From Candidatus Electronema aureum (GTDB lineage: Bacteria > Desulfobacterota > Desulfobulbia > Desulfobulbales > Desulfobulbaceae), in contig NQJD01000033.1 in assembly GCA_004284765.1 (NCBI GenBank), positions 1-27,489 of the forward strand: a DNA stretch of 27,489 nucleotides. Reading direction: 5' to 3'. The notes beneath the pieces were generated by a model that saw nothing but the letters and a program-made list of their open reading frames with translations, was not told the origin of the DNA and did no database searches. Positions 1-27,489 of the stretch are shown here, piece after piece (position 1 is the stretch's first letter; every line of letters begins with the position of its first letter). Position numbers and translations under genes: made by a program.

Positions 1-157
1 CTTTCATAAGAACGGCGTTTGGCTGGCGGGCATTCGCCCTCTGAAAACTGAGACCAAGTCGGAAGTCAACTTTTTCAATATTATATTGTTTTTAATGGTA
101 AATTCAATGTGTTTTTTAGGGAGCCGTCCGCTTTGCCACTCATGGTTCACCATTACC
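1..157 (-). mobile_element. Truncated end of an IS-like repeat, cut by the window edge; perfect inverted copy of 27333-27489
   Basis: The reverse complement of 1-157 matches 27333-27489 at 157/157 positions (compared by eye). Identity stops sharply at 157/158 and 27332/27333. Read outward, the element begins GGTAATGGTGAACCATGAGTGGC (a GGTAATG start recalls IS1-type ends) and carries an outward promoter. No transposase is visible in the window, so the family is unassigned. Confidence 0.5.
80..107 (-). promoter_or_regulatory. Outward-facing sigma70-like promoter inside the left repeat copy
   Basis: Minus strand: TTGAAT (107-102), 16-nt spacer, TATAAT (85-80). The mirror image lies at 27383-27410. 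Confidence 0.4.
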
Positions 158-421
158 TAAACGTTTGCCAGCGGACACGTCCCAGATACAGATGGTCTTG
201 TCATTAGAACCGGAAGCAAGCAAACGACCGTCAGGAGAAAAGGCAACACTATTTACACCATCCGTATGTCCTTCCAGCGTCTGTAAGCGTTTACCAGTCC
301 GTACTTCCCAAATGCCGATGGTCTTATCACTGGAGCCAGAGGCAACAATACGCCCGTCCGGGGGAAATGCAACCCCGTTCACTCTTTCAGAATGATGACC
401 GCTGAACGCGGGCAACTGCAC
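140..421 (-). pseudogene. WD40-repeat fragment: the out-of-frame, 3'-truncated continuation of the STAND NTPase gene
   Basis: Two WD40 units are present ([33 protein letters not shown]; [32 protein letters not shown]). The frame is open upstream to about 527 ([44 protein letters not shown]). It runs into the 157-bp repeat and stops 5 codons inside it (GNGEP*). Confidence 0.75.
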
Positions 422-489
422 CGGATTAGCCTGCGCCCGCAGCGCAGCCTCCTGCCTGTATTCCGGCCCGTTTGTGGGCGACAGTTTTG

Positions 490-2151
490 TCAGTGCATGA
501 AGGGGGAATACAGATGGGCGTACAGCTTACTGCCTTTACTCTCCGCAGCCTCGGCTTTGGCATTCAGGGCCATGCCTGTTTGCAAGGACTCTGCCTGATT
601 AAGCTGGGACACTGCTTGTTTCAACTGGGTCAATGCCTCCTTCGCCCTGTAGGTAGCTCGGAGAGCCAACAGGCTTGACAGCACTGTTGCCACTGCTACT
701 GTCACCGCAACCCAGAACCAAATGCGGACTCTCCGGTTTGCCGCCGCCCTCTCATCAAGATACGCCTGCCGCCCTTTGCTGTGCTCCAGAAACTGCGTAA
801 CCACTGGCTCCAGCAGGGCTATATCACCCACCTCAGCCAATACCTTCGCCAGCTTCTCACCCGTATAAAGCACGCTCCGGTCTGTCCTGTTGCTGTCCCG
901 CCATATCTGCGCATCCCGCAGCAGCGGCCCCTGCTTGTCCATCCACGCCCGATTAGCCTGCAAGATCGGCCCGACAAAGCGGTCATGCACCAGCTCATAC
1001 CAGGCAGCACCGGAGCGGCTTTCGGCGCGGAGCAGGAAGCGGTCTTCCAGCAGGCGCACTGCCCGGTTGTCCATGCCCGCCGTGCTCTCATCCCCCTGAA
1101 AGACCGTGCCCCTCGTGCCTGCGGGCGTGATCAGCTGATGGTCGAACCAATGCCGCAGCTCCAGTTCCGAGACCTTGACCGTGCGCAGCGCATCAGCAAG
1201 CGCAAGCTCGTAGAAATCAGCCAGCGCATGGTCTATGTCGCCCGCGCCCGCAACCTGCTCTGCCGTGATCTCAGCCGCCTGCGCGGTTTTCTCCCAGAGC
1301 TGATAGCAGACCACCTGCAACTGCACCGGCTCAATGTGCTCGCCCGGCCTGGCCTCCTTGCTTCTGCTGGTGCGGATCAGGCTGAGATTGTCCACCAGCA
1401 GCTCTGCCGCGCCGGGCGCAAAGGGCCGTCCCTGCTGCGTCTGCGTAGCTGGTTTGCTGATTGCCGCGAGCGCAGCCTTGCGCCCCATCCGTTCCATGTA
1501 GAATCGCGCCCGCATCCGGTCGGCCATGAGCGGCGCGTATGGCTCCAGCGCAGCCACGTAATCCTCGCGCAGAGCCAGCAGCACGGAGAGCTTGGGGTCA
1601 TCCTGCATGGCTTGGTTGAGCTGGCGGAAGAACGCGGCCCTGTCCTGCCATCTGCCCGGATGGGCGGTGAGGATTTCCTCGAACTGGTCGACAATTAACA
1701 CGCAGACCGGCGCGTCGCCGCTGTCAGACTGGCTCTGCGCCTCGTCCGCAAGCGGCTCATAGCGGTATGTCCGCCCGTCCGCGCTGACCAAGTTGCGCAG
1801 GAAGCTGCTCAGGCGCAGATGCGCCAGCTCCGCCGGAGCCGTGCTGCCCTGATCGAGCTGGAGCATCAGGCTGAAGGCAAAGATGTTGTCAACCGCCTCC
1901 ACGCCTGCGGGCAGGCCGCCGCTGACCCTGCCGACCGGCAGCGCAGCCCGGTTATTCTCCTCCAGCCCCGGAACAAGGCAGGTGTTGATCAAGGAGGTCT
2001 TGCCCGCGCCGGACTGAGCGTAGAAGAGCACCAGCCGCTCCGAGATGACCAGCGACAGCAGGTCGCGGGCCTCGCGTTCCCTGCCGAAGAAGAAGGCGCG
2101 CTCCTTGCGGGTGAAGGAGCGCGGGCCGATGTAGGGGTTGCTTGCGTTCAT
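490..2151 (-). CDS. STAND-class P-loop NTPase (nSTAND/NACHT-like) with a C-terminal TM helix and coiled coil; N-terminal part of a disrupted NTPase-WD40 gene
   Basis: N-terminal [17 protein letters not shown] is followed by Walker [11 protein letters not shown] and Walker [10 protein letters not shown]. This pattern is typical of NTPases fused to WD40 arrays. A TM segment ([21 protein letters not shown]) and a coiled coil follow. The stop at 490-492 lies just after a G5/C5 homopolymer. Confidence 0.8.
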
Positions 2152-2156
2152 TGCCT

Positions 2157-2294
2157 TGAATGAATGTATCTCGATAACGCTTGTGACTCAGACTCATAAG
2201 TACTTGTGACTTTAACTCACAAGTACTATCGAGTTCATCTCATAACCGCTTGTGAGAAAAAGTCACAAGCGCTGTCGAGTTTTCGACCCATGAG
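2157..2294. promoter_or_regulatory. Array of dyad-symmetric operator-like sites (CTTGTGA-N7-TCACAAG) phased at 23 bp, upstream of the STAND NTPase gene
   Basis: Sites lie at 2180-2200 (cttgtga ctcagac tcataag), 2203-2223 (perfect cttgtga ctttaac tcacaag; arms extend to 11 bp) and 2249-2269 (perfect cttgtga gaaaaag tcacaag). Site starts are 23 and 46 bp apart. The intervening 23-bp units are degenerate copies (ctatcgag.., ctgtcgag..). A larger inverted repeat, 2168-2187 versus 2262-2281, matches at 17/20. Confidence 0.55.
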
Positions 2295-2332
2295 AATGTC
2301 TGCCCGGAAGATCAGCGGCTCCGCCTGTTCTG

Positions 2333-2824
2333 TCAAACCAGCACCTGGCAGCCGCATTCCAGCTTGATCAGCACGGGCGAGACGTGGCGGACGGCGCGGT
2401 CTCTGCGGACATGGAGCACCAGCAAGGTGAGCGGGTCAAACACGATCACATCCTTGACTCCCTGCGACAGATAAAAAGGTGGCCCGATTTCCAAGTCCTT
2501 GGCCTCAAAGCCTTTGCTGACCACTTCAATGACGGCTTCAGGAATGATGGTCAGGGCTGCATCCTGCTCTTCCTCGCTTGGCTCATGGCAGAGAATGGAG
2601 ATGTCAGGTCGCTTCAAGCCGCCGGGGAACTGAATATAGACATCCACAGCATGAACGCAGGCGCATTCAGTGCCGTCTGTCTGTTTTATGATGCTTTGAA
2701 CTATGCGTTCAATATGCTTCTGATGCCGGTAAACCGGCTGCGCCTCCCAAAGTGGAAGGCCATTGACAATCTCCAGGCGGATGCCCAGTTCGCTTGCCTG
2801 AAGGATGGATGACTGGATATTCAT
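2333..2824 (-). CDS. Uma2 (DUF820) family endonuclease
   Basis: PD-(D/E)xK-type Uma2 pattern: RPDISILC ... PEAVIEVVSKGFEAKD ... YLSQGVKDVIVFDP. 163 aa. Confidence 0.7.
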   Translation of the reverse strand: MNIQSSILQASELGIRLEIVNGLPLWEAQPVYRHQKHIERIVQSIIKQTDGTECACVHAVDVYIQFPGGLKRPDISILCHEPSEEEQDAALTIIPEAVIEVVSKGFEAKDLEIGPPFYLSQGVKDVIVFDPLTLLVLHVRRDRAVRHVSPVLIKLECGCQVLV

Positions 2825-2901
2825 AGATTACTGTGGTCAGATGTGCAAACAGTTAGTGAAGGAATGAAGGGATTCGCCCTGCTTGATGCTTCATGCCCTC
2901 C

Positions 2902-3897
2902 TCAGCCCCGCAGCCCTGCCTGAAGCTGCCGCAGGTATTCGCCGAAATCGCCCCAGAACACTTTGAACGAAACCTCGTCCATGTAGCGGTTGAGATACGC
3001 CTGCTCCTCAGGCGAAGGGTCGAGCTGGAGGGCGCAGACGCTCTGCAAGCAGTACGAGCGCGTCTTGATCAGGCCGTAGAGCAGGGTGCGGAAATCCCAG
3101 TCCGCCAGCTCGTAGCCCAGCAGCATCAGGGAGGAATCATTGAGGGCCTGCCGCAGACGGTTGGGGATGAGATGGCGGCCTTCTGCAAGGTTGACGAGGA
3201 AGGAAAGGTAGTCGTCCTCGCTGAGAACCAGCGACTCAGGGCAGCTGTCTATGCCGTGCAGATGAAAGACCAGCGGTTCGAGCGCGGTCGGCTGCCAGTC
3301 ATCAGCAAAGGGGCCTGGCGCGGCAATGCGCGGGTGCCAGCAGCAGACCCCGGCGCGCGGCTGCTTGCCTGCGGCCTGCAAAGCCTGCTCCAAAAAGCAG
3401 TGGAACGAGGTGGTCAGGTAAATGGGCAGATCAAAGCTGGCAAGGAGGAGCAGGGGGTCGCTACTTGGCTCGGCAAAACGTGGATAGCCCAAATTGGCCG
3501 CCATCACAGAGAAATGGTGTTCGTCGAACTGCGCGTTTTCCTCTTCCAGTAGGCCGCCCAGAGCACCGCTGCTGTCAGCGGCTTCGGCCAACTCCAGCAA
3601 CCTGCTTTTGGCAAAGTCGAGATACTCCCGCTTAACCCAGTCCTCTGCCCCGGCCAGCTCGCGCATGACCGTGTTGTACTGCGCCGCCGCCGCGATATTG
3701 GCAGCGGAAACCGCAGGCACGGCGTGATGTTCCGTGTACGCCCGCGTCAGCTCCGCATGGCCGCCGAGGAGCAGGTCGTTGTGCACGCGGTTGCTGACTA
3801 TCGGCAAGACCTTGCCGCTGCGCAATTGCTCCAGCATGGCCTGCCGCCAGTCACCGGGGGCGGGCTGCTGCTTTCTGCCTATGGCGATGCGGGGCAT
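2902..3897 (-). CDS. SIR2_2-type (SIR2-like) domain protein, divergent
   Basis: LPIYLTTSFHCFLEQALQAAG ... LVFHLHGIDSCPESLVLSEDDYLSFL ... SLMLLGYELADWDFRTLL matches the TTNYD / HLHG / LvLTedDY / FlGYSlsD layout of SIR2_2 domains. The start is placed at ATG 3897 (MPRIAIG), preceded by GAGGAGGACGCTT. The longer ORF to 3990 overlaps the upstream gene. Confidence 0.7.
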   Translation of the reverse strand: MPRIAIGRKQQPAPGDWRQAMLEQLRSGKVLPIVSNRVHNDLLLGGHAELTRAYTEHHAVPAVSAANIAAAAQYNTVMRELAGAEDWVKREYLDFAKSRLLELAEAADSSGALGGLLEEENAQFDEHHFSVMAANLGYPRFAEPSSDPLLLLASFDLPIYLTTSFHCFLEQALQAAGKQPRAGVCCWHPRIAAPGPFADDWQPTALEPLVFHLHGIDSCPESLVLSEDDYLSFLVNLAEGRHLIPNRLRQALNDSSLMLLGYELADWDFRTLLYGLIKTRSYCLQSVCALQLDPSPEEQAYLNRYMDEVSFKVFWGDFGEYLRQLQAGLRG

Positions 3898-3922
3898 AAG
3901 CGTCCTCCTCAGCTCAATGTGC

Positions 3923-4399
3923 TCAGGCGATGCGCCCGGAACTATACACCTCGGCCAGCGGCAGCTCGCACTGAATGGAGGCAAGGGCAAGCACGTCCTC
4001 CATGCGATGAAAGGCGGCGTAAACCCAGGTGCTGTCGGCCTGCCGGGTTAACCGTTCGATCTTGCAAGCGTATTGACATACCAAGATGTATTCAGCCAGC
4101 GAAGGAATGAGCTGATAATGGGAGAACTTGTCGCCCCGGTCGTATGCTTCCGTGCCGTCGGAAAGTATCTCCACGATGATGACCGGATTGAGCAGGACAT
4201 CCTTCTTGTCATCCGCATACTCTTCTTTCCGGCACACCACAACCACATCAGGATGCGTGTATTTCTCTGCCGACTTGATCTTCACTTTCATGTCGCTGGC
4301 AAAGACTTCGCCGTCAAAGTATTCGTGTCTGACAGAGGAGACTCGCTCTGCGGCAAGATACTCTTCAGGACTGAGCCGGTGCTGTTCACATGCCTGCAT
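3923..4399 (-). CDS. Uma2 (DUF820) family endonuclease, short variant
   Basis: EEYLAAE..RHEYFDGEVFA ... HPDVVVVC ... NPVIIVEILSDGTEAYDRGDKFSHYQLIPSLAEYILV. AGGAG lies 8 nt upstream of the ATG. The segment usually found between the GE-motif and the PD-motif looks about 30 aa shorter than in typical family members (from memory). Confidence 0.7.
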   Translation of the reverse strand: MQACEQHRLSPEEYLAAERVSSVRHEYFDGEVFASDMKVKIKSAEKYTHPDVVVVCRKEEYADDKKDVLLNPVIIVEILSDGTEAYDRGDKFSHYQLIPSLAEYILVCQYACKIERLTRQADSTWVYAAFHRMEDVLALASIQCELPLAEVYSSGRIA

Positions 4400-4413
4400 G
4401 AGACAATCTCCTG

Positions 4414-5259
4414 TTATGGTTCCATGATCACCCGGAAACCCAAGTGGCCGAGCTTGCTGCTCGCGGCTGAGAAGCCCCGCATGGCGCAGCGGAGGTCGTG
4501 CGGCATGTTTTTGTAACAGCCGCCGCGATGAATGCGGAAGACCGACGCGGAAGCAGGCGAGAGGTCATCCCGCCCGTCCTGCTGAAAGGGATAGGCAAAC
4601 TCAGTCTGGGCCGGGCTGCTGCCCCAGATGGTGGATGTCCATTCCCGCACATTGCCGAGCAGATCAAGGCAGCCGTAAGAACTTGCCCCTGCGGGAAAGG
4701 CTGTGACTGGCGTGGTTGAGGCGGAAGCGCAGTTGCAGCAGTTGTCCTGCCAGTCATTGCCCCAAGGATAGAAACGGCCATCGGCGGAACGGGCTGCTTT
4801 CTCCCATTCTGCCTCGCTCGGCAGACGGTAGATACGTCCGCTCTCCGCACTGAGCCAAGCGCAGTATGCCGCCGCGTCATGCCAGCTCACGCCGATGACG
4901 GGATGCTCCTCGCAGCCTGCGGGCGGACGGCGCAGCAGCCAGCCTTTCGGGGCCTCGTGCCCGGCCATGCGGACAAAGGCTTCGTACTGCCGGTTGGTGA
5001 CAGGTGTCTTTCCGATAAGAAAGCTGGGCAAAATGACCTCATGCAGCGGGGTCTCCTGCGCGGGGATGCCTGCCGCTGAAGCACTTCCCATCATGAACGG
5101 GCCGGAGGACACTTCAACCGGCTCAGGTTCATAGGGCAGCCGGGGCTTGGCCTTGCTCTTGCTTTCAGAATGCAGCGTGAGATTGCGGATGATAATATCA
5201 CCGCTGCCTGCGACAATATTCCCGCTGCCGGAAATGTCTTGGCGGACAGTGTCGGGCAT
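4414..5259 (-). CDS. FGE-sulfatase (SUMF1/formylglycine-generating-enzyme-like) domain protein with an N-terminal G/N/V-rich motif
   Basis: GPFMMGS..HEVILPSFLIGKTPVTNRQYEAFV..HPVIGVSWHDAAAYCAWLS..YRLPSEAEWEKAAR..YPWGN..GNVREWT..HRGGCY is the classical FGE-sulfatase fold signature. The N-terminal 31 aa (DTVRQDISGSGNIVAGSGDIIIRNLTLHS) mirror the C-terminus of the upstream protein. The start ATG overlaps the upstream stop (TGATG, 5257-5261). Confidence 0.85.
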   Translation of the reverse strand: MPDTVRQDISGSGNIVAGSGDIIIRNLTLHSESKSKAKPRLPYEPEPVEVSSGPFMMGSASAAGIPAQETPLHEVILPSFLIGKTPVTNRQYEAFVRMAGHEAPKGWLLRRPPAGCEEHPVIGVSWHDAAAYCAWLSAESGRIYRLPSEAEWEKAARSADGRFYPWGNDWQDNCCNCASASTTPVTAFPAGASSYGCLDLLGNVREWTSTIWGSSPAQTEFAYPFQQDGRDDLSPASASVFRIHRGGCYKNMPHDLRCAMRGFSAASSKLGHLGFRVIMEP

Positions 5260-5669
5260 CAGATGGTGATGCTGATATTGCCGGCAGTCACATCGCCGGT
5301 GCCAGCAACAACATTCCCATGACCGACAACGTGCTGCTCAACAGTGGTCTGCCGGATTGCCTCCTCGCCCCCCGGCTGCTTTTTGAGCGCAGCAAGAAGC
5401 TGCTGCGCTAGCTGATGCAGCTCTTGGTCTTTATCTACTCCGGCATCCTTGAGAGCCTGCTCCAGCATCTGCCGTCTCGGTGCAGCCTCTGGCTTCTGAC
5501 TGACCAAATCAACCGCATCTGTCACATCGGCATTGCCGCCGTAGCGGCTCTGGATGAGCTGCTTCAATCCGTTGTAAGCATCTTTGACAGCTGCTGCGGC
5601 AACGTTCTTTAGCGATTCTGCCGCGCCAAGCGCAACAGCAGCAACGATGGTGGTGGTGACTGGCTCCAT
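5259..5669 (-). CDS. Small all-helical protein (Bell/HeLo-like N-terminal region) with a C-terminal G/N/V-rich motif
   Basis: The start is placed at ATG 5669 (MEPVTTT), 6 nt after AAGGAG. The ORF-track start at 5744 is a TTG lying inside a TTGACA box. The protein has a hydrophobic first helix (MEPVTTTIVAAVALGAAESLKNVAAAAVKDAYNGLKQLI), then charged helices, then the tail TTVEQHVVGHGNVVAGTGDVTAGNISITI*. Confidence 0.7.
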   Translation of the reverse strand: MEPVTTTIVAAVALGAAESLKNVAAAAVKDAYNGLKQLIQSRYGGNADVTDAVDLVSQKPEAAPRRQMLEQALKDAGVDKDQELHQLAQQLLAALKKQPGGEEAIRQTTVEQHVVGHGNVVAGTGDVTAGNISITI

Positions 5670-5715
5670 GATATTCTCCTTGGCTTTTGTTGAATGTGGA
5701 TATTCGCCTTGCATC

Positions 5716-5744
5716 TTGACAAGTTCCTGCTGCACTGTCAACAA
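5716..5744 (-). promoter_or_regulatory. Possible promoter of the accessory operon
   Basis: Minus strand: TTGACA (5744-5739), 17-nt spacer, CAAGAT (5721-5716). The -10 is weak. TTGACA and TGTCAA also form an inverted pair here. Confidence 0.25.
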
Positions 5745-5882
5745 ACATGCTGGGCTGTGCCCATGCGCTGCGCGTGGTCGCCATAGAGCTACCCAAGATA
5801 TTTCTATAACGCGCCTGCTCTACCTTGAATTGACGGTGCAATCCGCAGCACCGCCTATAGGTCGATAAAATTCAGAAAAGCG

Positions 5883-5911
5883 TTGACATGCCCCGGAGTT
5901 TAGCATAAATT
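5883..5911 (+). promoter_or_regulatory. Likely rpsU promoter
   Basis: TTGACA (5883-5888), 17-nt spacer, TAAATT (5906-5911), about 70 nt upstream of the rpsU start. Confidence 0.4.
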
Positions 5912-5982
5912 ACCCCGCTTATGCACTTCAAGATGAATACGCAGATGGGACATGCCATTAGTAAAAAGGATGTGATTCTTTC

Positions 5983-6177
5983 ATGATAGAGGTTGAAGTC
6001 AAAGGAGACCTTGAGTACGCAATTCGTCAGCTGAAGAAGAAACTGCAAATTGACGGCATCAAACGCGAACTCAAACGGCGCGAAGCTTACGAGAAGCCGA
6101 GCATCAAAAAACGCCGCAAGTCTGCCGAAGCCCTGCGCAAGCTGCGCAAGTACAACCGGCTGAAAAACCGGTTTTAG
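5983..6177 (+). CDS. rpsU: 30S ribosomal protein S21
   Basis: 64 aa, highly basic. IEVEVKGDLEYAIRQLKKK...REAYEKPSIKKRRKSAEALRK matches the S21 signature (..YEKPS..R.RK). Confidence 0.9.
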   Translation: MIEVEVKGDLEYAIRQLKKKLQIDGIKRELKRREAYEKPSIKKRRKSAEALRKLRKYNRLKNRF

Positions 6178-6191
6178 ATTCAGGCTGTCAG

Positions 6192-6227
6192 GCCCTGTCG
6201 CTGTTTCAGCTGACAGGGCTTTATTTT
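6192..6227 (+). terminator. Rho-independent terminator of rpsU
   Basis: Stem gccctgtc (6192-6199) pairs with gacagggc (6212-6219). An inner gctg/cagc extension and a UUU loop are present. The stem is followed by tttatttt. Confidence 0.75.
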
Positions 6228-6322
6228 GCCCTCTCTTCCCCCCAGTAGTCTTTTGATCAGACTGCTACCTCCGCGAGATTCAAACACCCACGTTGTTGAC
6301 AAAAGCGGTCTCAACGCAGGAA

Positions 6323-6658
6323 TTATAATTTCGCTGCTTCTACTGAGACTATGCTCCCACAATCTCTCAAATTCCCCACCGGTGCGCAATTTCCTGAGCT
6401 GACAATAGTGACAGCTGTCTTTGCTTCCATAGCCTGCAAAAGCATGTCAGCAATTTCCTGAAAGGTAGTTGAAATGGAGTAACGATAGGATGGTGAGGTG
6501 CCGGACGAAGACGGGAAGATTTCAATTGTTGTAGATTTACTGCCTTTCGTAATAGCAGCAACTTTCCCGGAAATGGTTTCAGCTTCGGCTGAATTCATGC
6601 CTGACAGGACTGTTGTTACTGTCATAGCAACAAGAGAAACAAGAATTGTGATTTTCAT
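6323..6658 (-). CDS. Small exported hypothetical protein
   Basis: Signal-peptide-like N-terminus MKITILVSLVAMTVTTVLSGMNSAEA, then a Ser/Thr-rich mature part. An alternative upstream ATG lies at 6691. No family was recognised. Confidence 0.5.
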   Translation of the reverse strand: MKITILVSLVAMTVTTVLSGMNSAEAETISGKVAAITKGSKSTTIEIFPSSSGTSPSYRYSISTTFQEIADMLLQAMEAKTAVTIVSSGNCAPVGNLRDCGSIVSVEAAKL

Positions 6659-6962
6659 AATAGAGATTCTTGAAAAGGATGAGTTAATCATCTGTCGGTT
6701 ATGATTATTTTTCCATTAACACCGCGTAGCTGTCAAGAGCAAAAAACAGCTTGAGTTGATTGCGTTTGATGTCAGCTTGTTAGCAGACACTGCTTTGCCG
6801 TTTCAAGGATAGACACCAAAAGTTTCCTCTACGCGAGCAAAGCAGCTTCTCATCCCTCTTGTTCGTCAGAAAATTTGTCCCACCGCACAAAGAAACAGCA
6901 TCGCATCGTAAAACGCGGTACATTATCGGGCATGACCATCCCCCTTAAACAACACGCGCCCG

Positions 6963-7526
6963 ATGAAACATCTGCCGAATCTAATCACCGCCGCTCGCCT
7001 TATCCTCACTGCTCTGCTGGCCGTGCTGCTCATGCTTGAGCAGACAAAAGTTCTGGCGGTGTTCTGCTGCTTGCTCTTCACAATCGCTGCTGTCACTGAT
7101 CTGCTCGACGGCTACGTGGCCCGTCGTTACGGCGCGGTCAGCAATTTAGGTAAACTGATCGACCCGTTAGCGGACAAGCTCCTCGTTGCTACTGCACTCA
7201 TCATGCTCATTCCTCTGAATCGGCTGCCCGCTTGGATCGCTCTGCTGATTCTCTCTCGTGAGCTGCTGGTGACAGGGTTGCGGGGCATTGCTTCATCTGC
7301 TGGTATCGTTGTCGCCGCCAGCGGCTTGGGTAAGCTCAAATCCATCACCCAGTATGTCGGCCTCGGTGTCCTGATTTTCCCGCTCGGTGTACTACCGATT
7401 CCTTTTCTCCATCAAATCGGCATGGTTCTTGTTTATATCGCCTTGGTGCTGACGTTATGGTCAGGCGTTGATTATTTCTACCGGTTACGCCTTGTTTTTC
7501 TTCCTGAAGAAGGCGGGCAATCATGA
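6963..7526 (+). CDS. pgsA: CDP-diacylglycerol--glycerol-3-phosphate 3-phosphatidyltransferase
   Basis: CDP-alcohol phosphatidyltransferase motif DLLDGYVARRYGAVSNLGKLIDPLADK, multiple TM helices, 187 aa. Confidence 0.85.
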   Translation: MKHLPNLITAARLILTALLAVLLMLEQTKVLAVFCCLLFTIAAVTDLLDGYVARRYGAVSNLGKLIDPLADKLLVATALIMLIPLNRLPAWIALLILSRELLVTGLRGIASSAGIVVAASGLGKLKSITQYVGLGVLIFPLGVLPIPFLHQIGMVLVYIALVLTLWSGVDYFYRLRLVFLPEEGGQS

Positions 7527-8452
7527 AAATCATCTCACCATATTACGAAATTCTTGATCATCTTGACCAGCAAAGCCTCGCCGTCCGCATCGAATACTGC
7601 GGGCGCATTTGTTACAAGAGCGAGGACAGAATCAGCCAAGAATCAGCCTTGCCTTTTGTTGCCAAGATGGCAGAACACGGCCACAACTCGGTGTTAGAAA
7701 TGGGCGTGGTGACGCTGGAGGTCTGCGCGGATGAAAACGCGGCGGCAGAGCTTTTTCTCTGCCAGCCAAAATATTTGCACATCAGCCGGGAAGGAAATCG
7801 CCTGCTCATCACTGGCAGCATCCGAGCTTTTCGGGAAATGTTGATGTTTCACCCGGCTTGCACCATTGTTCGGGCGGTTTGCGCTTGTCTAAATGAACGC
7901 CATCCGTATTTTTTCAGCACTATTTTGCCAGAAGGCGGGCTTGCCGCTGTTCCGTCAATCACGGTCCGCAAAGTACCGCTGGAGGACATCGATCAGCTAC
8001 CTGCGGACAAGCTGGTCAAACATCGGCATATTGCGGTCAAGTTCATCGTCAACCGGGCCGTGACGCATGAACTTGTCCGTCACAGGGCCGCATCATTTCT
8101 CCAAGAATCACAACGTTATTGCCGCTACAGCGATGACAAGTTCGGCAGCGAAGTGACCTTTATCAAGCCGATGTTCTGGGAAGAAGGCAGCGAAGAATAC
8201 ACCGTCTGGCAGGAGACTATGGAGGAGACGGAGCGGCGTTATCTGCGCCTGCTGGAGACCTCCACGGCTCAGGCCGCCCGCACCGTGCTACCCAACTCTT
8301 GTAAGACGGAAATCATTGTCTATGCCAATTTAGAGCAGTGGCGACACATCTTCAAGCTGCGCTGTTCCAAAGCAGCGGAGCCGTCCATGCGCGAGGTGAT
8401 GATTCCGCTAAGTGAAGAATTTAACGGAATGTTTCCAATATTGCTTAGATGA
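7523..8452 (+). CDS. thyX: FAD-dependent thymidylate synthase
   Basis: ThyX motif ELVRHRAASFLQESQRYCRY (RHRxxSxxxxSxRY) and an N-terminal CYKSE..GHNSVLEM region. 4-bp ATGA overlap with pgsA. Confidence 0.85.
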   Translation: MKIISPYYEILDHLDQQSLAVRIEYCGRICYKSEDRISQESALPFVAKMAEHGHNSVLEMGVVTLEVCADENAAAELFLCQPKYLHISREGNRLLITGSIRAFREMLMFHPACTIVRAVCACLNERHPYFFSTILPEGGLAAVPSITVRKVPLEDIDQLPADKLVKHRHIAVKFIVNRAVTHELVRHRAASFLQESQRYCRYSDDKFGSEVTFIKPMFWEEGSEEYTVWQETMEETERRYLRLLETSTAQAARTVLPNSCKTEIIVYANLEQWRHIFKLRCSKAAEPSMREVMIPLSEEFNGMFPILLR

Positions 8453-8490
8453 TACGGCTGAAAGACTGCTATTCATAAAATGAATTATAA

Positions 8491-9075
8491 ATGGATAATA
8501 TATTTACGCTTACAGAACATGCATTTGGTTTACTCGTCAGGTTATATGGAGAAAAGAAGAAAGATGGAAGTATATTGTTGTCATGCGAAGATGAAAAAAG
8601 AAATAGAAAAATTGTTTCTGAGGATCAAGCGTTTGAAAGAATCAACGCCGCAGTCCGTATGAATCTTGAACAACTTGAACGGAATATTGATCAAGCAAGA
8701 AAAGAATCAAATCAATTTTTTAAACTTACGCTGGTATTTTCCAGTCTTGGTTTTTTCGTTGTTCTTACTGCGGTCGCGCTGCTGCTTGGCGGACAGGTGG
8801 TTGCTGGAGTCGTTTCTGCTGTTGCAAGTACAATACCTGAAGTCACCGCCGCTTTGTTTTTCAAGAAAGACAGAGAGCTGAGAGACTCTATTGAGAGATA
8901 TCATCAACACGTTATGGAGTCGCAACGCATTTTGACCATGATTGACGTGGCGGAAACTGTTCAGAATCACGAAGAAAGAGATTCGATCAAACGGCAGATT
9001 ATTTGCAAAGCTCTCGGTATTGATTCAACTGCAATTAACATCCAAAGCGAGTCTGCTTTTCCCATTGTAAATTGA
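8491..9075 (+). CDS. Hypothetical 2-TM membrane protein in an AT-rich segment
   Basis: Two adjacent TM helices (LTLVFSSLGFFVVLTAVALLL / VVAGVVSAVASTIPEVTAALFF) are flanked by charged helical regions. The architecture resembles the 2-TM module called TRADD-N-associated membrane domain, from memory only. A sampled line (8521) is about 35% GC. Confidence 0.45.
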   Translation: MDNIFTLTEHAFGLLVRLYGEKKKDGSILLSCEDEKRNRKIVSEDQAFERINAAVRMNLEQLERNIDQARKESNQFFKLTLVFSSLGFFVVLTAVALLLGGQVVAGVVSAVASTIPEVTAALFFKKDRELRDSIERYHQHVMESQRILTMIDVAETVQNHEERDSIKRQIICKALGIDSTAINIQSESAFPIVN

Positions 9076-9097
9076 ATAATTTATTCAGGTTAAGAAA

Positions 9098-10297
9098 ATG
9101 ATCAGACATCCTGCTGTAAATAGGATCATCGTGCTGGTCATGACAGTGCTGATTTCAGCATTGTTTTTGACCATGATTCAGCAGTTTCTCATGACGATCT
9201 TCATGGCCGCGCTTTTTTCCGCCATGACCCACCCGATACATCGATGGCTGACTCCGCGCCTGAACAACCGAGAAAACCTTGCCTCTATCCTGATTATCGC
9301 CGCGATTTTCTGCCTGATCTTAGTGCCGCTGGGTATTTTGATCGGCGTGGTGGTAAGTCAGGCGATGGATGTGGGCCAGTCTGTCACGCCTTGGGTGGAG
9401 TCCTTTGTCAAAGAACCCGGTCTTTTGAGCAAATACTTGGAGAAAATCCCTCATTATCAGAAAATACTTCCTTATCGGGATATGATTTTCGGCAAAGGCG
9501 GGGAAGTTGTCAGTAATATTTCAACGTTATTGATCAACTCGCTTTCATCTATTGCCAAGATGACACTGAACGCTTTGGTCAATGTAGTGATCATGCTGTA
9601 TGTGATGTTCTACTTCCTGACGACAGGTGACTTGCTGCTTAATAAAATCCTTTACTATCTGCCCATGTCCCATGAGGACGAGGAACTGCTGCTGCGCCGC
9701 TTCACCTCGGTGGCTGGAGCAACAATGAAATCTACCCTGATTATCGGTATTTTCCAAGGCGGATTGTGCGGTTTGGCTTTTGCCTTTGCTGGCCTACCGT
9801 GGGCGGCTTTCTGGGGAACGGTGATGGCGGTGCTGTCAATTGTCCCGGTGGTTGGAACTGCTGGTGTTTGGGTTCCAGCTTTGATTATCTTGGCGGTGAA
9901 GGGCGATTTTTCCGGGGTACTCATTCTGGCAGTGATCTGCGGCGCGGTGGCAGGTAACTTGGACAACCTGCTTCGGCCTCGATTAGTGGGACAAGACACG
10001 GAGATGCACGATCTTTTTGTCCTTTTCGGTACGTTGGGCGGCATCGCTTTGTTCGGCATCATCGGCATCATCGTCGGCCCGATCATCGCCGCTTTGTTCA
10101 TTACTCTTTGGGAAATGTACGGAGTTGCTTTTAAAGACTATCTGCCCGCAGTAAGTGAGTTAAGGAGAGATGTACCACCAGACGAGGGGCATCCGCCAGA
10201 GGCAGATACCCCTCCTGCGCTCAGTTCTTCTTCTCAGGCAGAAGAAGAACCTCTGCCGCCTTGTCCGGCTGGAGATATTGAGCAGCTAAAGCATTGA
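9098..10297 (+). CDS. AI-2E family transporter (PerM/UPF0118)
   Basis: Multi-TM protein with the C-terminal signature NLLRPRLVGQDTEMHDLFVLFGTLGGIALFGIIGIIVGPIIAALF. The low-complexity 45-aa tail overlaps the convergent peptidase gene by 77 nt. Confidence 0.8.
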   Translation: MIRHPAVNRIIVLVMTVLISALFLTMIQQFLMTIFMAALFSAMTHPIHRWLTPRLNNRENLASILIIAAIFCLILVPLGILIGVVVSQAMDVGQSVTPWVESFVKEPGLLSKYLEKIPHYQKILPYRDMIFGKGGEVVSNISTLLINSLSSIAKMTLNALVNVVIMLYVMFYFLTTGDLLLNKILYYLPMSHEDEELLLRRFTSVAGATMKSTLIIGIFQGGLCGLAFAFAGLPWAAFWGTVMAVLSIVPVVGTAGVWVPALIILAVKGDFSGVLILAVICGAVAGNLDNLLRPRLVGQDTEMHDLFVLFGTLGGIALFGIIGIIVGPIIAALFITLWEMYGVAFKDYLPAVSELRRDVPPDEGHPPEADTPPALSSSSQAEEEPLPPCPAGDIEQLKH

Positions 10298-13076
10298 TCT
10301 CTTCAGTCTTAATGGCAGCAAAATCCGATAAGATGGTGGCCGACCATTCTATCCGTTGCGGATGCCGTCCTGAATCAATCAGCACAGATTCTAACCAATA
10401 GCGGTTCGTCCGCACCATGTCCTTGATCGAGGTTAGCGTTGGCTCTAAAGCGCGCGTCAGTTCCTCTTGTGTAACCTTACCCGCTGCCAATTGTGTCCCT
10501 GCTTTTTTGAGCTTCGCAGCCAAAGCAACCGCTTGATTTGGCTCGGCCAACACCACGCTGCGCAACACACCATAACCGGGGTCAACCGTGCTGGATTGGT
10601 TATACACATAAGGTGAATAGGCTGCGCCAAGGTCTTCGCGAATCTGTTTGCGCAGACGGTCATCCAACACAGAAGCCAGCACACTGAGCCGTCGGGTGCG
10701 AGTGATGTCCCAGAAATCATCAGTGGGCCACGCTACGGCCACCAACGCCTTGTCGCTGTCTGTTGTCTCAACCTTCAAACTGAGCTTCTGACCAGAAGGA
10801 AAAGCGATCTTCGCTCCTTCGCCCTGCTGACTACCCTTGCGTGGGCTGCCGAAATACGTTCCAGCTAATTTCAACACCTGCTCTTGATCGAAATCACCGA
10901 CCACGGAAATTTCTATCGGTTCATCTCGCAGCACCGGAGACAGCCAATTCTCCACCTCAGCTAAGGTCAGCTTTTTCAGCTCCTCCAACGGTGGAAGACC
11001 GTAGCGCGAATTACCGCCTGCAAGAAACTGCTCTCCCTTGAGCGACATCACCCCTTCCACAGAACTCTGCATCTGCGCGTAGAGCTGTTCTGTTTTCTGG
11101 ATAACCCGTGCAAAGGCATCAGCACGAAAAGCCGGATCATACAGATGTGCGTGCAGTAGTTGAAAGAGCAACTCGGTTTCGCTGCGCAGTCCTTGGCCTT
11201 TAAACTGAAAACTGTCTTCATCCACCGTAAAATGAACTGAGCTGGAATACTTGGCTAACGCAGCTTTGAGCTGTTCCTGATCCAAACCGCCGACCCCGCT
11301 TTCCGGGAGCAACATCTGGGCGAGCAACGAAAGACCAGGCTTTGTTTCCGCCAGCTGCCCTTTGCCGAAGACCGCAGCCAGCTGGAGTTCATTGGGTTCA
11401 AAATCGGTCTTTTTCAGATTCAGCACTAAGCCGTTGGTGAAAAGATAGCGGTCAGCTTTAATCTTGTCGTAAGCGATATGCTGCTCAATTTTTGCTTCGG
11501 AGACAGGTTCTGGCAGATACGGGAAGACGGTCTCTGCTTGCTGCACCCAAGGCTTGAGTTCTGCTGCCTCAGCTGATTTGAAAGCTGACAGCAGCAATTC
11601 CTCCGGTTTTTGCTTCTTATCCTTCAGATCAACCGTGCCTGCAACTTTGATCAGTCGCCGCTCGTGCCACAGGCTACGAAACGTCTGATTTACCTCAGCT
11701 AAGGTGAGCTTTTCCAAAGCCGGGCCATACAATTCCATTTCCTGCTCTGGCGAAAGCACCACTTCATTATCATTGAGATCGCCGATGATTTTAAAAGCCA
11801 GTTCATCGCTCTTCCGACTGGCGGCGGATTGTACCTGTTTTTTCAGAGAAGCCATGATGTCATCTTTTGCCCGCTTCAACTCAGCTTCAGCAAAGCCATC
11901 AGCTAATGCTTGCCGTAAGGTGATATCGAGCAGATTCAGCGTATCTTGCCATTTCTCAGCAGTAGTCTTGGCCTTAAAGTTAGTAAGGCCGAGCTGCTTA
12001 TTCATCTTATACGAATAAAAGCTGGCACGTGTCATCGGACTGTTCTCAAGATTGGTCAAATGCTGGAGCCGGTAGGTCATTATGGTTGATGCCGTGTATT
12101 CCTTGAGTTGACTCAGGGCTTCAGTCCGCTGCGTCATGGAAGCATCCGGCGCAATATTCCAAACGGAGGCGAGGGAAACCTCTGTGTGGCCGAGATCAGA
12201 CTCGTGCTGATAAAAGGCTTCCGTGCCGCTCTCTGCAACCTTACCTAAGTCAGGACAGATGGCCTTGTCTTTTCTGCTTTTCAGTGGGCCAAAATGCTGT
12301 TTGATCAGCTCTTCAATCAGCTTAACCTCAGCATCGCCAACCGCAACCACGATCATGTTGTCAGGGCGATACCACTGCTCGTAATACTGACGGAGCAAGG
12401 CCGTATCTGCCTTCTTCAGTACCTCATCTGTGCCGATCACATCCCGTTGGGCAACTAATGTTCCAGCAAAGGCTTGCTCCATATCTGCTTTGTACACTCG
12501 CCGGGAGGCAGAATCACGTTCCCGTTTCTCGGCCAAAATAATACCTCGCTCACGCTCCACCTCCTTTGGCTCCAGCAGCGCACCGACTGCATAATCAGCC
12601 AGCACCTGTAAGCCCTCGCTGATAGTCTTCTTTTCGCCATTGGGCAAGAGCAGTTTATAGACAGTTTCGTCATAGCTGGTGTGAGCGTTAGTATCCGGGC
12701 CAAAGGCCATGCCGATGGATTGAAAATACTCCACTAACTTACCTGTCGGATAATGCGTAGTGCCATTGAAAAGCATGTGTTCCAAATAATGCGCCACGCC
12801 GCGCTGTTCCTCGGTTTCATTCAGTGAACCGGACTGAATGTTGAGATACAGACCCACTCGATTCTTTGGCTCATGATTCGGCATAATCACATAGCGCAGT
12901 CCGTTTTCCAGCGTACCAAAGGTCAAGGCTGGGTCTGGCTTGAGATCGCTCTGCTCATGTGGCCAGCCCGTAGAAAGGCAACGTTCCGCTGAAGGAGCGG
13001 TTTCCTTGGCCGAGATATCCAGCGCAAGTAGGGAGCAGAGCAGCGGAAGAACAATTGAGGTTCGCCGTAGGTTCAT
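10221..13076 (-). CDS. Secreted M16 (pitrilysin/insulinase) family zinc peptidase, double-length
   Basis: HxxEH zinc motif in GVAHYLEHMLFNGT. About 950 aa, consistent with two fused M16 units. The start is placed at ATG 13076 (MNLRRTSIVLPLLCSLLALDISA signal peptide). The ORF-track start at 13211 overlaps the upstream gene. Confidence 0.85.
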   Translation of the reverse strand: MNLRRTSIVLPLLCSLLALDISAKETAPSAERCLSTGWPHEQSDLKPDPALTFGTLENGLRYVIMPNHEPKNRVGLYLNIQSGSLNETEEQRGVAHYLEHMLFNGTTHYPTGKLVEYFQSIGMAFGPDTNAHTSYDETVYKLLLPNGEKKTISEGLQVLADYAVGALLEPKEVERERGIILAEKRERDSASRRVYKADMEQAFAGTLVAQRDVIGTDEVLKKADTALLRQYYEQWYRPDNMIVVAVGDAEVKLIEELIKQHFGPLKSRKDKAICPDLGKVAESGTEAFYQHESDLGHTEVSLASVWNIAPDASMTQRTEALSQLKEYTASTIMTYRLQHLTNLENSPMTRASFYSYKMNKQLGLTNFKAKTTAEKWQDTLNLLDITLRQALADGFAEAELKRAKDDIMASLKKQVQSAASRKSDELAFKIIGDLNDNEVVLSPEQEMELYGPALEKLTLAEVNQTFRSLWHERRLIKVAGTVDLKDKKQKPEELLLSAFKSAEAAELKPWVQQAETVFPYLPEPVSEAKIEQHIAYDKIKADRYLFTNGLVLNLKKTDFEPNELQLAAVFGKGQLAETKPGLSLLAQMLLPESGVGGLDQEQLKAALAKYSSSVHFTVDEDSFQFKGQGLRSETELLFQLLHAHLYDPAFRADAFARVIQKTEQLYAQMQSSVEGVMSLKGEQFLAGGNSRYGLPPLEELKKLTLAEVENWLSPVLRDEPIEISVVGDFDQEQVLKLAGTYFGSPRKGSQQGEGAKIAFPSGQKLSLKVETTDSDKALVAVAWPTDDFWDITRTRRLSVLASVLDDRLRKQIREDLGAAYSPYVYNQSSTVDPGYGVLRSVVLAEPNQAVALAAKLKKAGTQLAAGKVTQEELTRALEPTLTSIKDMVRTNRYWLESVLIDSGRHPQRIEWSATILSDFAAIKTEEINALAAQYLQPDKAAEVLLLPEKKN

Positions 13077-13164
13077 AGTCTCATTTGGGAAGAAGGAAAT
13101 GAAGGCAAGATTGCCACTTTTTCGGATGCACGTCCAGCAGAGAAATGATTCTATCAGCATTTTT

Positions 13165-13935
13165 TTATAGTTCAAACATCCTTGTTGGCTGCTCCTGTAA
13201 GGCGATATCAAAACGGAATACTGGATTAAGCTGCCCGATCTCTTCCTCTATCCGTGCAGTAACTAACTCTGGTAGGTTGTTGGTACTACTGAGATGAGCA
13301 AGCACCACCTGCCGCAGCGACGATTCTGCCAACTCTGCCAGAAAACGAGCCGCATCGTCATTAGCGAGATGCCCTTGATTTGACCGCACCCGCTGCTTAA
13401 TCGGCAGAGGATACGGGCCGTCAGCGAGCATCTGCGGGTCATAATTAGCCTCCAAGATGAGAGCCTGACAGCGGCGTGCTCGCTGACGAATCAGCGTGGT
13501 GATTTTGCCGGTGTCAGTGCAGCAGCAAAGCGAATTCTTGCCGTCAGAAATCGTAAAGCCCACTGGATCAGCGGTGTCATGAGAGATGCGGAAGGGATGA
13601 ATTTCTAAATCATTGAGGGCAAAGGTGGTACCAGTCTCAAACTCGACTCGCTGATGCAGCTTTTGCAGCTTGGTCTCGGCGGCGCGGTGGGTGCCGATAT
13701 TGGCATAGACAGGCAGATTCAGCTGCCGCGACAGCACTCCGGCTCCGCTGATGTGATCACCGTGTTCGTGAGTGATGAGAATGGCAGTCAGCTGTTCAGG
13801 CGAGCGATTGATCAGCTCCAGTCTGCGGCGAATTTCTTTGCCGGAGAAACCTGCATCAAGCAACACGGCAGTAGAACCAGATTCGATTAAGATGGAATTG
13901 CCTCTGGAGCCGGAGCCGAGGATGCAGAAATTCAT
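13165..13935 (-). CDS. MBL-fold metallo-hydrolase
   Basis: ILGSGSRGNS..LLDAG..ILITHEHGDHISG (HxHxDH motif). 256 aa, YycJ-like layout. Confidence 0.8.
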   Translation of the reverse strand: MNFCILGSGSRGNSILIESGSTAVLLDAGFSGKEIRRRLELINRSPEQLTAILITHEHGDHISGAGVLSRQLNLPVYANIGTHRAAETKLQKLHQRVEFETGTTFALNDLEIHPFRISHDTADPVGFTISDGKNSLCCCTDTGKITTLIRQRARRCQALILEANYDPQMLADGPYPLPIKQRVRSNQGHLANDDAARFLAELAESSLRQVVLAHLSSTNNLPELVTARIEEEIGQLNPVFRFDIALQEQPTRMFEL

Positions 13936-13977
13936 AAGTGCGGAGAATGTGATGTTTGATGCGTTGCAAGCCTGTTG

Positions 13978-14118
13978 TATAGCCAGAGCAACATAATTTG
14001 AACCGTCGTATCTGTCATTTCGAGCGGAGCGAGAAATCTCATGCCAAGGACGAAGAGGAGATTCCTCGCTCCGCTCGGAATGACATTCAAGTTCACTTTA
14101 TGCTGCTTCAGCTATAAC
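13978..14118 (+). mobile_element. 141-bp MITE/REP-like palindromic element, copy A
   Basis: 139/141 identical to 26999-27139 in the same orientation. It holds an internal 27-bp stem (gtcatttcgagcggagcgagaaatctc / gagattcctcgctccgctcggaatgac, with one wobble and one mismatch). Imperfect terminal inverted repeats are TAGCCAGAGCAAC / GCTGCTTCAGCTA. Both copies are bracketed by TA. Confidence 0.7.
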
Positions 14119-14184
14119 TGAATAAATTCAGCTGTTCGGCAGCATAAAACGCAGGGCGGTACTTGTCAAGAGAATGCGCGAGCA

Positions 14185-14322
14185 AATCCTAAGCTAATGG
14201 GAATGTACATCCTAAGTGCTTGAGAGTCTCAATCCCAAGCTAATGGGATTTGCAATCCTAAAGGTTTGGGATTTACATTCCTAAGCTAATGGGATTTGAA
14301 ATCCTAAGCGTTTGGGATTTTG
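14185..14322. repeat. Tandem array of six 23-bp dyad-symmetric units (three 46-bp super-units)
   Basis: Units start at 14185, 14208, 14231, 14254, 14277 and 14300. The consensus is AATCCTAAGCTAATGGGATTTnn, and the best unit is aatccca-agctaa-tgggatt (7-N6-7). Odd units carry AAGCTAAT in the centre and even units carry AAGnGyTT. The array starts 27 bp beyond the stop of the TPR gene. Confidence 0.85.
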
Positions 14323-14348
14323 GCGGGCAAGGAGGGAGGGGTTGCGGC

Positions 14349-15638
14349 TTAATGGGAGGAGCTGCGCTGCTGGGCCAGCACATCTAACCGCTGCTGCACC
14401 TTCTTGGCACAGGGATGGCATATAGCCTGCATGGTCTGATATAGATTTAAACTCTTCTTCCACATTTCCTCCGCCTTGTCCAGCTCGCCGCGTGTCTGAT
14501 ACACATTGCCCAGATTGCCATAGATGGCAGCCGTTGCTTCCTTCAGCCCCAATGCCTCACTGATCTCAAGGCTCTTCCTGTACATCCCCTCCGCCTTGTC
14601 CAGCTCGCCGCGTGTCTTATACACAACGCCCAGATTGCCGTACTGGTTCGCCGTTGTTTCCTTCAGTCCTAACGCCTCGCTGATCTCAAGACTCTTCTTG
14701 TACATCTCCTCCGCCTTGTCCAGCTCGCCGCGTGTCTGATACACATTGCCCAGATTGCCGTACTGGTTCGCCGTTGTTTCCTTCAGTCCTAACGCTTCGC
14801 TGATCTCTAGGCTCTTTTTGTACATCTGCTCCGCTTGCGCTAAGTCACCACGTGTATATGCCACATTGCCCAGATTGCCGTAGGCCCATGCCTGCTTCTC
14901 TTTATCCTGATGCGCTTCGCCCAGGGCTAGCACCTTGCGGTAGGCTTCTTCCGCCTGCGATAGCTCTCCTGTGCGGCGAAACAGATGACCAAGCTCGTTC
15001 CAGCCGTCCGCATTGTCTGGGTCAAGCTGCACCGCCTTCTGGTAGGCAGCCAAGGCCGCTTTGGTGTTGTTCATATAGGCCAATGCGCCCAAGTGCATAG
15101 CTGCTGCTGCTGCCTCTTTGTTTGCCTTCTGTCCTTCCGCCTCCTTACTGCGCAGCACTTCAGCAAAGATGGCCTGCGCCTGCGCGGTGTGGCCCTGCTG
15201 CAAGGCTTGCAAGGCTTCGTTGATGCTTTTGACGGGCGCGCCAGTCTTGGACAAAGCTGTGATTGCTTCAGTGAGGGCTTTGATTTGCTCATCCTTTGCC
15301 TGTAGTTGCCCTTGCAGTGGCCCAACCAGCTTCTCAGCCAGCTTGCCTGCATTAACCTGTGTCACCTTCTCCTTTTCCATGTAGCTGTTCCAAGCAGATA
15401 AACCAATGCCTGAGAACTGGAGCAGAAAGCCCGCCAGCACCAAAACTAACCCTAACCAAAAGCCGTAGCGGAGAATCAGCTTGAGTATCTCGCTGCCGTC
15501 TTTCTTGCTTACTTGCGGTAGCAGCCCAGACTTCACAATCTCTTTGTGCATCCCAAAGACCAGCATCAGCACAAAGCCAATTAATGCCAGCGGGTGGGTG
15601 AGATACTGGGCAACCTTCTCAAAGCCGGTGATATCCAT
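14349..15638 (-). CDS. Membrane-anchored TPR-repeat protein
   Basis: N-terminal TM helices and a coiled coil are followed by at least 6 TPR units, including near-identical 40-aa repeats (EEMYKKSLEISEALGLKETTANQYGNLGNVYQTRGELDKA). The second ATG (15638) has better spacing from AGGAGG than the ATG at 15644. Confidence 0.8.
   Translation of the reverse strand: MDITGFEKVAQYLTHPLALIGFVLMLVFGMHKEIVKSGLLPQVSKKDGSEILKLILRYGFWLGLVLVLAGFLLQFSGIGLSAWNSYMEKEKVTQVNAGKLAEKLVGPLQGQLQAKDEQIKALTEAITALSKTGAPVKSINEALQALQQGHTAQAQAIFAEVLRSKEAEGQKANKEAAAAAMHLGALAYMNNTKAALAAYQKAVQLDPDNADGWNELGHLFRRTGELSQAEEAYRKVLALGEAHQDKEKQAWAYGNLGNVAYTRGDLAQAEQMYKKSLEISEALGLKETTANQYGNLGNVYQTRGELDKAEEMYKKSLEISEALGLKETTANQYGNLGVVYKTRGELDKAEGMYRKSLEISEALGLKEATAAIYGNLGNVYQTRGELDKAEEMWKKSLNLYQTMQAICHPCAKKVQQRLDVLAQQRSSSH
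14461..14883. repeat. Intragenic 120-bp tandem repeats (about 3.5 copies) encoding TPR pairs
   Basis: The units 14461-14580, 14581-14700 and 14701-14820 align column for column. Units b and c differ at 8/120 positions. A partial fourth copy runs to about 14883. Confidence 0.85.
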
Positions 15639-15801
15639 TTCCATTCCTCCTTTTCCGTAAAACAGCTTCCCGCTTTCTTACCATGAAGCCCAACGGAAGT
15701 AAACCGCCCAGAACCAGCTTTTATTTTTTGACAATCCCGTTTGCCAGTGCTAAACCCCATGCAGAAGGATTGATTATGAACCCAGCGCACCTATCTCAAA
15801 C

Positions 15802-17181
15802 ATGCCTGTTTATGACCGCAGCACGCTGAACAACCTGCTCCGCGAAATCAGCAGCGGCGCGGCTTGCCCCGCTGTACTTCTCTTCGGGGAACGCTCGCTC
15901 TGTCAGCAGGCTGCCGAACAGATCAGCACAGCCCTCTGCGCTCAAGGTGGCGGCACGGTTCACGCCATTGACGGTGATAGCGAAGATCATAGCACCACCT
16001 TAGCCAAACTGCGTAGCTTCAGCTTGCTCGGTGGCAGACAGGTCTTTCGGGTCAACGGCAGCAGGCTCTTTCTTTCTAAGAATGTCGCTGAGGCCATCTG
16101 GAAGAAGGTAGTCAAGGCGTGGGAAGAAGGCAGCGCGGACAAGGCAGCCAAACAGCTGCGGACGATGCTTGCTGCTGCTGGCCTTGATAGCAGCGATGAT
16201 CCTGGTAGCCTCAGCGATGAGCAGTGGAAAAAGTGTTTCAGCTTTGCCAAGCCTGCCGGTAATCTAAGCTGGACAGGCCCGTTGCTTGAGCAGACAGAAA
16301 TCAGCAACGCCAAGCTCTCCACTGGAGATGCGGGCGAAATGCTGCTGGCAGCGTTAGATAACGGTGTCCCGAAGAATAACAGCCTGCTTCTCCTTGCTGA
16401 GGAGCTTGATAAGCGCAAGAAGCTCTACAAATCCTTCAGCGCGAAATTCGCTGTGCTTGATCTGAGTGTGGATACTGGCTCTTCTTCACAGGCGAAAAAA
16501 GAACAGGAAGGGGTGTTGCGCGAACAAATCAGCAAGGTGCTGAAAGATTTTGGCAAGACGCTGGATAAAGGCGTGATTGAACAGCTTTTAGAGCGGGTGG
16601 GCTTTCATCCCGGCGCAGCAGTGACCGAGACAGAAAAGCTGGCCTTGTCGGTCGGTGATGCGCCCCGGATTACCTTAGATGATCTCAACTTGATGGTAGG
16701 CCGCACACGCGAAGAAGCGGTTTTTGAGCTGACCGAGGCAGTGGGTAATAGGGATATAGACAAGGCACTTCGCATTGCCGCCCGCCTTCAGGAGAATGGT
16801 ATTCACGGCTTGGCAGTGATAGCAACTCTGCGCAATTTCACCCGTAATCTGCTCCTCTTCCGCGCTTTGCAAGAGCAGGAGCAATACCGCTTCAGGCCCG
16901 GTATCGCCCCAAATGTATTTCAGGAACAATGCTTGCCCCTGCTGAAAGAAAATCTAAACTGGAAAAACGAACTGTCCGGTCATCCCTTTGCTTTGTATAT
17001 GAAATTCAAGACGGCCTCTGCTTTTTCCCTACCGCTGCTGCGGCACTGGCTGCGGTTGATTTTGTCTGCTGACCGACGGCTGAAAGGCTCACCGATCAGC
17101 GCAGACACGGTGATTCAGCATCTTGTGCTGGCCATGATAACTACAGTGTCGGACAAAGGGAACTTGCAAAATAGAATCTGA
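15802..17181 (+). CDS. holA: DNA polymerase III delta subunit, long form
   Basis: N-terminal PAVLLFGERSLCQQAAEQI and the C-terminal helical domain (EAVFELTEAVGNRDIDKALRIAARLQENGIHGLAVIATLRNFTRNLLLF) resemble HolA. At 459 aa it is about 110 aa longer than typical HolA, through an insertion near residues 110-230. Confidence 0.55.
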   Translation: MPVYDRSTLNNLLREISSGAACPAVLLFGERSLCQQAAEQISTALCAQGGGTVHAIDGDSEDHSTTLAKLRSFSLLGGRQVFRVNGSRLFLSKNVAEAIWKKVVKAWEEGSADKAAKQLRTMLAAAGLDSSDDPGSLSDEQWKKCFSFAKPAGNLSWTGPLLEQTEISNAKLSTGDAGEMLLAALDNGVPKNNSLLLLAEELDKRKKLYKSFSAKFAVLDLSVDTGSSSQAKKEQEGVLREQISKVLKDFGKTLDKGVIEQLLERVGFHPGAAVTETEKLALSVGDAPRITLDDLNLMVGRTREEAVFELTEAVGNRDIDKALRIAARLQENGIHGLAVIATLRNFTRNLLLFRALQEQEQYRFRPGIAPNVFQEQCLPLLKENLNWKNELSGHPFALYMKFKTASAFSLPLLRHWLRLILSADRRLKGSPISADTVIQHLVLAMITTVSDKGNLQNRI

Positions 17182-17283
17182 GCGTTATACAATACAGGAA
17201 GGAAGAATTTCTTCCACTTCGATATCTCCCCTGCGCGCGGGGCAGCTCTGCCGAATTTAATCGTCAAACAAAACAAGCAGGAA

Positions 17284-17598
17284 ATGGGTATCACGCATTC
17301 AGGAACGAAAGAAGAGACCGTAGTTAAAGAGCGGATAAAGCTCCAAGAACCGCCCCAGTACAAGGTTCTTCTTCATAATGATGATTATACGACTATGGAT
17401 TTTGTGGTCATGATCCTTGAGCTGATTTTTAGCAAAAACACGGCAGAAGCCACGGCAATTATGCTCAGTGTCCATCATCAAGGGCGTGGCGTAGCTGGCA
17501 TTTACACCCGTGAAATTGGCGAGACCAAGGTCGCGGAAGTGCATCAGCTGGCTCGGAAAAATCAGTACCCCCTGAAATGCTCCTTGGAACGGGCCTGA
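17284..17598 (+). CDS. clpS: ATP-dependent Clp protease adaptor ClpS
   Basis: PPQYKVLLHNDDYTTMDFVVMILELIF..AEATAIMLSVHHQGRGVAGIYTREIGETKV is the canonical ClpS core. It lies immediately upstream of clpA. Confidence 0.9.
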   Translation: MGITHSGTKEETVVKERIKLQEPPQYKVLLHNDDYTTMDFVVMILELIFSKNTAEATAIMLSVHHQGRGVAGIYTREIGETKVAEVHQLARKNQYPLKCSLERA

Positions 17599-17645
17599 GG
17601 TCAACACCTGACTCTGAACTTTAAAATTTCACATATAAGGCCATC

Positions 17646-19943
17646 ATGTTAAGTCGAAAATTAGAGCTGGCCCTGATCAAGGCCATTAAGGAAGCAAAAT
17701 TGAAGAGGCATGAGTATGTGACGGTTGAACACATGCTCTGGGGCTTGCTCCACGACGAGACAGCCTCCCATATTATTGAAAAATGCGGCGGCAGTAACGA
17801 ATCGCTCAAAGAACGGTTAGAGGAGTTCTTAGCTGGCGGAATTCCGTTGCTCCAGACTGGTAAGGTCGAGCCATCGCAGACCGTGGCCTTTAACCGGGTA
17901 CTTCAGCGGGCGGTCAATCATGTGCAAAGCGCGGGCAAGCGTGAGGTTGATACCGGTGATGTGCTGGTCTCCATTTTCGCTGAACCAGATTCGCACGCGG
18001 TTTATTTTCTCGGCAGTGAGGGCGTGGGCAGATTAGAAGTGATGGAGTACCTTTCTCATCACATGGCGGAAAGCAGTGCGCCTAAAAACGGCCCGCTGCC
18101 GATGGCTCGTCAGGCCGAGCAGTCCGATAGTCCCGCTAAGGAGCAGAAAAAGAAAGCAGAAGGCGAAGACCCGCTGGAGCAGTTCACGGTCAACTTTGCC
18201 GAATTAGCTGCCAAAGGGAAGATTGACCCGTTGATCGGCAGAAGCCGCGAATTAGAGCGGATGATGCAGGTACTCTGCCGCCGCCGCAAAAATAACCCGC
18301 TTTTGGTGGGTGAGCCAGGCGTGGGTAAAACTGCGATTGCTGAAGGTCTTGCCCTGTGTATTCACGAGGACAGCCTAACTCGTCAATCGGCAACTCCTGA
18401 TCCGGCCAAATTAGTTCCAGCCTTACTGCAAGATACAACCATTTACATGCTTGACATGGGTGCGTTAGTGGCAGGAACCAAGTATCGGGGTGATTTTGAA
18501 AAACGGCTGAAATCGGTAGTGAATACCATTGAAAAGATGGATAAAGCCATTCTCTTCATCGACGAGATGCACACCATCGTCGGTGCTGGCGCAACCAGCG
18601 GCGGCTCGATGGATGCCTCCAATTTGCTTAAACCTGCGCTGCAAGCTGGCACCTTGCGCTGCATTGGTTCGACCACTTACGAGGAATACAAGAATTACAT
18701 CGAAAAAGATCGTGCGCTTTCACGTCGTTTCCAAAAGGTGGATATTGAGGAACCTTCGGTGGAGGATACCTGCGCTATTTTGCGCGGCTTACAATCTCGT
18801 TATGAGCAGCATCATCAGTTAAAATATGCGGATGATGCGATTCAGGCTGCTGCCGAGTTAGCGAATCGTTATATCAACGACCGCTTTCTGCCAGACAAGG
18901 CGATTGACGTAATGGACGAAGTGGGTGCGTCGATGCGCTTGGCCGGAAAAATTGGCACGACCGTGACAATGGGTGATGTGGAAGCGATTGTTGCCAAAAT
19001 GGCTCGTGTGCCGGTGGTTTCCAAGGTCAATAACAAAACTGAGGGCTTGCGTCATTTAGAGAAAGACCTCAAATCTGTGATCTTCGGCCAAGATGAAGCA
19101 GTGATCGAAGTGGTGCGGGCGGTAAAGCGTGCCAGAGCCGGATTAGGCAATCCGAATGCTCCTACTGGTTCGTTCCTCTTTGCTGGCCCGACTGGTGTGG
19201 GTAAAACTGAGGTCGCTCGCCAGCTTGCTCAGTCTTTGTCGGTCAACTTTGAACGCTTCGATATGAGCGAGTACATGGAAAAACATGCAGTTTCGCGGTT
19301 GATCGGTGCACCTCCCGGCTATATCGGCTTTGAGCAAGGCGGCCTGCTCACTGATGCGATCCGCAAGCATCCGCACACCGTGCTGTTGCTCGACGAAATT
19401 GAAAAGGCACACCCAGATGTTTTTTCGATTCTGCTTCAGGTGATGGATCACTCAACTCTGACCGACAACAGCGGTAGGAGGGCTGATTTCCGCAACGTGA
19501 TCTTGATCATGACCACCAACGCGGGCGCACGGGAGATGACTGAGCGCACCATCGGTTTCACCGGTGATTCCAAGGGCAAGGAGCAAAAGGCACTGAAAAA
19601 TCTCTTCTCACCGGAGTTCCGCAACCGCTTAGACAGCATCATTACCTTTCATCCGTTGGAAATGACAGCGGTAGAGCGGATAGTTGGCAAGATGATTTTG
19701 GAGCTTCAGAGTCAGCTCGCCGACAAAAATGTGACCATCACCCTGACCCCGACCGCTCGCAAAAAATTGGCCGAGCAGGGCTATGACCCGGCCTTTGGCG
19801 CACGGCCCATGCGTCGGCTGATTATGAAAGAAATCGGCGACGTGCTGACTGAGGAAATCCTCTTCGGCAAACTGAGCAAGGGCGGCAAAGCGCGTATTGG
19901 CTGTCGTCACGGCAAGATGACCTTTGAGTATTTTGATCAGTAG
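17646..19943 (+). CDS. clpA: ATP-dependent Clp protease ATP-binding subunit ClpA
   Basis: Clp N-domain plus two AAA+ modules ([14 protein letters not shown]; [14 protein letters not shown]). Sensor and ClpA-type motifs are present ([20 protein letters not shown]). 765 aa, with no ClpB-style long middle domain. Confidence 0.92.
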
Positions 19944-19960
19944 CTGCGTTTTCAGTTCAG

Positions 19961-19996
19961 GCAGGCTGCAAGGTAATTCAGCGCAGCCTGCTTTTT
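19961..19996 (+). terminator. Rho-independent terminator of clpA
   Basis: Stem gcaggctgc (19961-19969) pairs with gcagcctgc (19983-19991), followed by ttttt. Confidence 0.7.
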
Positions 19997-20106
19997 CTTC
20001 CTTTCTTCGGTTGACAAAGTTCTGTTGGTCGATGTAAAAGATGCAGATAGGAATAATTGAAACTGCATCTTTCTTTCCTTCGTTCTCAATAATCCAAGGT
20101 ATTTCG

Positions 20107-20601
20107 ATGATACGAATCAAAATGGTGGCATTGGCCGCTCTTCTGCTCCTGCTGTCTGGTAGTGCGACGTTGGCAGCTGACAAAGCCATGCCAACTTTTT
20201 CTCTGCCTTCTGTTGCTGACGCAAAAAAAGTAAACAGCGATGATTTTAAGAATAAGGTACTTTTAGTCAGCTTTTTCGCCACGTGGTGTCCGCCCTGTCG
20301 AGAGGAAATTCCCGATTTCATTACCCTACAAACAGAGCTGGGCAGCAAGGGCTTTTCCGTGCTGGGTGTTTCAGTTGACGAAGGCGGAGTCGAGAGCGTG
20401 AAGCAGTTAGTCGAGCAAACAAAGATCAACTACCCTGTGGTCATGGCAGATGAAGACCTCTTGACGGGATTCGGCGGCATTTCCGGTGTTCCCACCTCTT
20501 TTCTGGTCAACAAGAAAGGCAATGTAGTCAAGTTTTACCCTGGCTATGTGCCTCATGACACCCTGAGAAATGACATTGAACAGGTGGTGAAGGAGAACTG
20601 A
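20107..20601 (+). CDS. TlpA/ResA-family periplasmic thiol:disulfide oxidoreductase
   Basis: Signal peptide MIRIKMVALAALLLLLSGSATLAA, thioredoxin-fold motif FFATWCPPCREEIP, and GVPTSFLV. The start is placed at ATG 20107, after AAGGT. Confidence 0.8.
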   Translation: MIRIKMVALAALLLLLSGSATLAADKAMPTFSLPSVADAKKVNSDDFKNKVLLVSFFATWCPPCREEIPDFITLQTELGSKGFSVLGVSVDEGGVESVKQLVEQTKINYPVVMADEDLLTGFGGISGVPTSFLVNKKGNVVKFYPGYVPHDTLRNDIEQVVKEN

Positions 20602-20714
20602 AAGACGAGTTCACCTTGACAAGCTGTGCGGAAAGAATTATTCTTTTGGTGAGCATTATTCGGTTCAGTAAGAGCCGTAAGTCTTTAAAATTGAAATCAT
20701 TCAAGGAGATTGTC

Positions 20715-20918
20715 ATGCAGAAAATCATTGCCGCAGTTATGGCCGCAGCTTTTGTCGCTGTCGCAGTAGTAGCTATTGCCGCTACCAAAAAAGAGGAATG
20801 CAAAGTTACAGCAGTAGAAGGCGACAAAGTCACCATGACCTGTGAGAAAACCGAGTTGAAAGCAGACGACAAGGTTGAAGTAAAGAAGAAGGAAGAAAAG
20901 GCTGTTGAAGGCTGCTAA
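20715..20918 (+). CDS. Small (67 aa) Lys/Glu-rich exported hypothetical protein with three Cys
   Basis: AAGGAG lies 7 nt upstream of ATG 20715. The protein has an N-terminal hydrophobic helix (MQKIIAAVMAAAFVAVAVVAIAA) and ends ..AVEGC. A terminator follows. Confidence 0.5.
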   Translation: MQKIIAAVMAAAFVAVAVVAIAATKKEECKVTAVEGDKVTMTCEKTELKADDKVEVKKKEEKAVEGC

Positions 20919-20943
20919 AAAACAGTAGATAGTTTTCTGTAAG

Positions 20944-20982
20944 AAAGCCGGTGGCGTATAATGCGTCACTGGCTTTCGTTTT
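20944..20982 (+). terminator. Rho-independent terminator after the small ORF
   Basis: A 13-bp stem pairs 20944-20956 with 20964-20976. Its two G-U pairs are valid only in plus-strand RNA. The loop is tataatg, followed by cgtttt. It overlaps the last codons of the convergent PK-like ORF. Confidence 0.55.
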
Positions 20983-22969
20983 GATAAGACCTCTTGCATA
21001 AGCGAGAATTGAGCCATACCGGACAGATGCCGTCAGCATCCGTCTCCTGCGCCGCCAGATCAGCTTCCGCTGCCGGGGCAGCGGAAAGGGCATGGGCCAA
21101 GCGCAGCTCGCGCAGCATGGCCCGCTTCTTGGTCTGGTGGCTGTGCATCCGCCTGAGGATGCTGTCCAAGGTTCGCACCGCGCTGAGGACGTGCGGCCCC
21201 TTGTTGAGCATCACGCATTCGGCCCGGTCGCCCATGGCCGCGTCGCTGATTTCGGCGCGGGAGGGCATTCCGTCCTTGGCCAGTGCCTCCAGCACCTGCG
21301 TGGCCCAGATCACCGGCACATGCGCGGCCTCGCAGATCCAGAGGATTTCCTCCTGCACCTCAGCCAGCCGCTCGAAGCCGCATTCAATGGCTAAATCGCC
21401 CCGTGCGATCATCACCCCGCAGCAGGGCGACTGCATGGCCGCGAGGAGTATGTCCGGCAGATTCTCAAAGCCTGCCTTGGTCTCGATTTTCAGCACCAAG
21501 GCAGGCTGTCTGCCGCCGAGACGGGCCAGCTGGCTGCGCAGCTGCTCCACGTCGGCGGCGCAGTTGGCGAAGGACAGCTCGACCACGTCGGCATGAACAA
21601 CGGCAAAGGCCAAGTCTTCGATGCCCTTGTCGCCCCGCAGTCTGCCGCCGCCGGGCTTGGTCTGGGTGATGCGGACAAAAACCTCCGCCGCCTCCACCTT
21701 GTCAATGATGCCGCCGATCTTGCCATCGTCGAACCAGACCGGCTCGCCTGGCCTGACTTGGTCGAAGACTTCCGGGATGGTGCAGCCGATCATCGCCGGG
21801 GTGAGCAGGTGGTCCGCGCTGTCCAGTGCCGCCGGACGGCCTGGGCGGAGGTCGCGGGTGATGAGAAGCTGGTCGCCGGGCAGAAGGAGCAGGGCGTTCT
21901 CTGCCATCGGCAGCTCGCCGACCACGCATTCCCGCTTCCGTCTCTTGGCCGGGCCGCGTTTGTGGCGGAGGATCGTGCCGGGGGTGATATAGACGGTTTT
22001 CACCGCCTCGGCCCAGCAGCCCTTGGCGGTCACGTCAGCGATGAGCAGCAGCCGCTTGGCTCCGCGCGCATCGCGGAGGCTGATCTGCCGTCCCGACCGG
22101 GCGACGGCCAGCCAGTCCTCCGGCACCGGTAGGCAGAGATCTGCCGCTGAAGGCGGCGACTGAGGATCAGTCTCGGCAGTCAGCCAGATCCGCCCCGGCG
22201 CGGTGACATTGCCGCAGGCATCGCGGCAGGGCCGGACGCGGGCCGCTGCCAATCCCGGCTCCACCGGCCCGGTGCGCAGCTTCGGCCCGGCCAAGTCCAT
22301 CACCACCTTGCAGGAGCGGCCCTGCGCCTGCTCGGCCTGCCGCAAGTGGCCGATCATCCGCAGCCACGCCTCTGGCCCGTCGTGGGCGCAGTTGACCCTC
22401 ATGCAGTCCATGCCCTGCCGAAGCAGCTCCTCCACCAAGGCGGAGTTGTCCGCCGCCTCGCTCGGCATGGTGACCATGATCCGCACCCCGCGCCCGGCAG
22501 CCGCCTCGCCGAGCAGTGCCTCAGCGTGCTCGGCAAGGAGCCGCTCGCCGACAGCGAAGGCCACGCCCCGGTTTTCCGGCGGCGGCATTGGCTGGCCAGT
22601 GAGGCGGCGGAGCATGTCCAGCACCGCGTCCACGGTGGCCAGAACATGGGACTCGGCCCGCCCCAGCGAGGAGAAGCCGAGCGCGGCCAGCCGCCTCTGC
22701 AAGGGGCGGAGGTCGCGGCGGCGCAAGGCCAGATAGTGAAGAAGGTTGCGCGCGCTTTCCCGGTAATGGGGGTGGGCCGCAGCGAGACGGGCTTCTGTCC
22801 GCTCATCGGCGGCGGCCAGCTCCGCCCGGATGGCAGCCAGCTGGTCGCGGACGCTTTGCAGCTCCGCGTCGTCCTCTGCCAGAGCCAGCGGCGGCAGGCG
22901 CTCCTTCAGCTTTTTTGTTGCGGTGTTCTTCCGTGTGTCCTCGTGCTTGTGCGCCGTGATCATCATCAT
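20966..22969 (-). CDS. Atypical pyruvate-kinase-family protein (PK barrel plus long N-terminal helical extension, no C-terminal allosteric domain)
   Basis: PK barrel motifs: GMDCMRVNCAHDG, MDLAGPKLRTG, LKIETKAGFENL, MIARGDLAIECG, VIWATQVLEALA..PSRAEISDAA, VMLNKGPH. The start is probably one of three ATGs at 22969/22966/22963, after GGAGGA. The ORF-track TTG at 23068 lies in a TTGACA box. Confidence 0.7.
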   Translation of the reverse strand: MMMITAHKHEDTRKNTATKKLKERLPPLALAEDDAELQSVRDQLAAIRAELAAADERTEARLAAAHPHYRESARNLLHYLALRRRDLRPLQRRLAALGFSSLGRAESHVLATVDAVLDMLRRLTGQPMPPPENRGVAFAVGERLLAEHAEALLGEAAAGRGVRIMVTMPSEAADNSALVEELLRQGMDCMRVNCAHDGPEAWLRMIGHLRQAEQAQGRSCKVVMDLAGPKLRTGPVEPGLAAARVRPCRDACGNVTAPGRIWLTAETDPQSPPSAADLCLPVPEDWLAVARSGRQISLRDARGAKRLLLIADVTAKGCWAEAVKTVYITPGTILRHKRGPAKRRKRECVVGELPMAENALLLLPGDQLLITRDLRPGRPAALDSADHLLTPAMIGCTIPEVFDQVRPGEPVWFDDGKIGGIIDKVEAAEVFVRITQTKPGGGRLRGDKGIEDLAFAVVHADVVELSFANCAADVEQLRSQLARLGGRQPALVLKIETKAGFENLPDILLAAMQSPCCGVMIARGDLAIECGFERLAEVQEEILWICEAAHVPVIWATQVLEALAKDGMPSRAEISDAAMGDRAECVMLNKGPHVLSAVRTLDSILRRMHSHQTKKRAMLRELRLAHALSAAPAAEADLAAQETDADGICPVWLNSRLCKRSYQNESQ

Positions 22970-23147
22970 TTCCTCCGCGTGCAGCGGCAGATTGGATTGA
23001 TCGGCTCCGGCTGGTTGATGTTCAGGCAACTGCGGAGAAAAGTACCCTGCGACCAGCCCGTCTGTCAACGAGAACCGCAGGATGGCGACCTATGGCGGCG
23101 GCTTCTGTCAGCAAGCAAGAGATAGAATGCTGTCCGCTGGCAGAGGA

Positions 23148-23285
23148 CACCAGTGCGCAGGCAGCCTCCTCACCAGTGTCGAGGACGGCCCCTCACTGGT
23201 GATGTCCGCACCTCGACACTAGTGTGCAGCGTGGCTCCTCACTGGTGAGGAGAGTGGCTGGACACTGGTGAGGAGGATGGAGAAG
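23148..23285. repeat. Six-unit 23-bp-phased array built on the octamer CACCAGTG/CACTGGTG
   Basis: Octamers start at 23148, 23171 (CACCAGTG), 23194 (CACTGGTG), 23217 (CACTAGTG), 23240 and 23263 (CACTGGTG), spaced exactly 23 bp throughout. A perfect 16-bp inverted repeat pairs 23165-23180 with 23261-23276. A local hairpin, ctcctca-ctgg-tgaggag, lies at 23235-23252 over the stop codon of the acyltransferase gene. Confidence 0.8.
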
Positions 23286-25014
23286 AAGCCAGCAGCTCGC
23301 CCTCAATATACCGGCTGCGCTTCTGCGCAGTGAGGCGGGCAAGGTCAACCACTACAAGGCCGTCCACGCAGCTGCTGAAGTCGGCATCCACGTTGAAGTC
23401 CAAGAAGCGCACGCCGCCCGGCTCGCAGAGGGCGGCGTACTGCTTGTACAGGGGCGGAACGCTCACGCCCATATTTTGGAGCAGATGCTTCAGGCGTTTG
23501 AAATCCTCGGCGCAGTCCTTGCCGCTGAACTCCTGCGCCAGCGCTGTCTGCGGGCTGGCATAGACAAAGGGGGTGCGCGAGCAGTGCGGCCCGCCGCCGT
23601 AGTGGAGCTGGTAGAAGTAGATCAGCAGGTCTTTGGCACTCTGCGGCATGGCGCTGCTGATGGAGACCGGGCCAAAGAGGTGCCGGTATTGCGGATTCTT
23701 GGCTAAGAACGCGCCGATGCCGTACCAGAGATAATCCAAGCTGCGCTTGCCCCAGTAGCGCGGCTGGACAAAGCTCCGTCCCAGCTCCAGGCCGGAGTTA
23801 AGGAACCAGCGGTGCTCCGGGCCGAAATCAAAGAGACTGTGGGTGTAGAGTCCTTCCAGCCCGTGTTCGGCGATGACGCTGGCCGCATCCGTGAAGCGGT
23901 AGGCACCGACTATTTCCAAGTCGTTCTCATCCCAGAGAACAAGGTGCTGGTAATAGCTGTCAAAGCGGTCAATGTCCCGCCGCCTGCCGGTGCCTTCCTC
24001 CACCGCCCTGAACGCGGTCTCACGCAGGCGGCCAATCTCCCGCAGCAGCGGCGAGGACTCCTGCCCGGCAGCGAGGAATATCAGCTTGCCGTCCGGGGTC
24101 TTGCCCAGCAGCTCCGCCTCCTTCAGGCACTTCTTCAGGTCGCTGCGGCGTTCCGGCAGGGCGACGGCGCTCTCTGTCCGCAGCAGCGGTGCTTTGCCCT
24201 TGCCGATGCGATAGAGGTGCTTCCTGATGAGCTTGACCTTCTTCTCGGCGGCAAAGGGCAGGCTGCGGCAGACTGAATACGGGATGATCTCGCCGACAGT
24301 GAACTTGAGCCGCCGCTTCTGCTGGCGGAACATCTCCTGCACCAAAAGGGCGGTGGAGAGCGGCTTCCACAGGGCCGAGGCGGCGTAGAAGCTGACTGAG
24401 TTCCTGCCGTCCACATGAACAGGCAGGATCGGGGCTTTGGCCTTCTCGGCGATCTTGAGAAAGCCCTTGCGCCACTTGCCGTCCTTGATGCCGCTCAGGC
24501 TGAAGCGCGAGACCTCGCCCGCCGGGAAGACAATCACCGCCTCCTCATTGAGCAGGGCCGCGCTGATCAGGCCAAGCTGCTCCTTGGTGGACGACGCGCC
24601 GCCCATGTTGTTGACCGGCAGCAGGCATGGCCCCAGCGGCTTGATCTGGGACAACAGGCTGTTGGCGACAATGCGGACATCGGAGCGCACCTCGTGAATC
24701 AGCTTGAGCAGGGCAAGGCCGTCGAGCGAGCCGATGGGATGGTTGGCGATGATCACCACCCTGCCGCAGGGCGGGATGTTCTCCCGCTCGCGCTGCGAGA
24801 CCGTGTAGCTGAAGGCGAAATGCTCCAAGGCCTGCTCGACGAAATCCATGCCTTTGAGGTGGGGATACCGGGCGGCGAAGGCGGTGAAGTCGTCCTCGCG
24901 CAGCAGGCGGCGGAGCACAGGCCGCACCGCCGGGCCGAGGAAGGGGCTGTTCTGCACAGCCGGATAATGGTCGGACAGCACTTGCTCAACGGTGAACATA
25001 GGCGCACCTCTCAT
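23239..25014 (-). CDS. Bifunctional PlsC-type O-acyltransferase / OlsB-like GNAT N-acyltransferase (OlsF-like aminolipid synthase)
   Basis: The N-terminal half carries the HX4D acyltransferase motif (IIANHPIGSLDG) and VFPAGEVSR. The C-terminal half is an OlsB/hemolysin-like GNAT (LREIGRLRETAFRAVEEGTGRRRDIDRFDSYYQHLVLWD..IVGAYRF). An alternative start lies at ATG 24999 (MFTVEQ). The last ~15 codons are encoded by the 23-bp repeat array. Confidence 0.7.
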   Translation of the reverse strand: MRGAPMFTVEQVLSDHYPAVQNSPFLGPAVRPVLRRLLREDDFTAFAARYPHLKGMDFVEQALEHFAFSYTVSQRERENIPPCGRVVIIANHPIGSLDGLALLKLIHEVRSDVRIVANSLLSQIKPLGPCLLPVNNMGGASSTKEQLGLISAALLNEEAVIVFPAGEVSRFSLSGIKDGKWRKGFLKIAEKAKAPILPVHVDGRNSVSFYAASALWKPLSTALLVQEMFRQQKRRLKFTVGEIIPYSVCRSLPFAAEKKVKLIRKHLYRIGKGKAPLLRTESAVALPERRSDLKKCLKEAELLGKTPDGKLIFLAAGQESSPLLREIGRLRETAFRAVEEGTGRRRDIDRFDSYYQHLVLWDENDLEIVGAYRFTDAASVIAEHGLEGLYTHSLFDFGPEHRWFLNSGLELGRSFVQPRYWGKRSLDYLWYGIGAFLAKNPQYRHLFGPVSISSAMPQSAKDLLIYFYQLHYGGGPHCSRTPFVYASPQTALAQEFSGKDCAEDFKRLKHLLQNMGVSVPPLYKQYAALCEPGGVRFLDFNVDADFSSCVDGLVVVDLARLTAQKRSRYIEGELLASSPSSSPVSSHSPHQ

Positions 25015-25108
25015 TGCTCTGCGGAGTTTTTCTTGGTTCCGTCCAGAAGAGAGGATACCCTGCGCCTGTTACGATTGCGTTATGGTCAGGTGTGAGATGC
25101 GCTTGAAT

Positions 25109-25146
25109 AAAAAAAACGGCAGAAGCAGCAGGACGCGCTTCTGCCG
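25109..25146 (-). terminator. Rho-independent terminator of the PHP-domain gene
   Basis: On the minus strand, a perfect 10-bp stem cggcagaagc/gcttctgccg (25146-25137 with 25126-25117) and a 10-nt loop are followed by U8 (25116-25109). It lies 20 nt after the stop codon. Confidence 0.8.
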
Positions 25147-25166
25147 GACAACAGCTCCAGCCGCTC

Positions 25167-26777
25167 TTACTCGTAGGTCACAACTAACTGCGCTGCTTGG
25201 CTGGCCGAGCCTTCATACGCCTCAGCGGTGCGCTCGCCGGTGCCGGTGATGATGATCGCCATGCCGTTGTTGGCTGACCAGCCGCTGCGGTTGACGATCT
25301 CCTGCACGATGTCCCTCAGGTCAGGGGTCTGCTGCCCTGCGCCTGCCTGGCCGACGGTGCTCCACGCCACTGGTGCCCAAGTTACAGAGGCCGTGGTTGT
25401 CGGACGGCTGCTGATGTTGTTGGATGCCGTGGTGAAGGTGGCCGCATTGTCGGCGGCCTGGCCTTTGATGGTCAGTGTGGTCGTGCCGGAGTTGGTCTCA
25501 TCCACAGTGAACTGAATATAGGCGTTGGTGATGGTCGCGCCCTGCGGAATGCCGAGGTTGGTGAAGCGCATTCCCACGTACTGATTGCCGGTGGTGGTGG
25601 AGTCATAAACCAGCTCCAAGTCAGAACTGTTGGTGTACACCGTGCCGCCGGTCTGCCGCTGCTCGGCATCGTCGCTGCCTGCTGCCACCCGTGCGGAAAC
25701 TGTGGTGCTGCTGCCGCCTGCCTCGCCGGTCATGGAGATGGGCGAGGAGATGGCCTCGTCGCCGTCCTGCTGCGTGACCTTCACATAATAGTAGTCGCCT
25801 TCAGCGGCGGTCACGCTGCCGGTGATGACCGGATGCGCCTGATTGGGATTCCACGTCTGCGCAACCGCGCCATTTTTGATCAGCTGCACGGTGGAGAAGA
25901 CCTCGTTGTTGCCGTCATTGGCCTCGATGCGCAGGGCGTGGGTGCCGGGATCCAAAACCGAACCCATCTCCGCGCTGCTCAGGGTGAAGGAGAGGGTCAG
26001 GTTCTTGTCGAGCGTGGAGAACATGCGGCGGGCGTTGAGTGCTTCCATGATCGCGGCGCGGGTCTTGGCGGTGGCCAGCACGGCCAGACGGTAGTCGGTG
26101 TCCGTGCCCCACGTGGCGGTGTGGTTGTCGTCGCCGCCTGCTGCGCCGATGTCCCAACCACGAGAAATGGCCTCGTCAAAGAAGCTTTTGCTGCCGTCGT
26201 TGGTGTAGTAGCCGTCGTTGTAATAGTAGGTGTCGAAGTCGTCGGCCTTGTTGAACAGCTCCATGCCCACGAACTTGTCAGACGGCGTGGTGGCGAAGTG
26301 GCTGAACTCTTGACCAGTGCTGTCTTGCCGACCAGGATGGTTGAAGAAGGCCACGCCGCTGCGGCTGTTGAGCCATGTCACCAGCTCCGGGAAGGTGTCT
26401 GTGGCGGTGCTGGTGGAGGCGCAGTAATCGCTGGTGCCGATCACGGTCACATGGCCGTAGGTGCTGTGGGACCACTCAAAGCCAGCGAGGGCGACAAAGC
26501 TGCCGTCGCTGTTGTAGGAATCCGCAGTGCTTTGGATGGTGCTCCATTCCGTGGAGCTGACCTGCTCGGCATGATCAGCAAGGGCGAAGAAGTCCAGACC
26601 GGCAGTGTCCCGCGCATAAGCGTAAGCCTGAGCAGGCGTGCCCGTGCCATCCGAGACGTTGGAGTGGTTGTGCAGGTGGCCGTAATAGACATCGTAGGCT
26701 GCTGCCGGGTCAGCGGCAAGACATGCGCCGACACCTGCGAGGATGAATATCCCCAGTCTGCTGTAGCTCTTTTGCAT
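25167..26777 (-). CDS. Secreted PHP-domain (CehA/McbA-like) metallohydrolase with a beta-rich C-terminal region
   Basis: Signal peptide MQKSYSRLGIFILAGVGACLAADPAAA. PHP motifs are YYGHLHNHSNVSDG, LDFFALADHAE, GFEWSH and FNHPG. The C-terminal ~200 aa are Thr/Gly/Ser-rich and beta-like. Confidence 0.7.
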   Translation of the reverse strand: MQKSYSRLGIFILAGVGACLAADPAAAYDVYYGHLHNHSNVSDGTGTPAQAYAYARDTAGLDFFALADHAEQVSSTEWSTIQSTADSYNSDGSFVALAGFEWSHSTYGHVTVIGTSDYCASTSTATDTFPELVTWLNSRSGVAFFNHPGRQDSTGQEFSHFATTPSDKFVGMELFNKADDFDTYYYNDGYYTNDGSKSFFDEAISRGWDIGAAGGDDNHTATWGTDTDYRLAVLATAKTRAAIMEALNARRMFSTLDKNLTLSFTLSSAEMGSVLDPGTHALRIEANDGNNEVFSTVQLIKNGAVAQTWNPNQAHPVITGSVTAAEGDYYYVKVTQQDGDEAISSPISMTGEAGGSSTTVSARVAAGSDDAEQRQTGGTVYTNSSDLELVYDSTTTGNQYVGMRFTNLGIPQGATITNAYIQFTVDETNSGTTTLTIKGQAADNAATFTTASNNISSRPTTTASVTWAPVAWSTVGQAGAGQQTPDLRDIVQEIVNRSGWSANNGMAIIITGTGERTAEAYEGSASQAAQLVVTYE

Positions 26778-26998
26778 CGCTCGTTCCTCTCCGTGAAGAT
26801 TGAAGGCTGCCTGATTGCAGCGGCCCTCAATCTAAATAGGGAACATCAGGGTTTGATGAGGGTTGGGTTAGCCTTCTGTGAAAAACATCCCTGTGCTGCT
26901 TGGCGCGGGCTATCTTTTGGCTGAAGCCTCTTGCTGTAGCTACGAAGGGTATTCCTGCCTGAATAGGTTAGGGATTGCTTCGCTTTCTCCCGCGCCGT

Positions 26999-27139
26999 TA
27001 TAGCCAGAGCAACGTAATTTGAACCGTCGTATCTGTCATTTCGAGCGGAGCGAGAAATCTCACGCCAAGGACGAAGAGGAGATTCCTCGCTCCGCTCGGA
27101 ATGACATTCAAGTTCACTTTATGCTGCTTCAGCTATAAC
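26999..27139 (+). mobile_element. 141-bp MITE/REP-like palindromic element, copy B
   Basis: 139/141 identical to 13978-14118 in the same orientation (the differences are A/G at the 16th base and T/C at the 65th base of the element). Confidence 0.7.
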
Positions 27140-27223
27140 CTGTTACTTGTCCCCGCCTGATAATTTCTGAACATTCCTAGTTTCGGTAGTCCTTAAGGCG
27201 TAGTGACAGCCCGATTCCTACGC

Positions 27224-27252
27224 TGGAAATTTCCGCCGGACTTTGTTATAAT
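27224..27252 (+). promoter_or_regulatory. Promoter of the truncated zinc-ribbon ORF
   Basis: TGGAAA (27224-27229), 17-nt spacer, perfect TATAAT (27247-27252). AAGGAG lies 8 nt before ATG 27288. Confidence 0.4.
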
Positions 27253-27287
27253 TCTGTAAAAACAACCTGTTGCCAAGGAGAGCAAAA

Positions 27288-27350
27288 ATGCCATCCTGCC
27301 CCAGCTGCGGCACTGAGAAAGTCATAAAAAACGGTAATGGTGAACCATGA
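27288..27350 (+). pseudogene. N-terminal zinc-ribbon fragment of an IS1/IS1595-type transposase (InsA-like), cut by the terminal repeat
   Basis: MPSCPSCGTEKVIKNG resembles the CPSC....V.(K/R)NG start of IS1 InsA-type proteins. The frame enters the 157-bp repeat at 27333 and ends NGEP*, the same tail as the WD40 fragment at the other end. Confidence 0.4.
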
Positions 27351-27489
27351 GTGGCAAAGCGGACGGCTCCCTAAAAAACACATTGAATTTACCATTAAAA
27401 ACAATATAATATTGAAAAAGTTGACTTCCGACTTGGTCTCAGTTTTCAGAGGGCGAATGCCCGCCAGCCAAACGCCGTTCTTATGAAAG
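27333..27489 (+). mobile_element. Truncated end of an IS-like repeat; perfect inverted copy of 1-157
   Basis: See feature 1-157. The outward promoter is TTGAAT (27383-27388), 16 nt, TATAAT (27405-27410). An ATG at 27483 is a possible, unsupported gene start at the window edge. Confidence 0.5.

Follow-up and report, generated by a model that had tools for sequence, protein, structure and literature searches.

The six open reading frames on the minus strand described here, in a window of 27,489 nt (the whole stretch of Candidatus Electronema aureum DNA analyzed), probably represent one horizontally acquired STAND-based conflict cassette of the regulated cell-death or abortive-infection type, which received two later insertions and is now decaying. 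Its ancestral core would consist of a cytosolic lectin-fold FGS protein with a swappable effector or adaptor at the N-terminus, a catalytically degenerate SIR2-like protein, and a membrane-anchored nSTAND1 NTPase that bears one transmembrane helix and a probably extracytoplasmic array of repeats, which are WD40 here. In the Electronema version, the FGS tail matches the C-terminal tail, predicted to be disordered, of the Bell/HetE-N protein whose gene lies directly upstream, and the cassette is apparently wired to this pore-forming protein via a short common amyloid-like motif.

Gene order and the conserved core

All on the minus strand and in order of reading, the genes encode a Bell/HetE-N-type small helical effector (g1, 5259..5669, 136 aa), an FGE-sulfatase-like protein of C-type-lectin fold (FGS; g2, 4414..5259, 281 aa), Uma2 'a' (g3, 3923..4399), a SIR2-like protein (g4, 2902..3897, 331 aa), Uma2 'b' (g5, 2333..2824), and an nSTAND1 NTPase corresponding to the 5′ part of a STAND-TM-WD40 gene now disrupted (g6, 490..2151), with gaps of exactly -1, 14, 25, 77, and 181 nt. 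The FGS, SIR2-like, and STAND proteins were matched by the Pfam profiles PF03781 (FGE-sulfatase; E 4e-52, aa 45-278), SIR2_2 (E 5e-20), and nSTAND1 (E 1e-34; Walker A at 1993-2010), respectively. GC content was 0.57-0.63 in the cluster genes and approximately 0.545 in the two Uma2 genes, against 0.50 in the adjacent rpsU-thyX region and in the genome; this excess, together with relatives that are almost all from Chloroflexota, is a sign of horizontal transfer. The co-orientation, gaps, domains, and GC excess given in the initial annotation were all reproduced, and its description of a conflict-system-like cluster, assembled from STAND, WD40, FGS, SIR2-like, and Bell-like components in a bacterium that is multicellular and filamentous, was borne out. 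It had recognized no named defence system, and PADLOC models likewise named none for the cluster, the sole matches being Uma2 to PDC-S03 and a weak one to ThsA.

The gene-neighbourhood comparison that had been proposed was made with 50 non-Electronema genome loci, mostly from Chloroflexota, and the homologues were co-localised. The STAND gene directly followed the SIR2-like gene in 46 of the 48 loci with room for it, and FGS directly preceded the SIR2-like gene in 37/49. The order FGS, SIR2-like, nSTAND1 was also found in 5 metagenome loci, and two loci free of Uma2 contained HetE-N, FGS, and SIR2_2 genes followed by a large partial gene (contig P0195) or HetE-N, FGS, and the start of a SIR2-like gene (L152). 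With the same core order in dozens of genomes that are not related, the cluster is beyond chance. The conserved core comprises FGS with a variable N-terminus, SIR2-like protein, and nSTAND1-TM-repeats, and is common to the cable bacterium and filamentous Chloroflexota. Since 12/49 SIR2-STAND loci were without an upstream FGS gene, FGS is not obligatory; the gene that constantly accompanies STAND is the SIR2-like one.

The N-termini of 42 cassette FGS proteins carried CHAT (25), EAD7 (4), EAD1 (2), EAD8 (2), TIR (1), or bDLD1 (1) domains, and short G/N/V/I-rich heads were present on many further FGS homologues. The FGS N-terminus is thus a swappable effector/adaptor slot, which in Electronema has shrunk to a G/N/V/I-rich tail of approximately 26 residues.

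An unlikely reading is that two independent modules lie side by side: an autonomous pair of Bell and motif-bearing FGS, likened to Bab/Agp with FGS as the sole sensor, and the SIR2-like and nSTAND1-TM-WD40 pair, likened to catalogued neighbourhoods in which TIR+DrHyd precedes nSTAND1+TM+BetaPropeller. SIR2-STAND adjacency is indeed tighter than that of FGS and SIR2, so that SIR2-STAND exists without FGS; two-gene nSTAND1 neighbourhoods are catalogued (PMC8195603, supplement 1); Bell and FGS are intact here and STAND is destroyed; and L147 and L151 have other genes between FGS and SIR2. Against it, in the 37 loci mentioned above the FGS gene, whatever its N-terminal module, immediately precedes a co-oriented SIR2-like gene, with little space between them; that this arrangement is kept with so many kinds of N-terminal module is an argument for a functional link. 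Moreover, the STAND proteins have no N-terminal effector of their own, and the effector is therefore most plausibly supplied by the FGS protein. A division into two stacked systems at 5669-3923 and 3897-140 had also been considered; a cut at 3923/3897 is refuted whether or not the modules are independent, because FGS and the SIR2-like gene fall on opposite sides of it and the conserved unit is severed.

The SIR2-like protein had been taken for a SIR2 effector. In an alignment to PDB 9v0g and its mutant 9v12, S164 took the place of the catalytic Asn, and H214 aligned with the catalytic His. Of 114 relatives, 95 carried Ser at position 164, 4 carried Asn there, and only 42 had His at position 214, which places the protein in a subfamily without the catalytic Asn and mostly without the catalytic His; a role as canonical NADase effector is unlikely for this reason. 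Given that H212 is conserved across the family, an unconventional catalytic activity may be present.

A motif common to the Bell tail and the FGS head

The longest reading frame of the Bell gene would begin at a TTG (5744); the ATG has an AAGGAG Shine-Dalgarno sequence upstream, and the protein begins with MEPVTTT followed by a hydrophobic helix. Its stop overlaps the FGS start (TGATG), and an identical -1 overlap was found in the related loci L144, L145, and L147. HetE-N was matched in the Pfam scan at 17.5 bits, below the 25-bit curated cut-off, and a precomputed PF20701 match for the protein is on record. The AF2 model contained helices at aa 4-107 (block-mean pLDDT approximately 70-84) and a tail at aa 106-136 with pLDDT below 50; a Foldseek search with this model gave no PDB match. 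In the FGS model, block-mean pLDDT was at least 83 (mostly >90) from aa 41 onward and below 50 for aa 1-31, and both motif-bearing tails are predicted to be disordered. In Electronema sp. KV the Bell gene is frameshifted, which may be a MAG assembly error.

The most informative feature of the cluster, overlooked in the initial annotation, is a motif common to the Bell C-terminus (TVEQHVVGHGNVVAGTGDVTAGNISITI; 5262..5345, minus strand, Bell aa 109-136) and the FGS N-terminus (TVRQDISGSGNIVAGSGDIIIRNLTL; 5173..5250, minus strand, FGS aa 4-29). The two aligned over 26 ungapped, proline-free, G/N/V/I-rich residues with a local BLOSUM62 score of 71, compared with a mean of 21 (sd 4.5, maximum 49) in 5000 shuffles and a best score of 37 against 1803 other ORF N-termini. 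A type A motif (GHGNVVAG / GSGNIVAG) was found in L001, L147, and L091, and a type B motif (SGKVNIISG / SGKVNVVSG) in L144 and L145; the type agreed between Bell and FGS within each of these five related pairs, a match that rests on two types only, from closely related cable-bacterial sequences. The Bell tails of L151 and L152 were of a different type (GIGMDIG...GGIGVKI), and their scores against the FGS heads were weak: a raw score of 29 in L151, and 22 in L152, where 1109/5000 shuffles scored as high or higher. Motif pairing therefore cannot be demonstrated for all Bell-FGS neighbours.

In L014 and L098, comparable G-rich, beta-prone segments separate the FGS domain from EAD1 or another helical domain located further N-terminally, and the segment may be a structural extension typical of this FGS clade, with no signalling function. 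These segments and the weak pairs bear on a further, quite improbable explanation, namely that the motif is not an amyloid signalling sequence and is either an ordinary homotypic beta-strand/adaptor segment or an N-terminal FGS-clade extension that local recombination copied onto Bell; the role of the cluster might be in kin recognition or development instead of defence. However, the composition in G, N, V, and I, the absence of proline, the length of approximately 25 aa, the predicted disorder, and the placement at an effector C-terminus and a receptor N-terminus in adjacent genes all fit the published description of BASS motifs. The same layout is found in Bell homologues with canonical NLR partners, whose neighbours in Electrothrix and Kribbella are genes for NB-ARC/TPR NLRs; the Kribbella pair has a clear common motif (VDVRGAQGIQIGDHGTQTVHF vs VDARNAQGLYVGDHGHQHVHH).

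Probable later insertions and decay of this copy

The two Uma2 genes, previously regarded as interleaved nucleases of the system, appear to be nuclease genes of a mobile or selfish kind that entered operon spacers later and independently of each other. No Uma2 gene was found within 3 kb of the cassette in any of the 50 non-Electronema genome loci. Uma2a (Pfam Uma2 E 2e-21, profile positions 43-165 only), the insertion specific to this lineage, was not found in any Chloroflexota cassette compared. Relative to the 198-203-aa orthologues of L144 and L147, it has lost 96 nt in frame between GTCTTTGC direct repeats, and its C-terminus is altered. Uma2b (Pfam Uma2 E 5e-13) shares just 26% identity with the Uma2a type and belongs to a different subfamily, whose members in Electronema, Gammaproteobacteria, and Accumulibacter are 71-97% identical and which has an 84% paralogue elsewhere on the same chromosome. 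In relatives, the Uma2 spacer holds PhdYeFM/PIN or MazE-like (toxin-antitoxin) genes.

These observations, together with the lower GC content, the Uma2-free P0195 and L152 loci, and the missing catalytic Asn, make it very unlikely that the six genes form one multi-effector system, the main reading of the initial annotation, in which STAND-WD40 would sense while SIR2 depletes NAD, the two Uma2 proteins cleave DNA, and Bell damages the membrane in parallel, even though the genes are co-oriented and tightly spaced, Electronema sp. KV keeps the six-gene order with 75-90% identity, Uma2a adjoins FGS in every cable-bacterial copy reaching that far (L091, L144, L147, L151), and PDC-S03 is a PADLOC candidate family.

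The spacer between Uma2b and STAND contains an array (2170..2279) of five 17-nt units (TCACAAGYRYTWWYGAG) that alternate in strand, compared with 0.17 expected by chance, with an RNA fold z-score of -4.1. Among 152 fetched loci, this array occurred solely in this spacer, in copies of the locus and in KV, which has one unit more.

This copy of the cassette is decaying, with a frameshift and two IS insertions in the STAND gene in addition to the Uma2a deletion. The g6 piece shares 83% identity with aa 1-550 of the orthologue in Electronema sp. KV, which is intact and 1228 aa long. The piece has one predicted transmembrane helix (661-723) with NRRVR before the hydrophobic segment, a segment that is present in 45/47 long STAND homologues; PMC8195603, supplement 1, lists the nSTAND1+TM+BetaPropeller architecture. 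The STAND ORF ends at 490 and the WD40 repeats go on in another frame: tblastn with the KV protein placed aa 548-667 in a different frame, with the change near 505-511, and the continuation (158..511, minus strand) comprises a linker and two WD40 repeats (Pfam WD40 E 1e-29), the only ones left before an IS1-family element. The domains of the annotated STAND-TM-WD40 gene are thus present, but the frameshift splits it, and the WD40 fragment ORF (140-421, minus strand) belongs with g6. The IS1-family end (1..157, no strand assigned) truncates the array and supplies the last 18 nt (...GNGEP*) of that ORF; it was recognized from its 100% complementarity to window 27333-27489 and from adjoining L001 ORFs that match the InsA zinc ribbon and DDE_Tnp_IS1. 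The remaining propeller lies outside the window and is split by the second IS (L001 15995-16450 and 17450-18973). These two insertions, which kill the gene and lie mostly outside the window, had been missed.

Proposed mechanism and comparison with known systems

In an intact single cassette, the sensing of an invader or danger signal would fall to the lectin domain of FGS, to the propeller, or to both. NTP-dependent oligomerisation of STAND, with the SIR2-like protein as a scaffold, would then cluster the FGS N-terminal tails, which would take up a cooperative cross-beta fold; this fold would template the Bell tail and free the Bell N-terminal helix, resulting in membrane damage and cell death.

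The Bell-NLR pairs with a shared motif fit the Bell/BASS paradigm (bioRxiv 10.1101/2020.01.06.895854). The Electronema Bell-FGS pair resembles this amyloid signalling and differs from it in that a lectin-like receptor replaces the NLR. Bab/Agp provides a precedent for a non-NLR partner and for antiphage function (bioRxiv 10.1101/2024.11.07.622273).

Gene order, decay and surroundings of the cluster

Candidatus Electronema aureum is a freshwater cable bacterium with a 2.94-Mb chromosome (record OW818638.1), in which ORF calling placed six minus-strand genes at exactly the positions proposed by the initial annotation: Bell (5259-5669, 136 aa), FGS, encoding an FGE-sulfatase-like protein of C-type-lectin fold (4414-5259, 281 aa), Uma2a (3923-4399, 158 aa), SIR2-like (2902-3897, 331 aa), Uma2b (2333-2824, 163 aa), and STAND (490-2151, 553 aa), the last followed by a 93-aa WD40 ORF (140-421). 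The intergenic distances reported there (-1, 14, 25, 77, and 181 nt) were correct, Bell and FGS being joined by a TGATG stop/start overlap and Bell being furnished with an AAGGAG Shine-Dalgarno sequence. Pfam profiles returned FGE-sulfatase, Uma2 (twice), SIR2_2, nSTAND1 (E 1e-34), and WD40 as annotated, all with strong E-values, and the GC excess of the block was reproduced (0.57-0.63 in Bell, FGS, SIR2-like, and STAND and approximately 0.545 in both Uma2 genes, against 0.50 in the surrounding genome). All seven ORFs were compared with the PADLOC HMMs, by which no named system was found, in agreement with the initial annotation; the matches consisted of Uma2 (candidate PDC-S03) and a weak ThsA only. 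A search of the cluster proteins against NCBIfam gave FGE-family matches below threshold and nothing else, Rfam and tRNA scans of the window gave no RNA genes, and megablast against plasmid and phage collections gave no match that would indicate a mobile-element origin. A promoter/terminator scan gave no signal above the shuffle background and was left unused.

The STAND gene of this copy is a pseudogene. Its intact orthologue in Electronema sp. KV (1228 aa, 10770-14456 of locus L091) consists of nSTAND1 and one TM helix, followed by a long array of WD40 repeats and a C-terminus of Sel1-like type, and tblastn of this protein against L001, the locus of the window with its flanks (window x = L001 15260 - x), mapped four pieces. 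Residues 1-550 of the KV protein correspond to the ORF at 490-2151, and residues 548-667 resume in a different frame, with the frameshift near window 505-511. The propeller is then broken by an IS1-family element (InsA zinc ribbon and DDE_Tnp_IS1), the end of which occupies window 1-157 and provides the final codons (...GNGEP*) of ORF 140-421; past the window end, another WD40 piece is separated by a second IS (DDE_Tnp_1) from the rest of the gene, a 513-aa piece with WD40 and the C-terminus. Uma2a carries a 96-nt in-frame deletion (32 aa) between GTCTTTGC direct repeats, and the lengths of Bell, FGS, SIR2-like, and Uma2b agree with those of their orthologues. The KV copy is near-intact and offers a concrete test construct. 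In the KV Bell gene (L091, 7094-7540), a frameshift lies just ahead of the tail, whose motif GKGHVIAGTGDVTAGDINITL is read in the +1 frame; the shift is a genuine lesion or else a MAG assembly error.

Several further features were recorded around the cluster. Window 1-157 and 27333-27489 are perfect 157-nt inverted copies of one IS1-family end, starting GGTAATGGTGAACCATGAGTGG, and the copy at 27333 sits inside another insA-like ORF (MPSCPSCGTEKVIKNG); because inverted IS copies lie at both ends, the 27-kb segment could undergo inversion or be mobilised as a composite element. A 141-nt MITE-like palindromic element with ends TATAGC...GCTATA and a long internal hairpin is present in two copies, 99% identical (13978-14118 and 26999-27139), and three tandem 46-nt repeats (AATCCTAAGCTAATGGGA...) occupy 14185-14322, just downstream of the 3' end of a minus-strand TPR gene. 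Outside the window, on the downstream side of the STAND remnants, L001 19025-20846 holds a BrnT toxin gene, a small gene next to it, and a RecD2-like helicase gene, and looks like a small defence/toxin-antitoxin island. Amid housekeeping genes 3 kb from the cluster, 8491-9075 on the plus strand encodes a 194-aa protein with a CyanoTRADDas_TM domain (E 2.5e-14), a conflict-system domain of Kaur et al. A second GC-rich island (21000-27000, GC 0.636 against 0.50), all on the minus strand, encodes a 700-aa protein that has a pyruvate-kinase-barrel-like domain, an acyltransferase+GNAT protein, and a DUF3604-like protein, and is probably another horizontal acquisition.

The FGS, SIR2-like and STAND cassette

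Metagenomes were scanned with FGS, by which relatives were obtained at <=50% identity only; in the five best metagenome loci, FGS, SIR2-like, and nSTAND1 genes follow one another directly, without Uma2. A genome scan with the SIR2-like alignment gave 53 loci, including Electronema sp. KV with the identical six-gene order, and the remaining genome loci were nearly all from filamentous Chloroflexota (Caldilineaceae, Anaerolineae, Ardenticatenaceae, and Promineifilaceae), with one from Competibacteraceae. Adjacency was counted in the 50 non-Electronema loci having the SIR2-like gene, with loci offering sufficient room as denominators: nSTAND1 lies directly downstream on the same strand in 46/48, FGS directly upstream in 37/49, and Uma2 within 3 kb in 0 of the 50. 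The genes of the cassette often overlap or sit a few tens of bases apart. Co-localisation in other genomes, which had been proposed as a check, was thus found for FGS, SIR2-like, and nSTAND1, forming a widespread, uncharacterised three-gene cassette of X-FGS, a degenerate SIR2-like protein, and an nSTAND1-TM-repeat protein. It is a triad of filamentous Chloroflexota that was transferred into cable bacteria, and, if the joint reading given below for Bell and FGS is true, it would constitute a new system family of several hundred members.

The suggestion that the six genes might be two stacked systems (5669-3923 and 3897-140) parts FGS from SIR2-like, and so cuts the conserved unit, because FGS directly precedes SIR2-like in 37/49 loci. 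The two Uma2 nucleases had likewise been counted as part of the system, a view that is opposed by their absence from every non-Electronema cassette (50 loci), their GC below that of their neighbours, and their mutual identity of only 26%. Both match the PDC-S03/PF05685 models (PADLOC E 1e-12 and 4e-12), PDC-S03 being a candidate defence family only. The Uma2b subfamily (P0301-P0420) is 71-97% identical over its full length of 162-164 aa in > 100 cluster representatives, with named sources that include Electronema (Desulfobulbales), several Gammaproteobacteria, and Accumulibacter (Betaproteobacteria), and a paralogue of 84% identity lies elsewhere on the same chromosome; these sequence comparisons suggest a recently spreading mobile gene. 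In relatives, the cassette's spacers are sites of insertion, the FGS-SIR2 spacer also holding a PhdYeFM/PIN pair (L151, 1788-3031) or a MazE-like gene (L147, 1392-2288), both in cable-bacterial loci. Uma2a and Uma2b are accordingly read as mobile or selfish nuclease genes that inserted independently of each other. They may still have an accessory role, because Uma2a is kept in every cable-bacterial copy reaching that position.

The spacer between Uma2b and STAND contains, at window 2170-2279, five 17-nt units (TCACAAGYRYTWWYGAG) on alternating strands, with 0.17 expected by chance; one additional unit is present in Electronema sp. KV, and among the 152 fetched loci the unit was seen only at this spacer, in the copies of the locus and in KV. 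In a Caldilinea MAG (L108, 8821-11266), histidine kinase and response regulator genes, so assigned by sequence, lie between the SIR2-like gene and STAND.

The N-terminal modules of 42 cassette FGS proteins were CHAT (25), EAD7 (4), EAD1 (2), EAD8 (2), TIR (1), and bDLD1 (1), and every such module was N-terminal to the FGS domain; on this pattern the FGS N-terminus is an effector or adaptor slot. In further FGS homologues, the domain is preceded by a short G/N/V/I-rich head alone, as in NIHIHNVQGLIIGDHGQIVQ, GGISIGQVNAQFVNLVNS, and the Caldilinea sequence MTDTTIAGNVQGLIQNNSGTVNITY. The 'FGE' label probably does not denote a formylglycine-generating enzyme here; part of the basis for doubting such activity is the FGE cysteine pair.

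Catalytic residues of the SIR2-like protein were assigned by aligning its family profile to solved SIR2 NADases, with mapping via PDB 9v0g and its double mutant 9v12 (TTNYD to TTAYD and FHG to FAG), in which S164 of the window protein aligns to the catalytic Asn and H214 to the catalytic His. Among 1.84 billion cluster representatives, 265 relatives were found at E <= 1e-30, and residues were counted in 114 aligned sequences (113 full-length relatives and the window protein). Position 164 is Ser in 95/114 and Asn in 4/114; at position 214, 42 of the 114 have His, 34 Phe, 22 Tyr, and 11 Leu, and a separate His, H212, is nearly invariant. The family has P-I-I-S-N at the position of the ThsA-type glycine-rich loop, where the alignment is weak. 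A canonical NADase role, and with it the SIR2 effector of the initial annotation, is therefore unlikely, since the catalytic Asn is mostly Ser and the catalytic His is unconserved; 'SIR2' probably does not denote an NADase here, and the protein may instead be a scaffold or ligand binder. In the tables of Kaur et al. (PMC8195603), TIR+DrHyd genes hold the equivalent place upstream of nSTAND1+TM+BetaPropeller, which by analogy suggests that the SIR2-like slot formerly held an active NAD or nucleotide effector.

The STAND proteins begin at the NTPase domain and are without an effector of their own. One hydrophobic TM-like segment follows the NTPase in 45/47 long homologues, usually with Arg or Lys just before it, and the window copy has such a segment too; under the positive-inside rule, this arrangement would place the repeats outside the cytoplasm. 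The C-terminal repeats vary, being mostly WD40, with pentapeptide repeats in one locus (L149).

Proposed coupling of the Bell tail to the FGS head

The Bell-like call rests on HetE-N, which scored 17.5 bits against a 25-bit cut-off in our own Pfam scan and is recorded as a precomputed PF20701 hit. The protein has an MEPV N-terminus and a predicted helical-bundle structure; Foldseek of the model returned no PDB structure at E < 4, and the Bell profile against PDB sequences gave spurious helical-repeat matches only. Its tail TVEQHVVGHGNVVAGTGDVTAGNISI and the FGS head TVRQDISGSGNIVAGSGDIIIRNLTL form an ungapped alignment of 26 aa with a score of 71, where 5000 shuffles gave a mean of 21 (sd 4.5, maximum 49) and the highest score of the tail with any of 1803 other ORF N-termini was 37. 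The motif is G/N/V/I-rich, and proline is absent from the 26 aligned residues. In the Bell model, helices span aa 4-107 at a block-mean pLDDT of ~70-84 and the tail is < 50; in the FGS model, the block mean is >= 83 (mostly > 90) from aa 41 and the head, aa 1-31, is < 50. Tail and head are thus both predicted to be disordered beside well-folded domains.

Tail and head change together, the motif type being matched within the pair in five related cable-bacterial loci. In type A (L001, L147, and KV), the Bell tail GHGNVVAGTGDV accompanies the FGS head GSGNIV(A/S)GSGD, and in type B (L144 and L145), the tail SGKVN(I/V)ISGTDQ accompanies the head SGKVNVVSGG(G)D; cognate scores exceed crossed ones. 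The -1 Bell/FGS overlap is retained in L144, L145, and L147. The order HetE-N, FGS, SIR2_2, and a large gene was found on contig P0195, and HetE-N, FGS, and the start of the SIR2-like gene in L152, both without Uma2. Electrothrix Bell homologues (P0014-P0016) are 73-76% identical over the matched N-terminal ~72% of the query, have a different tail, and lie directly upstream of NB-ARC/TPR NLR genes, and a Kribbella homologue has a clear motif in common with its NLR neighbour.

The pairs of L151 and L152, whose Bell tails are of Electrothrix type, count against the generality of the Bell-FGS motif match: tail and head resembled each other weakly in L151 (score 29, a value without shuffle control), and in L152 their score of 22 did not exceed that of shuffles. 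In the Chloroflexota loci, a Bell-family HMM run against all ORFs found no Bell gene, so that coupling to Bell is not a general feature there, and no partner for the motif-bearing Caldilinea FGS MTDTTIAGNVQGLIQNNSGTVNITY was found within the L108 locus. In L014 and L098, FGS is likewise preceded by a G-rich segment, with EAD1 or another helical domain on the far side of it.

A joint reading is offered tentatively, as one that in our estimate falls somewhat short of probable. A lectin-fold FGS receptor, in a three-component system with membrane-anchored nSTAND1 and the degenerate SIR2-like protein, would nucleate a Bell pore-former via the 26-aa motif; the Bell domain would have been rewired between NLR (Electrothrix) and FGS (Electronema) by tail swap, and BASS-like amyloid-type signalling would thus extend beyond NLR or TGP receptors. 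The 25-aa tail would then play the same plug-in part in the FGS slot as CHAT, TIR, and EAD modules do. If the joint reading is true, the FGS lectin-fold protein is a third receptor class in bacterial amyloid cell-death signalling, which would reach cable bacteria and Chloroflexota-derived cassettes; cell suicide makes biological sense in cable bacteria, which form long multicellular filaments.

Relation to known systems

Like Avs and bNACHT, the cluster has a STAND NTPase with repeats as its C-terminal sensor and oligomerisation as its presumed switch, but here, unlike in those single genes, the STAND protein is of the nSTAND1 clade with a mid-protein TM helix, lacks an N-terminal effector domain, and depends on neighbouring genes, and PADLOC Avs or NLR models gave no match in the cluster. 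SIR2 antiphage systems (Thoeris ThsA, DSR, and SIR2-HerA) are likewise related through the SIR2_2 fold family and the weak PADLOC ThsA matches (E 6e-5), but differ from the present protein, which has Ser in place of the catalytic Asn, shows no conservation of the catalytic His, and is without a ThsB, HerA, or Ago partner here.

Closer are the FGS-centred and nSTAND1 conflict systems, which Kaur, Iyer, Burroughs and Aravind (eLife 2021, PMC8195603; eLife 2020, PMC7159879) describe as preponderant in multicellular bacteria. FGS proteins follow a 'strict architectural syntax', with effectors or EADs always N-terminal of FGS (PMC7159879), and the cluster shares with these systems the N-terminal effector side of FGS, the nSTAND1 clade, and the nSTAND1+TM+BetaPropeller architecture, that is, an NTPase domain, one TM segment, and C-terminal repeats (the window copy being a pseudogene). 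As in their TIR+DrHyd neighbourhoods (PMC8195603), an NAD- or nucleotide-type Rossmannoid gene lies directly upstream of nSTAND1+TM+BetaPropeller, but the Rossmannoid partner here is the degenerate SIR2-like protein. The systems described there join [EAD or effector]-NTPase-FGS in one polypeptide, with a STAND, KAP, or GTPase NTPase, whereas here FGS, SIR2-like, and STAND are three genes. Their NTPase-FGS systems are often associated with a diversity-generating retroelement (reverse transcriptase and template/variable repeat); such an element was rejected for FGS in this window, where no reverse transcriptase (by Pfam, including the other large ORFs) and no template/variable-type repeat at the FGS 3' end were found.

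The Bell/BASS-NLR gene pairs that Dyrka et al. (bioRxiv 10.1101/2020.01.06.895854) described for amyloid signalling in filamentous bacteria resemble the Bell-FGS pair in the multicellular filamentous host, in the repetition of the effector tail at the N-terminus of the adjacent gene's product (here FGS), and in the close Bell homologues of Electrothrix and Kribbella with a canonical NB-ARC/TPR partner. With these pairs and with E. coli Bab/Agp, in which a non-NLR partner functions and the pair protects against phage (Ibarlosa et al., bioRxiv 10.1101/2024.11.07.622273), the Bell protein has in common its small size, predicted helical fold, MEP... N-terminus, and ~25-aa G/N-rich C-terminal tail. 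Unlike in Bell/BASS, the motif-bearing partner here is FGE-sulfatase/FGS only and not an NLR, although Bab/Agp indicates that an NLR partner is not a universal feature of such pairs, and the STAND protein, which lacks the motif, is encoded on its own, two to four genes off. The Electronema motif was placed in none of BASS1-11. 'Amyloid signaling' and 'FGE-sulfatase' were not found together in a literature search, which, in the parts of the literature it reached, also gave no description of a Bell protein whose motif-bearing partner is an FGS protein; in the available parts of PMC8195603 and its supplement 1, no description of the split triad of X-FGS, degenerate SIR2-like, and nSTAND1-TM-repeats was found. 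The parts themselves are all catalogued already: nSTAND1+TM+BetaPropeller, FGS with N-terminal effectors, EADs, HetE-N, and Bell/BASS.

What the first reader, a model, noticed from the sequence alone, without database searches (positions are those of the whole stretch)
4414..5669. Coupled gene pair shares a 29-residue G/N/V-rich motif, C-terminal in one and N-terminal in the next; the layout is amyloid-signalling-like but the partner is an FGE-sulfatase domain
**Seen in sequence.**
- The last 29 aa of the small protein (TTVEQHVVGHGNVVAGTGDVTAGNISITI, nt 5262-5348) align without gaps to residues 3-31 of the next protein (DTVRQDISGSGNIVAGSGDIIIRNLTLHS, nt 5167-5253).
- 12 positions are identical and about 9 are conservative V/I, S/T or I/L pairs. 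The core is G-x-G-N-[VI]-V-A-G-[TS]-G-D-[VI].
- The genes overlap by one nucleotide (TGATG).
- The small protein is otherwise helical, with a hydrophobic first helix.

**Established knowledge.** This placement defines fungal HET-S/NWD2 and the bacterial Bell-domain/BASS-NLR pairs described by Dyrka and colleagues. In those pairs a receptor templates the amyloid fold of a membrane-targeting executioner.

**Inference.**
- Here the motif-bearing partner is a 281-aa FGE-sulfatase (FGS) domain protein with no NTPase module, and a STAND NTPase is encoded four genes downstream.
- I do not know of a described amyloid-type pair with an FGE-domain partner. It could be a new sensor-to-executioner coupling.
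Basis: partly seen in the sequence, partly recalled or inferred. Interest (0 to 1): 0.85.

Follow-up and report, generated by a model that had tools for sequence, protein, structure and literature searches.

The report
Amyloid-motif pair with FGE-domain partner
In a cable bacterium, a small predicted membrane-attacking protein and the lectin-like FGE-fold protein encoded next to it carry matching 29-residue tails of the kind used for prion-like "amyloid signalling" in immune cell-suicide systems, which extends that wiring to a new kind of partner inside a conserved four-gene defence cassette.

Summary
The last 29 aa of the 136-aa protein (nt 5262-5348) align without gaps to residues 3-31 of the 281-aa FGE-sulfatase (FGS) protein (nt 5167-5253). 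There are 12 identities (BLASTP E 2e-6; 0 of 20,000 composition-preserving shuffles reach the score), and the genes overlap by 1 nt.

The window comes from Ca. Electronema aureum, a multicellular cable bacterium. The small protein is a HetE-N/Bell-family five-helix domain with a disordered tail. Its relatives sit next to NB-ARC, NACHT or nSTAND1 receptors whose N-termini copy each relative's own tail, and distant relatives carry published BASS3 tails.

The FGS pairing recurs in eight other metagenomic sequence variants, always with the 1-nt overlap. The motif co-varies within pairs (GHGNVVAG/GSGNIVAG versus GKVNVISG/GKVNVVSG).

New here: the pair is the front of a conserved cassette, Bell-like effector, then motif-FGS, then SIR2, then nSTAND1-repeat NLR. 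Only the first two genes carry the motif.

No paper in the searched library links amyloid signalling to an FGE domain. The nearest precedent is Bab/Agp (BASS11, non-NLR receptor).

Amyloid formation itself is untested. I rate this a new variant of a known kind.

The parts
5259..5669 (-). Gene for the 136-aa Bell-like (HetE-N) effector. AAGGAG Shine-Dalgarno at 5681-5676.
   Evidence: Pfam HetE-N E 0.003 on the window protein. HetE-N is precomputed for the identical protein P0001 and for the 23 next-best homologues listed (P0002-P0024).
5376..5669 (-). Residues 1-98: five-helix domain with a hydrophobic, Gly/Ala-rich first helix (MEPVTTTIVAAVALGAAESL). Predicted membrane-targeting executioner module.
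   Evidence: AF2 pLDDT 70-86, helices 4-19, 26-43, 47-58, 63-76, 82-96. The executioner function is inferred from Bab/HET-S.
5262..5348 (-). Effector-side motif TTVEQHVVGHGNVVAGTGDVTAGNISITI (C-terminal 29 aa).
   Evidence: pLDDT below 50. Composition is G/I/V/N/T/S-rich and K/P/L-poor.
4414..5259 (-). Gene for the 281-aa motif-FGS protein. Its start overlaps the upstream stop by 1 nt.
   Evidence: Identical protein P0031 in Ca. Electronema aureum.
5167..5253 (-). Receptor-side motif DTVRQDISGSGNIVAGSGDIIIRNLTLHS (residues 3-31).
   Evidence: Residues 1-34 have pLDDT below 50.
4426..5127 (-). FGE-sulfatase / FGS (C-type-lectin-like fold) domain, residues 45-278. The catalytic Cys pair of true FGE is not conserved.
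   Evidence: Pfam E 4e-52. AF2 pLDDT above 90. Alignment to human FGE chain 2aft puts Ile at the Cys336 position, and the family consensus has Ser at the Cys341 position.
3923..4399 (-). Uma2-family putative endonuclease, 14 nt after FGS. Conserved at this position in cable-bacterial versions only.
   Evidence: L043, L047, L051.
2902..3897 (-). SIR2_2 protein (331 aa), the third conserved cassette gene. No terminal motif.
2333..2824 (-). Second Uma2-family gene, inserted between SIR2 and nSTAND1. Absent from the soil cassettes.
490..2151 (-). nSTAND1 STAND NTPase (553 aa), the fourth conserved cassette gene. It has no N-terminal extension or motif and ends after a hydrophobic or coiled segment.
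   Evidence: Pfam E 1e-34 starting at residue 6..
140..421 (-). 93-aa WD40 fragment in another frame. It is a remnant of the NLR's repeat sensor, which in this genome is further split by an IS.
   Evidence: Intact nSTAND1-WD40 of at least 730 aa (runs off the contig) in L012 and about 730-810 aa in L013.

Best explanation
The two genes encode a prion-like (amyloid-type) signalling pair.

**The two proteins.**
- The 136-aa protein is a Bell/HetE-N-type executioner: a five-helix domain with a hydrophobic first helix. It is held inactive while its C-terminal 29-aa G/N/V/I-rich tail is unfolded.
- The FGS protein carries the same motif on a disordered N-terminal arm, in front of a non-catalytic, lectin-like FGE-fold domain that acts as the ligand-binding, receptor-side module.

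**Proposed sequence of events.**
1. FGS molecules are brought together. This could happen by binding a multivalent invader ligand, or by capture on the oligomerising nSTAND1-repeat NLR encoded in the same cassette.
2. Their N-terminal motifs stack into a cross-beta nucleus.
3. That nucleus templates the tail of the executioner.
4. The helical domain is released to attack the membrane (abortive infection or altruistic death within the filament).
5. SIR2, encoded between them, is a second, motif-less effector, presumably controlled directly by nSTAND1.

**Status of each step.**
- Shown: the motif pair, its conservation, its co-variation, the family membership of the effector, the disorder of both motifs, and the four-gene cassette.
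- Inferred: amyloid formation, the direction FGS to effector, the clustering trigger, and membrane attack.
For: - **Significance.** The motif pair is significant, with only two copies in the window.
- **Effector family.** Pfam HetE-N. Homologues P0027-P0029 carry tails matching published BASS3, z 10-14.
- **Canonical layout in relatives.** L002 NB-ARC-TPR, L003/L008/L010 NB-ARC, L001 NACHT-like and L021 nSTAND1-WD40 each have an N-terminus that copies the neighbour's tail.
- **Within-pair similarity exceeds between-pair similarity.** The observed score is reached in 0 of 100,000 permutations over 17 pairs and in 114 of 100,000 over the 9 FGS pairs. The GHGNVVAG/GSGNIVAG to GKVNVISG/GKVNVVSG switch occurs on both sides.
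- **Conserved coupling.** The 1-nt stop/start overlap is present in all nine FGS-pair sequence variants.
- **Disorder.** Both motifs have pLDDT below 50 while the adjoining domains are confident.
- **Composition.** It matches the BASS bias of enriched G, N, V, I and depleted K, P, L.
- **Not a true FGE.** The FGS domain lacks the FGE catalytic Cys pair. Kaur et al. 2021 (PMC8195603) interpret FGS as a lectin-like invader sensor.
- **Adaptor slot.** Close FGS paralogues carry EAD7, DUF4062 or CHAT in the same N-terminal position.
- **Experimental precedent.** The non-NLR amyloid receptor Bab/Agp is a working anti-phage Abi system.
- **Host.** A multicellular cable bacterium.
Against: - **No amyloid test.** Fibril formation could not be tested, and the published BASS HMMs and grammars were not available. 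Typed BASS1-10 examples give only weak similarity (z at most 3.9).
- **No structural link.** Foldseek found no PDB match (E above 1) for the helical domain, so similarity to HeLo, MLKL or Bab is not shown. The window protein's own HetE-N score is below Pfam's cut-off (18 bits against 25).
- **Soil cassettes.** In L011/L013/L018/L022 the tail versus FGS N-terminus similarity is not significant (z about 1).
- **FGS without an adjacent effector.** L050 and L052-54 have motif-bearing FGS followed by SIR2 (and nSTAND1) but no Bell-like gene directly upstream.
- **No built-in oligomeriser.** FGS has none, and in this genome the cassette's NLR is split by a frameshift and an IS. The system may therefore be decaying.
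- **Position is ambiguous.** Kaur et al. place EAD-FGS in the 'effector' slot, so FGS being the receptor is not certain.
Confidence: 0.55

Rival explanations
1. The shared motif is an ordinary homotypic docking element, such as a beta-zipper or short beta-solenoid. It holds the small protein and FGS in a constitutive soluble complex, like a toxin with an inhibitory or targeting subunit. No prion-like templating is involved, and ligand binding to FGS simply releases or repositions the helical protein.
For: - The translationally coupled genes imply co-expression at a fixed ratio.
- The motif has a 7-residue internal period, G-[ND]-[VI]-x-x-G-x, which is compatible with a regular beta-solenoid.
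- It does not match typed BASS1-10 examples.
- FGS lacks an oligomerising NTPase.
Against: - The same effector family uses the same terminal layout with NLRs and with published BASS3 tails, for which prion and amyloid behaviour was shown experimentally.
- AF2 gives no folded structure for either segment.
Confidence: 0.22
2. FGS is not the receptor but a second client. Both the Bell-like protein and FGS would be recruited or templated by a third motif-bearing protein, for example an NLR elsewhere in the genome or the ancestral intact nSTAND1 NLR. This follows the 'EAD principle', in which one adaptor copy sits on the NTPase and the others sit on effectors.
For: - Kaur et al. list FGS among effector-position domains and describe EAD-FGS proteins.
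- The closest FGS paralogues are EAD7-FGS.
- The cassette contains an nSTAND1 NLR.
- L017 shows several motif-bearing genes around one Bell-like gene.
Against: - Neither nSTAND1 nor SIR2 carries the motif in any cassette examined.
- nSTAND1 starts directly at the NTPase domain.
- Only two copies exist in 27.5 kb.
- The N-terminal position of the motif is the receptor position in all described BASS/FASS pairs.
Confidence: 0.15
3. The FGE-fold protein is an enzyme that modifies the small protein, and the shared segment is a substrate-mimic or recognition peptide.
For: - The FGE-sulfatase fold includes real enzymes: FGE, EgtB, OvoA, PvdO and ToxD-like proteins.
- Some orthologous tails end in Cys.
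Against: - The FGE catalytic Cys pair is not conserved.
- There is no DinB/His-triad domain as in EgtB or OvoA.
- There is no CxPxR-type FGE target in the tail.
- The same tail family pairs with NLRs that have no enzyme domain.
Confidence: 0.04
4. Chance similarity of two low-complexity G/V/N-rich termini, or a recent local duplication across the gene junction.
For: Both segments are compositionally biased.
Against: - 0 of 20,000 composition-preserving shuffles reach the score.
- Nucleotide identity is only 56%.
- The pairing is conserved and co-varying in nine FGS-pair sequence variants and in eight NLR or NTPase-type pairs.
Confidence: 0.01

Closest known systems
Bell-domain / BASS / NLR gene pairs of filamentous bacteria (Dyrka et al. 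2020, doi 10.1101/2020.01.06.895854)
   Same: - A small helical effector with the motif at its C-terminus.
- An adjacent, colinear, tightly spaced gene with the same roughly 25-aa motif at its N-terminus.
- G/N/V/I-rich, K/P/L-poor composition, and a multicellular host.
- Homologues of this very effector carry BASS3 tails or sit next to NB-ARC, NACHT or nSTAND1 receptors.
   Different: - The motif-bearing partner is an FGE-fold (FGS) protein with no NOD module.
- The motif sequence is not recognisably one of BASS1-10 from the typed examples.
- Desulfobacterota had no BASS pair in that survey.
- The NLR of the locus is a separate, motif-less gene two conserved genes further on.
Bab/Agp (BASS11) anti-phage Abi system of E. 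coli ECOR25 (Ibarlosa et al. 2024, doi 10.1101/2024.11.07.622273)
   Same: [quoted passage not shown]
- An adjacent receptor that is not an NLR and has no NTPase.
- Kaur et al. 2021 list the HetE-N domain among effectors fused to TGP (TPR, GreA/B-C, PIN) proteins, the architecture to which Agp belongs.
   Different: - The receptor there is TPR-GreA/B-C-PIN, which senses via RNA polymerase; here it is a lectin-like FGS domain.
- Bab/Agp is a two-gene unit on a prophage. This pair is part of a four-gene chromosomal cassette with SIR2 and nSTAND1, and no viral relatives were found.
HET-S / NWD2 of Podospora anserina
   Same: An adjacent executioner (C-terminal prion motif) and receptor (N-terminal motif). 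The receptor-side motif templates the executioner.
   Different: - That system is fungal, with a HeLo domain and a NACHT-WD receptor, and the effector carries two pseudo-repeats.
- Here the class-1 tail is a single motif with a 7-residue inner period.
STAND NTPase-FGS conflict systems with EAD adaptors (Kaur, Burroughs, Iyer, Aravind 2020/2021, PMC7159879, PMC8195603)
   Same: - The same parts list: FGS at the C-terminal end, an adaptor or effector N-terminal to it, an nSTAND1 NTPase, SIR2 or HetE-N-type effectors, and enrichment in multicellular prokaryotes.
- The adaptor is duplicated between two proteins.
   Different: - There FGS is fused to the NTPase and the adaptor is a globular death-like EAD. 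Here FGS and nSTAND1 are separate genes.
- The adaptor is a short disordered amyloid-type motif that sits on FGS, not on the NTPase.
- No DGR was found within 27 kb.

Membership tests
BASS/Bell amyloid-signalling gene pair (Dyrka 2020) | Effector with a Bell (HeLo-like) helical domain and a hydrophobic N-terminal helix | tested here: met
   - Pfam HetE-N for the protein and 23 homologues.
- AF2 five-helix domain.
- Homologues P0027-29 bear BASS3 tails, z 10-14.
- The authors' own Bell HMM was not available.
BASS/Bell amyloid-signalling gene pair (Dyrka 2020) | The same roughly 20-30-aa motif at the effector C-terminus and at the N-terminus of the product of the adjacent colinear gene | tested here: met
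   The 1-nt overlap is seen in all nine FGS-pair sequence variants.
BASS/Bell amyloid-signalling gene pair (Dyrka 2020) | The partner is an NLR (NACHT or NB-ARC plus repeats) | tested here: not met
   The partner is FGE-sulfatase only. This feature is met by homologous pairs L001-L003, L008, L010 and L021.
BASS/Bell amyloid-signalling gene pair (Dyrka 2020) | The motif matches one of the BASS1-10 (or BASS11) profile HMMs or grammars | tested here: inconclusive
   - Only representative sequences typed from Table S2 could be compared.
- The best matches were BASS1-NLR (z 3.9), BASS2 all_24 (z 3.2) and BASS4 (z 2.7).
BASS/Bell amyloid-signalling gene pair (Dyrka 2020) | Compositional bias (enriched G, N, Q, V, I; depleted K, P, L) and lying outside globular domains | tested here: met
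   - Composition: G 13%, I 14%, V 11%, N 10%, K 2.7%, P 0.4%, L 4.8%.
- pLDDT is below 50 for both segments.
BASS/Bell amyloid-signalling gene pair (Dyrka 2020) | Forms cross-beta fibrils, behaves as a prion-forming domain, and cross-seeds between the two sides | not testable with these tools
   This needs peptides, ThT, EM, ssNMR or in-vivo foci assays.
STAND NTPase-FGS conflict system (Kaur 2021) | FGS domain at the C-terminal end with an adaptor or effector N-terminal to it | tested here: met
   - Motif at residues 3-31, FGS at 45-278.
- Paralogues carry EAD7, DUF4062 or CHAT in the same slot.
STAND NTPase-FGS conflict system (Kaur 2021) | NTPase (NACHT, MNS, nSTAND1, KAP or AP-GTPase) fused between the adaptor and FGS | tested here: not met
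   There is no NTPase in the 281-aa protein. nSTAND1 is a separate gene of the same conserved cassette.
STAND NTPase-FGS conflict system (Kaur 2021) | The adaptor is a globular EAD or death-like domain shared with effector proteins | tested here: not met
   The shared element is a 29-aa disordered motif with no EAD hit.
STAND NTPase-FGS conflict system (Kaur 2021) | Frequent association with a DGR (reverse transcriptase plus template repeat of the FGS variable region) | tested here: not met
   - No repeat of the FGS gene and no RT in the window or in L038.
- The rest of the genome was not searched.
Formylglycine-generating enzyme proper (SUMF1/FGE) | Catalytic cysteine pair (human Cys336/Cys341; residue numbers from my own knowledge) | tested here: not met
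   - HMMER alignment to 2aft puts Ile at the 336 position and Cys at the 341 position.
- The latter is Ser in the consensus of the 30-member alignment.

The most novel reading that the evidence does not exclude
A lectin-fold FGS protein may be a new class of amyloid-nucleating immune receptor. Either of two mechanisms would apply.

- It could nucleate the cross-beta signal simply by being clustered on a multivalent invader ligand, with no NTPase involved.
- It could be a detachable sensor/adaptor subunit of a 'split NLR'. In that case nSTAND1-WD40 provides the oligomerisation, FGS provides the amyloid arm, and two different effectors are fired in parallel: a pore-forming Bell-like protein and a SIR2 NADase.
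Probability: 0.3. Interest if true: 0.75.

Novelty: new variant of a known kind. Interest (0 to 1): 0.62.

Why it matters
- **What is currently known.** Amyloid (prion-like) signalling is established for fungal and bacterial NLR/executioner pairs, and in one case for a TPR-GreA/B-C-PIN receptor.
- **What this would add.** If an FGE-fold lectin-like protein can also carry the receptor-side motif, the motif behaves as a portable adaptor, interchangeable with death-like EADs. It could then wire any sensor to a membrane executioner.
- **How it helps with FGS.** It gives a concrete experimental handle on the unknown role of FGS domains in bacterial conflict systems, with a two-gene read-out: fibril conversion and cell death.
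- **Why the cassette matters.** The conserved cassette of Bell-like effector, FGS, SIR2 and nSTAND1 suggests a multi-effector, multi-subunit NLR-type system in multicellular cable bacteria. There, altruistic death of one cell in a filament has an obvious kin benefit.

Tried and rejected
- **Short-query database searches.** The 42-aa FGS N-terminus against the 5.8-billion-protein index gave no candidate. The 39-aa tail against 1.84 billion representatives gave no hit at E up to 0.001. Both queries were too short, so the global distribution of the motif remains unknown.
- **Defence and annotation libraries.** PADLOC and NCBIfam gave nothing for the small protein or FGS beyond generic FGE-fold families.
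- **DGR hypothesis.** There is no template repeat and no RT.
- **RNA genes.** No Rfam families or tRNAs in the window.
- **Phage-borne origin.** No viral contig encodes a relative.
- **Third motif copy.** SIR2, nSTAND1 and Uma2 do not carry it. One internal nSTAND1 segment scored z 3.8, which I judge to be chance.
- **Soil cassettes.** My by-eye impression that they also have matching tails did not survive a shuffle test (z about 1). Only L020 and L027 (z 5.2) are significant, and L029, L051 and L026 (z 2.2-3.0) are marginal.
- **Frameshift fusion.** Fusion of the two ORFs by frameshifting is rejected because there is no slippery site before TGATG.
- **Encapsulin or BMC cargo-tag reading.** Rejected on my own knowledge of those tags: no shell gene is present in the window and the consensus differs.
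Full report
**Observation**

On the minus strand a 136-aa ORF (5669-5259; AAGGAG Shine-Dalgarno at 5681-5676) ends in TGA. That stop overlaps by one base the ATG of a 281-aa ORF (5259-4414). The last 29 residues of the first protein, TTVEQHVVGHGNVVAGTGDVTAGNISITI, align without gaps to residues 3-31 of the second, DTVRQDISGSGNIVAGSGDIIIRNLTLHS, with 12 identities.

BLASTP gives E 2e-6 for the pair. None of 2,000 whole-protein shuffles and none of 20,000 shuffles confined to the 29-aa segment reach the observed local score of 71; the segment shuffles average 20.8 with sd 4.6. A six-frame scan finds exactly these two copies in the 27.5-kb window, at the stated coordinates.

The two coding segments are only 56% identical in DNA, so this is not a fresh duplication. 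Both motifs show a weak 7-residue inner period, G-[ND]-[VI]-x-x-G-x.

**Source and parts**

The small protein is 100% identical to a hypothetical protein of Candidatus Electronema aureum, a filamentous multicellular cable bacterium.

- *Small protein, Pfam.* The window protein scores weakly for HetE-N over its full length (E 0.003, below the cut-off). The precomputed annotation assigns HetE-N to it and to 23 homologues.
- *Small protein, structure.* AF2 with a 29-sequence alignment models residues 1-98 as five helices (pLDDT 70-86). The first helix is hydrophobic (MEPVTTTIVAAVALGAAESL). Residues 99-136 have pLDDT below 50.
- *Partner.* It is an FGE-sulfatase domain protein (E 4e-52, residues 45-278). 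AF2 models the domain at pLDDT above 90 and residues 1-34 below 50.

The FGS domain does not keep the catalytic cysteine pair of true FGE. In the HMMER alignment to human FGE chain 2aft, Ile occupies the Cys336 position. The Cys at the 341 position is Ser in the family consensus (residue numbers are from my own knowledge). This fits the view of Kaur et al. (PMC8195603) that conflict-system FGS domains are lectin-like binders rather than enzymes.

**Related loci**

Thirty-seven loci encoding relatives of the small protein were fetched, and nine more places by exact look-up. The helical domain is conserved but the tails differ. Where the tail is a short G/N/V-rich segment, the next gene begins with a copy of that same tail. 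The partners are:

| Locus | Partner |
|---|---|
| L002 | NB-ARC-TPR |
| L003, L008, L010 | NB-ARC |
| L001 | NACHT-like |
| L021 | nSTAND1-WD40 |
| L006, L009 | other P-loop/TPR proteins |
| L005 | FGS |

That is the canonical Bell/BASS-NLR layout of Dyrka et al.. More distant homologues (P0027-P0029, including a Kribbella protein) carry tails that match published BASS3 sequences with z 10-14. This ties the family to Bell proteins proper.

**The FGS pairing is conserved and co-varies**

The window's pair and eight other sequence variants from metagenomes (L005, L041-L044, L047-L049) all have the small gene and an FGS gene sharing one base, with the motif on both sides.

Two variants exist, and the substitutions occur together on both proteins:

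- GHGNVVAG on the tail with GSGNIV[AS]G on FGS.
- GKVN[VI]ISG on the tail with GKVNVVSG on FGS.

L042 has an aromatic F on both sides.

Summed within-pair scores exceed random re-pairings. The observed value is reached in 0 of 100,000 permutations for all 17 pairs and in 114 of 100,000 for the nine FGS pairs alone. If tail and N-terminus drifted independently, within-pair similarity would not exceed between-pair similarity, so this is real co-evolution. The number of independent events is small, however.

The same motif family is used with NACHT and NB-ARC receptors in marine Electrothrix (L001, L002, L006). This points to partner swapping around a constant effector-plus-motif module.

tblastn synteny mapping shows that the pair is the front of a conserved gene order: small protein, motif-FGS, SIR2_2, nSTAND1-repeat.

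- The order is found in the window (with two Uma2 genes inserted).
- Soil metagenome contigs L012, L013 and L022 have no Uma2. They have 45-57% protein identity to the window's genes and an nSTAND1 gene that continues into C-terminal WD40 repeats.
- It is also found in L020, L047 and L051.
- L050 has FGS then SIR2, and L052-54 have FGS, SIR2, then nSTAND1-pentapeptide. These lack a Bell-like gene directly upstream, although FGS still has a G/N/I-rich N-terminal arm.

SIR2 and nSTAND1 carry no copy of the motif, and nSTAND1 starts directly at its NTPase domain.

In Ca. E. aureum the NLR is damaged. nSTAND1 (553 aa) stops after a hydrophobic or coiled segment. A 93-aa WD40 fragment follows in another frame (window 421-140). 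The remaining WD40 repeats lie beyond a DDE transposase.

The island is GC-rich, 60-65% against 45-53% in the flanks.

**Literature**

- Kaur et al. defined nSTAND1 in fused [EAD/effector]-NTPase-FGS proteins. They describe HetE-N as an effector also attached to TPR-GreA/B-C-PIN proteins.
- Ibarlosa et al. showed experimentally that such a pair, Bab/Agp with BASS11, is an amyloid-controlled anti-phage Abi system with a non-NLR receptor.
- Among the 120 best FGS homologues listed, 47 have a roughly 90-110-aa helical N-terminal module (EAD7 where tested). A further 23 have larger N-terminal regions (DUF4062, CHAT and others), and about 19 have short extensions, 11 of them strongly G/N/Q/V/I/T/S/D-rich. 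The N-terminus of this FGS clade is therefore an adaptor slot, and here it is filled by an amyloid-type motif.
- No paper in the searched library combines amyloid signalling with FGE-sulfatase. The BASS papers do not mention FGE or FGS. Desulfobacterota had no BASS pair in Dyrka's survey.

**Mechanism**

The most likely mechanism is amyloid-type templating from FGS to the Bell-like executioner.

- *Shown:* the paired, co-varying, disordered motifs; the effector's family; the coupled expression; the cassette.
- *Inferred:* that the motifs form cross-beta structure; that FGS is upstream; that clustering of FGS nucleates the fold, either on a multivalent ligand or on the nSTAND1 oligomer; and that the helical domain then damages the membrane.

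The main rival is a non-amyloid constitutive docking interaction. A second rival is that both proteins are clients of a third motif-bearing NLR. Enzyme-substrate and chance explanations are poorly supported.

**Limits**

- The published BASS HMMs and grammars and amyloid predictors could not be run. Comparison with typed BASS examples is weak (z at most 3.9).
- Structural similarity to HeLo, MLKL or Bab was not detected by Foldseek.
- In the soil cassettes the tail-to-FGS similarity is not significant.
- Short-query database searches failed, so the motif's wider distribution is unknown.

**Verdict**

This is a new variant of a known kind: BASS/Bell-type signalling with an FGS receptor-side partner, embedded in a four-gene cassette of Bell-like effector, FGS, SIR2 and nSTAND1.

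Noticed in passing
window 3923-4399 and 2333-2824 (-); L043, L047, L051: Uma2-family putative endonuclease genes sit inside the cassette. One lies directly after FGS in every cable-bacterial version (57-74% identity). The soil versions have none. They hit PADLOC candidate family PDC-S03. In L051 a PhdYeFM/PIN toxin-antitoxin pair is also inserted before SIR2.
   Followed up: partly
window 140-2151 (-); L038:13519-19386: The cassette's NLR is broken in this genome. nSTAND1 (553 aa) ends after a hydrophobic, TM-like segment plus a coiled coil. A 93-aa WD40 fragment follows in another frame. More WD40 repeats (476 aa) lie beyond a DDE transposase. Soil homologues continue into C-terminal WD40 repeats: L013 about 730-810 aa, L012 at least 730 aa and running off its contig.
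   Followed up: partly
L007, L011-L036 (e.g. L029:578-1036, L030:630-2765, L020:123-740): A second class of HetE-N proteins has a roughly 60-aa tail that looks like two pseudo-repeats (IGVDLxxIxGAALxI... / GVKVxxAxxxGDIxIxxV). The partner's N-terminus may carry one copy, which resembles the HET-s R1/R2 versus NWD2 R0 layout. Shuffle tests are significant only for L020 and L027 (z 5.2), marginal for L029, L051 and L026, and not significant for the soil FGS cassettes.
   Followed up: partly
L020:572-740; proteins P0035, P0036, P0041: Some FGS homologues annotated as starting 'MHIHL...' or 'MAEGKQ...' probably start further upstream at a non-ATG codon. In L020 the in-frame upstream sequence contains IGVKIENA, which copies the neighbour's tail.
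   Followed up: partly
L017:1150-4240: One Bell-like gene is preceded by two genes whose products both begin with the same G-rich motif (GSGAxAxxxGxAAGAGGVAxxGxV). One of them is a DUF4062+FGS protein of 566 aa. Several motif-bearing partners therefore accompany one effector.
   Followed up: no
proteins P0105, P0126, P0127, P0138, P0143, P0144: A further group of FGS proteins has N-terminal arms with a recurrent GGDxIGRDK(I/V) element, reminiscent of the GRDQ core of BASS1. Their neighbours were not examined.
   Followed up: no
window 8491-9075 (+): A 194-aa protein with the CyanoTRADDas_TM domain (the 2-TM module associated with TRADD-N conflict systems) is encoded 3 kb from the cassette, among housekeeping genes. 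Its local GC is only 39%.
   Followed up: no
window 490-5700: The cassette is GC-rich (0.60-0.65) compared with the flanking genes (0.39-0.54). This suggests horizontal acquisition. rpsU lies on one side, and an IS, a BrnT toxin and a RecD2-like helicase lie on the other (L038).
   Followed up: partly
window 13978-14118 and 26999-27139; 14185-14322: A 141-nt sequence is repeated at 99% identity 13 kb apart. Next to the first copy are three tandem 46-nt units (AATCCTAAGCTAATGGGA...). They have no Rfam match and their function is unknown.
   Followed up: no
L003:1788-1997 and 3648-4082: Two copies or fragments of the Bell-like gene lie on one Electrothrix marina contig, upstream of an NB-ARC receptor with a G-rich motif.
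   Followed up: no
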